Of a stretch of DNA of 64,000 bases, positions 1 through 64,000 are shown in pieces. Below the pieces are notes generated by a model. It was not told the origin of the DNA, ran no database searches, and was given only the letters and a program-made list of their open reading frames with translations. The translations under genes and the position numbers were made by a program. Each line of letters begins with the position of its first letter. Within the stretch, counting starts at the first letter, position 1. The stretch is from an uncultured Planctomycetaceae bacterium (lineage in GTDB: Bacteria; Planctomycetota; Planctomycetia; Isosphaerales; Isosphaeraceae): assembly GCA_963833985.1 (NCBI GenBank), contig CAWIAD010000002.1:5568001-5632000 (forward strand). The letters run 5' to 3'.

Positions 1-2
1 AC

Positions 3-467
3 GGACCCGAACGGAGGACGAGCGACTCGATCGTCGCGGCGTATAATAGCGTCAAACTCTGGGCGCAGGCCGTCGAGGAATCGGGAACGGAGCAGACGAC
101 GGAAGTGCGCCGGGCGATCCGCAGACAAAGCCTCCAGGCGCCTGAGGGGGTCGTATCGATCGACGCCGAGACGCTCCATGCCTGGCGGCCGTTTCACCTG
201 GGCAGGATCCGCGGCGACGGCCAGTTCGACATTCTCTGGAGCCTGGAGAAGCCAGTGCGGCCGGTGCCTTACCCATTCATGAGGTCGCGTGCGGACTGGA
301 ACACCTTTGTGGAACGGCTGCACGCCGCGTGGAATCGCGGTGACTTCAATCCTCTGACATTCCAGGGCACTTCGGGGCCTGGAACGAGACTGCCGGGACG
401 TTCCAGCAACAATCGGCCCAGGGCGGCAGCCAGCGGCGTCCGCGGCGCGCGCTCCACACTGCGATAG
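3..467 (+). CDS. C-terminal part of an UrtA/AmiC-like (urea/amide) periplasmic-binding-protein domain, 5' partial
   Basis: Frame is open from the window start: [22 protein letters not shown]...[48 protein letters not shown]. This matches the C-terminal signature of urea ABC substrate-binding domains. Confidence 0.75.
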
Positions 468-478
468 GCGAATCTTCC

Positions 479-2536
479 ATGGCCTCATTCCGATTTTCCC
501 GCGATCGTGTTGGCATCACCGCCCGGCTGATGCTCTGGTTCCTGGCGATCTCGCTGGTCCCGTGCAGCCTGCTAACGCTGGTCAACAACAACATCTCGAT
601 CAATTCCCTGGAGCGGTCGGTGCGCAACCAGCTCGGATCGGTCTCCGCCGCGAAGACCGTCGAGCTCGATAATTTTGTTCGGGAGCGGCGCGGCAACGTC
701 ACCGTTCTGAGCCAGATGCCTCGGACCATCCAGACGACCGAGGAGCTCACAAAGGTGCAGGCACCGGGAGGGCCCACCGAGGCCATCCGGAAGCAGAAGG
801 AGGTGGAGTTCTTCCCGACGGCACTGAACTTTCTGGAGACCTACGGTTACGCGAACCTCTACCTCTTCGCCGCGGATTCAAGGCTGCTGTACCGGTTCAA
901 GGCAGATCTGGACGTGGGCGAGAAGCTGCTCTCCGGTCCACTCCGGGGAAGCGAGCTGGCCGAGGTATTCGAACGTTGCAAGATGTTGCTCCAGGCGGAA
1001 GTCTCGGACTATCAGCTCTACTCCGGACTGGCAGGCCCCGCCCTGTTCATTGCCCATCCGGTCTTGAAGGACGGGGCGGTCATTGGCGTTCTGGTGCTCC
1101 AGCTGGGCAACGAATCAATCTACCGTCTGATCGGCGGCACCGACGGGCTGGGAGAAACCGGGGAGACCACGGTCGGCGCCCTCAAAGGCGATCAGCTCAT
1201 CTTCGTGTCGCCCCTACGGTACATCAAGGACGCGCCGTTTCACGCCACGGTGCGCATGGGAGACAGACGCTCCCTGGCCATGCAGCGCGCCGTCAAGGGC
1301 GAACGCGGCTACGGCCAGACTTTGGATTACCGCCCTGAGCCCATCGTGTCGGTCTGGTCGTATGTGCCCGCATTCCGGTGGGGCTTGCAGGTCAAGGAAG
1401 ATCGGGACGAAGCCTATGCGATGATCGACCGGCAGCGTCTGGCCAGTAGGTTGCTGCTGGCCCTGACGGTGGCTTCCGTGACCTGGGTGGCCTGGTCGGT
1501 AGCCCGCTCTATCAGCAGGCCAATCCGCGAAGCGGCGCTGGTAGCGGACCGGGTCGCCGCGGGCGATCTCACAGCCACCTGCCACGGTCAAGCCCCGGGC
1601 GAGGCAGGCCTGCTGCTCCAGGCCATCCGCAAGATGACTACGGACCTGCGGTCACTGATCGGGCGGATTCACAAGTCGAGCGTCGCGCTCATGTCCACGG
1701 CCACCGAGATCTCGGCCACGTCCAAGCAGCAGGAACAGACGATCTACGACTACGGCACCTCCACCAACGAGGCCGCGGCCGCCGTCAACGAGATCTCCGC
1801 AACCAGTCAAGAGCTGCTGCGGACGATGAACGAGGTGAACCAGCTGGTGCGGCAGACCACGCAGATGGCCTCCACCGGGCAGGAGAGCCTCAGTGGGATG
1901 GACCGGACCATGCGGCAACTGGCCGAATCGACGGGGTCCATCAGCGCAAAGCTCTCGGTCATCAGCGAACGCGCCGCGAACATCAACCTGGTGGTCACCA
2001 CGATCACCAAGGTGGCCGACCAGACGAACCTGCTGTCGATCAACGCGGCCATCGAGGCGGAGAAGGCCGGCGAGTATGGGCTAGGGTTCCTGGTGGTCGC
2101 CCGTGAGATCCGCCGCCTGGCCGACCAGACGGCCGTGGCCACGCTGGATATCGAGCGCATGGTCAAGGAGATGCAGTACAGCGTCTCCGCCGGCGTGATG
2201 GAGATGGACAAGTTCAGCGAACAGGTCCGGCAGGTTGTCAGCGAGGTGCAGCTCATCGGCAGCCAGCTCGGCCAGATCATCAAGTCGGTGCAAGGCCTGG
2301 ACCAGCGATTCGACCAGGTGACCGAAGGCATGCGGGTGCAATCCCAGGGCGCCGATCAGATCCGCGAGGCAATGCTCAGGCTCACCGACGGAGCCAACCA
2401 GACGTCGGTGTCGCTCCGCGAGTTCAACAAGGCCACGGACCATCTCCGCGAAGCTGTGGGCGGGCTGAAGGAAGAGGTTTCACGCTTCACAATCGGTCAA
2501 CTGGAAAGCAGTCCGCAGCCGGCGTCTCCAAGGTGA
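479..2536 (+). CDS. Methyl-accepting chemotaxis protein (WspA-like; 2 TM, Cache-like periplasmic domain, HAMP, MCP signal domain)
   Basis: Two TM helices, HAMP ([21 protein letters not shown]), MCP hairpin motif [37 protein letters not shown]. Confidence 0.95.
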
Positions 2537-2563
2537 GCCTGCACAGGCCCCGACTGCGGAGCG

Positions 2564-3136
2564 ATGACTCTCATGTTACTGCTGACCCTCCAGGCCGCCG
2601 GTAGCCGGTACGCGATCGATGTGGCGCGCGTGGTCGAGGTCGTGCCCAGGATTAACCTGCGCCACTTGCCCCACGCTCCCATTTCGCTTTCCGGAGTCTT
2701 CGACTACCGCGGTACCGTCGTGCCGGTGGTTGATCTGGGCATTCTCCTGGGATCGGAGAGCTGCCGCGACCGGTTGAGTACGCGCATTGTCCTGGTGAAC
2801 AGCCATCCCTCCGGCGCCGAGCAGGCATCCACGGCTCTGCCCGCGGCCGGTAATGCCGCAGCCGCAGCCCCGCAGCGCCGCTGGCTCCTGGGGCTGGTTG
2901 CCGAGCAGGTCAGCGACGTCTCCTCGATCACGCCGGAGCAGGTCATCTCGGCGGCCATGCAGCTACCGGTCACGCCGTATCTGGGAGCAATTGTCGAGAT
3001 CGGCCAGGAGATGGTCCAGTTGATTCAGGTGGACCAGATCCTGGATGATACCCTGCGGCGATCTTTCTTTGGGCTGGAAGCAGCCAGCGCACAGGTCACG
3101 GAGCCAGGTGGAAGCACACCGGCGGGGACGATCTGA
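2564..3136 (+). CDS. cheW: CheW-like adaptor (WspB-like)
   Basis: YAIDVARVVEVVP...GVFDYRGTVVPVVDL...LGLVAEQV, and position after the MCP. Confidence 0.9.
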   Translation: MTLMLLLTLQAAGSRYAIDVARVVEVVPRINLRHLPHAPISLSGVFDYRGTVVPVVDLGILLGSESCRDRLSTRIVLVNSHPSGAEQASTALPAAGNAAAAAPQRRWLLGLVAEQVSDVSSITPEQVISAAMQLPVTPYLGAIVEIGQEMVQLIQVDQILDDTLRRSFFGLEAASAQVTEPGGSTPAGTI

Positions 3137-4476
3137 TGGCGACCGCGTGGGGCAAGATCGAGGCGCTGCTGGCCGGGCGGATCGGGCTCGACCCGGCCTC
3201 GGTGGGTTCAACCCTGCTCGCGCGCGGGGTCAAGCTGCGGATGGCGGAGCTCGGCCTGGCGGATGGAGAAGCCTACGCGTCGCTGCTTGCCGAGAGCGAC
3301 AGCGAGCTCCAGGCGCTGATCGAGGAAGTCGTCGTTCCGGAAAGCTGGTTCTTCCGCGACCAGGTACCGTTCGAGTACTTCCAGGACTTTGTGCGTGCCG
3401 GATGGGTCGCTCAGCCGGAACGGCCCATGCTGCGCATCCTGAGCATCCCCTGCGCGGGGGGTGAGGAACCTTACTCGATTGCCATCGCGCTCCTGCAAGT
3501 GGCCCTGGAACCCCGCCGCTTCCGCATCACCGCGATCGACGTGAGCCAGCGCCGGCTCACCACGGCCCAGCGCGGGGTGTATTCCACCAATGCTTTCCGG
3601 GGTTCGGACCTTGGTTTCCGCGATCGCTACTTTCAACCCCATGCCGAAGGCTTCCAGATCAATACCACGCTGCGTGAGCGGATCCGGTTTCTTCAGGGAA
3701 GCATCCTGGATCCCGGCCTGCTGGCCGGCGAGCCCGCCTTTGACATGGTCTTCTGCCGCAACCTGCTGATCTATCTCGACGAGCGCTCGCGCGGTTTGAC
3801 CCTGAAGGTGCTGAACCGCCTGCTGGCACGCGATGGGTTGCTGATCATTGGCCATGCCGACCGCCTGAGTACCGGTGGAACCGAACCCGGCTTCAGGCCA
3901 GTCGGCAATCCCCGCAGCTTCGCGTATTCCAGGGAGCCGGCCAGGCCACAACCCGGACCACAGATGGCCATGGAAGGCGGCCCGGCGCCGTCACCGTGCG
4001 CACTGCCTAGGCCCCTGACGCCCCTTGCCGGAGGTCAACCGGTCCATCCCGTGCCGCCACCAGCCGCGGCCCGTTCGCTTCTACCGATTGTCACGCGTGA
4101 TCCGCGGGGCCTGCCTCCGCCTGGCTCCGGGCAAGAGAATGGGCCGGCAGCACCGAGGTTGCGCCCCACGCTGGAGCAGGCAGCGGAACTGGCCAATCTC
4201 GGTCGTCATCCCGAGGCCATCGCGGTGTGCGAGCAGTTCGTCAGGCAGAACGGCCCGGTGGCCGCGGCCTATGGCTTGATGGGGGTGATCCACCAGTCCA
4301 GGGGTGATCGGGCCCAGGCCGAGACCTGCTTTCTGAAGGCGGTTTACCTCGATCCCCGACATGAGGACGCCCTGCTTGCTCTGGCGCTCTGCGCGGAGCG
4401 GCGCGGCGATGCCGCCATGGCCAAAGCCTACCGCCGGCGTGCAGAGCGGGCGATGCTGAACAAGGGAGCGCGGTGA
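3136..4476 (+). CDS. cheR: CheR methyltransferase with C-terminal TPR (WspC-like)
   Basis: ESWFFRD, LSIPCAGGEEPYS, FDMVFCRNLLIYLD; TPR-like tail (FLKAVYLDPRHEDALLALA). Confidence 0.93.
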   Translation: MATAWGKIEALLAGRIGLDPASVGSTLLARGVKLRMAELGLADGEAYASLLAESDSELQALIEEVVVPESWFFRDQVPFEYFQDFVRAGWVAQPERPMLRILSIPCAGGEEPYSIAIALLQVALEPRRFRITAIDVSQRRLTTAQRGVYSTNAFRGSDLGFRDRYFQPHAEGFQINTTLRERIRFLQGSILDPGLLAGEPAFDMVFCRNLLIYLDERSRGLTLKVLNRLLARDGLLIIGHADRLSTGGTEPGFRPVGNPRSFAYSREPARPQPGPQMAMEGGPAPSPCALPRPLTPLAGGQPVHPVPPPAAARSLLPIVTRDPRGLPPPGSGQENGPAAPRLRPTLEQAAELANLGRHPEAIAVCEQFVRQNGPVAAAYGLMGVIHQSRGDRAQAETCFLKAVYLDPRHEDALLALALCAERRGDAAMAKAYRRRAERAMLNKGAR

Positions 4477-4477
4477 G

Positions 4478-5278
4478 ATGGGCGATGACCCTTCGGGACA
4501 GAGCACGGGGCTTGCGAGCCTGGCAATTGCCGACGGCGGTTGCTGGAACCAGATCGGCATTGCCGGCGACCAGACCTGCCCCGAGCTCCAGACCCATATC
4601 CATTGCCGCAACTGTCCTGTCTTCGCCCTGGCGGCGCGTGCGTTTTTCGAGCGGCCCGCAGACCCCCACTACCTGGCGGAGTGGACGCAGTGGCTTGGCC
4701 GCTCGGCCGAGACCGCCAGCCAGAGGTCCAGTAGCGCCGCGGAGCTGACCGGTCCCGACCAGATCAGCCTCCTGATCTTCCGGCTCGGCAAGGAATGGAT
4801 GGCATTGCCCACACAGACCGTCTCCGAAGTCACGCTACCCCGGCCGCTCCACCGCATCCCTCATCGCTCCAGTACCGTCCTGGTGGGGCTGGTCAATCTC
4901 CGCGGCCAGTTGCAGCTCTGCATCTCACTGCACGGCCTGCTGGGGCTGGACACGGCCCCGCTGCCACCACCGGGCGTTACCTCAGAATTCCAGACGCCAA
5001 AGGATACAGACCTCACGGCAGCCACCGCGGGAAGCATGGCCACGCAGGGCCGGCTGATCGTGCTGCGGAACCGCGAACGGTCCGAGAGCTGGGTCTTCGC
5101 GGCGGACGAGATCCTCGGCGTGCAGCGCATTCCCCGATCGCAAATGCACAGCGTCTCCTCGGCACTGGCGAACCCGGAAGTCAGCTTCAGCCAGGCGATC
5201 CTCGCCTGGGAAGATCACAGCGTCACCATGCTCGACGAACAGCGGATCTTCGCCGCCCTGCGGAGCATCGGACAATGA
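4478..5278 (+). CDS. cheW: CheW-like adaptor with Cys-rich N-terminus (WspD-like)
   Basis: CWNQIGIAGDQTCPELQTHIHCRNC is typical of WspD; LVGLVNLRGQL. Confidence 0.9.
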   Translation: MGDDPSGQSTGLASLAIADGGCWNQIGIAGDQTCPELQTHIHCRNCPVFALAARAFFERPADPHYLAEWTQWLGRSAETASQRSSSAAELTGPDQISLLIFRLGKEWMALPTQTVSEVTLPRPLHRIPHRSSTVLVGLVNLRGQLQLCISLHGLLGLDTAPLPPPGVTSEFQTPKDTDLTAATAGSMATQGRLIVLRNRERSESWVFAADEILGVQRIPRSQMHSVSSALANPEVSFSQAILAWEDHSVTMLDEQRIFAALRSIGQ

Positions 5279-7742
5279 GCGACGACCTGAGCGGCTTCTC
5301 GATGATGGACCTGTTCCGCATGGAGGCCGACGAGCGGCTGGCCGTGCTGGCGCAGGGACTGGTGGCGCTCGAGGGGACCACTGGCCCGGCCGAGCGCATC
5401 GAGCCCCTGATGCGCACGGCTCATTCGCTCAAAGGCGCAGCCCGGATCGTCGGGCTCGACGATGCGGTGCGCATCTCCCACGCGATGGAAGACTGCCTGG
5501 TCGCGGCGCAGAAGGCGCAGATCCAGCTCGGTCCGGGAAGCATCGACGCACTCCTCTGCGGCGTGGACCTGCTCACGCAAATCTCGAAGCTGGCCGAGGC
5601 GGAGCAGGAAGCGTGGCGCGCAACCCAGCTTCCTGCGATCGAGCAGCTTCTGGCCAGGCTGGCCGCCATCCAGGCAGGGCAAACCGCAGCGCTCGAACCG
5701 GCGTCCGCCCCAGTACCATCGCCGCCAGTTTCAGCTTCAGCTTCAGCTTCAGCTCCAGCTTCAGCTCCAGCTTCGGCGCCAGCTCCAGCCCCAGCTCAGA
5801 AACCGGACCCGGAACCCGCGAACGTTGCGCCACATCCGGAGGAGCCATCTGCCCCGGCCCAGGTGCCCGCGACATCCGACGCGTCCGCGGCATCTCCACA
5901 GGCACGACCGCAGGCTGCTCCGACCTCGAAGGCCCCGTCCACTCCGTCCGGCGGCGAACCGGCCGATCGAGTGGTGCGAGTCACGGCGGAAAGCTTGACC
6001 AGGCTCATGGGGCTGGCCGGTGAGTCGCTGGTTCAGACCCGGCGGTTCCGCCCGTTCGTCGATTCGCTGCTGCTGCTCAAGAGCCGCCAGACCGGGCTGC
6101 TGGAAACACTCCAGCGGCTGGAAGACCGTCTCTCCAGCAACGGGGAAACGTTGCCCGCCGCGGAGCGAGAGCTCCTGGCCACAGCCCGAGGTCAGGCCTC
6201 GCGCTGCCTGGAAGGCCTTGGCCAGACCCTCGAGACCATCGAGGAGTTCGCCCGCGGGAGCGAAGACCTGTCAAGCCGGCTGCATCACGAGGTGCTGGCG
6301 TCGCGGATGCGTCCGCTGGCCGATGGGATTCGCGGGTTTCCGCGCCTCGTCCGCGACCTGGCACGTCAGCTTGGCAAGCAGGCGGCCTTTCAGGTGGTGG
6401 GTGACACCACGGGCGTTGACCGCGACATCCTTGACGGCCTGGAGGCGCCCCTTAACCACCTGATCCGCAATGCGCTCGATCATGGGCTTGAGACAGCCGA
6501 GGTGCGCCGGGCCGCGGGCAAGAACCCGACGGGGACCATCCGGCTGGAGGCGCGCCACCGTGCAGGGATGCTCCAGATCGTACTGGCCGACGACGGCCGG
6601 GGCATCGACCTGGAGCGGCTCCGGACCAAGGTTATTGAGAAAGGGCTCACCACCGCAACGGTCGCCAGCCGGCTGAGCGAGTCCGAGCTGCTCGATTTCC
6701 TGTTCCTGCCAGGCTTCTCCACGAAGGAAGCCGTGACCGAGGTCTCCGGCCGCGGTGTCGGCCTGGACGTGGTCCAGAGCATGGTCCAGGCGGTTCGCGG
6801 ATCGGTCCGGGTGAACAGCCAGCCTGGCAAGGGTACGCGATTTATCCTCCAGCTCCCGCTCACGGTTTCGGTGATCCGCGCCCTGCTGGCGGAGATCGCC
6901 GGCGAGCCGTTTGCCTTTCCGCTGAACCGGATCGACCGGATCCTGATGCTCGAGCACACCACCATCTGCGAGCTCGAGGGGAAACCGCACATGATTCTGG
7001 ACGGCCAGCCCATCGGCCTGGTGGAGGCAGCACAGATTCTCGATCTACCGGCGACGTCGCGGCAAGAGGGCAAGCTTCCGGTGGTGGTGGCCAGCGACCG
7101 CAGCCACCGCTTCGGGGTCATTGTCGATCGCTTCCTGGGCGAGCGGGACCTGCGTGTTGCGCCCTGGATCCACGGCTGGGCAAGGTCCCCAACCTGAACA
7201 GCTCATCGGTGCTCGAGAACGGCTGGCCGGTGCTGATCATCGACGTTGAGGATCTGATCCGCTCGATTGATAACCTGCTGGGCGGCCGCCAGATCCGGCG
7301 GATTCGCCTGGACGTGGAGCAGACCGAGGCGGTGCACGGACCCAGGCGCATCCTGGTGGTCGACGATTCGATCACCGTTCGCGAGCTGGAACGGCAGCTC
7401 CTGGAAAACCAGGGCTACACGGTGGACGTGGCCGTGGACGGGGTTGACGGCTGGAATGCCGTGCGCTCGGGCCGCTACGACCTGGTGGTCAGTGATATCG
7501 ATATGCCTCGCATGGATGGAATCCAGCTCGTGACGCACATCAAGGAAGACGACCGGCTACGGGCCATTCCGGTGATCATCGTGTCCTACAAGGATCGCGA
7601 GGAAGACCGGATCCGCGGCCTGGACGCCGGCGCCAACTTCTACCTCACCAAGAGCAGCTTCCACGACCAGACCTTTCTGGATACGGTGGTAGACCTGATC
7701 GGTGAGGCGAAGGCCTCCTCGAGGGAGGAGCGCGGGCCTTGA
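5275..7742 (+). CDS. cheA: Hybrid CheA histidine kinase/response regulator (WspE-like), split by a 1-nt frameshift near 7160
   Basis: ATG at 5275 overlaps the upstream stop. Hpt (LMRTAHSLKGAA), HATPase (HLIRNALDHG, DDGRGID, GRGVGLDVV), CheW, then REC (ILVVDDS...SDIDMPRMDG) in the next frame. Adding one C at gcgccctgg restores LDPRLGKVPNL. Confidence 0.92.
5731..5797 (+). repeat. Hexamer tandem repeat (T/C)CAGCT encoding an SA/PA linker in CheA
   Basis: tcagcttcagcttcagcttcagctccagcttcagctccagct... visible directly. Confidence 0.85.
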
Positions 7743-7854
7743 TGGAGCAACACCGGAACCGCTTCCCGTCTTGCGGAATGAAGCGCGTAGTTCGCCGTTC
7801 AGACCCGTCGCCTTGCCGTCGCCGTACGCTCTCTGTCGCCGGCCGAGGAGCCCC

Positions 7855-8913
7855 ATGAGAATCGGCATCGTCAACGATTCGATCATGGCTTGCGAGGTCC
7901 TCCGGCGGGTCGTTCTTTCGCAACCCGGGAATGAGGTGGCGTGGATTGCCCGTGATGGCGCAGAGGCCGTGGTCATGGCGCGCGCCGATCGGCCCGACCT
8001 GGTCCTCATGGACCTGTTCATGCCAGGCGTCGACGGCGTCGAGGCGACGCGCCGGATCATGAACGAGACGCCCTGCGCAATCCTGGTGGTCACGGCCACG
8101 GTGAGCGGGCACATCCACAAGGTTTACCAGGCCATGGGCTGGGGTGCGCTCGATGCCGTCGATACGCCCGTTCTCGGGCCCACCGCCGACGTGGCCGGGG
8201 CTGGATCGCTGCTGCGCAAGATGGAGGTGATCGGCAACCTGATCGGCAAGGTTCCCGCGCGTCTGGCAGTTCCACCCGCGGCTGCGCCCGCCGTGCCGCC
8301 CGCCCACGAACCGTCCCTTCATCCCCTGGTGTTGCTGGGCGCATCGACGGGCGGTCCGTTCGCCCTGGCGGAGACTCTCGCCGGGCTCCCCCCATCGCCC
8401 AGGGCGACAATCGTGATCGTGCAGCACGTGGACGCCGCCTTTGCTCCCGGCCTGGGGCAGTGGCTGAGCGAGCGTGCACACCGCCCCGTCGAGCTGATCC
8501 AGGACGGCACCGAGCTGACTGAAGGAAAGATCCTGCTTGCCGGCAGCGATGACCATTTGATGGTGGGCAGCAACCGCCGGCTTTACTATACGGCCGAGCC
8601 GAGGACGCTGAGTTACCGGCCCTCGGTAGACGTCTTCTTCAAGAGCGTGGCCGCGCGCTGGCCGCGCGCCGGACTGGCCGTACTGCTCACGGGAATGGGC
8701 CGCGATGGAGCCCAGGGGCTACTGGAGCTCCGGCGGCTGGGGTGGAAGACCATTGCACAGGATGAATCCACCAGCGTGGTCTGGGGCATGCCGCGTGCGG
8801 CCGTGGAGCTGGACGCGGCCGATCAGGTCCTCCCCCTGCACCTGATCAGCCAGGCGATCGCCGCTCATCTTTCCTCGCAAAATTCGAGTCAGGCGCAGGC
8901 GCGTACCACATGA
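7855..8913 (+). CDS. cheB: CheB methylesterase response regulator (WspF-like)
   Basis: MRIGIVND REC start with gaggag RBS; GASTGGP, IVQHV, YRPSVDVFF, LLTGMGRDGA. Confidence 0.95.
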   Translation: MRIGIVNDSIMACEVLRRVVLSQPGNEVAWIARDGAEAVVMARADRPDLVLMDLFMPGVDGVEATRRIMNETPCAILVVTATVSGHIHKVYQAMGWGALDAVDTPVLGPTADVAGAGSLLRKMEVIGNLIGKVPARLAVPPAAAPAVPPAHEPSLHPLVLLGASTGGPFALAETLAGLPPSPRATIVIVQHVDAAFAPGLGQWLSERAHRPVELIQDGTELTEGKILLAGSDDHLMVGSNRRLYYTAEPRTLSYRPSVDVFFKSVAARWPRAGLAVLLTGMGRDGAQGLLELRRLGWKTIAQDESTSVVWGMPRAAVELDAADQVLPLHLISQAIAAHLSSQNSSQAQARTT

Positions 8914-9050
8914 CCTGGAAAAGATGGTAAGTCATAGGATGACGGGCACGCTGGGGCACGCCCTCTGCCCCGTTCCTCCGGGCCGATCATCGGGCGATTG
9001 CTGCCCGGGCCATCGCAAGACCAAGATGTCAGGCCCCCTGGAGTTCCGCA

Positions 9051-10247
9051 ATGAGCACTGAGCCCCTCCTCACCCAGCACAAGGTGACGGTCCTCTTGAT
9101 CGACGACCAGCCGATGATTGGCGAGGCCGTCCGGCGCATGCTGGCCGGCGAGCCGGACATTGTCTTTCACTATTGCCGCGACGCGACCAAGGCCCTTGAC
9201 GAGGCGGCTCGCATCAAGCCCACGGTCATCCTGCAAGACCTGGTCATGCCCGACATCGACGGGCTCACGGTGGTGAAAAACTTCCGGGCCAGCGAGGGAA
9301 CGCGGGAAACCCCCATGATTGTGCTATCCACCAAGGAAGACCCGGCCGTCAAGGCCGAGGCCTTCGCGCTGGGGGCCAACGACTACATCGTCAAGCTCCC
9401 GGACCGGCTGGAGCTGCTGGCACGGATCCGCTACCACTCCAAGGGCTACATCGCGCTCTTGCAGCGCAATGAGGCGTACCAGGCCCTGATGGAAAGCCAG
9501 AAACGCCTGGCCAGCGAGGTCAAGCAGGCAGCGAAGTATGTTCAATCACTGCTGCCTGACAAGCTCAGGAAGGGACTCATCAAGACCGACTGGAGGTTTG
9601 TCCCCTCGGCCGAGCTGGGCGGCGACTCGTTCGGCTATCACTGGCTGGACGACGACCACTTCGCCTTCTACCTGCTGGATGTCAGCGGCCACGGCGTGGG
9701 CGCGGCCCTGCTTTCGGTATCGGCCATGAACGCGCTGCGCTCCCAGGCCCTGCCGAATACCGACTTCCGCCAGCCGGGCCAGGTCCTCTTCGCCTTAAAC
9801 AACGCGTTCCAGATGGACCAGCAGAACGGGCTCTACTTCACGATCTGGTACGGCGTCTTCCACAAGCCCACGCGGCGCGTCGATTACTCCGGAGGGGGAC
9901 ACCCGCCGGCCCTGCTGCTCACGGGACCTACGGCCGAGCAGGCCACGCTTCAGATCCTTGATTCCAAGGGGCCGATGATCGGCGCGGTCACCGACCTGGA
10001 GTACGAGTCGGGCACCACCACGCTGGATGCCTTCGCCAAGGTCTATATTCTGAGCGATGGTGCGTACGAGATCGAGAAGGCCGACAACACGATGTGGCCG
10101 TTCAGCGAGTTCCTGGCGTTCATGGGCCAGGGCCCGCACCACAACACGGAGACCTCGAAGATGGACTTGCTCATCGCCCACGACCGCATGTTGATGGGAA
10201 GAGACGAGTTCGCCGACGACCTGTCTCTTGTGGAGCTTCTTTTCTGA
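9051..10247 (+). CDS. Response regulator: WspR-type REC and stalk fused to a SpoIIE/PP2C phosphatase domain
   Basis: VLLIDDQPMIGEAVRR...KPTVILQDLVMP...ELLARIRYHS resembles the WspR N-terminus. C-terminal LGGDSF, LDVSGHG, SDG, DDLS are PP2C motifs. No GGDEF. Confidence 0.9.
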   Translation: MSTEPLLTQHKVTVLLIDDQPMIGEAVRRMLAGEPDIVFHYCRDATKALDEAARIKPTVILQDLVMPDIDGLTVVKNFRASEGTRETPMIVLSTKEDPAVKAEAFALGANDYIVKLPDRLELLARIRYHSKGYIALLQRNEAYQALMESQKRLASEVKQAAKYVQSLLPDKLRKGLIKTDWRFVPSAELGGDSFGYHWLDDDHFAFYLLDVSGHGVGAALLSVSAMNALRSQALPNTDFRQPGQVLFALNNAFQMDQQNGLYFTIWYGVFHKPTRRVDYSGGGHPPALLLTGPTAEQATLQILDSKGPMIGAVTDLEYESGTTTLDAFAKVYILSDGAYEIEKADNTMWPFSEFLAFMGQGPHHNTETSKMDLLIAHDRMLMGRDEFADDLSLVELLF

Positions 10248-10423
10248 GATCTGTCCGTTTGCGTGCCACCCTTGCGGCAACGCTTCCACTCTGCAAGCCA
10301 ATGAATCCTCTGCGCGACCGAATGCATTCTTGCAGGGTGGTGCCACGATCTGCACGCCATTCCACTTCCTCAGCATGAGGGTGGGCGTGCCAGAAGCATT
10401 GCCCCGATTGGGAGATCCGAACA

Positions 10424-12187
10424 ATGTTGGTTCCCGTATCAATGTGGATACTGGCGGCGGCTCTGAGCCAGTCGCCTGGTCCTGCGGCGACGGACGCTGG
10501 GTGGATGAAAGCGGTGCCGGCCAGCATCGATGCGGCAGTTCGCGTGCGCGGCGTGGATGCCACGCACATGGATCTGGTGGCGATGCTCAGGGCCATCAGT
10601 CCCAGGCTGGCGCAACGAGCAGAGCCCGCCGTGAACGAGCATGTGACACAGTTCCGGCAGAAGTTTGGCGACGCGGCCGCGAAAACCCCCTGGGTCAGCC
10701 TGATCCGAGCCCCCGCTCCAGACGGCGACGGCCGCCCCTCTTTTGCCGTCCTGGTACTGAGTGATGACTATCTGGGCGTGCTCAAAACCCTCGGAGGCGG
10801 CAAGGAACCGGAGATCGAGCACACAGACGGTGGCTTCGATGCGTTCAAGAACGCGGGCGGCGACGAGATGAAGTACACCTTTAAGGGGCAAGGCTTTGTG
10901 GCATTCAGTCCCGACCAGGCGCTGATGGGGGCAATCGCCAGGCCTGGTGAGAAGACCCTGGACAAGGCTTTGAGCCCAGCTCTGGCCGAGCATTTCCTGG
11001 CTGGAGACGTCGGCATCTATGTGAACGCAAATGCACTGGTATCCCGATTCGGCGAGCAGATCGACCAGGCGCGGCAGGCCTTCATGAATGCCCTCGATCA
11101 GGCCGGCCAGCAGGCTGGAAACGCTGGTACCATGAACGCCGCCAAGGATCTCTACGGAACGCTCTTCGACTCGCTGAAAACCGCGGATGCGTTGACCATC
11201 AACATCGATGTTGCGGGTGAAGGTTTGAGCCTGGCGGGAGTCCTGGCCGTGAAACCCGACTCCTCCCTTGCCAGGTTCTGCAAGGAAGCCGTATCCGGGA
11301 CGGCTGCGGACCTGGCCGGGCTACCTCCGGATTCCTCGTTTTACGTCTACATGAATATGGATGCCAGCACAGCCAACCAGCTTCAGGGTATGGCCGCGGG
11401 GATGATGAATCCCGGTGGAAAGCCCACATCCGAGCAGACCAGGGCATTGGCCCTCTTTGATGGGTTGGGCCGGGTCGAGACGGCGGGGTGTCTCACGTTC
11501 GCTCACGGCCTGCGCGGGTTCAACGTGACGCGGGTCGCCGACACCAGGAAATACCTCGCCGCCTGCCAGGCAAACATCCAGGCTCTGAAGGGAGGCGACG
11601 GCCCGTCCGCTCTCTACAAGGATGTCAAGGTCGAATCAGACGCCGAGCACTACCAGGGTGTGTCCTTGAGCCACATCATCGCCACGCTCGATCTCGACAG
11701 GTTCGCTCAGCTTAATCCCAAAAATCCGACGGCAGTCGCGATGATGAAGTCCATGTTCCCTGGCGAGACCATGAACAGCTGGCTTGGCTCCGATGGCAAA
11801 AGCGTGTATCAGGTCACTGCCCCGACCTGGGAAGACGCCCGGGCGCAGATCGACACGTTTCTGAGGGGAAACGCAGGCGTGGGGAGCGTTCCCGGCTTCA
11901 AGAGCGTACGCGCTCACTTGCCAGCTCAAGCAAACCTGGTGATGCTGCTGAGTGCTCAGGGTCTGGTGCGGTCGTTCGCGTCGCAATTCTCCGCGATGAT
12001 CAACAAGCCGGAGCCGAAAGCTCCTGAGAAGCTTCCCGGAGAGCCCGCATTCATCGGTGTGTCTCTGACGCCCAGGCCACCCTCGGGATTCGAGTTCCAC
12101 CTGGTTGTCCCCAGCACCGTCGGGCCGATCCTCGAGCAAGGGCTGGTGCCGGTGTTCCAGTCAGTCACTCCGCCGAATCAGCCTTGA
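10424..12187 (+). CDS. Hypothetical exported protein
   Basis: 587-aa ORF with host-like codon usage and a signal-peptide-like start (MLVPVSMWILAAALSQ). Confidence 0.8.
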   Translation: MLVPVSMWILAAALSQSPGPAATDAGWMKAVPASIDAAVRVRGVDATHMDLVAMLRAISPRLAQRAEPAVNEHVTQFRQKFGDAAAKTPWVSLIRAPAPDGDGRPSFAVLVLSDDYLGVLKTLGGGKEPEIEHTDGGFDAFKNAGGDEMKYTFKGQGFVAFSPDQALMGAIARPGEKTLDKALSPALAEHFLAGDVGIYVNANALVSRFGEQIDQARQAFMNALDQAGQQAGNAGTMNAAKDLYGTLFDSLKTADALTINIDVAGEGLSLAGVLAVKPDSSLARFCKEAVSGTAADLAGLPPDSSFYVYMNMDASTANQLQGMAAGMMNPGGKPTSEQTRALALFDGLGRVETAGCLTFAHGLRGFNVTRVADTRKYLAACQANIQALKGGDGPSALYKDVKVESDAEHYQGVSLSHIIATLDLDRFAQLNPKNPTAVAMMKSMFPGETMNSWLGSDGKSVYQVTAPTWEDARAQIDTFLRGNAGVGSVPGFKSVRAHLPAQANLVMLLSAQGLVRSFASQFSAMINKPEPKAPEKLPGEPAFIGVSLTPRPPSGFEFHLVVPSTVGPILEQGLVPVFQSVTPPNQP

Positions 12188-12357
12188 CGTTGCCCGCCCG
12201 AGGAACACGATGATGGCGGCGGAGTCGGTACCGTATGATGGAGGACCGATCTCCGCCGCGTTTCACTCGTGTGAGTGTGGCATTCGTATTCTGCCCTGAG
12301 CCGGCAAGAACTTTGCCATAACGTTGGCTTCTCGCAATCCCGCTGGAGTTCCGGCTC

Positions 12358-14253
12358 ATGGAATACTCAACCTGGTCTCGTCGGATTGCCGACCTGGCCG
12401 GGGCTGTGTCGCGTCTGGAGGCCACGGCCACCCCCCTGGGCGTCCCGGCGCCCGCTTCCGCTGCCTGGCACGCCAACCTGTTCCAGAAGCTGGTGCCGCA
12501 GGTGACCGGCGCACCTTACCTCATCGTGGCCGTGGCGGGCGGAACGAACATCGGCAAGAGCACCATGTTCAACCACCTGGTCGGCTTTGCCGCCAGCCGG
12601 GTGCATCCGGACGCCACCCAGACGCGCCATCCGGTTTGTCTCTTGCCTCAGGCTTTTTCTCAAAGCCACGAGCTGGCCCGGGTGTTTCCCGGTTTCGAGC
12701 TCCAGTCGTGGACCTCGGAAGACGACGCGGTCGCCGACGGGCCGTCGAACCGGCTGATCCATCGTGCGGACCCCACCGGGCTCCAGCCTCCGAACCTGGT
12801 GCTCCTGGACACTCCCGACGTGGACGGGGCGATTCCGGTGAACTGGGACCGTGCCCGGCTGATCAGCCATGCCGCCGACGTGCTGGTGGCCGTGCTGACC
12901 CAGCAGAAGTTCAACGACGCCGCGGTCCGCCGCTTCTTCCGCGAGGCCGCGGAGGCCGACAAGACCATCCTGGTGGTCTTCAACATGGTGGAATGGCCCG
13001 AGGACCGCGAGCACTGCCTGCGCTGGCTCGACACCTTTTGCAAGGGGACCGGCGCGACTCCCGCCCACGTGTATGCCGTGCCCCGCGACCGTGCCGCGGC
13101 GCGCGCGAACCGCCTAACGTTTCACGCGCTATCCCCCGGCGCGACCGAGCCCCGGCGCGACCTGGCGGAGCTGCGCTTCACCGAGATCAAGGTGCGTTCG
13201 CTGCATGGTGCGCTGCGGCAGATGCTCGCGCCGCGCGAGGGGCTGCCCGCATACCTGGAAGAGCTGCATGCCCGGGCCGTCGAGAACCGTGAGGCCCGGA
13301 CGATCATTCACGACACGGTCCAGCTCAAGCTTGAAGCACCCGCCCTGCCCGGCCACGTGGTGACGGATGAGATCTGGCGCTGGCTGGAACCGCGGCGCAC
13401 CCGGTTTGACAGGACCGTCCACAAGTTCTACGGCAAGCTGGGCGGGGCGATCATGAAGCTGCTGCCGGGGCGCCGTGATCCGCTCCGTGATGAGGCCGAG
13501 TACGTCCAGGCCGAAGAGGAGCTGCTCACCCGGGCCCTGGAGGAGATCTACGCCAAGCTGGAACTCGTTGGCAGGGCTGCAAAGCCGGTTCTGCAAAAGG
13601 AGCTCGAGCCGGTGCTCTCGGGGACCGAGCGGCAGCGGGCCTTCACCGAGCTGCAAAGCCGGCTCGCGGCCACGCCCTTGCTGACCGACGACTACCGGCG
13701 GGCCATTGGCGGTGAGCTGGAGCGATTCGAGACCGAGCATCCCCGGATGATGCGGGCCATCGAGTGGGGCCTCATCGCCACGGCCGTGATCCGCCCGGCC
13801 ATCTCCATCGGCATGTTCGGCGGCGCCGAGCTGCTCACCCACACGGCGCTGCACGTCGGCTCTCATTCGGTGGTTCAGATTGCCATCGACGTCGCCGCGG
13901 GCGCGGCTGGTGCGGCTGGCGGTGAGGGTGCCATCGCGGGCTTGGCGGCGCCGGCCCGGAAACTGATCGCCGACCTCTTCGCCGAGTTTTACAAGGAGCG
14001 GGCGTCACTGCTTGCCCGCGTGATCCACGACTGTGTTTTGGGCCGGCACCTGGAACGCATCGACCGGCTCGCCGAGCTTGGCGAAAGCGAGGACTACCGC
14101 GCCTCGGTGCGCCTCGTCGGCGACCTCTCGCGGCAGCTTGCCGCGCTGGGCACGTTGCCGCCGGGTCGCGCGGAACACGACGCTCCGGTCTCGGCCTCGG
14201 CACCCGCGCTGACATCGCGGTCAGGAGAGAAGAAAGAGGCATCCCTTGGTTGA
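12358..14253 (+). CDS. Dynamin-like/Era-like P-loop GTPase with C-terminal hydrophobic segment
   Basis: G1 GGTNIGKS, G3-like DTPDVD, helical body, Gly/Ala-rich hydrophobic stretch near the C-terminus. Confidence 0.8.
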   Translation: MEYSTWSRRIADLAGAVSRLEATATPLGVPAPASAAWHANLFQKLVPQVTGAPYLIVAVAGGTNIGKSTMFNHLVGFAASRVHPDATQTRHPVCLLPQAFSQSHELARVFPGFELQSWTSEDDAVADGPSNRLIHRADPTGLQPPNLVLLDTPDVDGAIPVNWDRARLISHAADVLVAVLTQQKFNDAAVRRFFREAAEADKTILVVFNMVEWPEDREHCLRWLDTFCKGTGATPAHVYAVPRDRAAARANRLTFHALSPGATEPRRDLAELRFTEIKVRSLHGALRQMLAPREGLPAYLEELHARAVENREARTIIHDTVQLKLEAPALPGHVVTDEIWRWLEPRRTRFDRTVHKFYGKLGGAIMKLLPGRRDPLRDEAEYVQAEEELLTRALEEIYAKLELVGRAAKPVLQKELEPVLSGTERQRAFTELQSRLAATPLLTDDYRRAIGGELERFETEHPRMMRAIEWGLIATAVIRPAISIGMFGGAELLTHTALHVGSHSVVQIAIDVAAGAAGAAGGEGAIAGLAAPARKLIADLFAEFYKERASLLARVIHDCVLGRHLERIDRLAELGESEDYRASVRLVGDLSRQLAALGTLPPGRAEHDAPVSASAPALTSRSGEKKEASLG

Positions 14254-16114
14254 TCGCTGGACGGCCCCCGACTGGGAACGCGAGCACCTGCTGGCCGGCT
14301 TCGAGCGTTTCCATGCGCGGCTGCTCGCCTGGGCGCAGTCCGCCCCGCTCTGGCCGCCCTTCACCGCGGCCGGAAGCCTGATCTCGCGCCTTGAACCTCG
14401 ACTGCAAGTCCCCGAGATCGACCTCGACCGGGCGCTGGTGATCGGCTTCCTGGGTGGTTCCGGCACGGGCAAGAGCACGCTCTACAATGCCCTGTTGGGC
14501 CGGCCGGTGAGCCGGGCCGGCAAGGAATTCCGGCCCATGACCCGCCGGGCCATCGTCGCCTGCCATCCCGATGTGGATCCCTCGTTTCTGGGGCTCGAGA
14601 GCGACCTCGTCGAGGTCCATCGCCTGAAGATCCCGCTGCTCGAACAGATGATCCTCATCGACTGCCCGGACCCCGACACCCAGGATCCCGAAGACGGTGC
14701 CGGCGGCCAGCGCCATCTCGACATCCTCCGCATCGTGCTGCCCCACTGCGACGTGATCGTGCACACCATCACCGCGCAGAAATACAAGTCGTACGTGGTT
14801 GGCCAGGAGCTGCTCAAGAACGCGCCGGGACGGCAGATCCTCTACGTCCAGACACATGCCGCAATCGACCCCGACAACCGGGCCGACCTGCGGAGATACC
14901 TGGACGACCTCGGTCTGCGCGTTCCCCAGGTTTTCCGCTTCGACGCGGTTGAGGCGCTCGCCCACGAGATGCTCGGAGAGCCCGTGGACGGCGATTTCAG
15001 ACGGTTCCGCGATTTGCTGGAGCACGAGCTGGCAAGCCGGGCGCGGCACCGCATCCGCCGGGCCAACCTGCTCGGGCTCTACCAGTGGCTGCTCGGCACG
15101 ATCCGCGCACCGATGGACCTCCGGCTGGAGGACGTGGCCAGGCTAGAGCAAGCCATGGAGCACGAGCGTTCGGCGCTCTTGACGAAGGTCCGCGCCCGGC
15201 TCGCCGAGCGGATCGGGGCCAACCGGAGGCTCTGGCGGTCACGCGCGCTGAAGCAGTTGACCCAGACCTGGGGCGCCGGGCCGCTGGCCGGCCTGCTCGG
15301 GCTCTGGTCGGCCTGTGGCAGCGTGGTCCGCTCGCTCATCCTCCTGCGGGCCCGCACGCCCACCCAGGCGCTGCTCGCCGGCGGCCTGGCCCTGACGCAG
15401 CTTGCCGGCGAGAAGTGGCGCGAGCATCAGGCGGCAACGGCCTGGGCCGCCGAGGCCGACCTGGGGTTGACCGAGGCTGACCTGGCCCGGGCGCGCAGCG
15501 TGCTCCGCGGCCATCTGGCGGACGCCGAGATCGAGCTGGCCACGGCCACGGCCTCATCCGTGGGCCAGTCATCCGGCGACCTGTCGGCAGAGCAACTGGG
15601 AGCCGTCGCCCTGCAAATCTACCAGAAGCTGGATACCGACATTGCCGACGTGATCGAGCGGAGAGTGGCTCGCCGCGCCGGCCGGCTGGTTCACCTGTCT
15701 TTTGAGATGGCATTCTGTGCCCTGCCGGCCTATCTCGTGTTCCACATGGGCCGCAACTTCTTCTATGAACATCTCTGGAACAACGCTCCTCTTCTGGGGC
15801 TCGACTTCTTCTTCCAGGCGGCCTTCTGGTGCCTGCTCTGGGGCGTGGCTCTGAGCGCCCTGCTGCTGAGCTGGCTCAGCCGCGGGCTGGAACGGCAACT
15901 CAACGACGTGGTCGTCCGTCTTTCGCCCGAGCATCTCTTCGACGCACTCTATGCGGACTCCGCCGCGGCCTGCCAGGCCATCCGTCGCCACGCCAGCGCC
16001 CTGGCCGTCCTGGAACGCGAGCTCAAGCAACTGGAAGACCAGGTTGGCGGCGTGCTCGACCTGGGACTGGGAGCCATGCGGGTCAGCTCAGGGGAGCCTC
16101 AGGCAACTCCATGA
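14246..16114 (+). CDS. Second dynamin-like GTPase with TM segments
   Basis: G1 GGSGTGKS, DCPDPD, two strongly hydrophobic C-terminal helices; overlaps the upstream gene. Confidence 0.8.
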   Translation: MVDRWTAPDWEREHLLAGFERFHARLLAWAQSAPLWPPFTAAGSLISRLEPRLQVPEIDLDRALVIGFLGGSGTGKSTLYNALLGRPVSRAGKEFRPMTRRAIVACHPDVDPSFLGLESDLVEVHRLKIPLLEQMILIDCPDPDTQDPEDGAGGQRHLDILRIVLPHCDVIVHTITAQKYKSYVVGQELLKNAPGRQILYVQTHAAIDPDNRADLRRYLDDLGLRVPQVFRFDAVEALAHEMLGEPVDGDFRRFRDLLEHELASRARHRIRRANLLGLYQWLLGTIRAPMDLRLEDVARLEQAMEHERSALLTKVRARLAERIGANRRLWRSRALKQLTQTWGAGPLAGLLGLWSACGSVVRSLILLRARTPTQALLAGGLALTQLAGEKWREHQAATAWAAEADLGLTEADLARARSVLRGHLADAEIELATATASSVGQSSGDLSAEQLGAVALQIYQKLDTDIADVIERRVARRAGRLVHLSFEMAFCALPAYLVFHMGRNFFYEHLWNNAPLLGLDFFFQAAFWCLLWGVALSALLLSWLSRGLERQLNDVVVRLSPEHLFDALYADSAAACQAIRRHASALAVLERELKQLEDQVGGVLDLGLGAMRVSSGEPQATP

Positions 16115-16142
16115 ACGAGTGATCAGAAAAAGGAGCCATTTC

Positions 16143-18007
16143 ATGAAAAGCAACCAGGATTCAAGACGATCCGGCCTGGTGGGACACGTGCTCCCGTATG
16201 GTCTCGTCATCCTGACATTGTTGGCGGCCGCCGGACTGGCACGAGCCGACGCCACCATCGGCCAGATGACAAGCTGGCCGATCGTGATCGCGGCGGGCGC
16301 TGCGCCGCGGAGCGGCATGCGGCCAGCGAGTTCCGCGACCTCGTGGCACAAGCAACCGGCAAGCGAATGGAAATTATCACCGCGAGCGAACCGCGAGACT
16401 CCGGGGTTTTCGTGGGCAAGGCATCACGCTGCGCAACCGGGGATCTCGGTGAGGAGGCGTTCCGCATCGCGGTCGATGAGCGCCGCATCGACATTGCCGG
16501 AGGCACGCCGCGGGGAACGCTCTACGGTGTGTACTCGTTCCTGGAAGATTCACTCGGCGTGCGCTTCCTCACACCCGATCACACGCATGTTCCCCGGGTT
16601 GATGCCGGTCTGGCACTCAAGACGGGTGAGCGCAGCTTCCGGCCCCGGTTCTCGTGGAGATACTCGTACTACGGCATGAACTCAGCGCACCCCGAGTTCG
16701 CGGCCCGGCTCCGCAACAACGCGGTCACCAACCGCGCGGAGCTGGGCGGCCGATCGAGCTGGTCGCTCATCTCGCACAGCGTCGACCATTACGTTCCCGT
16801 GGCAAAGTACGGCAAGGACCATCCCGATTACTTCAGCCTGGTGAACGGCAAGCGGCGTAGCTTCATGCATGACGACCATTTCGAGGCGGGAGGCACGCAG
16901 CCATGCTTCACCAACCCCGACGTCAAGGCCCTGATGATCCGGGGCGTACTTGACCGGCTGGCGCACACGGGGCAAACCGCGGGCAACATCGCCATCAGTC
17001 AGAACGATAACACGATGTACTGCCGTTGTGACGGCTGCCGGGCCATCGACGAGCGTGAAGAGTCGCACATGGGCGCCCTGCTGACGCTGATCAACGAGGC
17101 TGCCGACGCCGTGGCGAAGGAGCGCCCGGGCGTCTTCGTGGGCACACTCGCCTACCAGTTTTCGCGCACGCCTCCGCGGTCGCTGCGGCCGCACCCCAAC
17201 GTGGCCATTCAGCTTTGCAGCATCGAGGCGTGCCAGATCCACCCCCTGAACGACCCTTCCTGCCCCAGAAACGTCGCGTTCTGCAAGGACCTGGAAGGGT
17301 GGTGCAAAATCTGCAACCATGTCTACGTCTGGAACTACAACACCAACTTCACTTGCTACAACGCCCCCTGCCCCAACATGGACATCATCGGGCCCAACGT
17401 CCGCTTCCTCGCGGCCCACGGAGTCAACGGCGTATTCATGCAAGCGGCTGGCAACGCTCAGAACACCGAACTCTGCGAGCTGCGAAATTACCTCATCTCA
17501 CGGCTCCTCTGGGACCCGACCCTCGACGACCGCAAGCTGATTGACGAGTTCGTCACGCTCCATTACGGACGGGCGGCTGACAAGGTGCGCGCCTATCTGG
17601 CTCTCATCGGCGACACCGCCCGGCGCTCGGGCATCCACCAGAACTGCTTCGGCACCGCGGCCAGCTACGGAATGGACGCCGCGACCGCCCGCAAGGGACT
17701 GGCCATGCTGGAAGAGGGCATGGCCCTGGCAGACACCGACGATGTCAAGCGGCGGGTCGAGAAGGTCTCGATCGCACCCCGCACGGTCCTGATCGAGCCG
17801 TTCGCGCGGTGGGTACGCAACCATCAGCAGGAGGTCAGGTCAACGGCCGGCGCCAGGGCCCCGGCCGAGGCGTACTCGGGAATCGAGAACGAGCTGCGCA
17901 CGGTCTTCCGGCTTTACGACCGGCACGGCGTTGACCGTTTCGCGGAGTGGATTCCCATGCCACAAGCAAAGGCGGCGCTCCCCGCGGGGCTGCTCGCGGG
18001 GAGCTGA
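16143..18007 (+). CDS. DUF4838-type exported glycoside-hydrolase-like protein (frameshift near 16308)
   Basis: Signal peptide in one frame (LVILTLLAAAGLARA), then ERHAASEFRDLVAQATG, GGTPRGTLYGVYSFLE, HPDYFSLVNGKR, QPCFTNPDV, CRCDGC, YLISRLLWDP. Confidence 0.8.
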
Positions 18008-18014
18008 GCGGCCC

Positions 18015-18846
18015 TCAGCCCTCGTCGTATGCCTTGATCCGCCGCACCCAGATGTTGCGGAACCGCACCGGGCTGCCGTGATCCTGCAAGAGGATCGGCC
18101 CCTTGGGACCGTGCGGCCGGTAATGCGGCAGCGCACGATACGACATGGGCCCGATCACGGCCGCGTGGTTATGCACCACGACCCCGTTGTGCAGCACCGT
18201 GGCGTACGCGGGTGTGTCAAGTGCGCCGTCTTCCTTGAATTTCGGGGCGGTGAAGAGGATGTCGTAACTTTGCCACTGGCCGGGCGGGCGTGAGGCGTTT
18301 ACCAGGGGCGGGTACTGCCCGTAGATCGCCGCGGCGTGGCCGTCGGCATAGGTCAGGTTGTTGTAGCAGTCGAGAACCTGGATCTCGTAGCGGCCGAAGA
18401 ACATGACGCCACTGTTGCCGCGGCCCTGGTCCTCGCTCACGGGAGGAACGGGGCTCGCGAATTCAAGGTGGAGCTGGCAGTCACCGAACTCGTCCTGGCT
18501 CACGATCGCCCCGGTGTGCGGGCGGATGACGATTGCACCGTCCTCGATGTTCCAGCGCCGGCCCGCCGCGCTCACCCCGCCAGTGAGACAGGTCCTTGCC
18601 GTCGAACAGCACGACGGCGTCGGAGGGGGCCTTGCCCACGGTCTCCTGCGTGCTACAGGTTCCCGGCGTGATCACCGGCGGCATGGGCCGGTCGCTGTCG
18701 TGCACGTGCCAGCGGTTGCCCGGCAGCATCGGCGTGTCCTTGAAGCCGTGCTTCGGCCGGGCCTGGTCCTGGCCCGAGGCGCCTGTTAACAGCAACATCA
18801 GCGTGACGGACGCCGTGGCGAGTACGATTCGCAGTGAAGTGAACAT
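18015..18846 (-). CDS. DUF1080 (3-keto-disaccharide hydrolase-like) protein (frameshift near 18555)
   Basis: Signal peptide, APSDAVVLFDGKDLSHW, then in the next frame FGDCQLHLEF, GNSGV, YEIQVLD, WQSYDI, LLQDHGSPVRFRNIWV. Confidence 0.88.
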
Positions 18847-18932
18847 ACAAGTCTCTTTCCAGTAGGCGGGCCGCGGCACGCCCGGCTCTCGCGGGGACGC
18901 TGCCGGCAGCCCGAGTTCTCGAGGTCCAGTGA

Positions 18933-20132
18933 CTACGCTTTGCCTGTCTCTTCCCGGTGGTTCAGAAGTTCCTGGATATGCGGCGCGAAGAGCCGCGGTT
19001 CCAGCAGGAATGCGTCGTGTCCCTTGTCCGAGTGCACCGTGATCCACATGACCGGTACTCGTGCCCGCTTCAGCAGGGTTACCAGCTTGGCCTGCTCCTG
19101 CGGTGGAAACGAAAGATCCGAATCGATGCTGAAGACCAGGAACTCCTGGTGCCGGCAGCGCTGGAACAGGTCCTTGAAGTCCCGGGCGCCGGCCTCGGCC
19201 ACCAGGTCGAACCACTGCCAGGCGTCGAGGATCCTCAGGTAAGTGTTGGCGTCGAAGCGGCGGACGAACTTCTCTCCCTGGTGCAGCATGTACGATTCCA
19301 CGGGATGGTTCATCTCGTACCAGCCGTAGGGAGGCTTCTGGCTGACGATCTCGGTGCGGGCCCGCTCGCGCAGCGTGTCCAGCGACACAAACGTCTTGTG
19401 GGCGATCCGCCGCGCCAGGGCCAGGCCCAGATGGGGCGGCGACCCGTCGTAGTAATCGCCCCCGCGGAAGTTCGGGTCGGCCTCGATGGCGGCCACCTGC
19501 TCGAAGTTGATGATCCGCTGGTAGATCGTCGTCTCCACGCCCGTGCCGATGGGCAGCACGATCCGCACCCGGTCCGGGTAACGCGTGGCCATCAGCAAGC
19601 TCAGAAACCCGCCGATCGAGGCCCCCACCGTCGCGTGTACCTGGCGCACGCCCAGATGATCGAGCAGCTTGATCTGTGAATCAACGATGTCGCTCATCCG
19701 CAGGACGGGAAACGAAGGGCCCCAGTAGGTGCCCGTCTCCGGGTGGGTCGACGCCGGACCCGTTGATCCGTAACAGCCTCCCAGGTAATTCGCGCAGATC
19801 ACGCAGAACTTGCGTGTATCAAGCGCCTTGCCCGGCCCGATGAAGCCGTTCCACCAGCCCTCGTGCACTTCTTCGGTCCAGCGGCCGTCCAGCTCCGCCA
19901 CCCTGGTATTGACGCCGGCCGCGTGCTGGTTGCCGGTCATCGCGTGGAAGAGCAGGATCACGTTCGAACGCTCGGCGTTCATCCGGCCGTACATCTCGTA
20001 GGCCAGCGTGAACCGGTCCAGTGGCTGGCCCACGCGCAGCACGAGCGGCTTGTCAGGGTCGTGGTACTCGAAGAACCGCGTGCGAGTTTTGGCAATGGAG
20101 TGAGTCATGAACGGCGAGTCGGTCGTGGCCAT
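18933..20132 (-). CDS. metX: Homoserine O-acetyltransferase
   Basis: HAMTG, WWNGFIGPG, NYLGGCYGSTGP, nucleophile GASIGG, RFDANTY, GHDAFLLE; downstream of metY. Confidence 0.93.
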   Translation of the reverse strand: MATTDSPFMTHSIAKTRTRFFEYHDPDKPLVLRVGQPLDRFTLAYEMYGRMNAERSNVILLFHAMTGNQHAAGVNTRVAELDGRWTEEVHEGWWNGFIGPGKALDTRKFCVICANYLGGCYGSTGPASTHPETGTYWGPSFPVLRMSDIVDSQIKLLDHLGVRQVHATVGASIGGFLSLLMATRYPDRVRIVLPIGTGVETTIYQRIINFEQVAAIEADPNFRGGDYYDGSPPHLGLALARRIAHKTFVSLDTLRERARTEIVSQKPPYGWYEMNHPVESYMLHQGEKFVRRFDANTYLRILDAWQWFDLVAEAGARDFKDLFQRCRHQEFLVFSIDSDLSFPPQEQAKLVTLLKRARVPVMWITVHSDKGHDAFLLEPRLFAPHIQELLNHREETGKA

Positions 20133-20195
20133 CGTTCCGTGGGAACCAGCATGTGGCAGGAATGACACCTCCACCCTCCGGCTGAGCTGGAGATC

Positions 20196-21482
20196 TCAGG
20201 CCGTGGTGCAGAGAGCCTGGTCCAGGTCGGCAAGAATATCGTCGATATGCTCGATGCCGACGCTCAGGCGAACCAGCTCGGGTGCAATACCGGCCTCGCG
20301 CTGCTGCCGCTCGTCGAGCTGCGAGTGGGTGGTCGTCGCGGGGTGAATCGCCAGGCTCTTGGCATCGCCCACGTTGGCCAGGTGCGAGAACAGCCGCAGC
20401 GCCTCGATGAAGCGGGGGCCTGTCTCGCTGCCTCCCTTGATGCCAAAGACCACCATCGACCCACCCTTGCCGCGCAGGTACTTGCGGTTGAGCGCGAACA
20501 TGGGGTCGTCTTCCAGGCCTGGGTAGCGCACCCACTCCACCCTGGGGTGCCCCTTGAGGAAGCCGGCGACGGCCCGGGCATTCTCGCAGTGCCGCTCCAT
20601 CCTCAGGGGCAGCGTCTCGATTCCCTGGAGAAACATCCAGGCGTTGTCGGGAGAGATGCAGGCGCCCAGGTTGCGCAGGGGCACCGTGCGCATCCGCAGG
20701 ATGAACGCCAGCGGGCGTAAGGGGTCGGGCAGGTCCATCCCCCAGCGCAGGCCGTGGTAGCTGGTGTCGGCCGTGGTGTAAAGCGGATGCTTGCCGGCCG
20801 CCCAGGGGAACTTGCCGCTGTCGACGACGATGCCGCCAATGCCCGTGCCATGCCCGCCGAACCACTTCGTCAGCGAGTGCACCACGATGTCCGCGCCGTG
20901 CTGCAACGGCTGCGTGAGATACGGCGTGGAGAACGTGGCATCGACGATCAGGGGAAGGCCGTGATCGTGAGCCACCCGGGCGACCGCCTCCAGATCGGTG
21001 ATCTCCAGCGCGGGGTTGGAAACCGTCTCGCAGAACAGGGCTCGGGTCTTCTCGTCAATCGCGGCCGCGAAGTTCTGAGGGTTGTTGGAATCGACGAACT
21101 TGGTGGTGATGCCCAGCCCCGGCAGGATGTCGTGGAACTGCGTGTAGGTGCCGCCATACAGGTTGCGGGCGGACACGATATTGTCGCCGGCCTGCGCGAC
21201 ATTGATGACCGCGTAGAAGACCCCGCTGGTCCCCGAAGCCACGCCCAGGCCGCCCAGCTCGGGAGCTCCCTCCAGCAGGGCCACGCGCTTCTCCAGCACG
21301 TCTGTCGTGGGGTTCATGAGCCGGGTGTAGATGTTCCCCAGCTCGCGCAGGGCGAACAGGTTGGCCGCGTGCTCGGCGTTCTTGAACACGTACGAGCTGG
21401 TGCGATAAATCGGCACGCCGCGGGACAGGGTGGTCGGGTCCGGCTGCGTGCCGCCGTGCAGGCAAAGGGTCTCGAGCTTCAT
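20196..21482 (-). CDS. metY: O-acetylhomoserine aminocarboxypropyltransferase (sulfhydrylase)
   Basis: GNIYTRLMNPT, PLP lysine motif HSLTKWFGGHG, HLANVGDAKSLAIHPATTTHSQL, RLSVGIEH. Confidence 0.95.
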   Translation of the reverse strand: MKLETLCLHGGTQPDPTTLSRGVPIYRTSSYVFKNAEHAANLFALRELGNIYTRLMNPTTDVLEKRVALLEGAPELGGLGVASGTSGVFYAVINVAQAGDNIVSARNLYGGTYTQFHDILPGLGITTKFVDSNNPQNFAAAIDEKTRALFCETVSNPALEITDLEAVARVAHDHGLPLIVDATFSTPYLTQPLQHGADIVVHSLTKWFGGHGTGIGGIVVDSGKFPWAAGKHPLYTTADTSYHGLRWGMDLPDPLRPLAFILRMRTVPLRNLGACISPDNAWMFLQGIETLPLRMERHCENARAVAGFLKGHPRVEWVRYPGLEDDPMFALNRKYLRGKGGSMVVFGIKGGSETGPRFIEALRLFSHLANVGDAKSLAIHPATTTHSQLDERQQREAGIAPELVRLSVGIEHIDDILADLDQALCTTA

Positions 21483-21849
21483 GATGGCGCCGTCGTTTCC
21501 ACAGGAGAGGAATGGCATCCCGGGTGGGACAATCGGGGTCAGCGGACCCATCAACCTCGCGATGCATGAATTAAAACCGAGAATTCCCCGCGATGCCAGT
21601 GAGAACCGGCACACCGCGCCTGTCACCGGCCTCGGCATGATGCAAGCCGGTCCGTCGGGCCGGCCGGAGCGCAGGCCATCCGGGAAGGCTCGCCCATCCG
21701 GCCCTGGGATAGGAATTGACCTCCGGGCCGGAGATTCTCAACGTAAGCTCAATTTCTTCAAGGGCTTTCGGCGTAAAGCGACACTCGATTCCCCCGCGGG
21801 GCCAGATTTTTCTTGGACATCGACCGCGATCTGCTCACTAGTGACTGTC

Positions 21850-22377
21850 ATGAGCGACAAACCGACCAACGATGACCTGGTCCGACGCGCGATCGCCGGC
21901 GACATCGCCGCCTTCGGCGCGCTCTACGACCGGACTGTCCGCCTGGTCCGTGCGGTCGCTGCCGATGCCGGGCCTGATGCGGCCGATGATGTGACGCATG
22001 ACACGTTCCTCCGGGCTTATCGCACGCTGAAGACCCTCCGCGACCCGGCCCGCTTCGCCCCCTGGCTCGTTGGCATTGCGCGACTCGTCGTCCTGGAGCG
22101 CCGGCGAGCCCATCGCTTCGACCCTTTGCCCGAACTGACCCCGGCGCCGGCCTCCACCGAGTCAGATGCCAGCGACGAGGCGGAGGAACTCCTCCGCGCT
22201 GTCGCCAGGCTCCCCGAGGAGGAACGCCTCGCCGTCCGATTCTTCTTCCTCAACGAGCGCAGCATCGAGGAGACCGCAAGGCTCCTCAATCGCTCACGTT
22301 CCGGTACATACGCCGTCCTGCAACGCGCGAAGGTCAGGCTGGCACGATGGCTCCAGGAATGTGGGGTGAGCCGATGA
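21850..22377 (+). CDS. ECF RNA polymerase sigma factor
   Basis: GDIAAFGALYDR, DDVTHDTFLRAY, FAPWLVGIAR, region 4 (LPEEER...SIEETARLL...RAKVRL). Confidence 0.9.
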   Translation: MSDKPTNDDLVRRAIAGDIAAFGALYDRTVRLVRAVAADAGPDAADDVTHDTFLRAYRTLKTLRDPARFAPWLVGIARLVVLERRRAHRFDPLPELTPAPASTESDASDEAEELLRAVARLPEEERLAVRFFFLNERSIEETARLLNRSRSGTYAVLQRAKVRLARWLQECGVSR

Positions 22378-23621
22378 ACGACCTCAGTGACGAACAGATC
22401 GATCGCCTCGAATCCGCCCACGCGACCTTCTCGCGAGCGGACGGAGCCGCCCGGACGCGGCTCCTTGCGGCTTTGGCGGCGGATGTCCCGCCGGCCTTCC
22501 GACCAATCCGCAAGTCGAGGATCGAAATGATGAGACGCCATGCCTCCAGGGCCGCGATCGCCGCGACCCTACTCGTTGCCACGACCATTGCATGGCAACT
22601 GAACCGACCGACAAATGTGTTCGCCCAGGTCGCCGGGGCCATGTCCCGGGCCAGAGGGTTCCGGTGCGACATGGTCATGGTCACGCCGGGCTACAACGAC
22701 ACCGAGAATGCCGAACTCATCGCCCATGTTTCCTGGATCCCGTCCGGCGCAGAGCGCATCGACCACATCCAGAATGGTACCCCAGATTCGAGCCTCATCT
22801 ACCGGCCCGGCCAGAACGGTCTCGAGCTCGAGCACAACGTGAAGCAATTCCAGATCATCCCGAAGTCCGCCGTGCGGGAGTTCTCCTTTGGGCTCTTCGG
22901 CGGCCTCGGCGAGTACCGCGGCAAGGCCGAGCCGATCCGCGGAGTGAAGGAGATCCGCGGAGTGAAAGCCGAGGGCTTCACCGTCCCCTGGCCCACCGTC
23001 GTCGGCGACGACACCCACGCGAATGCAAAAGTCCAGGTCTGGATCGACCGAGCTACGGCCCTCCCCGTCCGCGTCGACCTCCTCGGCATGGACCCCAGCG
23101 GCTCCGCCGTCTTGCGGTTCGAAGACTTCCGCTGGGGCCCGCAGGATCCTTCTCTCTTCGACACTTCCGCGCCCGCCGGTTATGCGAAGATGCCGGCCAC
23201 CGACGTCAAGGCCGATGAGATCACCCAGTACGTCAAGGACGGCCTGTCCATCTTCGCCAGGTACAACAACGGCAAGTACCCAGCCGTCAAGTACGTCTAC
23301 GGGGACGAGCAGGGCGAAGCCCTCCGCAAGCTCATGGGGATGCCGCGCAACGCGATCGGCTGGGCCAAGAGCGAGGACTCCAGGTCGCGCCACACGAAGG
23401 AAGGCGAATTCGCATACGGGTCCTACTGCCTCTCCTGGATCAACGTCATCCAGCGAGACTTCGCCGATGGGGTCTACAACGGCAAGACCGTCACACCCAG
23501 GGACGCCGCAAAGGTTCTCGTGCGCTGGCAGCTCGCCGATGGGGATTACCAGGTCATCTTCGGCGATCTCTCCTCGGCGACCGTCTCTCCGGCTCGCCTC
23601 CGCCATCTCGAGTCCCGCTGA
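22374..23621 (+). CDS. Putative membrane-anchored anti-sigma factor
   Basis: ATGA overlap with the ECF gene, single TM (AAIAATLLVATTIAW), then an extracytoplasmic beta-rich domain (VWIDRATALPVRVD) reminiscent of LolA-like folds. Confidence 0.7.
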   Translation: MNDLSDEQIDRLESAHATFSRADGAARTRLLAALAADVPPAFRPIRKSRIEMMRRHASRAAIAATLLVATTIAWQLNRPTNVFAQVAGAMSRARGFRCDMVMVTPGYNDTENAELIAHVSWIPSGAERIDHIQNGTPDSSLIYRPGQNGLELEHNVKQFQIIPKSAVREFSFGLFGGLGEYRGKAEPIRGVKEIRGVKAEGFTVPWPTVVGDDTHANAKVQVWIDRATALPVRVDLLGMDPSGSAVLRFEDFRWGPQDPSLFDTSAPAGYAKMPATDVKADEITQYVKDGLSIFARYNNGKYPAVKYVYGDEQGEALRKLMGMPRNAIGWAKSEDSRSRHTKEGEFAYGSYCLSWINVIQRDFADGVYNGKTVTPRDAAKVLVRWQLADGDYQVIFGDLSSATVSPARLRHLESR

Positions 23622-23792
23622 CACCCTGTACCCCCGGCGTTCTCACACCGGGGATACTCCGCGCCTCCAGCATGACGAGCCAGCGCCGGAACGGGGGACA
23701 AAAAAATGGTCAAGCGCGGACAAAGTTCCGCCGCGCGGCTCGTATTCCGTGCGTCATGGGCTTCCCATTTCGTTTTATGATAATGGGACGAC

Positions 23793-23838
23793 GAGGGGAA
23801 ACAGGGACGGAGGGGAAAGGGGGGCGAAGCTAGAATCG
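23793..23838 (-). repeat. Left arm of a 46-bp inverted repeat (partner at 26047-26092)
   Basis: Reverse complement cgattctagcttcgcccccctttcccctccgtccctgtttcccctc matches 26047-26092 at 41/46 positions without gaps (manual count). Confidence 0.85.
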
Positions 23839-23855
23839 GGAACGAGCCGCGTCCC

Positions 23856-25327
23856 GAATGGCATTAAGCTAAGCAGCAACATGTTGATCCAGTAACCGTT
23901 TACGTAATTCTCTCCGGGGTTTGTTCAAGCGATCATACTCTTTCGGGAGGCGCTTGATGGCGCGGGGCTCGAGGCGGTTGGGTCGCTCTGGATTAACGAT
24001 GAGCCGCGAGAGCTCTGTGCTCGCGTTCCCTTCGCACAACCAGCGTAGCGCGTCAATAAAGCTGATCCGCTCGACCGGGACGCCTTGTTGCCGTGCCGAC
24101 TCCGTCATCACCAGCCGCACGAGGTTGTAGACGATCGCATACACCGTCATCTCCTTGAGAACGCCTTCGACCGTCATGCATTTGAGAACATCAAACTTCA
24201 TTGTTGTCTTCAGGTGTCTCAAGTTGGTTTCCACCTGCCACCGCATGCCATAAAAGTTCGCAAGTTCTTTAAGCGTGTAAATTTCCGAATCCAAAAGCGT
24301 TGTCGCCAGCGTCACCGACCGGGTGCGGAAACCAGGCCGGGTAAGTTCATAGCGTGTCTCACGAAGAATCATCGATTCGGGTAATGCGCCGTAGCTCTCC
24401 TCGCTCATCCACGCCGGGCGGTCTGCTGGCTTGTACCACTCGACAATCTGGTCGAAGGACCCGAGCTGCTTGATCCACCGAGATCGAGGCAGACCCGCTG
24501 CTCCCTTCTGTCTCGGGCGGGCATGTCGTCGGCCAGGCGTGAAATCGACAATCTGCTTCTGGTGCATGCGGAAAACGGCGTGAACGCCGCGCTTTGCCAG
24601 CAACGCCAGGTGAACGAACGAGCAAAACCCTCGATCGCCGACCAGAACATCATCACGCTGGAGCATGGGATGGATCGCCTCGATCTGGGACATTTCACCG
24701 GTCCGTAGCGGAGCCGCCAGGATCTCGATCAACATCCCCGTGCCAGAGTGGAACAAGGCGAGAATCTTGGCGACTGGAAATCCACAGCCCGGCTGTTGAT
24801 TTCCAGGCTGACCAAAGTGGGCTTGAAGTTTCGGAGTATCGGGCATCGAGAACGAGGACCCGTCGAGCGCAAAGGTACGATGTCCCAACCACCTTGCCGT
24901 GGCGTCGATGTCCGGAGTGAGTGCCTTGACCAGACCTGTGAGCACGGCCTGAAAGATAGCCAAGGGAAGTCGGAGCCGCGCCTGGCAATAGGCCGAGTCG
25001 GTGAACTGGCGGTCGGCAAAGAGAGAGATATGCTTCAACGCCGTGCTTCCATGAAGCACCTGGATGAGAAACCAGTGGACAACCGCAACGGGGGTCAACA
25101 AACACTCCCGCCAGGTGTGCCCGACCTGGCGGCAGGCCGCGTTGATGGCGGACTCGTCGAGATGAGAAGGAAGGTCTTGCCGAAGCGCACGCAGCGCGGT
25201 ATCAATCCGTTGATGCATCCGAGGGCCTCCTGCACGGGGTCTGATTGACAACACCATCGTGCCAGGGGGCCGTCGTTTTCCTCAAGTCCTTTTCGAGACT
25301 GAGCTTGACGTTAGCTTAATGCCATTC
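23856..25327 (-). mobile_element. IS4-family insertion sequence with perfect 17-bp terminal inverted repeats
   Basis: gaatggcattaagctaa (23856-23872) and ttagcttaatgccattc (25311-25327) enclose the transposase. No obvious target-site duplication. Confidence 0.92.
23869..25257 (-). CDS. IS4-family DDE transposase
   Basis: ALDGS, VGDRGF, YREK motif FYGMRWQVETNLRHLK; stop codon lies inside the IR. Confidence 0.93.
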   Translation of the reverse strand: MVLSIRPRAGGPRMHQRIDTALRALRQDLPSHLDESAINAACRQVGHTWRECLLTPVAVVHWFLIQVLHGSTALKHISLFADRQFTDSAYCQARLRLPLAIFQAVLTGLVKALTPDIDATARWLGHRTFALDGSSFSMPDTPKLQAHFGQPGNQQPGCGFPVAKILALFHSGTGMLIEILAAPLRTGEMSQIEAIHPMLQRDDVLVGDRGFCSFVHLALLAKRGVHAVFRMHQKQIVDFTPGRRHARPRQKGAAGLPRSRWIKQLGSFDQIVEWYKPADRPAWMSEESYGALPESMILRETRYELTRPGFRTRSVTLATTLLDSEIYTLKELANFYGMRWQVETNLRHLKTTMKFDVLKCMTVEGVLKEMTVYAIVYNLVRLVMTESARQQGVPVERISFIDALRWLCEGNASTELSRLIVNPERPNRLEPRAIKRLPKEYDRLNKPRRELRKRLLDQHVAA

Positions 25328-25370
25328 AGTAATGTCCCTTTCATACCCCCCGACATCACGCAGTTGCTGT

Positions 25371-25943
25371 TCACGATTCGAAACCACCCCTGGGTATTTC
25401 CGATACTGATGAACCGGAGCGCCAATTTCGCCTTATAAGTCCAAGCAGTGCAGCGCCTGCTCCGGTCAAACAAAAGGCACACAAACCGGTCAAAGATCGA
25501 TTGGTCTCGGTGTGGTGCCGCACCAGCCGCCCCGTATATCGTGACACGCACTCGGAGCAGGTACACGCCTCGTACTTGGCGGCCCCTAGAACAATCTCCT
25601 CGTTGGTAATGAATGCGGCGGTTAACTCATAACCATAGAAACTGACAGTTGCTCGGACGCCTCCCTGCACTTGACGAGGCCCCTGATCGCCTCGGGGAGC
25701 AGACACAATAAGCATGGCACCGACTGTGGTGCCTACCCAAAACTCCCAGGGGCATCGCCTACCAGTATGCGGAAGGGACAACAAAACCGCGAGGCTCCCG
25801 GTCAAGACGATCAGGTCAATCGTAGAGATCCTATTGTAGTCGCTCTGGATGGACGCAACCATCCCTGCTGCGTTCCCAGCGATTCCGATAACGCAGAGTA
25901 GCTTTAGACAGATTAGAAGTCGACCCGTCGCTGGTTTGATCAC
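25371..25943 (-). CDS. Orphan hypothetical membrane protein (lower GC)
   Basis: 190-aa ORF with several hydrophobic segments, a CxCxxC motif and an upstream ggggagg RBS. Confidence 0.55.
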   Translation of the reverse strand: MIKPATGRLLICLKLLCVIGIAGNAAGMVASIQSDYNRISTIDLIVLTGSLAVLLSLPHTGRRCPWEFWVGTTVGAMLIVSAPRGDQGPRQVQGGVRATVSFYGYELTAAFITNEEIVLGAAKYEACTCSECVSRYTGRLVRHHTETNRSLTGLCAFCLTGAGAALLGLIRRNWRSGSSVSEIPRGGFES

Positions 25944-26046
25944 GCCGCCTCCCCGATTTCCTGTCGCCTTACCCCAGTAGCTGCAACCGCGCCGGGTCCT
26001 CTAGGCAAGAGTAGACGGGAGAGGCAACGGGAACGCAGCGAGCTCT

Positions 26047-26092
26047 CGATTCTAGCTACGTCTCCGTTTCCCCTCCGTCCCCGTTTCCCCTC
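26047..26092 (+). repeat. Right arm of the 46-bp inverted repeat, followed by a further GTCCCCGTTTCCC unit
   Basis: cgattctagctacgtctccgtttcccctccgtccccgtttcccctc. Confidence 0.85.
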
Positions 26093-26109
26093 CCGCGTCC
26101 CCGTTTCCC

Positions 26110-26430
26110 TCCCAAACTCGGTTTCCTGGCCCCGCGAGGTTGTCTGCGCCGGCGGTTTCAGCCATCGCCCGCTTCCAGGATAAGTAAAACCGGCACAGCT
26201 TGGACCAGCCAGGTCGCGGTGACGCCTGGAACTGGAGCAGGAGCATCAGCGGCACCCCTGCAAAAGCGTCAGGAAGCAAGAGCGGTCCCGCCGAGCGGCG
26301 CTCCAGCCCGGAAAGGACGCGAGCCAGCGTGACGCCGGTCACAGGGTTGATCACGAGCACGACATGCCGTCCGGTCGTCCCCATCAGGCACGTCAGCTCG
26401 GTCTGGAAGACGTCGGTGAGCTGAACCGCG
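26110..26430 (-). pseudogene. Possible degenerate fragment of a vWA-domain protein C-terminal region
   Basis: QLTDVFQTELTCLMGTTGRHVVLVINPVTGVTLARVL...LCRFYLSW recalls the segment following vWA domains. Recognition is from memory only and there is no proper start. Confidence 0.35.
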
Positions 26431-26655
26431 TCCTCAACGGATGAACACCGCTGAAACACGGATTTCGAAGGAGGGAAACCCTCTGGAGAGCGCCGGCAGG
26501 GCGTGCTCTTGTATCTCGACAGCCCGCTCTCGGTTTCGGTCAGATCGAACTGAGATTACCGCTTGCATTTGCCGACTGCGGCGATTAACTTGCGAAGGTC
26601 ATGTCATTATTGCCGAAGAGCACGCAATCATCTCGGGGCGAACCGGAGCGATTCG

Positions 26656-28908
26656 ATGCGGAAAGCAATTCTTGGGTTAAGTGTCCTGCTCGCGTGCGCG
26701 CCGTGCTCCCTGGGCCAGAACATCGAGAGACAGGTTCTGGACCAGATCCAGGACGCCACGGTCTTCGTCAAGCTGAAAGTGCCGGGCGTCGGCGAGGGGA
26801 GCGGATCGGGGTTCGTGATCAAGTCCACTGGCGATACGGTGCTGGTGATGACCAACCGCCACGTGGTCGTACCCGAGGCGGGAGAGGTTCCCGAGGGGAC
26901 GAAGGTGCAGCTCTCGGTGGTCTTCCGCAGTGGCACGCCCCAGCAGCAGGAGCTACCCGCGCAGATCCTGGCGCACGACGACCGCGAGGTACGCGACCTG
27001 GCCGTGATCGAGGTGCGCGGGGTGAGGCAACCGCCCCATCCCATCGCGGCAAACCTGACGACGGCCGAGGCGGACTTCTACCTGACCATGCCGGTCTACG
27101 CCCTGGGCTTCCCCCGCGGCCGGCAGATCCAGCAAGTCGTCGGCAACCTGAAGGACAACCCGGCGATCACGGTCAACCAGATGTCGATCAGCAGCTTGCG
27201 CAAGGATGAATCGAGCCGGCTGGCACGCGTGCAACTCAACGGCTCGGCCATCGAGGGGAACAGCGGCGGCCCGCTCGTCGACGTCAAGGGGCGGCTGGTG
27301 GGAGTGATCGTCTCGCGCATTCGGGGCGAGGCCGTGGGCTTCGCGGTTCCCCCCAGTGTGATCGCGCAGTTTCTCGACGGCGACATCGGCGGGCTGACGG
27401 CCGAACTCCAGGGGCTGAACTCGGGCACGGCCACGGTGAAGCTCAATGTCCGGCTGGTCGATCCACTGCGCAACCTCACCGGCGTCACGCTACGGTACGT
27501 CCGCCAGTCGGCGGGCAAGCCGGCCGCGGCACCCGATGCCAATGGGTCATGGCCGCTCCTGGTCAATGGCACGAACGTGGCGCTGCGCGTTTCCGGCGGC
27601 AGCGCTACCGGAGCGTTGAGCCTGCCGGTGGCGTCGGCCGATGACCGCAAACTGTTCATGCAGTTCGTACTCACGCGCGCCTCGGGACGGATGCTTGCCA
27701 GCAAGCCCACGTCGGTGGACATCCCCGATCGCCCGGGTGCTCTCCCCGGGCTGGCCGCCGAGCCGGACCGGCCGCGCACGGTGCCCAGGTTCTCTTGCGA
27801 GGTGAACCTCGCCGACGGGGGGAAGGTCAAGCACCATGCCGGCGGCTCGACGATGGAGCTGCCCGCGGGCGTGGCGATGATCAACGCGCCCCAGTTCCGG
27901 CTCTTCAACGCCCCCAGCGCACTGGTGCGGGTGGATGGCGAGTTCGTGGCCATGGTGATGGTCAACAACGATTTCGATCCCGGCTCGACGCCCATCACCT
28001 CGTCCACCGGCCGCAAGTTCCCGATCACCTTCCAGGGTGCCGGGCTGCTGATCTGGCAGGATGAGAAGAACTTCGTGCGGCTGGAGCGCTGCAAGGGCTC
28101 CGATGGCGGCATCGGCCTCATTCACCGCATCCTGGTCGAGGTCTACAAGGACGGCCGCGCCGTCGGACTGCACTACTCCAAGCCCATTCCCGAGCATCCC
28201 GTGGTCCTGGGCGCCCACCGCAAGGGAACCACCATGCAGTTCCTTTTCGCCGAGCCGCCCGGCAGCCTGACCGTGTTCCGCGAGGTCGCCCTCGATTTCA
28301 ACCCGAGCTTGCTGGTGGGAATCTCGGCGTCGAATCTCTCCAAGCAGCCGCTGGTGGCGAAGTTCGAGCGGTTCAGCATCCAGGGGCCCGGCGGCCAGGA
28401 CGTACCGGCCCCGCCGGTGGCGCTGACCCGGCTGGTCAACACCGGGACGGAACGGCGCAAGGATGGCACCGTCATCCTGGAAGGCGCCGCGCTGAAGATC
28501 CTCAAGGCCACCGCGGGCACGGCCGAAGCTCAGACCAACATGAACCAGTACAAGGGCAAATGGTCCGAGGATCGCCAGCTCGCGTGGCAGCCGCTGGGCA
28601 AGGGCGAATCGCTCACGCTCGAGATTCCGGTCGACGCCACCGGCAAGTTCGAGGTCAAGGCCCGGTTCACCATGGCTCCCGATTATGCCCAGATCCGCCT
28701 GGCCATGGACACGCGCCCGCTCATGAACGGCCGGGCGCAGGACTTCTACTACAACGACGTTCGCCCCGCGCGGCTGATCTCGCTGGGCACGCTCTCGCTC
28801 GACAAGGGGAAGCATCGCCTGACGATCACCGTGCACGACAAGAACACGCGATCAAGCGGCTATCGCGTCGGCCTTGATGAGCTCCACCTCGTACCGGTCA
28901 AGAAGTGA
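26656..28908 (+). CDS. Exported trypsin-like (S1C) serine protease with C-terminal beta-sandwich domains
   Basis: Signal peptide [15 protein letters not shown], triad motifs TNRHV / DLAV / GNSGGPL, later [20 protein letters not shown] (DUF1349/ConA-like). Confidence 0.85.
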
Positions 28909-28930
28909 CGCCGGCCGGGCGGGCGGGTGT

Positions 28931-31480
28931 TCACCGCGAGCCGACGGGCGTGAGCATGTCCGCCCTCTTGCCTGTCTCCGGCAGCAGGGTGATGGCGAAC
29001 ACCTCGTCGAGCGTCGCCACGGGGTGGAAGACCAGCAAGTCGCGGACGTCGGCGGGTAGGTCCTCCAGGTCGGCCTCGTTCTGCTGCGGAATGATGATCT
29101 GCTTGATGCCAGCGCGGTGGGCGCCGAGCACCTTCTCCTTGACGCCGCCGATGGGGAGCACGCGGCCCCGGAGCGTGATCTCGCCGGTCATGGCCACGTC
29201 GCTGCGCACCGGCTGGCCGGACATGGCCGAGACGATGGCCGTGGCCATGGCCACGCCCGCGGATGGTCCGTCCTTGGGAATGGCGCCGGCGGGCACATGG
29301 ATGTGCACCTCGATGGACCCGAGCTTGTCGTTGGGAATGCCCAGGGTGCCTGCGTGTGTTGCCGCGTAGGTGAGCGCGGCGCGGGCCGATTCACGCATCA
29401 CCTCGCCGAGCTGACCGGTCAAGATCAAGGCCACGTTGCCAAGCCCGGTGGCCAGGGAGTTGCCATCCTGGGGAGGTGGGCCGTACAGCTTGCGGACGGC
29501 GGCCTCCACGAACATGATGTCGCCGCCGGCGGGCGTGTAATACATGCCCGTGGCCACGCCGACCTCGCTGGTCTCGCCGGCATGTTCCGGATAGACCTTG
29601 GGCCGGCCCAGCAGTTCGCGCACCATCTCGGGGCCGAGCGCCGGCTCGATCGATTCACCGGCGGCCAGTCTGCGTGCCACCTTGCGTGCCACCGCGCCAA
29701 TCTGCCGCTCAAGCTGGCGCACGCCGCTTTCCCGCGTGTACTGGCTGACAATGGCCGCCACGGCGGCATCGGTAAAGCTGACATGCCTGTCCGCCAGGCC
29801 AGCTTCCTCGAGCTGGCGGGGAATCAGGTACTTCTTGGCGATCTCGGCCTTCTCGCGCTCTGTATAGCCGGCGAAATCGACGACCTCCATGCGGTCCAGA
29901 AGCGGCCCCGGGATGTTCTGGATGAAGTTTGCCGTGGCGATGAAGAGCACCTCGCTGAGATCAAACGGGACGTTGAGGTAATGATCAGTGAATGTGTCGT
30001 TTTGCGCCGGGTCAAGGACTTCCAGCAGTGCACTGGCGGGATCTCCCTGGAACGAGACGCTCAGCTTGTCCACCTCGTCGAGCAGGAACACGGGGTTCTT
30101 GGTGCCGGCCTGCTTCATGCCCTGGATGACGCGGCCGGGCATGGCGCCCACGTAGGTGCGGCGATGCCCGCGGATGTCGGCCTCGTCGCGCACGCCGCCC
30201 AAGGCCGCGCGCACGTACTTGCGTCCCAGCGAGCGGGCGATCGATTTGGCGATCGAGGTCTTGCCCACGCCGGGCGGTCCGACGAAGAGCAGGATCGGGC
30301 CCCTGGCCATGGCCCGGGCCTTGGCCTCGCGCAGGTCGGTGATGGCGCGGTCCCCCTCGGGCGCTGACGCCAGCGAGGCGGTGGCGGTGTCCTTGGCGGG
30401 CTTCAACCGGGCGGCCGAGCATTCACCCGATTTCTCAACCTCCTCCGCCATCTGCCGGGCGCGGAGCTGCCGCACCGCCAGGAACTCGAGCACCCGGTCC
30501 TTCACGTCCTGCAAGCCGTAATGGTCCTCATCGAGAATCTGCGTCGCATGGTTCAGCTCGAGATGGTCGTCCGAGCGCGTGTTCCAGGGAAGCTCGGCGA
30601 TCCATTCCAGGTAGGTACGGATCACCTGCGCTTCCATCGATTCCCGCCCGGCGCGCTCGAGCCGGCCGAGCTCGCGCTCCACCTCAACGCGCGCCTTGCG
30701 CGGCAGCTCCAGCTTGCTCAGCTTGTCGCGAAGCTGGTGGATCTCGCGGTTCTGGTCGTCATCGCCGAGCTCTTTCTGGATGGCCTTGAGCTGCTCGCGG
30801 AGAAACATCTCGCGCTGGCGTTCTCCCAGCTCTTCCTGCACCTGAGACTTGATCTCGGCCTGGGCCTCGAGCATGCCGATCTGGCGCTGGACGTGGATCA
30901 AGACGCGGCGCAGCCGCTCCTCGACGCCCAGCGTTTCCAGCAAAGCCTGCTTCTCGCCCACAGGAAGTTCCACGTAGCCGGCCACCAGGTCGGCAAACCG
31001 GCCCGGGTCGGTTATCGCATCGAGCATCTGGTGCAGCATCTCTTCGGGCACGCCGCGCTTCTCGCCCAGCTCGCGCGCCCGCTCGCGGGTTTCCTTGTAC
31101 AGTGCGGCAAACGCCGGGTCCTCCTCGTGGATCGGCCTCATCTCCTCGATCGGCACGGTATCCACCGTGAGCGAGTCCTCGACGGTGTGATAGTGCAGAG
31201 CCGCGGCGCGCACCTCTCCATGAAGCAACAACTGCACACCGCCAAGCCCGCGCTGTACCTGGCCGATCTTGCCAATCACCCCCATCGTGTAAAGCTGTTC
31301 GGGGGCCGGCTCGTCCACGTTCTCACGCTGGGCGACGGTGAAGATCAGGTGGTCACCCTTGAGCGCCTTCTCGATGGCCCGCAACGTGGCCGGCCGGCCG
31401 ACGCCAATCGGCACCGTGATGCCCGGAAAGATCACCGTTCCCCGAAGCGGCAGAACCGGCAAGGTTTGACGTTCCGCCAT
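28931..31480 (-). CDS. lon: ATP-dependent Lon protease
   Basis: [55 protein letters not shown]. Confidence 0.98.
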
Positions 31481-31577
31481 CGATCTCCTCCCTCGGGCTC
31501 AGCAGCCCCAAAGAACGCCGCGCTGAACTCTCTGGACCGATCACGCGATTCCAGTTCCATTCCCGGCGCCGCGCGGC

Positions 31578-32477
31578 TCACTTCATCGGGTGCTTCAAAA
31601 AAAAGTCCCAGATCAGGTCGTTGGCCGAGATTGACCGCGTGCTCTTCCCCAGGAAACGCACGCGCGGGTCGCGACCCGGCCAGGTGTGTCCACCCCCCTC
31701 GATCGTGTACAGCACGACCTCGGCGCCGTCCTTGCCAGGCCCGTAAGATGCCCGGCGCACGCGCATGCCATCGTTCGCCCGGTTTTCCAGTTCCGCGAAC
31801 ACAGGCGTCTCGGGGCATCCATTGACCCTGGCCCAGGTACGGATCGTCTCATCCACCGAAAGGAACTTGAGGTTCTTGGGTATCCGCTCGTCGGGACCGT
31901 CGAAGAGCACCAGCCCATCCTTGGTTCCATGGAAATGAAGCACCGGCACGGGGCGTGATGGGTGGCAGTGGTCGATGGCCATCGTCCCGGCCACCGGCGC
32001 AATGGCGGCGATCCGATTCGACAGTTCGGCAGCCAGGCGATAGCACATCATGGCCCCGTTGGACATACCGGTGGCGAAGACCCGCTTCGGGTCCACGTGA
32101 ACCACGGTGGCCAGGTCGTCGAGCAGCTTTGCGGTGTATCCCACGTCGTCGGACGCCCGTCCGCGTACTCCGCCGGCGTCCCAGTACAGGAACAGCGGTG
32201 TGCTGCCGGTGCCGTTGGCGTAGACCACCACGAAGCCGCTCTGGTCCGCCTTCGCGTTGAGACCGCAGAACCGGGCCATCAACGAGCCGTTCATCATCGC
32301 CGAGTGAAAGACCAGGACAACCGGCGACGGCTTGCGGTAATTGTAAGAGAGAGGAATGTGCACCGAGTAAGACCGAATCTGGCTGCCGATCCGCAGCTCC
32401 CTGACATGGTCGCCCGGGGGCAGCATGTGAGCAGAGACCGTCGCAAGACCGAGCAGGACAACCGCACTGGCATTCAT
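31578..32477 (-). CDS. PHB-depolymerase/LpqC-family alpha/beta hydrolase esterase
   Basis: DDVGYTAKLLD, nucleophile GMSNG, FHGTKD, GGGHTWPG. Confidence 0.9.
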   Translation of the reverse strand: MNASAVVLLGLATVSAHMLPPGDHVRELRIGSQIRSYSVHIPLSYNYRKPSPVVLVFHSAMMNGSLMARFCGLNAKADQSGFVVVYANGTGSTPLFLYWDAGGVRGRASDDVGYTAKLLDDLATVVHVDPKRVFATGMSNGAMMCYRLAAELSNRIAAIAPVAGTMAIDHCHPSRPVPVLHFHGTKDGLVLFDGPDERIPKNLKFLSVDETIRTWARVNGCPETPVFAELENRANDGMRVRRASYGPGKDGAEVVLYTIEGGGHTWPGRDPRVRFLGKSTRSISANDLIWDFFLKHPMK

Positions 32478-33116
32478 GGCATTTCTCGACCAACCGTCCT
32501 CTCTTGGAGAGGATGTTCCATTCCGAGCGCGAGGACCACGGAACCGTCCGTCCACAAGCCTGGAAGCGACTTGCGAAGTCGACCGTCCCAATGTGCCGCA
32601 CATGCGTCATCGCCGGCCCGGCTCATTGACAGCACTCCGTCATTTTATACAAACTTTACATGGCTGTCGCTGTTCCAGGCGAAAGGGTGGGATCGCAAAA
32701 GCACATTCCTTGAGTACCTCGTCGTGGCGGATTGATTCCATGGAGGAACTCATGCCATACTTCGGGTCAACCAGCTTGCGTCTGATGAAAGCTGTGAGTG
32801 GGTGCCTTCACGTAGGGTTTTTCCTGATGCTGCCCTAATGAGGCAGAAGTCGCGGGCTTATTATGTCAAACTAAACCGTACCCGAGTAAGGCCGAGCGGA
32901 AGTACCCTTGTCGAGCGATGGTAGCTGACTGAAGTTGCGAGAGGTTGCGTGCAGGGATGCGACGCCGAAGCATTCCTGAGGCCATGGAACCCGCTCAGGG
33001 AAGCAAGGGCACGCACGCACGCTCCCTGAGCCCCAAGACTCAATTCCCAATTGTCCGACGCGGTCGACGCTGCCGCATCTTTTCCAGGAAGGAGTTGGCG
33101 AAGCCGCCAATCGGCC

Positions 33117-35729
33117 ATGTCGAAGTATCAAAGGTCACACTGGCGGTATCCCGTTGCCCTGATTGCCGCTGGCGCAGCCTGGCTCTTCAATCTGACGCTC
33201 GAAGACTGGCTCTACCCCGATATCTTTGCGCCATTCCTGGTCGCGGTCTTCGTTTCGGCGCGGTATGGCGGTCTGCGTCCGGGACTGCTCGCCACACTTT
33301 TCTCGGCGGCGCTGGCCGAGCTTGAGCTTCGCGGTCATGCCGACGCCCTGCCCACGCCGCTGGGCATCGCGGTTCGACTGGGCCTGTTCGGCGGACTGGG
33401 GCTGCTGGTCGTTCGTCTCACGGTTGGACGCAGGCAGGACGAGACGACACTACATACCTTGTGGCGGGCGATCGAGCAGAGTCCCGTCGCCGTGGTGATC
33501 ACCGACGCCGATGGCTTGATCGAGTATGCGAACCCCAAGTTCACGGAAGTGAGCGGATATACGCTCGACGAGGTGCGCGGTCGCAACCCCCGGATCTTCA
33601 AATCCGGCAAGACTCCCCCCGAGCAATACAAACGGCTCTGGGAGACGATCCTGGCCGGCGGCGAGTGGCGCGGGGAGTTTTACAACCGCAGGAAAAACGG
33701 TGAGCTCTACTGGGAACTGGCCTCGATCTCGCCCGTACGCGATGCACTGGGCGCGATCTCGCACTTCGTTGCGGTGAAGGAAGACATCAGCGACCGCAGG
33801 CAGACCGAGGACGCCATGCGGGAAAGCGAGGCCAGAGCGACAGCCCGTGCCGACGAGCTGGCTGCACTCATCAACGCCGTGCCCGCCATGATCACGATTG
33901 CCCACGATCCCGAATGCCGGAAGTTGAGCCGCAGCGTCGCCACGCGCCAGTTCCTCCGCTTCCCGGAGGACGCGAATCCTTCGTTGACGCCCCTCGGGCT
34001 CGAGCCGATGGTCACCTACCGCGCCTGGAGAGACGGCCGCGAGCTGCGGCCCGACGAGCTGCCCATCCGCCTTGCCGCGGACACTGGTCAGGAGCAGAGA
34101 AATGTCGAGTTGACGATCGAGTTCGAGGATGGAACCCGGCGCGACATCATGGGCAACGCGGTGCCACTCTTCGACGCTCGGGGCCAGGTCCGGGGAGCAA
34201 TCAACGCGTTCATCGACATCACCGAGCGAAAGCAGGCTGAGCAGACTATCCGGGAAAGCGAGCTGAGGTTCCGTGCGATGTCCGAGACGCTGCCGAGCAT
34301 GGTCTGGGTGGCGCAGCACGACGGCTCGACCACCTACCTCAGCAGCCGCTGGTACGAGACGACGGGCACCACGCCGGAGACCAGCCTGGGGCGTGGATGG
34401 GTCCAGGAGATCCATCCGGAGGACCGCGCCCACAGCGTCCTCGCATGGGACGAAGCGGTCCAGACAACAACAGTCTACGAGGTCGAACAGCGCCTTCGTT
34501 GCGCGGATGGGAGCTACCGCTGGTTCTTGTCCCGGGCGGTGCCGCGCCGGGATGATGCGGGAGACGTCCTCGAGTGGCTTGGCACCTGTACCGATATCGA
34601 CGACCAGAAGCAGACGCACGCGGCACTCGTGGCAGCGACCCAGGCCAAGGACCGCTTTCTCGCCATCCTCTCGCACGAATTGCGGGCACCCCTGACGCCG
34701 GTACTCCTGGCCATCACGGCCATGCAGGACAGGTCGATCAGTTGCCTGTCTTGCTCGCCAACACTGGAAATGGTGCGCGTCAACATCGAGCTTGAGGCCA
34801 GGCTGATTGAAGACCTGCTGGACGTTTCACGGATCGCCCGCGGCAAGCTGACTTACCGGTTCGAGACGGTCGACATGCACGCCGTGATCGAGCGCACCGT
34901 GAAGACCTGCCACGGCGAGTTGAGCCACAAGGGCCATCGTCTCACGCTTGACTTGGCCGCGGCCGCATACCATGTCCATGGAGATCCCGCGCGGTTGCAG
35001 CAGGTCCTCTGGAATCTCCTCACCAACGCGGCGAAGTACACGCCAGCCGGCGGCCAGATCAGGGTCTGTACGTCCTCTGACAAACTCGGACAACTCATCG
35101 TCCAGGTTCACGACGATGGCGTCGGCGTCCTGACGGAGGACCTGCCGCGCCTCTTCGGTGCATTCGAACGCGGCTACGGCGCCACGGCGTTCCATGCGGG
35201 CGGACTGGGACTGGGCTTGTCGATCTGCCGCTCGATCGCCGAGGCACACCACGGCCGTCTGCAAGGACTCAGCGGAGGACGGCACCAGGGGAGCACGTTC
35301 ATCCTGGAGCTGGCAACGGTCCCCGCACCCTTGCCAGTCATCAATCCCGGTGCGGGGTGTCTCGCCATCGGCGGTCGCAGGCTGCGCATCCTGCTGGCGG
35401 AGGACAACACCACCGCAGCGCGGGTGATCGCCGAAGTTCTCACGTCCAAGGGCCATGTGGTCACTCTGGCGACGTCGTTTCGGAAGGCCATCGAGGCCAG
35501 TACCGGCCCCATCGACCTGCTTCTTAGTGATCTCGACCTCGGGGACGGCAGCGGGCTGGACCTGATGCGGCACCTGCGCTCGCGGTGTGAGATCCCCGGC
35601 ATCGTTCTGAGCGGGTACGCCACGGCGGACGACATCCGCGAGAGCAGGGAAGCAGGATTCGCCGCTCATCTGGCCAAGCCCGTCACACTGGGAACTCTCG
35701 AGCTGGCCATTCAGTCCGTCATGGCCTGA
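33117..35729 (+). CDS. Hybrid sensor histidine kinase (DUF4118-like TM region, 3 PAS, HisKA, HATPase, REC)
   Basis: TM region, PAS/PAC repeats, LSHELRAPL, NLLTNAAKYT, GGLGLGLSI, ILLAEDN...SDLDLGDGSG. Confidence 0.93.
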   Translation: MSKYQRSHWRYPVALIAAGAAWLFNLTLEDWLYPDIFAPFLVAVFVSARYGGLRPGLLATLFSAALAELELRGHADALPTPLGIAVRLGLFGGLGLLVVRLTVGRRQDETTLHTLWRAIEQSPVAVVITDADGLIEYANPKFTEVSGYTLDEVRGRNPRIFKSGKTPPEQYKRLWETILAGGEWRGEFYNRRKNGELYWELASISPVRDALGAISHFVAVKEDISDRRQTEDAMRESEARATARADELAALINAVPAMITIAHDPECRKLSRSVATRQFLRFPEDANPSLTPLGLEPMVTYRAWRDGRELRPDELPIRLAADTGQEQRNVELTIEFEDGTRRDIMGNAVPLFDARGQVRGAINAFIDITERKQAEQTIRESELRFRAMSETLPSMVWVAQHDGSTTYLSSRWYETTGTTPETSLGRGWVQEIHPEDRAHSVLAWDEAVQTTTVYEVEQRLRCADGSYRWFLSRAVPRRDDAGDVLEWLGTCTDIDDQKQTHAALVAATQAKDRFLAILSHELRAPLTPVLLAITAMQDRSISCLSCSPTLEMVRVNIELEARLIEDLLDVSRIARGKLTYRFETVDMHAVIERTVKTCHGELSHKGHRLTLDLAAAAYHVHGDPARLQQVLWNLLTNAAKYTPAGGQIRVCTSSDKLGQLIVQVHDDGVGVLTEDLPRLFGAFERGYGATAFHAGGLGLGLSICRSIAEAHHGRLQGLSGGRHQGSTFILELATVPAPLPVINPGAGCLAIGGRRLRILLAEDNTTAARVIAEVLTSKGHVVTLATSFRKAIEASTGPIDLLLSDLDLGDGSGLDLMRHLRSRCEIPGIVLSGYATADDIRESREAGFAAHLAKPVTLGTLELAIQSVMA

Positions 35730-35839
35730 GAAGACCCCATGAAGCCGCCATCGGACCGGGCGCACGTGATGAAATCGCCGCGCCGGCCGCCTACGATACA
35801 CGGTGGATCAAGCAAACGACCCGGTTGCCCGAGGTTTCC

Positions 35840-37190
35840 ATGTCCAACCTACTGGCTGCGCGGTTGCAAATGGCAATCTCGCTTGGGTTCCATATCGTCT
35901 TCGCGGTGGTCGGCATCGGACTGCCGCTGATGATGGCCATTGCCGAGGCGCTCTGGTTGCGGACCGGGGATCCGGTGTACCGAGTGCTCGCGCAGGCGCT
36001 GGGCGAAAGGCGCCGCGATCCTGTTCGCGGTGGGAGCGGTCTCGGGAACGGTCCTCTCCTTCGAGCTGGGGCTACTCTGGCCGCCGTTCATGAAGTTTGC
36101 CGGGCCGATCATCGGCCTGGGGTTCGGCCTGGAAGGGTTTGCCTTCTTCACCGAGGCCATCTTCCTGGGAATCTACATTTACGGCTGGGAACGCGTACCC
36201 CCCGTCGCGCACTGGCTGGCTGGTGTGATCATCGCGATCTCCGGGCGCTGCTCGGGCGTGCTGGTCGTGTCGGTCAACGCCTGGATGAACACGCCGGCCG
36301 GGTTCGTGCTGGAAGGGGCGAAGGCGGTCGAGATCAACCCGGTCCAGGCCCTCCTGAACCCGGCCCTGATCGCCGAGACGCTGCACATGACGCTGGCGGC
36401 GTATGCGGCAACCGGCCTGCTGGTCGCCGGAGTTCATGCATGGCTGCTGCTGCGCGACCGGCATAACCCATTCCACCGCCAGGCACTCGCCATCGCGCTT
36501 TGTGTGGGTGGCGCGGCCTCGGTGCTGCAGCCGCTCAGCGGGCACTACGCCGCTCAGGTCGTGGCGCGCAACCAGCCCGTGAAACTTGCGGCCATGGAGG
36601 GACAGTTCCGCACCGAGCGCGGGGCTCCGCTGCGAATCGGCGGCTTGCCCGACGTGGCCGCGGAAACCACTCGGTACGCGATCGAGATTCCAGGCGGTCT
36701 CAGCATGCTGGCTTACAACAATCCGCACGCCGAAGTCGCTGGGCTGGACAAGGTCCCGGCCAGTGATCGGCCCCCCGTTCCGGTCGTGCACGTCTCGTTT
36801 CAGATCATGGTCGCCTGCGGCCTGGCAATGGCCTTCGTCTCCCTTTGGGCCGCGGCGCAGGCCTGGAAGCGGCGCTGTGTTCCTGACGATCCGACCCTGC
36901 TGCGAGCGCTGGTGCTGATCAGTCCCCTGGGCATGCTGGCAATCGAGGCGGGCTGGACGGTCACCGAGGTTGGCCGGCAACCGTGGATCGTCCAGGGCGT
37001 GCTGCGCACCGGCGACGCCGTGACGGCCGTGCCAGGTCTCTGGGTATCGCTTGTTGCTTATTCCACGCTCTACGTGCTGCTCGGCCTGGTGGTTGTCGCG
37101 CTGCTGACCGGGGAGTTCCGGTCCAGCCCCCGGGTCGACGAGCTGGCCGCCACGGCTCCGGCGGTCGTCACTACGGAAGAGGCCTCGTGA
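35840..37190 (+). CDS. cydA: Cytochrome bd ubiquinol oxidase subunit I (frameshift near 35995)
   Basis: LAARLQMAISLGFHIVF, then in the next frame GAVSGTVLSFELG, NAWMNTPAG, QPVKLAAMEG, GWTVTEVGRQPW. Confidence 0.93.
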
Positions 37191-38260
37191 TGTCGGCGTT
37201 CTTCCACGTCGTAGACCCGGCCGAGGCGGTTGCCCTGGCGATGCTTATCGCGCTGGTGGCTTACGCCCTGCTCGGTGGTGCCGATTACGGAGCGGGGGTG
37301 TGGGACCTGCTGGCCCGTGGCCCCCGCGCCGAGGCTCAGCGCGAGCTGATCGCGCACGCGATCGGTCCGGTCTGGGAGGCGAATCACGTCTGGCTGATCA
37401 TCGTGATCGTGCTCCTGTTCACGGGCTTTCCCGCGGCCTTCGCGGCGATCATGTCCACGCTCCACGTGCCGCTTTCTCTCATGCTCATCGGCCTGGTCCT
37501 GCGCGGCTCGGCGTTCACGTTCCGCAGCTACGACAACTCGGCCGTGGGGAAGCGCCGCTGGAATCGCGTCTTCTCGATCCCCAGCGTGGTCACGCCCATT
37601 CTGCTGGGAACGGTGATCGGAGCCATTGCCACGGGCCAGCCGGCGCGGGCGCTGGAGTCGGGCCAGCCGGTGCCACTCTTCGCCACCTGGCTGCGGCCGT
37701 TTCCCCTGGTGGTCGGATTATTCGCGCTGAATCTGTTTGCCTACCTGGCTGCCGTTTACCTGACCCTGGAGACCTCCGACACGGCCCTGCGCGAGGACTT
37801 CCGGCGCCGCGCTCTGGTGGCAGCCTGTGTTCTGGCAGCCGTGGCCTGGACCGTTTACGTGCTGGCACGCGCCGAGGCTCCCCTGCTCTTCGAGCGGCTC
37901 GACCACTCACCGTGGGGACGGCCGGTACGCTATGCCACCGGCGCGTTCGCCCTGCTCGCACTGCTGAGCCTGTCCTTCCGGCTCTACCGGCTGGCCAGAG
38001 TCGCTGCCATGGTCCAGGCGGCGCTGATTCTCTGGGGCTGTGCGCTGGCGCAGTATCCGCTGCTGGTCCCTCCCGATCTGGACCTCGCCGGCACCGCGGC
38101 GCCGCCCCTGGTTCACAAGCTCCTGCTGGTCGCGCTGGGGGCCGGCTCGCTCATCCTGCTGCCTTCGCTCTTCTACTTGTTTCGCATTTTCAAGGCGCAC
38201 ACGTTCCGTCGCAGTTCCAGCTCCAGTTCCAGTTCCAGCTCCGGCGGCCATTCCCGCTGA
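37190..38260 (+). CDS. cydB: Cytochrome bd ubiquinol oxidase subunit II
   Basis: GGADYGAG, IGPVWEANHVWL, LRGSAFTFR; multi-TM; follows cydA. Confidence 0.93.
   Translation: MSAFFHVVDPAEAVALAMLIALVAYALLGGADYGAGVWDLLARGPRAEAQRELIAHAIGPVWEANHVWLIIVIVLLFTGFPAAFAAIMSTLHVPLSLMLIGLVLRGSAFTFRSYDNSAVGKRRWNRVFSIPSVVTPILLGTVIGAIATGQPARALESGQPVPLFATWLRPFPLVVGLFALNLFAYLAAVYLTLETSDTALREDFRRRALVAACVLAAVAWTVYVLARAEAPLLFERLDHSPWGRPVRYATGAFALLALLSLSFRLYRLARVAAMVQAALILWGCALAQYPLLVPPDLDLAGTAAPPLVHKLLLVALGAGSLILLPSLFYLFRIFKAHTFRRSSSSSSSSSSGGHSR
38213..38242 (+). repeat. Hexamer repeat AG(T/C)TCC encoding a poly-Ser tail of CydB
   Basis: agttccagctccagttccagttccagctcc. Confidence 0.75.
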
Positions 38261-38424
38261 CACCCCCATTTCACTTGAGACGGCCGAAGGTCCGACCTCG
38301 TAAAACCGGCCTGACCGGCTTTCGAAGCATCGTTTCCTGCTCGGGCGAAGCTCGGTGCATCGTGGCGGCCCTTGTGGAGGTGCACAGCGAGCGTCACTCC
38401 AGCGGCTGTCGAGAGTTCCGTAGT

Positions 38425-40782
38425 CTATGCGGAGGCTTGCGCACGGCCCGTGGCCTCGGAATCTCCCGGGCATTCGGCGAGGACCATGCCCCAGAGGCGC
38501 TGGGCTTCGGCGCGGTCGCCGCGCTCTTGGGCCAGTGCGGCCAGGTTGCGCAGCGTCAGGTGGCCGTAGATGCCCTGGTCGACGCTGCAAAACTGCTCCG
38601 GACGCTTCAAGCTCAAGATCCGCCGCCAGTGAACTTCGGCCTCGGCGGGCTGGGCCGCCTTGCGATGGAGGATCGCCTTGCGGAAGTGCAGCTCGGCGTC
38701 GTCGGGGTCGAGCCGTAACCCCGCGGCGCAGGCGCCCAGGGCCGAGGGGGTGTCCTCCAGCATCTGGTGGCAGCGGGCGAGCAGGGCATAGAGCTTGCGC
38801 ACGATCGAGGCGGTGGGGTCCGACCTGTGCAGGCTCTGCTGGAGGTATCCGATCGCCGTCGGCCAGTCGCGCCGCTCCACGGCGATCGCGCCCAGGTTGA
38901 AGAGCACGAACGGGTCGTCGGGCCGCTCGGCCAGCTCGGCTTCGAGGATCTTGCCGTCGCGCTGGAGCTTCCGCTCCCGCAGCTCCGGATCGGTGTAGCC
39001 CGTGTGCCGCACCGTGATGTCGGTCCAGCGCACCGGCACGTTCGCATGCCGCAAGGCCGGCAAGATCTGCTCATGCACCGCATACGTCCAGCGCACGTCC
39101 TCGCGCACCGGAAACAGCCGGATATGGTCCACCACCGTCTGCCCGCTATCCCCATGCGGCCCCGGATCGCACGAGCACCGCACCACGTACGCCGCCTGCT
39201 CCGCATCGCCCGCCCGGCTGCGGTGGCCCGGTGTCGTGGGTCGAGTGTCCGCGCGAGGCCCACCAACCTGCACCGCATCGCCAGCCCGGTAGGGTGGGTC
39301 GAGCGTTCTCGCGAGGCCCACCGGAACACCTCTGTCGTCAACGTTGTGAACCGGCAATTCCTCCAGCAACTTCCGCAACTTCTCCCGCTCCGGCGGGTCC
39401 ACCACATCGTCGGCATCGAGCCAGAAGGCATAATCGCCGGTCGCCCGCGCCAGGGCGGCGTTGCGGGCCGCGGCGAAGTCATTGACCCAGACAAAATCAA
39501 AGACCCGTGCCCCGAACTCGCGGGCGATCTCGCGCGTGCGGTCGGTCGAGCCGGTGTCCACCACCACGATCTCGTCGAAGACCCCCGCCACGGAGGCCAG
39601 GCAGTTCGGCAGGTTGCCCTCCTCGTTCCGCACGATCATCGTCAGCGAAACCCTGGCCCGGCGCGTCGGTGTCGAAGCGTGCCCGGCGCCATTGGCCTGC
39701 GGTTGCCCGGTTTGTTCTTGCGGCTCTCGACCGGTCCACGGTAACAGGCTCACGCTCCGGCGTCCGCCGACGTCGGTACCCCACTTCTCCGCGAACCTGC
39801 GGCCGTTCTCCTCCAGCAACCGCGCTGCATCGATACCGTTGCCCTGCAACGTCCGGCTGCCGAAGTGGTGGACGAACAGGTCGTGCGCCACGGCCAGGGA
39901 AAACCCGGCCCTTCGTGCGCGCTCAGCCAGGTCATCGTCGTCGAACAGTCCCAGCCCGAACCGTTCGTCGAGCCCGCCGATCGTTTCATAAACCGCCCGT
40001 TTCATGAGCAAGCAAAACCCCGAAAGCTTCCCCGCCGTGAACCACTGCCCGCGCCGCTCCTCGCGCCATCGCCGCGCAAACGCGTGCATCTCCTCGAGGC
40101 TCGCATACGGCACGTTCTGCACCAGTTGTGGCGGCGAGGCATAATTCGACATCGGACCGACCAGGCCAATCCTTCCCCCTTCTTCCCCCTTCGTGTTCTT
40201 GGTGTTCTTCGTGGTTCCAACTCCGTCCATTTCCGCCATTTCGTAGGGTGGGTCAGCGGCGTACCCGTCGCGCAACCCACCGTGATTCGGTCGGCACTCG
40301 GGATTGCTCTTCGTGTGTTTCGTGGTTCCTTCCCAATCCTTCTCCGTGGTGCGATCGGTGAAGTGGGCAGCGGTTCTCGTTTCCTCCGTGATCTCTGTGT
40401 GCTCTGTGGTTTGTTGATCTTTTGATTTTATTTCCGCCAGTGCGATGAGCTGATCGAGCCAGCCGTCAGTGACCACGGCATCGTTGTTCAGCAGCACGAG
40501 ATAATCTCCTCGCGCCGCCTTCAGCCCCTGGTTGACGGCCGCGGGGAAGCCGATGTTGTGCTCGTTGCGAATGATGGCCACGGGCATCGGCGCGACGTCC
40601 TGCACGCCGGCCAGGTAGCTCGCCGTGCCGTCGGACGAGCCGTTATCGACGACGATCAGCTCCCAAGGCCGGCGCGTGTGCCGCACCAGCGCGGCGAGGC
40701 ACGGCCGCGTGAACTCAAGCTGGTTCCAGCAGGGGATGATGATCGAAGCCAGGCCCTGGCGTGCCGACCCGTTCAAGTTCAT
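38425..40782 (-). CDS. Glycosyltransferase: GT2 + GT2 (SunS/flagellin-GT-like) + TPR repeats, with in-frame repeat insertions
   Basis: SIIIPCWNQ...VVDNGSSDG...LLNND; second domain SLTMIVRNEE...VVDTGSTD...WLDADD...VHEQI; C-terminal TPRs (PDDPFVLFNLG). Confidence 0.9.
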   Translation of the reverse strand: MNLNGSARQGLASIIIPCWNQLEFTRPCLAALVRHTRRPWELIVVDNGSSDGTASYLAGVQDVAPMPVAIIRNEHNIGFPAAVNQGLKAARGDYLVLLNNDAVVTDGWLDQLIALAEIKSKDQQTTEHTEITEETRTAAHFTDRTTEKDWEGTTKHTKSNPECRPNHGGLRDGYAADPPYEMAEMDGVGTTKNTKNTKGEEGGRIGLVGPMSNYASPPQLVQNVPYASLEEMHAFARRWREERRGQWFTAGKLSGFCLLMKRAVYETIGGLDERFGLGLFDDDDLAERARRAGFSLAVAHDLFVHHFGSRTLQGNGIDAARLLEENGRRFAEKWGTDVGGRRSVSLLPWTGREPQEQTGQPQANGAGHASTPTRRARVSLTMIVRNEEGNLPNCLASVAGVFDEIVVVDTGSTDRTREIAREFGARVFDFVWVNDFAAARNAALARATGDYAFWLDADDVVDPPEREKLRKLLEELPVHNVDDRGVPVGLARTLDPPYRAGDAVQVGGPRADTRPTTPGHRSRAGDAEQAAYVVRCSCDPGPHGDSGQTVVDHIRLFPVREDVRWTYAVHEQILPALRHANVPVRWTDITVRHTGYTDPELRERKLQRDGKILEAELAERPDDPFVLFNLGAIAVERRDWPTAIGYLQQSLHRSDPTASIVRKLYALLARCHQMLEDTPSALGACAAGLRLDPDDAELHFRKAILHRKAAQPAEAEVHWRRILSLKRPEQFCSVDQGIYGHLTLRNLAALAQERGDRAEAQRLWGMVLAECPGDSEATGRAQASA
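39201..39322 (+). repeat. Two direct copies of a GTAG-type REP-like palindrome inside the GT gene
   Basis: gtagggtgggtcgagcgttctcgcgaggcccacc (39289-39322) and gtcgtgggtcgagtgtccgcgcgaggcccacc (39233-39264), each preceded by ccgcatcgcc(c/a)gcccgg. Confidence 0.75.
40172..40430. repeat. Cluster of REP-like elements inside the GT gene
   Basis: cttcgtgttcttggtgttcttcgtggtt, gtagggtgggtc...acccacc, cttcgtgtgtttcgtggtt, ctccgtgatctctgtgtgctctgtggtt. Confidence 0.75.
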
Positions 40783-40935
40783 GACCGCTGCCCCCTGGAC
40801 GTTGAAAAATCCTGGTGCTTCGCCCCACCCCGCTCACTTCTCCACATCGATCTCAACGACCCGACAGAGGACGAAGATACGTCCCGATCGGGCCGGACGA
40901 GGCTCTCGTAACGCTCAAAGTCAGGATAACCATCG

Positions 40936-41135
40936 AACCACAGAGCACACAGAGAACACGGAGGGAAGACGACGGACGAGAGTAGATATGATCGACGACG
41001 GCGGATTGGTTGAACGAGATCACTGATCGGCCGGGGTCCCAGGGGTTCGAGCAAGATCGAATCGGAAAGAATGCCTATCTCGATCCCTGGCGGGTTTCTC
41101 TCCATGATCTCCGTGATCTCCGTGATCTCCGTGGT
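40936..41135. repeat. Inverted pair of 9-nt-periodic AACCAC(A/G)GAG-type repeats
   Basis: aaccacagagcacacagagaacacggag on + and ctccgtgatctccgtgatctccgtggtt (reverse complement aaccacggagatcacggagatcacggag). Confidence 0.75.
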
Positions 41136-41210
41136 TAGGTGTATTGATATTCGTTTGCGCTCCGCGGTCGCGGTCTATCCAACCGCACCGTCCCGCGGCT
41201 TTCTGTCGTC

Positions 41211-41573
41211 TCATTGGTCAATCTCGCGGGCCAGGTAGTAATAGAGTGGCTCGCCGTGGATGATCACCGGCTCGAGCGCCTTGGTGACCGGGTTGCGGTC
41301 CATGACCAGGTAGCGCGTGGGCCTGTCCTCGAACACGGCCGTCTTGCCGTCGCGCCCCGTGATCTTGATGACGCCGCGGGCCGGGTCGCGAGTGATCTCG
41401 ACCCTGGGCTTGCGCTTCAGCTCGGCCTCCAGCTCCGCCAGCCGGGCCAGCGTCGCCGGCGCCTCCTCGACGGTCAGCAGTTTTCCGTAGCCGTCATACA
41501 CGTACGTGAAGACCGCCGCATCGGTCTGGGTCTCGCCCGCTTCACGCACTTGGTCCGGCACGTTCCCGTCCAT
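41211..41573 (-). CDS. Small hypothetical protein with one YD-like motif; paralogue of 41657-42079
   Basis: Upstream gaggag RBS, FTYVYDGYGKLLTV, C-terminal FEDRPTRYLVMDRNPVTKALEPVIIHGEPLYYYLARE. Confidence 0.7.
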   Translation of the reverse strand: MDGNVPDQVREAGETQTDAAVFTYVYDGYGKLLTVEEAPATLARLAELEAELKRKPRVEITRDPARGVIKITGRDGKTAVFEDRPTRYLVMDRNPVTKALEPVIIHGEPLYYYLAREIDQ

Positions 41574-41656
41574 TGTGATACTCCTCGCCTGGTTGAAGAT
41601 TCATGCACCCTCGCTCAAAATCCGCCCCTCACAACCCGCCTCGTGAGATCCCTCGA

Positions 41657-42079
41657 TCAATTCCACTGTTCCAAATTCTCATCGGTGTTCACCTGTGGCT
41701 CGTTCCCGTCTTCATCCGCGGCCGTATCGGTTTCTTTCGCCAGGTGGTAATACACCGGGCTGCCCCACTCCATGGCGGGCCTGATCTTGCCCGTGCTGGG
41801 GTCGCGCTCCATGAACAGGAACCGTTGTGGCCGGTCGTCGAACCTGGCTGTCTCCTGGCCTTCGGTGGTCATCTGGATGACATGCCGCGAGTGGTCGTAG
41901 CTCACTTCGGTCGTCGGATCGCCGTCCCACACGAGCGACCGGTACCCGCGCCGCGCCACGCCTTCGCAGAAGTGGTGCGTGCCATCCTCGGTCGTGTAGG
42001 TGGAGATGTACCTGGGATGCTCGGACCTGGACTCGATCAATTCATCGTCCGACGTGCTCATGGCAGCGTTCTCCGTCAA
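41657..42079 (-). CDS. Small hypothetical protein; paralogue of 41211-41573
   Basis: FDDRPQRFLFMERDPSTGKIRPAMEWGSPVYYHLAKE aligns with the neighbour. Start could be 42061. Confidence 0.7.
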   Translation of the reverse strand: MTENAAMSTSDDELIESRSEHPRYISTYTTEDGTHHFCEGVARRGYRSLVWDGDPTTEVSYDHSRHVIQMTTEGQETARFDDRPQRFLFMERDPSTGKIRPAMEWGSPVYYHLAKETDTAADEDGNEPQVNTDENLEQWN

Positions 42080-42119
42080 GTGTGGCGAATGAAGTGGTCA
42101 AGGCGTGCCCAATCGCACT

Positions 42120-42200
42120 CGCGTCCCCGTTGCGGCTCCTGAGCGTGACGTTCGGCTGGCCGGCGCCGCCGAGCAGGTCGAGCCAGCGAGCATGTTGCCG
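42120..42200 (-). pseudogene. Vestigial start of a fourth Rhs orphan cassette
   Basis: Reads GNMLAGST/GGAGQPNVTLRS with a frameshift, versus GNMLTDSTSGGTGQPSVTLTS in cassette 1. Confidence 0.75.
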
Positions 42201-42290
42201 CGAATCCTCGTAAATCGAAGTACGTGGACGTTCAAGGCTTTATCCATCCTACGCAGATCGCTCGCGATAAGGGGGATGTCCCCTTCAGCC
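42201..42290. repeat. Cassette junction element copy A (90 bp)
   Basis: Ungapped match to 47858-47947 at 75/90 positions (manual count). Confidence 0.9.
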
Positions 42291-42307
42291 CCCCCCATCG
42301 TTTATGG

Positions 42308-42871
42308 CTAGTCGGTGGGGACCGCATCAACAATTGACCAATCGACTCCTTCGGGGAACTTGAATTTGCTGGGAGGCACTAATTTCAGAACGTCAAATCC
42401 GCTAATTAAAAGCAATGCGTAGTACGAGGCCTTCCTCGTAGCAACGGGCTGGCTTTCGTCCGTGAGAATAGCTTTAACAAACCTTATAAATCCTCTGTCA
42501 TTTCGCGACGAGCCCCTGCCAAGCTTGTATATGGCAGCTGCCCTGACACTGTCGTCCGGATCTTGCGACGCGACTCTTTGACACACTTGCAATACTCTGT
42601 CATCTATTCCCCATCTCTCAATTATCATATCTAAAACAGACATCCGAACGGCGGGGTCAGGGTGGTTGAGCCGGGCTTCTGCCGCGGCACGGTCACACTC
42701 TAGGATCTCAGGGCAACTAATTAACAGCCGCGCCCGTCTCTCGTCCCTCCTACGGGAGAATGCACTTTCGACCCTTCGAATCTTGTGTCCGAGATCCGTG
42801 AAAGTCTCGCCAAATCCTCGGACCTCCTCTATTTCCCTGCGGTAGTAGACTCCGTCTTCGTCTCGAGCCAT
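42308..42871 (-). CDS. HEAT-repeat protein, putative immunity partner of cassette 3
   Basis: LNHPDPAVRMSVL, QDPDDSVRAAAIYKLG, DESQPVATRKASYYAL; low GC; directly after tip 3. Confidence 0.75.
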   Translation of the reverse strand: MARDEDGVYYRREIEEVRGFGETFTDLGHKIRRVESAFSRRRDERRARLLISCPEILECDRAAAEARLNHPDPAVRMSVLDMIIERWGIDDRVLQVCQRVASQDPDDSVRAAAIYKLGRGSSRNDRGFIRFVKAILTDESQPVATRKASYYALLLISGFDVLKLVPPSKFKFPEGVDWSIVDAVPTD

Positions 42872-43008
42872 CGCCGCTGCCTCCACAACCGTTCGTGCTA
42901 GAGTGAGGTTACTCTTGACCCATCGACTGTTCACGCAAGCTCGGCTCATTGGAATACTAAGCAGGCCGCCGAGCAAGCGGAATTGAGCATTCTTTAATGA
43001 AGTGCCGC

Positions 43009-44808
43009 TCAGCTTGGTGAGGACAAGCCGCCGGGGCCAGGCGGACTCGCCCCGCCCGGGCCCGGCGGGTTCCCACCGCCAGGCCCCGGCTGCCCGCGTC
43101 GGTTCATAAGCTCGCTTAGCTTTATGAGTAGGTCCTCCATCTTGTCCTTCAACGTGTCTAGGGACTCTCGCATTACACCTTGCACCTGGCTCCAAATCTC
43201 ATCGTCCTCGGGATCGTCTGGGGGCTCGCTGTCATTTCCCAGGACGTCCCAGACGGCCATAGAGCTAGCGATCTTGGCTAGCTCATCCTTAACCGCTTGG
43301 ATTTCTTCCTCAAGCTCCTTGGTTGCGTGAGCCATCATCGCCCGCCCGTATAACTTAATCGCGTACACATTCTGAGCATACTTGATCTTCTGCGTCAGGA
43401 CATCGCCAGCTAGCTTAAAGCTTTGTTCAGCTTGATAGGCCTCGTACCATTGCTCGGAGAGGTGGTACCCGTAGGCCAATTCTGCACCTATGATCGCGGA
43501 GCCCGCTACCGTAATTACGCCGGCGCCCGTGAGCAGCAGTCCTCCTCCGGACGCAATGGCGGTCAGCGTCAAGGCGTTTGAGCCTGTAGCGTCAACAGCG
43601 TTCGTGGTGTTGTTCGAGACGTATCGGTACAAGTTTCGGTCGCCGGCCCTGAACCAATACGGATCTTGTTCCAGGAACCGCCCAACCCCTGCTCCATACC
43701 ACCGCGCGTGATCGTAGTACTGCCCGATCGCGGCGTCCCACTCCATCCCCGTGAACTTGAACCGGTCGCCGTTTCCTCCGCTGCTCTCGCTGAGGATGTC
43801 GCCGTAGCTGTCGTAGACGATGTGGTCCAGCTCGGCACCTGTAGTACTAACGATGTCGCGGATGCTCCCTAACCTGTCGGTCAGATACCACGCCGTTGTG
43901 CCGCCGGACGATGTTCGCGCCAGGATCTCATCCACGGCCGGACCATAGACGTAGCGGGTGAGGAGGGTTCCGGAAGCGCTGAAGTCGGCGTAGGGGTTGG
44001 CGTCAGGACCCTGGCCGTCGTAGACGGTCCACATCTGCGTGCCGTTCGTATCCACTCCGATGCGGTGGTCCAGTGCATCGTAGGTGTAGGTCACCTGCTC
44101 CAGCGTCGTGCCGCCGGAGTTTTTCTCCACCGCGCTCATCATCCGGTTGCGGTCGTCGTAGCTGAACGTCCACACGTTTCCATTCGAGAGCTGAGTCTCG
44201 CCGATCGTGTTGCCCTCGTTGTCGTAGGTGAACGTGTAGCCGCCACCGGATTGCAGCTCGTTGCCCGTGCCTGTCGTGTAGCCCGACATGTTGCGGTTGC
44301 CACCCGAGTCGTAGCTGTAGTTCTCGGTGCGTGAGCCCTTGGCGGTGAGCAGTTCACCTCCGGAGTCATAGCTGTAAGTAACGGTCCCTTCGGCGTTGAC
44401 CTCGGTCGTGACGCGGTTGGCGTTGTCGTAGCCGTAGAGGTACGTCGCCAGCGCCGTGCCCGTACCCGTCTGGTCGGTGATGGTTCCGACTCGATTGGCG
44501 GAATCGTAGACGATCGAGGTATTGACCGAGGTGCCCAGGCCGCCGATGGTGCGCGAGAGCGAGGTGAGCTGGTTGGCCGGGTCGTAGCCGAATAGGATCT
44601 GCGGGCCGGCGGCGCCGTTGTAGCTCGCCGAGATGGTGGTCAGGCGGAACGCAGCGTCGTACTGGTACGTGATGATTCCAGCGTTGCCGGTGATGCTGTC
44701 GCTCAGGCTGGTGCGGTCGTGATAGGCGTCGTAGCCGGAGGTCAATGTCACGCTCGGCTGGTGCGTCCCGCCGCCCGACGTCGCATCGGTCAGCATGTTG
44801 CCGCCGGA
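43009..44808 (-). CDS. Orphan Rhs cassette 3: core fragment plus unique tip (hydrophobic segment and coiled coil)
   Basis: Near-copy of the main gene core ending in NTTNAVDATGS, followed by an unrelated tip of about 190 aa. Confidence 0.88.
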   Translation of the reverse strand, partial: SGGNMLTDATSGGGTHQPSVTLTSGYDAYHDRTSLSDSITGNAGIITYQYDAAFRLTTISASYNGAAGPQILFGYDPANQLTSLSRTIGGLGTSVNTSIVYDSANRVGTITDQTGTGTALATYLYGYDNANRVTTEVNAEGTVTYSYDSGGELLTAKGSRTENYSYDSGGNRNMSGYTTGTGNELQSGGGYTFTYDNEGNTIGETQLSNGNVWTFSYDDRNRMMSAVEKNSGGTTLEQVTYTYDALDHRIGVDTNGTQMWTVYDGQGPDANPYADFSASGTLLTRYVYGPAVDEILARTSSGGTTAWYLTDRLGSIRDIVSTTGAELDHIVYDSYGDILSESSGGNGDRFKFTGMEWDAAIGQYYDHARWYGAGVGRFLEQDPYWFRAGDRNLYRYVSNNTTNAVDATGSNALTLTAIASGGGLLLTGAGVITVAGSAIIGAELAYGYHLSEQWYEAYQAEQSFKLAGDVLTQKIKYAQNVYAIKLYGRAMMAHATKELEEEIQAVKDELAKIASSMAVWDVLGNDSEPPDDPEDDEIWSQVQGVMRESLDTLKDKMEDLLIKLSELMNRRGQPGPGGGNPPGPGGASPPGPGGLSSPS

Positions 44809-44919
44809 GATACACATGGAGCTCAAAGTCCACAGCCGCATTGCCCGCTCCTTAGCGAATAATTACCCTCGCGGATGATAGTGGCAGCCCAAGACTTGCC
44901 CTTCTGACTCATCTTATCT

Positions 44920-44950
44920 GCGATCAGAGGAATGTCCCCTTTGGCTTTCC
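44920..44950. repeat. Cassette junction element copy C (short core)
   Basis: gcgatcagaggaatgtcccctt matches 47921-47942 at 21/22. Confidence 0.85.
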
Positions 44951-44953
44951 TGC

Positions 44954-46051
44954 CTACCTGCCTAGAAGGACGCGGACACCGCTCGGCAACAGCGTTTCAC
45001 AGTCATTCTCAGTAATGCCGGTCGACCTGAGGTCCAACACGCGGAGTTTGGAGAGCCTGCGGAGCCTCGACAGCGACCTGGCCGTTATCGCGGCCCCGCG
45101 GAGGTATAGAACTTCCAAGTTCGGCAACAGCCCGAGCTCAAGCACGTGTGCATCGGTTACTCTGCATCCGGAGAGGTCAAGAGTTATTAACCCCGCCCAC
45201 CGGGGATCAGCCAGCCAGCTCAGCCCGGTTACCGCCGTGTCGGATGCGTAAAGATACCTAACCCTGGGCGCGTCCACCGCTATCAAGCCTCGCGCGCTTA
45301 CACGATCACCTGAAACATCCAGCAGCTCCAACCCTGGTAAGCGCGCACGGGCAAGCCCCTCATCACTCACGCCGGTGCAAGCCACCGATAATGAACGTAG
45401 GGAGGGAAGTGCACTGAGGATCGGCAGCGCCTTATCCGTTATCTGCGTATGGCTGAGCCCTAGGGCCTTCAGGCGTCTCAGTCTCTCGAGTTCTCGGATG
45501 CCGCGGTCTGTCACCTTGCAGCCGGCTAGATTGATCTCCTCTACGTTTTCGTTGCGTCCCAGGTATCTCAGAGCGATGTCCGTCACGGCCGTGTCGCCGA
45601 GAACGATTACCCTCAGTCGCTTGAGCCGATCGATCCCCTCCAGCCAATCGTCCCTCACCGCAGACTCGCGTAGCACCAACTCCTCCATTTCCCCGAGGCA
45701 AAACGAATCTTGAAACGTCGCGCGATCCAACTCCGTGTTACGAGTGAAGTCAAGCCCCAGGATGTATCTCCTCCCCTCGCGTGGCTCCTCGAACACCACG
45801 GCTCCAATGTTCTCTAGTCGGCGGAGTACGCGGCCTCTCTCTTGGGCTTGCTGCTGGGAGATGGGCGCGCCCGCAACGGGCTGGCACGCAGGAGCGATCC
45901 CTAGGCCCCACTCCCGCGGATCCGCAAAGGGGAGGCAGTTAGCCGCGAGCAGGGTAACAAACAGAGGAACTCTGCAATAGGTCCGAGCACGGAGCTCACG
46001 CTCAGGTGGGTAGCCCGGCTTACGACCAACGCTGTGGACGGGGTGTTTCAT
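44954..46051 (-). CDS. Leucine-rich-repeat protein, putative immunity partner of cassette 2
   Basis: Repeated LxxLxLxxTxVTDxGL units (LKALGLSHTQITDKAL, LDLSGCRVTD), hydrophobic N-terminal segment. Confidence 0.85.
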   Translation of the reverse strand: MKHPVHSVGRKPGYPPERELRARTYCRVPLFVTLLAANCLPFADPREWGLGIAPACQPVAGAPISQQQAQERGRVLRRLENIGAVVFEEPREGRRYILGLDFTRNTELDRATFQDSFCLGEMEELVLRESAVRDDWLEGIDRLKRLRVIVLGDTAVTDIALRYLGRNENVEEINLAGCKVTDRGIRELERLRRLKALGLSHTQITDKALPILSALPSLRSLSVACTGVSDEGLARARLPGLELLDVSGDRVSARGLIAVDAPRVRYLYASDTAVTGLSWLADPRWAGLITLDLSGCRVTDAHVLELGLLPNLEVLYLRGAAITARSLSRLRRLSKLRVLDLRSTGITENDCETLLPSGVRVLLGR

Positions 46052-46067
46052 CTCGGGCTTGTCCGCG

Positions 46068-47856
46068 TCACGGTTGCGTTTTACTCTGATTCGACTGTTT
46101 CTGCTGCTGCAACTGCTGCATCATCCCCTTTACAATACTCTGCACAAACTCCTGGGCTGCTTTATTTAGGTCCATATACTGATTCGCGGTATAATGCTTC
46201 TTCCTATACGTCTGCATCTGAGACTGCTCAGAGGTGAGTGGGTAGTAAGCTGTCATGTAGTCATATAGGGTGCCATAGCTGGAGTCACCTCCGATCTTGT
46301 GATGAATCGCCGTGGGCTCCGGATGGTTCGCGTTATTGTTTGTGTAGAACAAATAGGCGTGAAGCATCTCGTGCACTAGCATATCGTAGATCAGGGCGCT
46401 CTCGGTTTTGGGCAGCCTGCCACTCCTCGTTCCTGAGGTAAATCTTCGTAGTGAGATTTGAGTAAGTCCGTGCGAGATAATAACTGTCCTGGTCGAGGAT
46501 TTCCACATCATATTTATCCTTTATTGTATTATAATAGCGCATGTAATCTTTATTTTTTTTGAGATTCTCCATAGCCGCCTCAATTTCCTGTCGGAGGGTG
46601 TCGCTGTCGATCGTCGGAGCCGTATTGGACAAGCCACTCGGGTCGACAAAGTCGGTCACGCCATTGCCGGCGTAGCGGTAGAGATCCGTGTCTCCGGCAC
46701 CGTAGGATGACGGGTCGATTGTTAGGAAGCGTCCGTCTTGCGCCCCATACCACCTCGCGTGATCATAGTATTGCTGAATTGCCGCATCCCACTCCATCCC
46801 CGTGAACTTGAACCGATCCCCGTTGGATCCGCCACTGCTCTCGGAGAGAATGTTGCCGTAGCTGTCGTAGACCACGTGATCGATGCTCGTTCCGGAAGTG
46901 TTCACGATGTCGCGCACGCTCCCTAACCGGTCGGTGAGATACCAACCGGTCGTGCCGCCGGACGAGGTTCGCGCCAAGATCTCGTCAACGGCTTGCGTCG
47001 AGACGTATCGGGTCAGCAGCGTTCCCGAGCCGTTGAAGTCGGCGTAGGGATTTGCGTCGGCGCCCTGGCCGTCGTACACGGTCCACATCTGGGTGCCGTT
47101 GGTGTCGACCCCGATGCGGTGGTCCAGCGAGTCGTAGGTGTACGTCACCTGCTCCAGGGTCGTGCCGCCGGAATTCTTCTCCACGGCGCTTGTCATCCGG
47201 TTGCGATCGTCGTAGCCAAAGGTCCAGACGTTTCCATTCGAGAGCTGGGTCTCGCCGATCGTGTTGCCTTCCTTGTCGTACGTGAACGTGTAGCCGCCGC
47301 CGGATGACAGCTCGTTGCCCGTGCCCGTAGTGTAGCCGGACATGTTCCGGTTGCCACCCGAGTCATAGGAATAATTCTCGGTGCGCGAGCCCCGCGCTGT
47401 GAGCAATTCACCACCGGAGTCATAGCCGTAGGTGACCGTGCCCTCGGCGTTGACCTCGGTGGTCACGCGGTTGGCGTTGTCGTAGCCATAAACATACGTT
47501 GAGAGTGCCGTTCCAGTGCCCGTCTGGTCCGTGATCGTGCCGACACGGTTGGCGGCATCATAGACGATCGAGGTGTTCACCGCCGTGCCCGAGCCGCCGA
47601 TGGTGCGGTCGATCGAGGTGAGCCGGTTGCCCGGGTCGTACCCCAGCACCACCTGCGGCCCGGCGCTGCCGTTGTAGCTGGCCGAGATGTTCGTCAGCCG
47701 AAAAGCAGGGTCGTACTGGAAGGTCGTCACGCCGACATTCCCCGTGATGTTGTCCGTCAAGCTGGTGCGGTCGTGGTACGCGTCGTAGCCGGAGCTCAAT
47801 GTCACGCTCGGCTGGTGGCTGCCCGGACCCGACGTGGAGTCGGTGAGCTGGTTGCC
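46068..47856 (-). CDS. Orphan Rhs cassette 2: core fragment plus HEXXH zinc-metallopeptidase tip (frameshift near 46405)
   Basis: Core ends VDPSGL at about 46630. The AT-rich tip continues in another frame with LIYDMLVHEMLHAYL. Confidence 0.85.
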
Positions 47857-47857
47857 T

Positions 47858-47960
47858 CGAATCCTCGTGAGTCGAATTACGGACACGTTCAAGGCTTTAT
47901 CCATTCTGCGCAATTTGCTCGCGATCAGAGGAACGTCCCCTTCAGCCTCCTTGTCCCTTT
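47858..47960. repeat. Cassette junction element copy B (90 bp plus an extra tgtcccttt unit)
   Basis: cgaatcctcgtgagtcgaattacggacacgttcaaggctttatccattctgcgcaatttgctcgcgatcagaggaacgtccccttcagcc. Confidence 0.9.
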
Positions 47961-48000
47961 TAGCTTTCACGTACAACGCTCAGTAGTGCCCCGGCTGGCT

Positions 48001-48462
48001 TTATTGCACATTGAGATCCTCGTCTCGCGGAATGAGGTAGAGGTCGAGCGAGAGGTCCAAGTTGAGCTGTCCTAGCCTGCCAAGTTGCGACGGGTATAGA
48101 TTGACCACGCCGAGGCCCTGACTTGACGCCCAGAAGCAAGATACTCTCGTCACACACCGACGCGCTTGAAGCTGCGAGAACTCATGGCGCGATGGCCAAA
48201 GCTTGTCCAGGATCCAGTCGACGTGTCGCCCGAGGTCCCTTGAATCGACGATCCCCTTCGACGAAAGGAACCAAGCGGTTACCGGGTACGACCGTTGCAA
48301 TCGCTCGTGCACACGTTCGCCGCGACGCTGAATCTGGCTTGGTGATATACCCAAACTCGCAGTGACCAAATCCGGATCGATTTCCTCGCTGTAGATGCAA
48401 AGTGTCGCGTATGTCCTAGAGCACGTCTCGGTTTGGTCGCAGTATCGCTCGTTATTTGGCAA
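48001..48462 (-). CDS. DUF4279-family protein, putative immunity partner of cassette 1
   Basis: TYATLCIYSEEIDPDLVTASLGISPS...WFLSS...HVDWILDKL...LGQLNLDLSLDLY. Start is uncertain (TTG 48462). Confidence 0.8.
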   Translation of the reverse strand: MPNNERYCDQTETCSRTYATLCIYSEEIDPDLVTASLGISPSQIQRRGERVHERLQRSYPVTAWFLSSKGIVDSRDLGRHVDWILDKLWPSRHEFSQLQARRCVTRVSCFWASSQGLGVVNLYPSQLGRLGQLNLDLSLDLYLIPRDEDLNVQ

Positions 48463-48631
48463 TGGCCCCGCCCCCGCCCGTCCGCGTCTTTGTTTTCTTG
48501 CCGCCCCGAGCCCTGCCCAGGAGATGCTCACCTTCCGGCGCGGGTGCACCGGTGTGCACCAAGTATGATCGATCACGAAGTGGCGACCGGGAAACGCAGT
48601 GACCGCGTCTACGCTTGTCCCGGCCTCCGAC

Positions 48632-50285
48632 CTACGTGTCTGGCGGGCAGTATCTCGGATCGACTTGCCACATCTGCCACTCAAATATGAAAAACGGGGC
48701 GACTGACACGGTCCCACGGCTCCGACCGAGCTCCACCAGCTCCCTGGCCAGCACTTCCCACTGCGAATAGCTCAGGTTATCATTGGGGCTTCTGCCAGTA
48801 GAATCCTTGAAATCATGCCCATAATCCGAGAGCTCGTATGGATTCAGGTTGTACCTCTTGGCCAGTTCCACGATGATCTTCCATCCCGAGGTCGCACTGA
48901 GCGTAGGAGTGGGGCCGGGCCTTGTGGGCGCCTGAGGCGGCACTGGTGGCGACGCCCGCCCAGGCCTGTTATGGCTTGGCGTCATGCCCTGCACGGGCTC
49001 ATCCGCCGCCGTTCCACCGCCGCTCATCCCGCTCGGGTCAGTGTAAGCAAGCGGCCGATCAGCCGCATAGCGGTAGACGTTGTCGTCCCCGGCCGAGAGA
49101 CCCAGCGGATCCTGCTCCGCAAACCTCCCGACCCCCGCCTCATACCACCTCGCATGATCATAATACTGCTCGATCGCCGCATCCCACTCCATGCCCGCGA
49201 ACTTGAACCGATCGCCGTTGGAGCCCCCGCTGCTCTCGGAGAGGATATTGCCGTAGCTGTCGTAGACGACGTGATCGATGCTCGTGCCGGACGTATTGAC
49301 GATGTCGCGAACGCTTCCTAACCTGTCGGCCAGGTACCAGGCGGTTGTGCCGCCCGAGCTGGTGCGGGCGAAGAGCTCGTCGACGGCTGGGCCGGAGACA
49401 TATCGCGTCAGTAATGTCCCTGAGCCGTTGAAGTCGGCGTAGGGGTTGGCGTCGGCGCCCTTTCCGTCGTACACGGTCCACATCTGAGTGCTGTTGGTGT
49501 CCACGCCGATGCGATGGTTCAGGGCATCATACGTATACGTTACCTGCTGGAGCGTCGTCCCGCCCGAATTCTTCTCCACGGCGCTGGTCATCCGGTTGCG
49601 ATCGTCGTAGCCGAACGTCCAGACGTCGTGAGTCGAGAGCTGCGTCTCGCCGATCGTGTTGCCTTCCTTGTCGTACGTGAACGTGTAGCCGCCGCCGGAC
49701 TTTAGCTCGTTACCCGTGCCGGTGGTGTAACCCGTCATGGTGCGGTTGCCACCCGAGTCATAGCTGTAGTTTTCCGTCCGCGAGCCGCGGGCGGTCAGTA
49801 GTTCACCACCGGAGTCATAGCCGTACGTGACGGTCCCCTCGGCGTTGACCTCGGTGGTCACGCGGTTGGCGTTGTCGTAGCCGTAGACGTAGGTTGATAG
49901 CGCCGTGCCGGTGCCCGTCTGATCGGTGATGGTACCGATGCGATTGGCGGCATCATAGACGATCGATGTGTTCACCGCCGTGCCTGAGCCGCCGATGGTG
50001 CGCGAGATCGAATTCTGGCGGTTGCCCGGGTCATAGCCCAGGATCACCTGGGGGCCGGCCGTGCCGTTGTAGCTGGCCGAGATGTTCGTCAGCCGGAAGG
50101 CGGCGGCGTACTGGAACGTCGCCAGCCCGGCGTTGCCAGCGATGTTGTCGGTCAGGGTGATGCGGTCGTGGTAAGCGTCGTAGCCGGAGGTGAGCGTGAC
50201 GCTCGGCTGGCCCGTGCCGCCGGAAGTCGAGTCGGTCAGCATGTTGCCGCCGGAGTCGTGGGCATGAGTGATGGTAGCGTAGTTA
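48632..50285 (-). CDS. Orphan Rhs cassette 1: core fragment plus unique tip of about 130 aa
   Basis: Homology to the main gene begins at NYAT. Core ends PLAYTDPSGM. Tip contains ELSDYGHDFKDSTGRSPNDNLS. Confidence 0.88.
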
Positions 50286-50293
50286 ATCAAAAC

Positions 50294-50384
50294 AATGACT
50301 CCTGACATCTTATCTCTGACACTTTATCCTCTCACCTTATCCCCCTCCCTGACACCTTATCCCCCTTTGAAACCTTATCCCCCT
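50294..50384. repeat. Junction D: five degenerate tandem (TGAC)ACCTTATCCCCCT units
   Basis: cctgacatcttatct ctgacactttatcct ctcaccttatccccct ccctgacaccttatccccct ttgaaaccttatccccct. Confidence 0.85.
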
Positions 50385-51463
50385 CCGTCGCTGGGTGGCC
50401 CGTGCTGAGGTGCTGCCTCCCGCGCGGGCTTGATGGGAGCGGCGCTCTTGGCCCTCGCCAACGACGGTACGTCCCAGAGCTTGATCGTATGATCCCGGCT
50501 GCCGGTGGCGAGCAGTTTCCCGTCCGAAGAAAACGCCACACAGCGTACAACGTTGCCATGGCACTTCAGCACCGTGAGGACGTCGAACGAGTCGGGCTCG
50601 AAAAGGTGCAAGGTCCCGTCCCGGCATCCCGCGGCCAGCAACTTGCTGTCAGGCGAAAAAGCGACCGAGTCTACATGGCCATGGAAACCGCGGAGCGTCG
50701 CTTTCAGATTGTTGGTATTCATGTACCACACCCGAGCCGTGTCGTCATCTCCGCCGGAGGCGATCCACCTAGTGTCTGGGGAGAAGCAGACGGAGTTTGG
50801 CATTCGGATGTGGCCAGTCAACGTGACACGCGACCGCCAAGTCGTCGTGTCCCAGACAACAACATCATGCCCCCTGGTGGTCGCCATGCAGGAACCATCA
50901 GTGGAAAACGCCACGCAGTTGCTAAAAGGAAGACTCGGCAACGCCTCCCCGGCAACGGATGTCACCACCCGATCAGTCCGGAGATCGTAGAGCAAAGTCT
51001 GCCCTTTCAGGCCCGCGCTAGAGATGGCAAGGATCGAGCCGTCGCGAGAGTACGCGATAGCGAAGATCGTATCCTGAGTGTTGTGTATCTCCCTATTTAG
51101 CCCGGTGGCTACATCCCAAAGCTCGACGCTGCTGTCCTGAATAATGCGCCGATGGTTAACCCTCAGCGAATGATATGACGAGGTGGAGGCGACCTTCTTG
51201 CCGTCGGGTGAAAAGGCAACTCTGCCGATGGACGAGCGCTTCGAAAAACATGCTCGTTCCGCGCCCACTACTGTGTCCCATAGTCTGATAGTCTGATCAT
51301 CGTTACCGGCTGATGCCAAGAGCTTTCCGTCAGGAGAAAAGGACACGCAGCTCACCTCGTCCTTGTGGCCAACCAGAGTAGCAATCGGCTGGACGTCTTG
51401 CGCTTTGAGCGGCCAATGGTTGGCGATCGCTAGACAGACGATGGGGCACAGCAACTTGTGCAT
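50375..51463 (-). CDS. Exported WD40 beta-propeller protein, putative cognate partner of the main Rhs tip
   Basis: Signal-peptide-like start, about 7 GH...FSPDG...WD repeats, lower GC. Confidence 0.9.
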   Translation of the reverse strand: MHKLLCPIVCLAIANHWPLKAQDVQPIATLVGHKDEVSCVSFSPDGKLLASAGNDDQTIRLWDTVVGAERACFSKRSSIGRVAFSPDGKKVASTSSYHSLRVNHRRIIQDSSVELWDVATGLNREIHNTQDTIFAIAYSRDGSILAISSAGLKGQTLLYDLRTDRVVTSVAGEALPSLPFSNCVAFSTDGSCMATTRGHDVVVWDTTTWRSRVTLTGHIRMPNSVCFSPDTRWIASGGDDDTARVWYMNTNNLKATLRGFHGHVDSVAFSPDSKLLAAGCRDGTLHLFEPDSFDVLTVLKCHGNVVRCVAFSSDGKLLATGSRDHTIKLWDVPSLARAKSAAPIKPAREAAPQHGPPSDGGG

Positions 51464-51542
51464 GACAATTCCTTACTCGAATTTAGGGGAGGCAAGGGAC
51501 GGTCCAGCTACGACGGCAGCAAAAGCGAGAGGGGTCATGAGA

Positions 51543-54500
51543 TCATCCAGGGCCGTTCCCTCCGCCTCCGGGGCGGCCACCGGCAACGGGGTTACCGTCT
51601 ACTCCAACCACCCCCGGACCCACCACCGGGTTCGGCTCTTGCGACGGTTGTGGCAGCACCATCGAAGGATGCTCACCAGCGAGGATCTGGCGCACCCACT
51701 GCTGCGCTTGCTCGAACATCCACTTCTCGACCTCAAAGAGTTTGTTCGCAAGCTCCGCTTGCTGTTCGGCGTACTGACGCTGTAGTTCCTCCACATCCGC
51801 GTCTTGCACCTGCACTTGTAGTTCGATTCCCGCCCACATTGCCTCATCCTGTTTGGCCTGGTGTTCTTGAAGGGCCCGATACCAGGCCCTGTACCTAGGC
51901 ATCCAATCCCTCCACCATTTCCATTGTTCTTTGTTCGCGTTCAGGTCCGGTGCCCATTTGGGACTACTGGGGTATGGCTTACCACTGGGATAGGCCATCG
52001 GGCCGCCAGGCCTTGGCGGAATGTTCCAAGGAGCATCTCCTGGCCCCGGAAAGTTGCCCCATCCACGGCCCAGTGGAACTTGCAGCCCGCTTGGGTCAGT
52101 CGCGTTGCCCGGGGAACCGTGAACGTAGCGGTACTCATTCGGGTCGCCAGCCCTGAACCCGAGCGGATCGAGTTGACCGAACCTTCCTACCACGGGCCCA
52201 TACCACCTCGCATGGTCATAATACTGCCCAATCGCCGCATCCCACTCCATCCCCGTGAACTTGAACCGGTCGCCGTTGGATCCTCCGCTGCTCTCGGAGA
52301 GGATATTGCCGTAGCTGTCGTACACGACGTGGTCGATGCTCGTGCCCGAGGTGCTCACGATGTCGCGCACGCTTCCTAACCTGTCGGCCAGATACCAGGC
52401 GGTTGTGCCGCCCGAGCTGGTGCGGGCGAAGAGCTCGTCGACGGCCGGGCCGGAGACGTATCGGGTGAGCAGCGTGCCTGAGCCGTTGAAGTCGGCGTAG
52501 GGATTGGCGTCGGCGCCCTGGCCGTCGTACACGGTCCACATCTGGGTGCCGTTCGTGTCCACGCCGATGCGGTGATCCAGCGCATCGTAGGTGTACGTCA
52601 CTTGTTCCAGCGTGGTGCCGCCCGAGTTTTTCTCCACCGCGCTGGTCATCCGGTTGCGGTCGTCGTAGCCGAAGGTCCAGACGTCGTGAGTGGAGAGCTG
52701 CGTCTCGCCGATCGTGTTGCCTTCCTTGTCATACGTGAACGTGTAGCCGCCGCCGGAGCTCAACTCGTTGCCCGTGCCCGTGGTGTAGCCGGTCATGTTC
52801 CGGTTCCCACCCGAGTCATAGCTATAGTTTTCCGTCCGCGAGCCTCGTGCGGTCAGTAGTTCACCACCGGAGTCATAGCCGTACGTGACCGTCCCCTCGG
52901 CGTTGACCTCGGTGGTGACGCGGTTGGCGTTGTCGTAGCCATAAACATACGTTGAGAGTGCCGTGCCGGTGCCCGTCTGGTCGGTGATCGTGCCGACACG
53001 GTTGGCCGGGTCGTAGACGATCGAGGTGTTCACAGACGTGCCCGAGCCGCCGATGGTCCGCGAGATTGACGTCTCGCGGTTGCCCGGGTCGTACCCCAGC
53101 ACCACCTGCGGGCCGGCGCTGCCGTTGTAGCTGGCCGAGATGGTCGTCAGCCGAAACGCAGGGTCGTACTGGAACGTCGTCACGCCGACGTTGCCCGTGA
53201 TGTTGTCCGTCAAGCTGGTGCGGTCGTGGTACGCGTCGTAACCGGAAGTCAATGTCACGCTCGGCTGGTGGCTGCCCGGACCCGACGTGGAGTCGGTGAG
53301 CTGGTTGCCACCCGAGTCATAGGTGAAGCTCAGGGTCGCGTAGTTATCCGTGATCTTGGTCAGCTCGTTATCGGCGTCGTAGGTGAGAGTGACAAGATTC
53401 GTCACGCCGCCGGAGGCGCTGTACCAGGTCTCGCCGGTCTCCTGGCCGCCGGAGTCGTACGAGTACGTGACCACCCGGCCGTCGCGGTCGGTGGACGCGA
53501 TGAGCTGGTCATCATAGTTGTACAGGTAGGTCGCCGTGTTACCCAGCGGATCGGTCATCGTGGTCAAACGGTCGGCCGAGTCGTAGCCCCAGGTCGTGTG
53601 GTTGCCCAGCGGATCGGTCAGAGTCGTCATCCGCCCGGCCGCGTCATAAGCCATGGTGGTGGTGTTGCCCAGCGGGTCGACGATCGTCGTGGCCCGGTTG
53701 TCGGCGTCGTAGAGCGTGGTCGTCACGTTCCCCAGCGCGTCCTTGACCGTCTGCTGGTTGCCTCCCGAATCGTAGCCGTAGACCGTGGTATGCCCCAGCG
53801 CGTCGGTCACTGTGGTCAACCGGTTCATCGTATCATAAGCATATTGCGTCGCGTGGCCGTTCGCGTCGGTCATCCCCGTCATGTTGCCCACGCCGTCATA
53901 CCCGTAGGTCGCCGTGTGATTATTGGCGTCCGTGTAGGTGGTCAGCCGGTCGTCCTTGTCGTAGAAGAACGACTCGGTCGAGCCCCCGCTGTGGCCGGGG
54001 CTGGTCACGGTCGATTGCTTGCCGGTGGGCGTGTAGGCGTAGGTCGTGAGGTTCCCCAGGCCGTCCTCGACCGTCGCCACCCAGCCCCGGTCGTTGTACG
54101 TCGTCGTCGTGATCCGGCCCAGCGGGTCGGCCACCTGGATCACCTGCCCCTCGGCATCGTAGGTCGTGGTCGTCACCGCGTTGGCGCTGGCGGTCAACGG
54201 GGCCGTGACCACCGTCGGCCGGTTGAGGGCATCATAAGAAATCGACGTGATGCGGCTCATGGGATCGGTGATCTTGATCAGGTTGCCGCCCGAGTCGTAG
54301 CCGTACACCGTCACCCGCGACAGCGGCGCCGTGACGGTTACCGCGCGGTTCATCGCATCGTAGGAGATGGTCGTCGTGCGGGCGATCTGGCCCGATGGCG
54401 TCGGGTCCTGTTCGACGATCATGTTGCCACCTGAATCGTAGACAAACGTCGTCCGGTTCGTCAACGGGTCGGTCATGCCCGTTTCGCGGTTCATGGCGTC

Positions 54501-57359
54501 GTAGCTGTAGGTCGTGGTGTTCGACCGCTGGTCGGTGACGGAGGTGATGTTCCCCTGGTTGTTGTAGCCGTAGAGGATCTTGGTGCCGTCCGGGTTCAGG
54601 ACCGTGGTGGCGCGGTCCTGGCTGTCGTACTGAATGCTCGTGGTATGCCCGTTGGCATCCTTGAGCGTGGCCAGCATGCCGTCGCCGGTGTAGGTCATGG
54701 TCGTCAGGTTGCCCATCGGGTCCTGCGTGACCGTCAGGTTGCCGTGGCTGTCGTAATCGTACGTGTACACATGGTTGTTGGCGTCGGTGAACTGGGTGAC
54801 CTCGGCGAAGCTGTTGTAGCTGTACTGGTCGTAGTTCAGGTCGGGGTAGGTGTGCTGGGTGATGTTCCCCTTGCTATCGTAGGTGTACTTGTCGATCCGG
54901 TTCAGGCGGTCGATGGTGACGGTGGCCAGGCCCATGGACGCGCCGCTGCCGATGCGATCGAAGCTGGCCACGTTGCCCAGCGGGTCGACGGCCACGTTGG
55001 TCAGCCCCTGGCCGTTCCAGTCGGGCAGGACCGAGGTCGTGTTGCTGTTGGGATCGGTGTAGGTGCTGGCGGAGGTGGCCAGCAGCACGGCCGCCGTGCC
55101 CCCGCCGGAGGTGCCGCTGTTGGTGAATCCCGCTTCCTGGCCGGGGAAGAACTCCTCGGTGCTGCTGTCCGGGCGGGTGATCGTCGAGGCGCGCTGGGCC
55201 GAGTCGTACGCAACCGTCACGGTCTTCGAGTTCGGATCCGTCACCTGGGTCAGGCGGCCCGAGCCGTCATAGGCATAGCCCCAGGTCGAGTTGTCGGGCA
55301 AGGTCGCACCGGTGAGGTTGGAACCGCTGTGGGTGAAGGTCGTGTAGCGGCCGGCCGGATCCTTGATCGACTGCAAGTAGCCCCCGCTGTACGAGAAGGT
55401 CGTGATGTTGCCGTACGGGTCGGTGATGGTGCTGAGGTTGCCGCTGGAGTAGGCGTAGGTGATGTGCAGGCCGTTGGTGTCGATCGTGGCCGTCTCGTGG
55501 CCGCCGGAGTCGAAGCTGATCTGGGTGCCGTCGGTCAGGGTTCTCGTGAACGTCCCTCCCGAGTTCTCCAGCAGCGTCGAGAACTCGCCGGGCGGGTCGG
55601 TGAACGTGCCGCCTCCGCTGCCGAAGCTGCCGCTGAACCAGAGGCTGCGGCCACCACTGCCCAGGTCGAGGATCACCCCGCCGGAAGCCGGCGTGATCTT
55701 CTCCAGGCCCGAGACCGTCCAGCCGTCGCCGATGGCGCTGGAGGACTGGTTGAGCACGGTCATGGTGCCGGTGAGCGTCGTGGTGGTCATGGTGCCACGG
55801 TAATCGACGACCGTGGCCGTGTCGTTGTAACGCCCGGTGCTCTGTCCGGTCATGTTGGCTTGCAGCGCCATCTGCTGGATGTCGCCGGGCATGAGCTGGC
55901 TGGTGTTGTCATACCAGGTCGAGCCGGTGTAAACCGTGGTGCCGCCGGTGGTGCTCACGCTGAGCTGGCCGCTGTCCTGCGACGGGAGCGTCAGCGACGA
56001 ACTGAGCGCATGCGGGATGTCGACGATGGGGCGTGGATCCGCCGTGAGCGAGTTGTAGGTCAGGGCGAGCGCCGGGACGTTGGGATTATAGCTGGGCAGG
56101 TTGATGTCCGTGTTGAGCGCGCCGCTGGTGGCATCCACGGAGACGTTATGGCTGTCGAAGGCGGGCGCCTGGGGCTGCACCAGGTCAGGGGGTAGCGAGC
56201 CTGGCCAGGTGGGGTCGCCGCCACCGCTCATGCCCGAGCTGGACCCGGCGGGAACGAGGAAGTCATACGTGAACGTCTCGGTATGCGAGTTGGTATCGGT
56301 CACCGAGAGCGTGACGCTGTTCACGCTGGGCGCGGGGTTGACGCTGCCGTTGCCCCAGGTGAAGGTCAGGTCGTAGCCGGTGGTTCCCGAGACGTGGTTG
56401 ACCAGCGTCAGGTTGGTGGTGTTCCAGCTGATCGAGCTGACCGTGGTGTTCTCCACCTGGGCGCGGAGATCGACGAACTTGTTGAACGTGGCCAGCTGGT
56501 AGGCGCCCGGGAACATCACCTCACCCTGCGTATAATCGACCACGTACACGGGGAAATAGGGAAACGACCCGAGGCTCGCCCCGGAGGAATTGCCGATCGT
56601 CGGGTCGATGTTCGGGTTGATGCCGCCGCCGGAGCTCGACCCCGAGCTCGCCGGCGGTGGCGGCTGGGGTGGAATGGCGCTGGGAGGCGCACCGGCATGG
56701 GGCGGAGGTGAGGCGCCCGGCTCCGGGCTGCCGGCGCCCGGGTTGGGCGTTGGCGGGACAGTGGGCTGAGACGCGCTGGAGGCGGCTGCCAGCAGGGCGG
56801 AGGAGGCCGCCTGGTTGCTGCCGCTCGAACCCGGCGCGGGAACCTTCAGCGGCGTGATCGCGCCGCGGTTTGCAGTAGCCGCTGGCGCACTACCGCCGGC
56901 GCCTGTGCCCAGGTTGATCACCTGCCCGGCCCCCTGGCGCTGCGCCGGGTGCCAGGGAGGCGTGATGCCTGTCACACCGTTCGAGGCCGGGCTTTGCAGG
57001 GGTAGCAGGCTTAGCCAGTCGCCCGGCGCCGCTGGCGCCGGCACGATGGAGACGGGAACGAGGCCTTGTGCATTGCCCGCGCCGCCGGTTGTTCGCGGCC
57101 GCGCCGCGGCGGAGTTGAGAAAAGTCGCCGCTCGCGCCGTGGTGCCGGCGCTCGCGGGGGCATTCTGTCCAGGAGTTGCACCGCTTCCCCGGCCGGGCCG
57201 GGCCGCGGTGCCGGCAAGCTGCGCCTTGCTCGCCGCCGACAGACCCAGGAGGGAATCCAACCCCAGGGGCAGCCCCATGCTCAGCGCCGTCAGACTGATC
57301 GGTTCCGTGATCATTATCCGGAGCTCGCATTGTTCCAGGCGATCGAACTTCCTGGCCAT
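51543..57359 (-). CDS. Large Rhs/YD-repeat polymorphic toxin (1938 aa)
   Basis: Pro/Ala/Gly/Ser-rich N-region, dozens of YD repeats, core end FKFTGMEWD...YYDHARWY...GRFGQLDP...SPGNATDPSGL, unique tip of about 180 aa. Confidence 0.96.
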   Translation of the reverse strand: MARKFDRLEQCELRIMITEPISLTALSMGLPLGLDSLLGLSAASKAQLAGTAARPGRGSGATPGQNAPASAGTTARAATFLNSAAARPRTTGGAGNAQGLVPVSIVPAPAAPGDWLSLLPLQSPASNGVTGITPPWHPAQRQGAGQVINLGTGAGGSAPAATANRGAITPLKVPAPGSSGSNQAASSALLAAASSASQPTVPPTPNPGAGSPEPGASPPPHAGAPPSAIPPQPPPPASSGSSSGGGINPNIDPTIGNSSGASLGSFPYFPVYVVDYTQGEVMFPGAYQLATFNKFVDLRAQVENTTVSSISWNTTNLTLVNHVSGTTGYDLTFTWGNGSVNPAPSVNSVTLSVTDTNSHTETFTYDFLVPAGSSSGMSGGGDPTWPGSLPPDLVQPQAPAFDSHNVSVDATSGALNTDINLPSYNPNVPALALTYNSLTADPRPIVDIPHALSSSLTLPSQDSGQLSVSTTGGTTVYTGSTWYDNTSQLMPGDIQQMALQANMTGQSTGRYNDTATVVDYRGTMTTTTLTGTMTVLNQSSSAIGDGWTVSGLEKITPASGGVILDLGSGGRSLWFSGSFGSGGGTFTDPPGEFSTLLENSGGTFTRTLTDGTQISFDSGGHETATIDTNGLHITYAYSSGNLSTITDPYGNITTFSYSGGYLQSIKDPAGRYTTFTHSGSNLTGATLPDNSTWGYAYDGSGRLTQVTDPNSKTVTVAYDSAQRASTITRPDSSTEEFFPGQEAGFTNSGTSGGGTAAVLLATSASTYTDPNSNTTSVLPDWNGQGLTNVAVDPLGNVASFDRIGSGASMGLATVTIDRLNRIDKYTYDSKGNITQHTYPDLNYDQYSYNSFAEVTQFTDANNHVYTYDYDSHGNLTVTQDPMGNLTTMTYTGDGMLATLKDANGHTTSIQYDSQDRATTVLNPDGTKILYGYNNQGNITSVTDQRSNTTTYSYDAMNRETGMTDPLTNRTTFVYDSGGNMIVEQDPTPSGQIARTTTISYDAMNRAVTVTAPLSRVTVYGYDSGGNLIKITDPMSRITSISYDALNRPTVVTAPLTASANAVTTTTYDAEGQVIQVADPLGRITTTTYNDRGWVATVEDGLGNLTTYAYTPTGKQSTVTSPGHSGGSTESFFYDKDDRLTTYTDANNHTATYGYDGVGNMTGMTDANGHATQYAYDTMNRLTTVTDALGHTTVYGYDSGGNQQTVKDALGNVTTTLYDADNRATTIVDPLGNTTTMAYDAAGRMTTLTDPLGNHTTWGYDSADRLTTMTDPLGNTATYLYNYDDQLIASTDRDGRVVTYSYDSGGQETGETWYSASGGVTNLVTLTYDADNELTKITDNYATLSFTYDSGGNQLTDSTSGPGSHQPSVTLTSGYDAYHDRTSLTDNITGNVGVTTFQYDPAFRLTTISASYNGSAGPQVVLGYDPGNRETSISRTIGGSGTSVNTSIVYDPANRVGTITDQTGTGTALSTYVYGYDNANRVTTEVNAEGTVTYGYDSGGELLTARGSRTENYSYDSGGNRNMTGYTTGTGNELSSGGGYTFTYDKEGNTIGETQLSTHDVWTFGYDDRNRMTSAVEKNSGGTTLEQVTYTYDALDHRIGVDTNGTQMWTVYDGQGADANPYADFNGSGTLLTRYVSGPAVDELFARTSSGGTTAWYLADRLGSVRDIVSTSGTSIDHVVYDSYGNILSESSGGSNGDRFKFTGMEWDAAIGQYYDHARWYGPVVGRFGQLDPLGFRAGDPNEYRYVHGSPGNATDPSGLQVPLGRGWGNFPGPGDAPWNIPPRPGGPMAYPSGKPYPSSPKWAPDLNANKEQWKWWRDWMPRYRAWYRALQEHQAKQDEAMWAGIELQVQVQDADVEELQRQYAEQQAELANKLFEVEKWMFEQAQQWVRQILAGEHPSMVLPQPSQEPNPVVGPGVVGVDGNPVAGGRPGGGGNGPG

Positions 57360-57654
57360 GCGGGCACGTCTTCGCTCGGTGAAGCTGAGGCGGTGCTTGC
57401 TCAGGATGCGAATCCCTCGGCCCGGCGCGGTCCGATCCCGTGGCCCACCGGGCCCGGTCCATGGCGAGAAAGGCGCGGACCGAGAGCCGGCGGGGTAAGC
57501 CCCTGGAAGCGAGTCACGAGATGACGCTTGAAACAGAGGTCAGGACGTAGCCCACCTCGCGCTGCGAGCCGGCGAACGCCAGCGCAGACAAAGACTGACA
57601 AGTGGAGGTAACGAACGTGTCACATCAGAAAGTGCGGTGCCCGAACGCACGACG

Positions 57655-57715
57655 ATTTTAATTCCGCGGAAAGGAAGGTCAAGAAAATTTCTGATCATGC
57701 CGGTGATTTTCTTGA
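57655..57715 (-). promoter_or_regulatory. Candidate sigma70 promoter for rhs overlapped by a 10-bp inverted repeat
   Basis: Minus strand TTGACC (57682-57677), 16-nt spacer, TAAAAT (57660-57655). IR tcaagaaaat (57679-57688) / attttcttga (57706-57715). Confidence 0.55.
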
Positions 57716-57927
57716 AAGACACCAGACCCTGTGCGGTCGCGGTGGTGCACCTAACCTTTTTCGGATCAATCGCTTTCGTGTCACCTGATTCGTTCGGAGA
57801 ACAGCTGAAAAAACTCATCGAACTGACCGGCCACTCTCGCCTGTGAAGTCTCTGACTCTGCTGAAATCGGGGAACGACCCGACCAGGGAGACAGGCTGAC
57901 GCTTCGGCGTGGGCCGAGGCCCTTTTC

Positions 57928-58085
57928 CTATTTCTTTGAGAACTTCCGGCCGTTCTCCTCCAGCAGCCTGGCGGCGCTGAGGCCGCTGCCCTGGAAGGTC
58001 CGGCTGCCGAAATGGTGGACGAACTGGTCATGTGCCACGGCCAGCGAAAACCCTGCGCGGCGGGCACGCTCGCACAGGTCACAAT
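57928..58085 (-). pseudogene. GT2 fragment paralogous to about 39781-39930
   Basis: LCERARRAGFSLAVAHDQFVHHFGSRTFQGSGLSAARLLEENGRKFSKK versus LAERARRAGFSLAVAHDLFVHHFGSRTLQGNGIDAARLLEENGRRFAEK. Confidence 0.85.
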
Positions 58086-58121
58086 GATCGATGCGCTGGC
58101 CGCCATGAAACCCTCCCCCAC

Positions 58122-59225
58122 TCACTGCCCACCGCCCAGTATTGACAGGCAAGAATGCCTGTCCTCCCCTTCCTCTCCGTCGCGATCGGCGACGCGACCC
58201 ACGCGTTGCCATCCTGCTTCGGCGCGCGCGACTCCATAGACTCCGGCCACGCCAATCGGCCCGAATTGCCGTTCCGCCCGATCGACCTGGCGGGCCAGCC
58301 GGGCCAGCCAGCCGCGGGGCAAGTACACGTCCTGATGGGCCCAGACAACCAGCGAGTGGCTCGCCCGTGCCCGGCCTGCCTCCAGGCCCGAGGCCGCGTC
58401 CGGGCAGTCGCGCAGCAGGATGACCTCGTGGGTCGACAAGCCCCGCAGGTCGGGCGAGGCCAGCAGGTTGGCCTCAAGGATGGAACGGTCGGTCACGCAG
58501 CAGACGACCTTTGCGGGCGGCGCGGCGTTCTGGTCTTGTTTCTCATCGCCTGGGTCGCGAAGGGAGTCGATCGGTCTGGCGCGGAGGATGTACTGATAGG
58601 CGTCGAGGTGCCGCGCAGCGCGGGCGCGGTTCAGTCCGAGGTGGTCGAGCAATGGGCCTGCGGCGGAGATCAGCGCCGGCGGGCAGGGTACGCGGATGAT
58701 GTCGGCGACGTCCGGCAAGAAGCCGGCGTCGAGCAGGAGCTTGAACATGGTGGAGAGCGTGAAGAACCGCAGGTGCGTCGAGTCGAGCAGACCGGCATCG
58801 GTGTACTGGAAGTCGCCGGTGAGCAGGGCCGTCAGGATCGAGTGGTGCTGGACGTTCGGGATCGAGCAGAGGACGATGCCGCCGGGAGCCAGCAGCGAAC
58901 GGCACCGCGTGAGCGCGGCTTCGGGCTCAAGCAGGTGCTCCAGCACGTCGCCGAAGAGGATACAGTCGAGCGATCCCGCATTGATCGGCGGTCCTTCCCG
59001 CTCGATGTCCAGCTCAAATACGCCGTCCAGCCGCTCCGCCGCTCGCCGCGCCGCTTTCGGTTCGCGCTCAACCCCATAGACCCGTCGTCCCGGATGGCCG
59101 TTCTTGAGAGCCTCGCCCAGCGCCCCATCCCCGCAGCCGATGTCGAGGATCGATCGCACGCCCACTGGTACGGCGCCGAGCAGGGCTCCGTTCAAGCCAG
59201 AGTAATAGGATGCTGGTTTCGACAA
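58122..59225 (-). CDS. Class I SAM methyltransferase fused to a truncated glycosyltransferase-like domain
   Basis: ILDIGCGDG, FGDVLEHL, SIPNVQH, GLLDSTHLRFFT; then NLLASP...HQDVYLPRGW...GVAGVYG, ending abruptly at a palindrome. Confidence 0.85.
   Translation of the reverse strand: MSKPASYYSGLNGALLGAVPVGVRSILDIGCGDGALGEALKNGHPGRRVYGVEREPKAARRAAERLDGVFELDIEREGPPINAGSLDCILFGDVLEHLLEPEAALTRCRSLLAPGGIVLCSIPNVQHHSILTALLTGDFQYTDAGLLDSTHLRFFTLSTMFKLLLDAGFLPDVADIIRVPCPPALISAAGPLLDHLGLNRARAARHLDAYQYILRARPIDSLRDPGDEKQDQNAAPPAKVVCCVTDRSILEANLLASPDLRGLSTHEVILLRDCPDAASGLEAGRARASHSLVVWAHQDVYLPRGWLARLARQVDRAERQFGPIGVAGVYGVARAEAGWQRVGRVADRDGEEGEDRHSCLSILGGGQ
58144..58163. repeat. REP-like perfect hairpin
   Basis: gacaggca-agaa-tgcctgtc. 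Confidence 0.75.
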
Positions 59226-59345
59226 GGTGGAGGCTCCAGTATCTGCTGCTCTTCATCTCGAACTTCCAAGACGCGAACGACTGGTTGTGACTGATGGCCC
59301 TCAACATCCGACCTGGAAGAAGCCAGGTTTCATGGATCGCACTTT

Positions 59346-61457
59346 TCAAGTCACAGGCAACGGAATGAACGGTGGTCCGGGCTGAGGGTGCGCGTTGCGA
59401 ACGAAGTCGGCGTAGAGTGGTGCGACACGCTCCGGGCGCCAGCGCTGTCCATCGTCGCGGGCCGCCGTGCTGAGCTGCTCGTAGAGCGAAGCGTCGTCCC
59501 AGAGACGAATGATGCCCTCGACCCAGGGCGCGATCTCCTCCGTGGCAGGAGGATGCGGGTTGGGTAGTGACAGTCCGGGCGGCATGTCAAGCAAGAAGCC
59601 CGCCTCGCCGACAAGCTCTGGAAGTGGCCCGATGTTGCTAGCTACGACCGGAATGCCGGAGATCTTGGCCTCGGCCGCCGTGAAAGCGAGTGGCACGTCT
59701 CCGGCCCAGGGAAGGACAAGCAGTCGGGTCAGACTGTAGTAATCGCGAGGGTGACGGACCTGGCTCATGACCGTCACATTCCCAAGCCGCGCGGGGTCGA
59801 GCCCTGTACCTGCAAAGAACCCGGGAGACATCGCGTCATCAACGATCAGAAGCGGGATGTCCGGCCGGTGTCGCGCGAGCTGCTCCGCGATCTGGAGGAA
59901 CAACAGCAACCCGCGGCCGGCCAGGGGCGCCACGAAGGTCGCGAACCGGCCTCGGCGCTCAGGAGCGAAGGTCCGGTCCCAATCGATCGCCGGAGGCAGA
60001 AGGACACAATTCAACCCCAGTGCCTGCCAATACCGCTGGCGCGCCTGCTCGGTGCTTACCAGGCAGTAATCGACCCCCGAAAAGGCCATCCGATCTCGAT
60101 GGGGCACATCTAGCACTGGGACGACGATAGGGATGTCGCAGCGCCGCGCGAGCCGGAGCAGCGGGTCATGGCTGGGAACTGGGCTGTAGGCGATGAGGAC
60201 ATCCGGCCGGTTGCGTTCCAGAAACGTCTCGAAAAACGCAAGGAAGCCTGCGAGAGCCTCGGCGTACGGATCGTCTTTCTGAGCTTGAGTGGGCCGGACG
60301 AGAGTAACCGGCACGAGCCCCAGCCTTGTATGCGAAATAATGCCCTGCCGGATGCCGCCGGTGGACGGCCTCGATTGCCGGGGCAAGCCGATGCTGTCGA
60401 TCATTCGGTCCACGGCATTTCCGGCTTGATCAGCAGGCGGCACCGAACAAAAAGCCTGGCAAGATAGGCCCTGGCTCCCCAGGAGTTCCATGACAGCCGA
60501 CGCCGCGACCCCTAGCGGGTGGGCGGGACTCACGAATGCCTCGGAGGCGACGAACACCGCGCTACGGGCCAGGCGCCGGCCAACAGGCGGAGTGGAGGGA
60601 GATATGTAAAGGCTCCTCGCGGACGACTGATTCGTCTCGTACAACCGATGCTGGTGGCTGGTGACCCGTGGTGTGTGGCTACGACTACCTTCGCGGAAGC
60701 GGTAGAGGCCACTGCGGTGGGACACGAACAGGAACTCGGCACCCGCACGAGCTAGTCGCTTCCAAAACTCCCAGTCCTCCAGGCACCAGAGCGACTCGTC
60801 AAAGCCGCCGACCATTGTGCCCAGGTCGCGGCGGTGGACGATGCCCAGCGGCGTAGATAGGTTGGCCGCGAAGAACTCGCCCCGGTGTGGCACCGGGTCC
60901 CACGAGTATCTCTTTGGCGGCGTTTCTCCCTCCACGATATAATCGTAGCCGAAGACGAGAACATCGGCCTTGCCGATCAAGGCGGCTGCCTTCTCCAGAA
61001 CCTCCGGGTAGTACTCATCGTCGCAATCGAGATAGGCGACGTACTGGCCGCGGGCAGATCTCAAACCGAGATTGCGGGCCGCACTCGGCCCGAGGTTTGT
61101 CTTGGTCCTGAGTGGCCGTATTCGCACATCCTTCGACGCCGACGCGAGAAGCCTCTCGTACGTTCCATCAGAGGAGCAGTCGTCGATGGCGATGAGCTCC
61201 CAGGAGGGACATGTCAGTGCCACGACGCTCTCGATGGCCCGGTAGATGGTTGCCCCTCCGTTATGGATGGGCGTGATCACAGAATGTGTTGGTGCGATTG
61301 TGTGATGAACTGGCACGTCAACTACCCGCCCGTTACGAGCAGACGTCATCGCGGTCAGTGTTGGCGCGAAAGAAAGATAACTTGGAACGTAAATTCCTCG
61401 AGGGCCTGGGATCGAACAGACGGTCTTGAAGTAGAACTGGTCGTAGTCGTCGGCCAA
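59346..61457 (-). CDS. Bifunctional glycosyltransferase (GT2 + GT4/GT-B)
   Basis: SVITPIHNG...IDDCSSDG...YLDCDD...EDWEFW; C-terminal EAKISGIPVVASNIGPLPELVGEAG. Confidence 0.88.
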   Translation of the reverse strand: MADDYDQFYFKTVCSIPGPRGIYVPSYLSFAPTLTAMTSARNGRVVDVPVHHTIAPTHSVITPIHNGGATIYRAIESVVALTCPSWELIAIDDCSSDGTYERLLASASKDVRIRPLRTKTNLGPSAARNLGLRSARGQYVAYLDCDDEYYPEVLEKAAALIGKADVLVFGYDYIVEGETPPKRYSWDPVPHRGEFFAANLSTPLGIVHRRDLGTMVGGFDESLWCLEDWEFWKRLARAGAEFLFVSHRSGLYRFREGSRSHTPRVTSHQHRLYETNQSSARSLYISPSTPPVGRRLARSAVFVASEAFVSPAHPLGVAASAVMELLGSQGLSCQAFCSVPPADQAGNAVDRMIDSIGLPRQSRPSTGGIRQGIISHTRLGLVPVTLVRPTQAQKDDPYAEALAGFLAFFETFLERNRPDVLIAYSPVPSHDPLLRLARRCDIPIVVPVLDVPHRDRMAFSGVDYCLVSTEQARQRYWQALGLNCVLLPPAIDWDRTFAPERRGRFATFVAPLAGRGLLLFLQIAEQLARHRPDIPLLIVDDAMSPGFFAGTGLDPARLGNVTVMSQVRHPRDYYSLTRLLVLPWAGDVPLAFTAAEAKISGIPVVASNIGPLPELVGEAGFLLDMPPGLSLPNPHPPATEEIAPWVEGIIRLWDDASLYEQLSTAARDDGQRWRPERVAPLYADFVRNAHPQPGPPFIPLPVT

Positions 61458-61580
61458 CTCCAGGGCTGGTCGGTGATGTGTTCTACGAAAAGAGAGCGGT
61501 GCTACTGTAAGTCAGCAATTTTGCCTGTCTCCCGGCCTCGGGCCGACCGCAAACGCACATCGCTGTGCGACGCACACTCC

Positions 61581-62117
61581 TCAATCGTCGAAAACCTTTT
61601 TTTCCTCCAACACGCGCCACACATCATGAATGGCCCCAGACCAAGCGTCCAAGTGACCGTGGTCATCCTTATCGAATATGCCCTCGATCAAGACATGTCT
61701 CCTATCAAACCGCTCGGGGCGAATCCCGCACTCCTTCCAACTTCCGCCTTCGAAGCTAACCCACAGGCCGTTGCGGTTAACTACGTAATTTGCATCCTCA
61801 CTTGTAACGTATATACCCGTTCCCTCGAACCGAACTCGAAGAAAGCCCCAGAGTCTGACAGGCTTTCCGTGAAAACGCTCAGGGTTCGAGAGGACTTGAA
61901 AGAGAGATAGCTCGACAGGGTGTGGTTGTGAATCGTCGTCGGCGCCCGCGGCACCGGACTTGATATGCTTACTTGCTAGCGCAGCATCGTAATACTGCAA
62001 ATTGTTAGATCCTGAGTGGCGGATAGGGATCAGATGTAAGAGCAAGGCGATCGCTGCAAGGCTAAGCAACCCCATGCAAAGAGCGAAAATCGTTCTGGGT
62101 CGCCGTACCAGCTTCAT
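61581..62117 (-). CDS. Hypothetical membrane-anchored protein (lower GC), possible orphan immunity/cassette gene
   Basis: aggagg RBS, N-terminal TM, LSLFQVLSNPERFHGKPVRLWGFL...NGLWV...VLIEGIF...GHLDAWSGAI. Confidence 0.7.
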   Translation of the reverse strand: MKLVRRPRTIFALCMGLLSLAAIALLLHLIPIRHSGSNNLQYYDAALASKHIKSGAAGADDDSQPHPVELSLFQVLSNPERFHGKPVRLWGFLRVRFEGTGIYVTSEDANYVVNRNGLWVSFEGGSWKECGIRPERFDRRHVLIEGIFDKDDHGHLDAWSGAIHDVWRVLEEKKVFDD

Positions 62118-62209
62118 GACAGTCCCCTCCTGTTCACCCGGTAGCACAGCAGCACTTGAAGTGCAGAGCTGGAATTGCATGAGAATCGAGTGGGCCGTCG
62201 TGACAGTAG

Positions 62210-64000
62210 CTAGTCCCAAAACAAGCGTAATATATTATTCGAAATATGTACAATGAAGATAATCAAGTGTTTTCTTCGATCACGTACCTTCTACTGCCCG
62301 GGTGCCTCGGCCCCGGTCATGCACTGCCTTGCTTTCTGCTCCATCCCCTGTCTCCTCTCCTGGTTCGATGGCCTACGCTGATCGGGGCATCCGGACCCCG
62401 ACTTCATGATTGTTTCGCTTTAGCACAGCCGACAGCCGTGCAGACGCTCCACCAGTCGCAGGAAGACTCCTTGCCATGGGTTCCAGGACAGCAGGCGGTA
62501 GATCAGCCGCCGGCCCGACCGCACGATCTGGCACGGCATCTGGATCATCGCCGCGCAGAACGTCGCAAACTCCATCCGCAACAGCGAGCGTTTCTCGGCC
62601 TCATGTTTCGCCGCGTGCCGGGGACAGGCCGGTGTCAGCAGGGCGCTCCATGCCTTCAAGCTCCACGCCAGACTCGCCATCACCATGTACGCCCAGTTGC
62701 TCACCAGGTTGTCCACCGGCGTTGTCAGCGCATGCACTCCGCTCTTGAGCTGGGCAATCAGGTTCTCCTGGTCGCACCGCTGGTTGGCCGAAAAGACGAT
62801 CTCCTCGGCCGGGGTGTCGCGGTCGTTGGTGATGTAGAAGAAGTAGCGGTACTGCTCGAAGAGCCGCAATTGGGCCTTGTCGATTCCCAAGAGCTTGCGG
62901 ACCGCGATGACTCGATAACTTCTTGTGCAGGCGATCGGCTGATACTCAAACTCGGCGACCATCTCCTCGAGCAGGTGAATCGTCTGGAACCCCCGCTCGT
63001 TGACGATCTGCTGCTTGACCCGTTCGGGCTGCTGGCGGGGCACGGTCTTGATCTCATAGCGCGGCGGTCGCTCCAGGATAGCGATACGCGTCAGCCGGCA
63101 GTTCGTCGGCTCTGGTTTTGAGGGCTTCGTTGCAGTCGAAACCGAAGACAAAGCGGACATCGCCGGCCTGATCCCAGCGGTCCAGGTGCTTGGTCTGGGT
63201 AAAGTCGGTGTCGCCACGGAGCGTGACCCGCCGAAAGCCGGCCTGGCGGCAAAGGTTGATGGCCTTATCGAGGTAAATTGCGGCGTGCTCATGGGAGGGA
63301 CGGTTACCGCTGCGATTGACCAGGTAGAGCGGTTCGGCCGTGTTGGCCAGCGAGATCAAAAGAGGGTGATAGCCCCAGGTACCGTCATAAGCGATATCGA
63401 CACCTTCCTTGCACTCCGCGTCGGTTCCGACGAGGGAGCCGTCGGCGTCGAGGATCGCTTCCTGGAAGAACTCGGAGGGTTGCTCGGACCAGACCCTCAG
63501 CCGCGTTTGATTGATGGCGTCCATCAAGGCCACGACATGGGCCTCGGAGAAGCGACGGCAGAAGTCCCCGGCCGTCGTGGGGTCGGGGATGCGCTCGGCG
63601 CCCAGGGCGTTGAGATAGACCTCGTCGTTGCGCCGCAGTTCCAGATGCTCGATCCGTTTGCCACCCGCGAGAATGTTGTAGGTGATGTTCAGGACATGGT
63701 CGGATTCGTGATAGGGCAGATGCCGCTTGAACAGGATGAGGTTGGTGTCAATATCCGTGATCAACCCGGTATTGCGAGCCAGCAAGTGCATGGCGCCGAT
63801 GCCACCGGCGGCTAAGGCCCTGGACGCGGTCGGCCAGTTCGTAGTGGATATTGCTGGCGGTCATCATGGGTACTTCGCGTTCTGGTCCCGGCCGGTTCTC
63901 GATGCGTTTGAGGACTCTCCGTTTGCGTTCGTTGAGGATTCTGCGGTTGCGTTGTCGCGTTTTCTTACTGTTGCGTTTTCGGGTCTTCTGGGGGATAGTA
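62210..64000 (-). mobile_element. IS1380-family element, truncated by the window end
   Basis: Transposase listed below. Candidate terminus ctagtcccaaaacaagcg at 62210; the partner end is outside the window, so this is unverified. Confidence 0.75.
62420..64000 (-). CDS. IS1380-family transposase, 5' partial, frameshifts near 63818 and 63078
   Basis: IPDPTTAGDFCRRF, ILDADGS, GYHPL, LRGDTDF, NQRCDQENLIAQLKSG, NWAYMVMASLAWSL. Confidence 0.9.

Follow-up and report, generated by a model that had tools for sequence, protein, structure and literature searches.

A planctomycete Rhs array in which the shared start of the orphan cassettes was probably copied by recombination

In an uncultured planctomycete of the Isosphaeraceae, a full-length Rhs gene (main) and the orphan cores lying downstream of it appear to have exchanged DNA recently, and the start point common to the orphans is probably an old junction that was copied along with each recombined tip. 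In the proposed mechanism, a crossover between two cores would release a circle that carries one core's end with its tip and partner gene, followed by the leader and the beginning of the next core. On re-entering the main gene, such a circle would displace the old tip downstream, behind the same leader and start. The repeats found at the head of the leaders may mark the founding, non-homologous joins, which a nicking transposase or the insertion of a repeat would have made. By analogy with the family, the tips would be toxins directed against competing bacteria and the partners would be the cognate immunity proteins.

Organization of the array

Within the window (the whole stretch of 64,000 nucleotides that was analysed), the array comprises a complete Rhs gene, three orphan cassettes of core, tip and partner (c1 to c3) and a 62-bp stub (c4). 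Every gene of the array is on the minus strand. From the main gene onward, the features are:

51543..57359, minus: full-length Rhs/YD-repeat gene (main), 1938 aa counted from the first ATG
51543..52082, minus: main-gene tip A0 (179 aa, GC 0.60), without family
50375..51463, minus: WD40 partner gene, hydrophobic N-terminus
50286..50376, minus: junction type 1, stuttered GATAAG(G/A)TGTCAG repeats, the final TIRYT-type terminal repeat abutting the core
48632..50308, minus: orphan c1, core from residue ~1339 and tip X (49024-48632)
48001..48462, minus: DUF4279 partner gene of c1
47857..47949, minus: junction type 2, ~95-bp non-Rhs leader headed by AAGGGGAC, motif at 47940
46068..47856, minus: orphan c2, core from Gly1351 and a tip with an HExxH motif (46629-46068, GC 0.47)
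44954..46051, minus: LRR partner gene of c2
44826..44944, minus: junction type 3, motif at 44939, sharing its first ~22 nt with the type-2 leader and differing thereafter
43009..44841, minus: orphan c3 with tip A3 (43578-43009); its open frame has an in-frame ATG and an AGGAG
42308..42871, minus: HEAT-repeat partner gene of c3
42140..42290, minus: c4, type-2 leader (motif at 42283) and 62-bp frameshifted core stub
41211..42079, minus: two small related ORFs at the end of the array
38425..40782, minus: GT2/TPR glycosyltransferase gene, right flank

The main protein contains RHS_repeat (PF05593) 19 times, Rhs_assc_core (TIGR03696) and TIGR01643, and its core terminates at DPSG (~52083). Judging from the N-termini of relatives, its true start probably lies ~15 codons earlier, near 57404. 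The N-terminal region is common to 62 full-length relatives; the first 620 aa gave no match in Pfam. The repeats and the core ending in DPxG, the variable tip after DPxG with its adjacent partner gene, and orphan fragments that are homologous to the main gene and exchange with it are those of an Rhs polymorphic toxin with orphan modules. The features of an Rhs effector linked to a T6SS, a PAAR N-terminus or a neighboring vgrG or eagR, are absent, and neither vgrG nor PAAR stands beside the locus, the single vgrG match being unlinked, at 1.18 Mb of contig C2. Viral contigs yielded no relative and no match to the leader. Seven plasmid records matched, each at less than 43% identity.

The first-pass annotation described unrelated tips of lower GC, each with its own partner. 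The tips are indeed unrelated, with no BLASTP match at E<0.1 among seven tip pieces, and they are accompanied along the array by WD40, DUF4279, LRR and HEAT partners; the WD40 gene is, from its position, likely an immunity gene. A clearly lower GC applies to the c2 tip only, the other tips being at 0.59-0.61 as compared with 0.62-0.64 in the cores. HExxH motifs are present in two tips, and none of the tips matched a named toxin family. Families of orphan tips occur on full-length Rhs in other genomes: tip A3 is related to full-length Rhs tips in relatives, and the second piece of the c2 tip is 36% identical to the tip of the full-length protein P0016. Tip X has relatives at other Rhs ends and in two non-Rhs proteins; overall, tips in relatives are mostly unrelated. 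Neither tip X nor the small array-end ORF had a usable match in the ESM Atlas.

Start points of the orphan cores

Core-tail repeats were mapped by self-BLAST. The threefold downstream repetition of the core tail noted earlier is borne out, with E=0 in each case, for c1 (50285-49068, 1223 bp, 85.7% identity), c2 (47856-46744, 89.1%) and c3 (44825-43619, 81.3%). A fourth, reduced copy is also present, not as ~80 bp of core but as 62 bp of core (42201-42140, E=2e-9) behind a non-Rhs leader of ~90 bp. That the copies begin at nearly the same position holds to within 37 bp of the main core, to which all four starts are confined: c1 corresponds to main position 53346 (residue ~1339), c3 to 53332 (residue ~1343 by BLAST, 1349 by profile), and c2 and c4 both to 53309 (Gly1351).

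A second locus and mosaic cores

Overlooked in the earlier reading were the shared leaders and a second, paralogous locus, located 0.93 Mb away, which has the same starts but, at two of three positions, tips of its own. Six different tips are found across the two loci. It is also closed by a homolog of the two small ORFs, and the GT2/TPR right flank is 97% common to both loci, shrunken copies of it occurring elsewhere too.

All seven cores, counted over both loci, are mosaic and contain long stretches of identity, and the main genes and first orphans have reciprocally swapped identical tracts of 280-420 bp, which the published circle-and-displacement model would predict. Their frames are open, and dN/dS lies at 0.05-0.19 for each of the 21 core pairs. 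The c1 core of the array is that of the second-locus main gene across core nt 553-1088, with one difference; conversely, the main core of the array is that of the second-locus c1 across nt 580-755 and 832-1111. Haplotypes in the swapped regions diverge by 6-15 sites per 90 nt. Excision at ~1100 followed by re-entry at ~600 would produce this reciprocal pattern. As nt 90-370 of the second-locus c1 are main-like, the circle model needs an extra conversion. In the first 60 core nt, c1, c3, c4 and the stubs have one haplotype, 10-24 sites away from the main genes, which points to a single old orphan lineage, whereas c2 does not differ from main as far as the junction.

The two loci also share 1573 bp with one mismatch (window 49158-47584), running from the end of the c1 core through tip X, identical in both c1 cassettes, the DUF4279 gene and the leader into the c2 core. 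This shared unit extends from core to core and not from start to start. Reciprocally mosaic cores, together with paralogous loci that bear unlike tips at one and the same position, support the exchange of tips by recombination described for enterobacterial Rhs. Since no tip is carried by both a main gene and an orphan in this genome, a completed swap is deduced from the cores only.

Tips differ between the loci and starts and leaders are kept. As the published model copies an existing start with the moving DNA, no special machinery is required for starts to be shared. For the same reason, the fixed start invoked by the first-pass annotation is by itself insufficient to establish that cassettes arise as defined units. 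Of that idea there remains the sharp join, described below, at a repeat of transposase type, which is suggestive but unproven.

Leaders and terminal repeats at the junctions

Each orphan start is preceded by a short non-Rhs leader headed by a terminal-inverted-repeat motif of the TIRYT/RAYT HUH transposase type, resembling the motifs that flank the genes for such transposases in this genome. One may envisage that such a transposase makes cassettes as defined units, by nicking DNA in single-stranded form at this terminal repeat and attaching units of repeat, leader and core behind partner genes that were newly acquired, with homologous recombination only mixing the cores later. Although we regard this origin as rather doubtful, several observations favor it. 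The c1 junction scores high as a TIRYT repeat and has stuttered partial copies of the kind found at TIRYT genes: its score is 16.3, and that of its second-locus equivalent 18.5, on a matrix derived from 19 TIRYT flanks in other genomes, a score of 16 having a background rate of ~2e-6 per site in contig C1. On subtype matrices, c2, c4 and two stubs score 8.3-14.9; the c3 motif lies 4 nt outside the scored interval. Assignment to TIRYT-type terminal repeats is strong for c1 and moderate for c2, c4 and the stubs.

The ~95-bp leader occurs at nine strong sites and the DNA upstream is unrelated right from the motif edge. At least seven unrelated upstream sequences meet one leader within ~10 nt of the motif and, across eight leader contexts, an upstream identity of 0.78 has fallen to 0.24-0.30 within a distance of 10-20 nt from it. 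The type-2 leader joins the core at the GGC-AAC codons, and the same leader with the same core codon is found in c2, c4, the second-locus c2 and four dispersed stubs, so that these starts are copies and not the outcome of independent decay. The c4 stub belongs to this dispersed family, matching two distant members at 136/145 and 134/145 positions and c2 at 110/143. Among 61 genomes searched, the leader was found in no other. Homologous recombination cannot account for the unrelated upstream sequences, at least seven in number, that one leader meets. Nor does it explain the starts within residues 1334-1364 common to junction types 1 and 2 and to the orphans of three genomes of the same genus (G001, G008, G010).

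Against a role of the transposase, the array is devoid of a TIRYT gene. A TIRtron has a TIRYT gene between two inverted repeats; the repeats here are single and co-directional, and no PF01797 match was found in the window. The leader has no supported hairpin either: RNAalifold proposes a stem, but single-strand z-scores range from -1.2 to +1.7 without compensatory pairs, Rfam gave no match, and the stable subterminal hairpin of a REP/REPIN or IS200-type end is absent. Whether leaders are decayed upstream core was assessed by shuffling. The resemblance is clear for c1 and the G001 orphan (0/500 shuffles), partial for c3 (1/500) and not established for the type-2 leader (21-233/500).

Starts, repeats and transposases in relatives

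Array orphans in 13 other genomes of Isosphaeraceae start anywhere in residues 1174-1674, only 2 of 15 near the start point seen here. Of 67 truncated copies in other genomes, 62 begin outside residues 1334-1364. The scatter of starts in homologous loci, by which the first-pass annotation would have its proposal refuted, is found at the level of the family.

Clear repeats are present at the orphan junctions of four relatives (G031, G033, G094, G117), in line with involvement of the transposase. Enrichment in relatives is, however, marginal: repeats were found at 16/67 truncated-copy starts versus 18%, or 9/67 versus 7.5% (p 0.06), and at 5/15 array-orphan starts versus 14% (p 0.046), or 3/15 versus 8% (p 0.13). 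In other families the count was 0/30. A test with a broad regular expression gave no enrichment (16/57 versus 29% of control windows). This genome holds four TIRYT-like matches, one of them 1.2 kb from an Rhs remnant, which again favors the transposase; TIRYT proteins are encoded at C2:3098916, 2427218 and 6400549. Such proximity is nevertheless equalled by IS110, with 8/31 TIRYT and 7/43 IS110 within 10 kb of tips (Fisher p 0.38), and co-location is therefore not a specific sign. Among the best 150 of 191 matches, counted by eye, ~8 IS4/IS5-type elements were also near tips.

It may also be imagined that selection, and not inheritance, fixes the start: orphans might be translated as short Rhs proteins (~410 core residues plus the tip), or stable recombination might be limited to the non-repetitive tail of the core. 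In-frame ATGs stand just 5′ of the cores of c1, c2 and c3 (50308, 47904 and 44841), cassettes that the first-pass annotation called silent, that of c3 being preceded by AGGAG at 6-7 nt; frames are open and dN/dS is low; residues 1334-1364 are also a start band in five other genomes; and expressed orphans are reported for Salmonella in the available part of one study (PMC7043789). Yet low dN/dS would equally follow if the orphans descend from working genes, the c2 tip is split by a frameshift at about 46,400, no promoter-like site was found 5′ of c1-c3, and the many truncated copies starting outside the band speak against a favored position, so that we hold this explanation to be improbable. 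Finally, a stacking of strain variants in tandem by the assembler is hardly credible despite a contamination estimate of 3.9%, because the copies are only 81-89% identical, far too different for collapsed or stacked alleles, the 10.2-Mb genome is in two contigs without N, and the c1-to-c2 junction recurs at the second locus with different outer flanks.

Relation to known systems

As far as the accessible sections of the reports on Enterobacteriaceae describe them (PMC2935791, PMC3150448, PMC3967940), Rhs arrays there have the same composition, a full rhs gene followed by core fragments with unrelated tips and partners, and the same homologous main-orphan exchange and circle model. Their pieces of core vary in length and are mostly without starts, whereas the planctomycete fragments are long (~1.2 kb) and near-equal, in frame with an ATG and provided with repeat-headed leaders; moreover, reciprocal exchange can be read inside one planctomycete genome, and the locus has no adjacent vgrG/PAAR. 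The circle model of tip displacement was proposed in this very form by Jackson 2009 (PMC2935791) and could, in the portion available of its description, be supported only circumstantially, and main-orphan fusion is shown in Salmonella in the corresponding portion of Koskiniemi 2014 (PMC3967940). The accessible part of Zhang 2012 (PMC3482391) describes polymorphic toxin systems, planctomycetes included, with similar toxin-immunity cassettes, HExxH tips and LRR and HEAT partners; for polyimmunity loci it names XerC/D recombinases, not HUH transposases.

TIRtrons and TIRYT (RAYT group 1, TnpA-Y1 subclass 2.1; PMC3733652, PMC6006769) have alike terminal repeats of the GGGG[AT][CG]A[CG] and GGTGTCAG types, stuttered copies, dispersed repeat families and transposases of the kind encoded by this genome; they differ in that the Rhs cassettes here are each headed by a single repeat, in an array without a transposase gene. 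The word Rhs does not occur in the main texts of Di Nocera 2013 (PMC3733652) and Quentin 2018 (PMC6006769). Our literature search, which covered main texts, found no paper linking Rhs to REP/RAYT/TIRYT repeats and none on IS insertion in YD repeats that makes the Rhs link. For TnpA-REP beside prochlorosin genes, a role of this HUH transposase as diversifier of a variable gene family was proposed from co-location, and the same authors later saw no strong evidence for cause, according to the part of the preprint at hand (bioRxiv 10.1101/2020.03.09.984088). Transposase group and cargo are different in that case, and the same caution applies here.

The array itself is a known weapon-swapping system. 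The repeat-headed leaders at orphan starts are new, and offer an unusual, tentative hint that a transposase may take part. A domesticated TIRYT/RAYT HUH transposase acting as a cassette maker, cutting at terminal repeats and fusing captured tip-immunity DNA to repeat-leader-core while recombination loads the main gene, is a speculative possibility that we consider unlikely. If it fails, the locus would be an Rhs array of the ordinary kind, from a phylum that has received little study. If it is true, it would provide a host function for group-1 RAYTs, none being given in the literature examined, and would explain the origin of the first junctions in orphan arrays. The importance of the locus is modest, and comes from the preserved reciprocal exchange and from junctions that offer concrete substrates for the question of cassette making by TIRYT. 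Two paralogous loci of one genome preserve reciprocal exchange between main gene and orphan, and so bring sequence evidence for the circle model.

The Rhs array and its cassettes

The window corresponds to positions 5,568,001-5,632,000 of contig C2 in a 10.16-Mb genome assembled as two contigs with no N. The minus strand carries every gene of the array, and the nearest named matches to its Rhs core are from Isosphaeraceae planctomycetes.

57359-51543, minus strand: main Rhs gene (1938 aa; 19 RHS repeats and an RHS-associated core)

Self-BLAST shows that the terminal 1.1-1.2 kb of this gene is repeated three more times at 81-89% identity, in the orphans c1, c2 and c3 (core, tip and partner gene). 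On main-gene coordinates, the orphans start at 53346 (c1), 53332 (c3) and 53309 (c2 and the stub c4), a span of 37 bp, which confirms the first-pass annotation as to repetition from nearly one core position. The reduced fourth copy described there is present, but its core measures 62 bp by self-BLAST, not about 80 bp. Each cassette indeed has its own tip and partner: the tips are mutually unrelated, and the partner genes encode WD40, DUF4279, LRR and HEAT proteins. A lower GC content of the tips holds for c2 (0.47, the only clearly low one) but not for the others (0.59-0.61, against 0.62-0.64 in the cores). An in-frame ATG precedes the core in 3/3 orphans (c1, c2, c3). A frameshift near 46,400 divides the c2 tip into two pieces, the second of which contains HEMLH and has 36% identity to the tip of a full-length Rhs protein, P0016.

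Other features of the window and of the array ends are:

41211-42079, minus strand, and L001:4774-5067, minus strand: small related ORFs closing both arrays (one of the ORFs has 12 unnamed homologs of about 112 aa, 57-64% identity, and weakly matches a single RHS repeat, E 0.0016)
62420-63791, minus strand: IS1380-family transposase, in two frames
61581-62219: orphan immunity-like gene, no family
23793-23855 / 26030-26092: inverted pair of 63-bp repeats, 83% identical and separated by 2.2 kb, surrounding a DDE transposase match at C2:5592121
48635-48910, minus strand: short helical region of tip X, the c1 tip (invariant K, R-P-D, Y, E), shared with three further Rhs tips and with two proteins that are not Rhs; Pfam, NCBIfam and Atlas give it no family name

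Predicted functions

The arginine-rich N-terminus is conserved, has no Pfam match and resembles planctomycete export motifs. No PAAR was found, nor any vgrG next to the array, one vgrG occurring elsewhere, unlinked. Rhs tips are toxins and their partners immunity proteins by family, according to Zhang 2012 (PMC3482391). By such family knowledge the present tips are putative toxins and their partners putative immunity proteins; no tip matched a named family.

A second locus and exchange between cores

A paralogous locus, B (C2:4.673-4.685 Mb, 92.7% aa), differs from that of the window, A, in main tip and partner. Its c1 has the same tip X and DUF4279 gene, and its c2 the same leader (the non-Rhs DNA before the core) and start, with a different tip. 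Similarity stops at a GT2/TPR gene that both have and, on the other side, some 480 bp before the main gene begins, so the two contexts differ.

Seven in-frame cores from both loci were aligned; dN/dS is 0.05-0.19 across 21/21 pairs. Between core nt 553 and 1088, c1 of A equals the main gene of B except at one site, and at 580-755 and 832-1111 the main gene of A is identical to c1 of B; in these exchanged tracts, the two haplotypes are 6-15 sites apart per 90 nt. Tip X is common to both c1 orphans from nt 1096, and the tract common to both loci runs core-to-core through tip, partner and leader over 1573 bp with one mismatch. These reciprocal tracts support the earlier suggestion that orphan tips and partners recombine with the main gene. 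Homologous recombination via circles has been proposed (Jackson 2009, PMC2935791), main-orphan fusion demonstrated (Koskiniemi 2014, PMC3967940) and orphan modules described (Poole 2011, PMC3150448). A circle between main gene and c1, excised near nt 1100 and put back near nt 600, would produce the reciprocal pattern; nt 90-370 of B c1 would require one further conversion. Within this genome, no tip was found to be shared by a main gene and an orphan; relatives of the c2 and c3 tips of A terminate full-length Rhs proteins in other genomes.

Origin of the common orphan start

In the circle model, as read from the figure 6 legend of Jackson 2009 (PMC2935791), the moving DNA would bring an existing orphan start, and equal starts are therefore expected by descent. 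Taken alone, the fixed breakpoint is thus no proof of cassettes made as defined units. A common start inherited by descent is the reading we hold to be probable. Over their first 60 nt, the cores of c1, c3, c4 and of the stubs elsewhere form one haplotype, 10-24 sites from the main genes.

A leader of about 95 bp, beginning AAGGGGAC, precedes c2 and c4. That of c3 has its first 22 nt or so in common with it and diverges afterwards, and stuttered GATAAGGTGTCAG repeats directly precede c1. Among 12 matches listed, a six-copy leader profile gave 9 sites at E<1e-13; identical core codons adjoin the leader at 7/9 of these strong sites, four being far from any full Rhs gene. The leader was found in 0/60 relatives searched. 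Comparing eight leader contexts gives an identity of 0.78 at the motif, against 0.24-0.30 beyond 10 nt upstream. The c4 stub has its closest matches in two distant stubs (4 sites apart; leader plus stub 136/145 and 134/145). A second decayed core piece was found at 9 sites.

Shrunken islands containing the stubs (GT4 fragment, decayed Rhs piece, cargo, leader stub, GT2/TPR), this genome
C2:674-680 kb, 1.281, 1.542-1.547, 1.900, 2.425-2.430, 5.714-5.719 Mb
C1:0.880, 2.081, 2.322 Mb

Among their cargo are IS elements, one TIRYT gene and what looks like a toxin-antitoxin pair. A GT4 fragment also precedes the orphans of another genome, G010. As a hairpin, the leader gave no supported structure.

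Construction of the cassettes by a transposase seems unlikely to us. The motifs at leader starts resemble the terminal repeats of TIRYT transposases. The genome has seven PF01797 matches, and three full TIRYT-like genes have flanking inverted repeats of GGTGTCAG or GGGAC type. These flanks fit the consensus GGGG[AT][CG]A[CG] of Di Nocera 2013 (PMC3733652) and subclass 2.1 of Quentin 2018 (PMC6006769). A matrix of 19 TIRYT flanks from other genomes gave c1 a score of 16.3 in A and 18.5 in B (about 2e-6 per site) and c2-c4 only 5-6. Subtype matrices gave 12.5-12.7 for c1, 10.3 for c2, 8.3 for c4 and 1.2-14.9 for the stubs, and missed c3, the motif of which lies 4 nt beyond the scored stretch. 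Literature searches, at the level of main texts, found no paper tying TIRYT repeats to Rhs junctions.

Relatives bear on the same question. The core occurs (E<=1e-60) in 58/121 genomes of the order. The 118 core ends examined comprised 19 long, 13 at a locus edge, 14 continuing as repeats and 72 counted as truncated, IS-split main genes included; 67/72 lie outside this genome. These 67 start at residues 947-1674 of the main protein, 5/67 within 1330-1365 (three from the same genus). The 15 array orphans of other genomes start at 1174-1674, with 2/15 in that band, so a fixed start does not extend to homologous loci. Repeat motifs occur at 16/67 truncated starts (18% of control windows) or, by another count, 9/67 (7.5%, p 0.06); at array-orphan starts the counts are 5/15 (14%, p 0.046) and 3/15 (8%, p 0.13), and in other families 0/30. 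Of the TIRYT genes, 8/31 have an Rhs tip no more than 10 kb away (0.5 expected); for IS110 the count is 7/43 (p 0.38 between the two). With starts scattered elsewhere, the fixed start is specific to this lineage, and the marginal motif enrichment and the co-location matched by IS110 do not establish a link to transposases in general.

That selection would have fixed orphan length is more doubtful still. An assembly artefact is highly improbable, since a second locus lies in a different context, copies diverge by 11-19% and the assembly has two contigs.

In G043, the complete genome of a planctomycete from a different family, 23 Rhs tips lie in four arrays with short and variable orphans (about 67-495 core residues):

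G043 C1:3.659-3.672, 4.355-4.364, 4.402-4.409, 1.070-1.073 Mb: Rhs arrays

Mobile elements at YD-repeat codons

In seven places, spread over three genomes, Rhs genes are joined at YGYD repeat codons to an element of about 2.7 kb that encodes a large serine recombinase (Resolvase, Recombinase, Zn ribbon), a full gene being split in at least three; the recombinase is possibly an integrase targeting the YD-repeat codon motif. An IS110 element lies at TACGACTC (YDS codons) three times in one genome, in two different repeats, the Rhs gene being visible on either side in two cases. In G085, another unnamed transposase-like gene is found at YD codons in three places (L222, L224, L226).

L207:1904-4575, plus strand: serine-recombinase element
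L190:2496-5190, numbered on the minus strand: serine-recombinase element
L223:1808-4515, plus strand: serine-recombinase element
L133, L210, L211, L216: serine-recombinase element
L072:9128-11264, plus strand: IS110 at YDS codons
L073:861-2972, plus strand: IS110 at YDS codons
L134: IS110 at YDS codons

As for the locus in the window, it is an Rhs displacement array, an already known kind of system, and its common orphan start was probably acquired by descent.

Follow-up and report, generated by a model that had tools for sequence, protein, structure and literature searches.

Integron cassette arrays are built on attC sites and the integrase IntI, and their short, directly oriented sites lie just behind gene ends. 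TIRtrons, or TIRYT elements, are Y1 HUH genes between terminal inverted repeats (TIRs) with a GGGGWSAS-like core; in the available parts of the original description, the genomes that carry them also have further TIR copies outside the elements, singly, as dimers or in groups (Di Nocera et al. 2013, PMC3733652). Judging from part of a later classification, TIRYT is probably the same as TnpA-Y1 subclass 2.1 and RAYT group 1 (Quentin et al. 2018, PMC6006769). For Rhs toxins, C-terminal displacement has been described, in the sections available to us, as core exchange by homologous recombination via a proposed circle (Jackson et al. 2009, PMC2935791; also PMC5361080). Finally, procA lanthipeptide genes co-locate with subclass 2.1 TnpA-REP, in a study that found no inverted repeats and whose causal claim was later withdrawn (bioRxiv 10.1101/2020.03.09.984088). 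A full-text literature search for the name TIRYT returned the 2013 paper and one follow-up as relevant items, and a search for a link between TIRYT or RAYT and Rhs returned none; one preprint contains both terms and, in the portion of its text available, handles them separately (bioRxiv 2024.07.17.603846).

The window, the whole 64,000-nt stretch of DNA analyzed here, contains an array with the composition of an Rhs polymorphic toxin locus: a full Rhs gene and orphan core fragments with different tips, each with a partner. All features of the window named below lie on the minus strand. The array is headed by a full-length Rhs/YD-repeat gene (51543..57359; 1938 aa; PF05593, TIGR01643, TIGR03696), followed by a WD40 partner gene (50375..51463; PF00400) whose stop codon falls inside the outermost unit of the junction J4 (50290..50386). 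Orphan module 1 (48632..50285) joins a C-terminal tip to core that starts at about residue 1339 of the main gene, and is followed by a DUF4279 partner gene (48001..48717; PF14106) and J3 (47858..47965). The tip of orphan module 2 (46068..47856) occupies two frames that overlap, 46333-47976 and 46068-46511, and the second of these has a weak SprT-like match; the module's LRR partner gene (44954..46051; PF12799, PF13516) is followed by J2 (44895..44945). Orphan module 3 (43009..44841; core from residue ~1342) is followed by a HEAT-repeat partner gene (42308..43195; PF13646, slightly below the cut-off), J1 (42201..42290) and a frameshifted Rhs-core stub (42140..42200). HEAT and LRR proteins are among the immunity types listed in the part of a published survey available to us (PMC3482391). 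All four partner genes are putative immunity genes, and the tips are putative toxins.

The first-pass annotation had proposed that the junctions are att-like recombination sites, and most of its descriptive claims were borne out. J1 and J3 match at 75/90 positions without gaps (42201-42290 vs 47858-47947), and the 22-bp core at 44920-44941 in J2 matches the J3 copy at 21/22. J1 is a GGGGACAT half-site plus leader; its homolog J3 is a GGGGAC-type half-site that has one outward re-copy, the reported TGTCCCTTT at 47952, and is followed by a ~70-nt leader joined to Rhs core at residue ~1351; and J2 is a GGGGACATTC half-site with a decayed J4-type unit directly after it. J4, a probable solo left TIR of the GGTGTCAGGA type, carries four outward staggered re-copies and continues through TTGA into Rhs core. 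Its five reported units are present (near 50303, 50317, 50330, 50350 and 50368), but the exact 17-mer occurs in only one and the rest are degenerate. As claimed, the sites lie just 3' of the partner stops, the distance from stop to motif core being 26 nt at J1, 16 at J2, 39 (outer copy) or 62 at J3, and 20 at J4. They also mark module boundaries, but not always between a partner gene and a next cassette: J1 opens only the ~60-nt frameshifted core stub. The junctions are not all of one motif type: the J4 family (GGTGTCAG) differs from the GGGGAC family of J1-J3, and the two are unrelated. Past the GTCCCC end, identity between J1 and J3 drops to 3/10, 5/10 and 2/10, and on the other side it runs ~20 nt into the Rhs core, so the two copies do meet core-derived DNA at the same base. 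This same-nucleotide join is common descent of one junction rather than repeated site-specific exchange.

On sequence, the junction motifs resemble solo end-repeats of TIRYT, a little-studied single-strand transposase. We compared 24-mers with 265 TIRYT flanks, a test in which 39/40 null draws reach at most 18. J4 agreed with TIRs bracketing real TIRYT genes at 20/24 positions and its copy in the genome's second Rhs locus at 21/24; J2 was marginal (19/24), and J1 (17/24) and J3 (18/24) were within the null. With a PWM built from independent TIRYT flanks, the scores were 15.7 for J4, 12.2 for J2, 8.8 for J3 and, in the Rhs sense, 8.3 for J1. The cores of J2 (GGGGACAT) and J4 (GGTGTCAG) qualify as TIR cores, taken as GGGG[AT][CG]A[CG] with an A-rich outer flank, each differing from the published consensus at one position. 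J1 and J3 are counted among the TIRs because of their homology with J2 (22 bp in common for J3); no TIRYT gene with exactly the J1/J3 repeat was found, and the published TIRYT supplements may list closer TIRs. A previously unnoticed fifth TIR-like site of the CGGGGACGC type lies at the end of the J1 core stub in the orientation of J1-J4 (42100..42134; PWM 10.8), and is tentative because its 24-mer match of 18 is within the null. The staggered re-copies had been read as traces of repeated strand exchange, and such re-copies are indeed typical of TIRYT-type ends: they were seen at 9/29, 15/45 and 10/64 TIR ends in three partly overlapping sets vs 1.1% of random 10-mers. All junction sites in the window are solo and co-oriented, with no inverted pair among them, and are half-sites rather than complete TIRtrons. 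The palindromic stem and GTAG-type foot of a canonical REP/REPIN were not found at the junctions.

A trans-acting RAYT-like Y1 HUH enzyme encoded outside the window had been suggested, and candidates are present elsewhere in the genome. Of its 7 Y1 matches, 3 are intact genes with inverted repeats on both sides (contig C2, positions 2427251, 3098949 and 6400663; PF01797 above cut-off). They bear the marks of TIRYT and TnpA-Y1 class 2 (HUH, W-Q, Y---NP, Y1_Tnp and TIRs rather than REP hairpins), in the form of NHFH or DHWH, WQ, and YIEANP or YVEANA, the third gene being without the final P. Their lengths of 225-243 aa fit the 238 median of subclass 2.1; NF047646 scores were below the cut-off (74 and 64 vs 80), and a Pfam search found no HTH tail at E<=0.001. 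These local enzymes are candidate TIRYT proteins, predicted to cut and rejoin single-stranded TIR DNA. Complete inverted TIR pairs thus do surround Y1 genes elsewhere in the genome, and its palindromic repeats flank other Y1 genes.

As the first-pass annotation had anticipated, the motif recurs elsewhere in the genome: genome-wide blastn with J1 as query gave 10 matches including itself, 9 of them at E<=6e-9, so the 90-mer is not a chance similarity. The 12 copies of the J1/J2/J3 type have a fixed left end and ragged right ends (17 to >900 nt). In 65 of their 66 pairs, or in 64 if a gapped 346-nt match is counted, ungapped homology extends no more than 19 nt beyond the motif on the outward side, and the copies have ten different left flanks, all of which break off within ~20 nt of it. 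In one case the staggered tip marks the point at which a copy interrupts a glycosyltransferase gene; the intact form of this gene, the one target for which an intact form is known, has no matching site. The copies that carry core DNA have one common core join, which indicates common descent on the core side, and all core joins in this genome may come from one ancestral event. Six dispersed Rhs pieces considered as toxin-tip ends were rejected, being internal core stubs. The Rhs cores themselves are mosaics. J3 and ~300 nt of core are 96-100% identical between the two Rhs loci, which diverge beyond. J3 and its twin in the second locus are one duplicated block. For the cassette common to both loci, a single event, both crossover points lie inside Rhs cores, and this traceable swap is likely the work of ordinary homologous recombination, not of exchange at integron-like sites.

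The account we lean towards, with some reserve, is that the four junctions are solo left TIR half-sites of TIRYT elements, joined in trans behind partner genes, and that the cassettes later spread via core-core homologous recombination. TIRYT would nick the outer tip of a TIR and join it to DNA just beyond a stop codon, with repeated nicking and resealing giving rise to the staggered re-copies. Some events would be one-ended, producing a sharp start at the TIR and a variable length of adjacent DNA, here the leader and Rhs core, in some cases together with a tip and partner gene. Once a TIR-core junction existed, core-by-core recombination would copy and shuffle tip-partner-junction blocks; the resulting pattern, an array punctuated by half-sites all facing one way, is the one seen here.

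In same-family relatives, 15/60 Rhs loci held TIRYT genes, compared with 0/40 controls (p=3e-4), and a TIR-type site lay 0.5-3.5 kb behind 29/67 Rhs cores vs 26/290 other long ORFs. Half-sites in the window's orientation outnumbered the opposite ones 24 to 4 (15:2:1 per locus). This count was restricted to unpaired sites, and a 27:2 ratio obtained from the first site downstream was disregarded as trivial because any intact element begins that way. At orphan 5' ends, a first TIR model, biased toward the GGGTCA type, gave 3/33 vs 4-5% and no enrichment, and a second model gave 6/33, 3/33 and 1/33 at three thresholds (p=0.026, 0.12 and 0.42); most orphan starts in the relatives are without a TIR. 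Outside the family, arrays showed no TIR excess (7/54 vs 5/30, p=0.75) and form without TIR-type sites, and TIRYT genes were found in none of 20 array loci. Seen from the enzyme side, an Rhs core end was present in only 6/78 and 0/58 TIRYT loci, most TIRYT genes not being near Rhs. A 20-nt degenerate pattern hit 14 loci in metagenome contigs, most of them chance by a rough estimate; none had TIRYT or Rhs matches, and 3/14 had an inverted partner arm. The swap inside cores, the mostly TIR-less orphan starts, the lack of excess in other families and the distance of most TIRYT genes from Rhs all argue against a dedicated cassette system. The sites likely do not form a required att system; in TIRYT-rich planctomycetes they would be a common by-product that may also seed orphan modules.

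A possible though somewhat unlikely alternative is that the junctions are passive debris: whole TIRYT elements or TIR pairs without a gene would land behind genes in dispensable islands, deletion would remove their right halves, and core recombination would copy what is left, with Rhs DNA never moved by the elements themselves. In the relatives, Rhs genes are followed by many TIRYT genes and by 41 paired TIR clusters, and TIR ends favor gene 3' ends in general, lying behind incoming genes in 42/119 cases vs 17% at random. IS genes are likewise somewhat more frequent at Rhs loci (15/60 vs 4/40, p=0.07), counted with 24 repeat-family representatives chosen by eye as transposase-like; a first query set, which matched 59/60 loci, probably through Rhs-derived repeats, was discarded. 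The TIR-less arrays of other families and the core-to-core nature of the sole traceable swap fit this explanation as well. It needs an extra reason, however, for the 24:4 survival of left halves, and another for a leader-plus-core unit with a fixed left end behind so many unrelated flanks. Even on this explanation, the insertion preference can be measured, and motifs of this kind should not be taken for att sites.

Other explanations fare worse. We consider it improbable that orphan modules use the 90-mer as a conserved leader, promoter or small RNA and that its GGGGAC start is no more than TIR-like. In favor of this, neither J1 nor J3 exceeds the null when compared with known TIRs, and the inner 70 nt, conserved among copies, form a short open frame, but an Rfam scan of 40000-58500 gave 0 matches at E<=1, and none of five sites folds above shuffles (z -1.03 to +1.25; no stable stem). 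The 90-nt leader was also not found in the 60 relatives searched, where five matches in three genomes were Rhs core only; moreover, it shares 22 bp with J2, two copies carry staggered re-copies, and a diverged homolog directly precedes one TIR-flanked Y1 gene (0/2000 shuffles for J1; 2/2000 for J3). Integron-like att sites served by a tyrosine recombinase in trans, as originally proposed, are more improbable still. The position behind stop codons, the direct orientation and 13 PF00589 matches in the genome speak for them, but because there is no hairpin, no integron integrase (TIGR02249 best 98.9 bits vs a cut-off of 265, in a genome 96% complete) and two unrelated motif families, the junctions are not att sites; the intact target gene without a partner site, the crossovers in cores and the match of the motifs to TIRYT ends leave this proposal largely refuted. 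One segmental duplication as the source of the 90-bp copies, which the first-pass annotation had itself raised, holds for the core side, where the single join and the duplicated J3 block indicate common descent, but is hardly credible overall, since the ten left flanks breaking beside the motif refute it at the left end.

How, then, does the array compare with the described systems? Like integron arrays, it has short, directly oriented sites just behind gene ends; unlike them, it has no hairpin and no IntI, its site families are mixed and its crossovers lie outside the sites. With the procA system it shares the co-location of a Y1 gene, here a candidate for subclass 2.1, with a diversified gene family, the difference being that this array has its junctions marked by the TIR ends. 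TIRtrons offer Y1 genes with inverted repeats, GGGGWSAS-like cores and solo copies elsewhere, as seen here, whereas the cores of this array are off consensus (GGGGACAT, GGTGTCAG) and the local enzymes are without a Pfam-detected HTH tail. The available parts of the TIRtron papers (PMC3733652, PMC6006769) describe no Rhs or toxin-partner link, solo-end polarity or one-ended carrying of flanks. The genome offers candidate enzymes, a cargo and candidate sites, in which the cut is predicted to fall at the staggered tip, so that both TIRYT function and the origin of Rhs orphan junctions become testable. The Rhs displacement model, which in the sections available leaves the origin of the first circle or orphan junction open and names no site or enzyme (PMC2935791), matches the layout of a main gene followed by core-fragment/tip/partner modules. 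A bolder and doubtful proposal is that TIRYT supplies its missing first step: in a one-ended reaction at a TIR half-site, the HUH enzyme would make a TIR-core junction or circle for core recombination to integrate, and TIRYT would thereby act as a diversity engine of polymorphic toxin arrays in planctomycetes. What sets this array apart from the displacement model is that its orphan junctions bear probable transposase end-repeats.

The Rhs array lies on the minus strand and is headed by a full Rhs gene (51543-57359, minus strand), after which come, in order, WD40, orphan core 1, DUF4279, orphan core 2, LRR, orphan core 3, HEAT and a short core stub. The array fits the Rhs displacement model of Jackson 2009 (PMC2935791) and is in that sense an ordinary locus; that paper poses the question of how the circular intermediate of displacement first arises. 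Junction sites J1 (42201-42290), J2 (44895-44945), J3 (47858-47965) and J4 (50290-50386) follow the partner (putative immunity) genes, with 16-62 nt from stop codon to motif core, in agreement with the first-pass annotation, which placed them just 3' of the partner stop. Its match of J1 to J3 (75/90) was reproduced on recount, as was the core that J2 shares with J3 (21/22). The five staggered units it described at J4 are all present, but the exact 17-mer occurs in just one. Read in the Rhs sense, J1-J3 open with AAGGGGAC, whereas J4 is ATAAGGTGTCAGG or a variant, so the junctions comprise two motif families. Small, similar-looking acidic ORFs, possibly orphan immunity genes, end both this array (41211-41573 and 41657-42079) and that of a second Rhs locus in the genome, L008 (4771-5139); the two in the window had no Pfam or NCBIfam match.

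The genome contains seven Y1_Tnp matches. Three intact Y1 genes have inverted repeats on either side, which in two cases extend outward as long staggered arrays. The closest relatives of the genome's Y1 proteins belong to Isosphaeraceae, Planctomycetaceae and Gemmataceae, which makes a planctomycete host likely. Y1 genes bracketed by terminal inverted repeats (TIRs) are named TIRYT, with the TIR consensus GGGG[AT][CG]A[CG], by Di Nocera 2013 (PMC3733652) and Quentin 2018 (PMC6006769). TIRYT loci of further genomes supplied TIRs of, among others, the AAAAGGTGTCAGGA and AAAAGGGGACATTC types. Best matches to 265 TIRYT flanks were 20/24 for J4, 21/24 for its L008 counterpart and 19/24 for J2, while 39 of 40 null draws scored 18 or below. 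J4 shows identity with TIR types and J2 does so more weakly; judged by sequence, both are likely ends of TIRtrons (a TIRYT gene with its TIRs). J1 (17/24) and J3 (18/24) fall within the null, so their assignment runs through the 22 bp in common with J2, their re-copies, and the presence of a diverged 90-mer homolog (90-mer: the J1/J3 half-site, a putative solo TIR, plus leader) directly ahead of a TIRYT gene, a match equalled by 0/2000 and 2/2000 shuffles. Outward re-copies occur at real TIR ends in 9/29, 15/45 and 10/64 cases (partly overlapping sets), compared with 1.1% at random. Elsewhere in the window, TIR-like arms of the CGGGGACG type, inverted and 63 nt each (23793-23855 and 26030-26092), enclose 2.2 kb with a DDE_Tnp_1 transposase gene and an ORF of unknown kind, possibly a TIR-bounded element with its interior swapped for cargo. 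At 62420-63791 a DDE_Tnp_1_4 transposase is broken across two overlapping frames. Metagenome contigs L280, L284 and L286 carry short dimeric repeats, the arm starting GGGGACATTCCTCT, with an inverted partner ~40 nt off.

Across the genome, J1 as query gave 10 blastn hits, self included, which with J2 and one additional short copy make the 12 copies compared. These copies have a fixed left and a ragged right end. Outward of the motif, ungapped homology stops within 19 nt in 65 of 66 pairs, the sole exception being J3 and its twin in L008, and on gapped comparison one other pair has 346 nt in common; once both are discounted, 10 distinct left flanks remain. On the right the copies extend for 17 to >900 nt. 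Seven copies run on into Rhs core at one identical position, which indicates one ancestral join and not repeated exchange. Three staggered re-copies mark the point where one copy truncates a glycosyltransferase gene, and the intact form of the gene has no matching site at that point. PIN toxin genes precede other copies. TIR sites and TIRYT genes often adjoin toxin-antitoxin genes in this genome (L012, L013, L014, L017, L021, L011), namely four PIN genes, a Phd antitoxin, DUF2442 and an AbiE pair.

The array region of the window (38.4-57.8 kb) and L008 (C2:4.670-4.685 Mb) are paralogous Rhs loci. Their tips and partner genes differ, and the same glycosyltransferase-TPR gene comes after each. 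An inverted CACAGAG-type repeat pair (40380-40416 and 40931-40967) surrounds the 5' part of the window's glycosyltransferase gene, and this repeat is seen again at dispersed copies. The two loci have a 3578-nt block in common at 93% identity, and in 100-nt bins their Rhs cores are mosaic: J3 and its twin give successive values of 100, 100, 96 and 94% before dropping to ~84%, and J4-type cores are unlike at their 5' ends. The common tip-DUF4279-J3 block has core sequence at either edge, which suggests homologous recombination for this one event. A GACAGGCATTC-type palindromic repeat is found at 58114-58178, in L009 (~6590-6740) and in L005; its family also flanks a different RAYT gene (C1:1082471), and one such repeat closes the core stub in the C2:5714k copy of the element. 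Six dispersed mosaics (C2:675k, 1542k, 2425k, 5717k; C1:880k, 2321k; loci L009, L010, L011, L017, L018, L019) contain a conserved ~250-nt leader, an internal Rhs-core stub, glycosyltransferase fragments and REP-like repeats, and in the one at C1:880k the leader is cut precisely at a TIR pair.

In same-family relatives, 60 Rhs loci hand-picked among the matches listed (150 of 248), favouring orphans and long contigs, were compared with 40 regions at arbitrary positions of the contigs that carry them. Genes or fragments of TIRYT were present in 15/60 loci versus 0/40 controls (p=3e-4, overstated, as are all p-values in relatives, because kin are not independent). An IS control of 24 transposase-like queries gave 15/60 versus 4/40 (p=0.07), so these islands draw mobile DNA generally. 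A TIR model trained on TIRYT flanks, from which three test-overlapping loci but not whole genomes were excluded, placed a site 0.5-3.5 kb behind 29/67 Rhs cores (26 loci, 18 genomes), ~4 of the 29 resembling chance hits by eye. Background rates were 22/240 for control tiles and 26/290 for windows placed after other long ORFs, where the sites were oriented 11:15. A sense stop codon lay within 120 nt of 19/29 sites versus 33% at random, and paired left and right ends numbered 41 in Rhs loci versus 3 in controls. Unpaired high-confidence half-sites took the window's orientation 24:4 (17:2 and 36:9 at other thresholds). Within this one family, TIRYT co-locates with Rhs loci and its half-sites are polarised. 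In L056, L066, L092 and L096, several TIR families alternate every 1.5-3 kb after the Rhs gene, often abutting one another like J2; TIRs may target older TIRs.

In the reading towards which we lean as a whole, TIRYT would make the junction joins, some of them one-ended and carrying core DNA along, and core recombination would then spread the TIR-core junctions. That TIRYT initiates Rhs orphan formation is doubtful. Against a dedicated system, TIRs mark orphan 5' ends in only 6/33, 3/33 or 1/33 cases by threshold (3/33 with an earlier model), clearly in L056, L058, L076, L082, L084 and L086, and several other orphans start in IS-like or featureless DNA. That the junctions are passive debris of decayed TIRtrons is possible, if unlikely, and is to be weighed against the half-site polarity. 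Also against a dedicated system, TIR ends stand behind incoming genes generally (42/119 versus 17%), and 20 Rhs loci of other families had no TIRYT gene and no TIR-site excess (7/54 versus 5/30), most of their genomes having no TIRYT match. Of 30 Rhs core ends in five genomes from other families that are rich in TIRYT, 3 have a TIRYT within 6 kb (~0.3 expected, an estimate); from the TIRYT side, just 6/78 and 0/58 loci have a Rhs core end.

The 90-mer as a leader or small RNA is improbable; Rfam was blank for the junction region. Still less probable are att sites: the junctions do lie 3' of partner genes, but the integron-type recombination first proposed for them found no support, as no site folded above shuffles and no integron integrase was detected in the genome. 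A single duplication behind the 90-bp copies, set beside 10 different left flanks, is scarcely credible.

No TIRYT/RAYT-Rhs link was found in a search of the main texts of the open literature. The TIRYT half-sites that follow Rhs partner genes with a common polarity are a real feature. The junction repeats behave like the ends of known TIRtrons, yet they do not form an inverted pair around a gene, and are thus half-sites.
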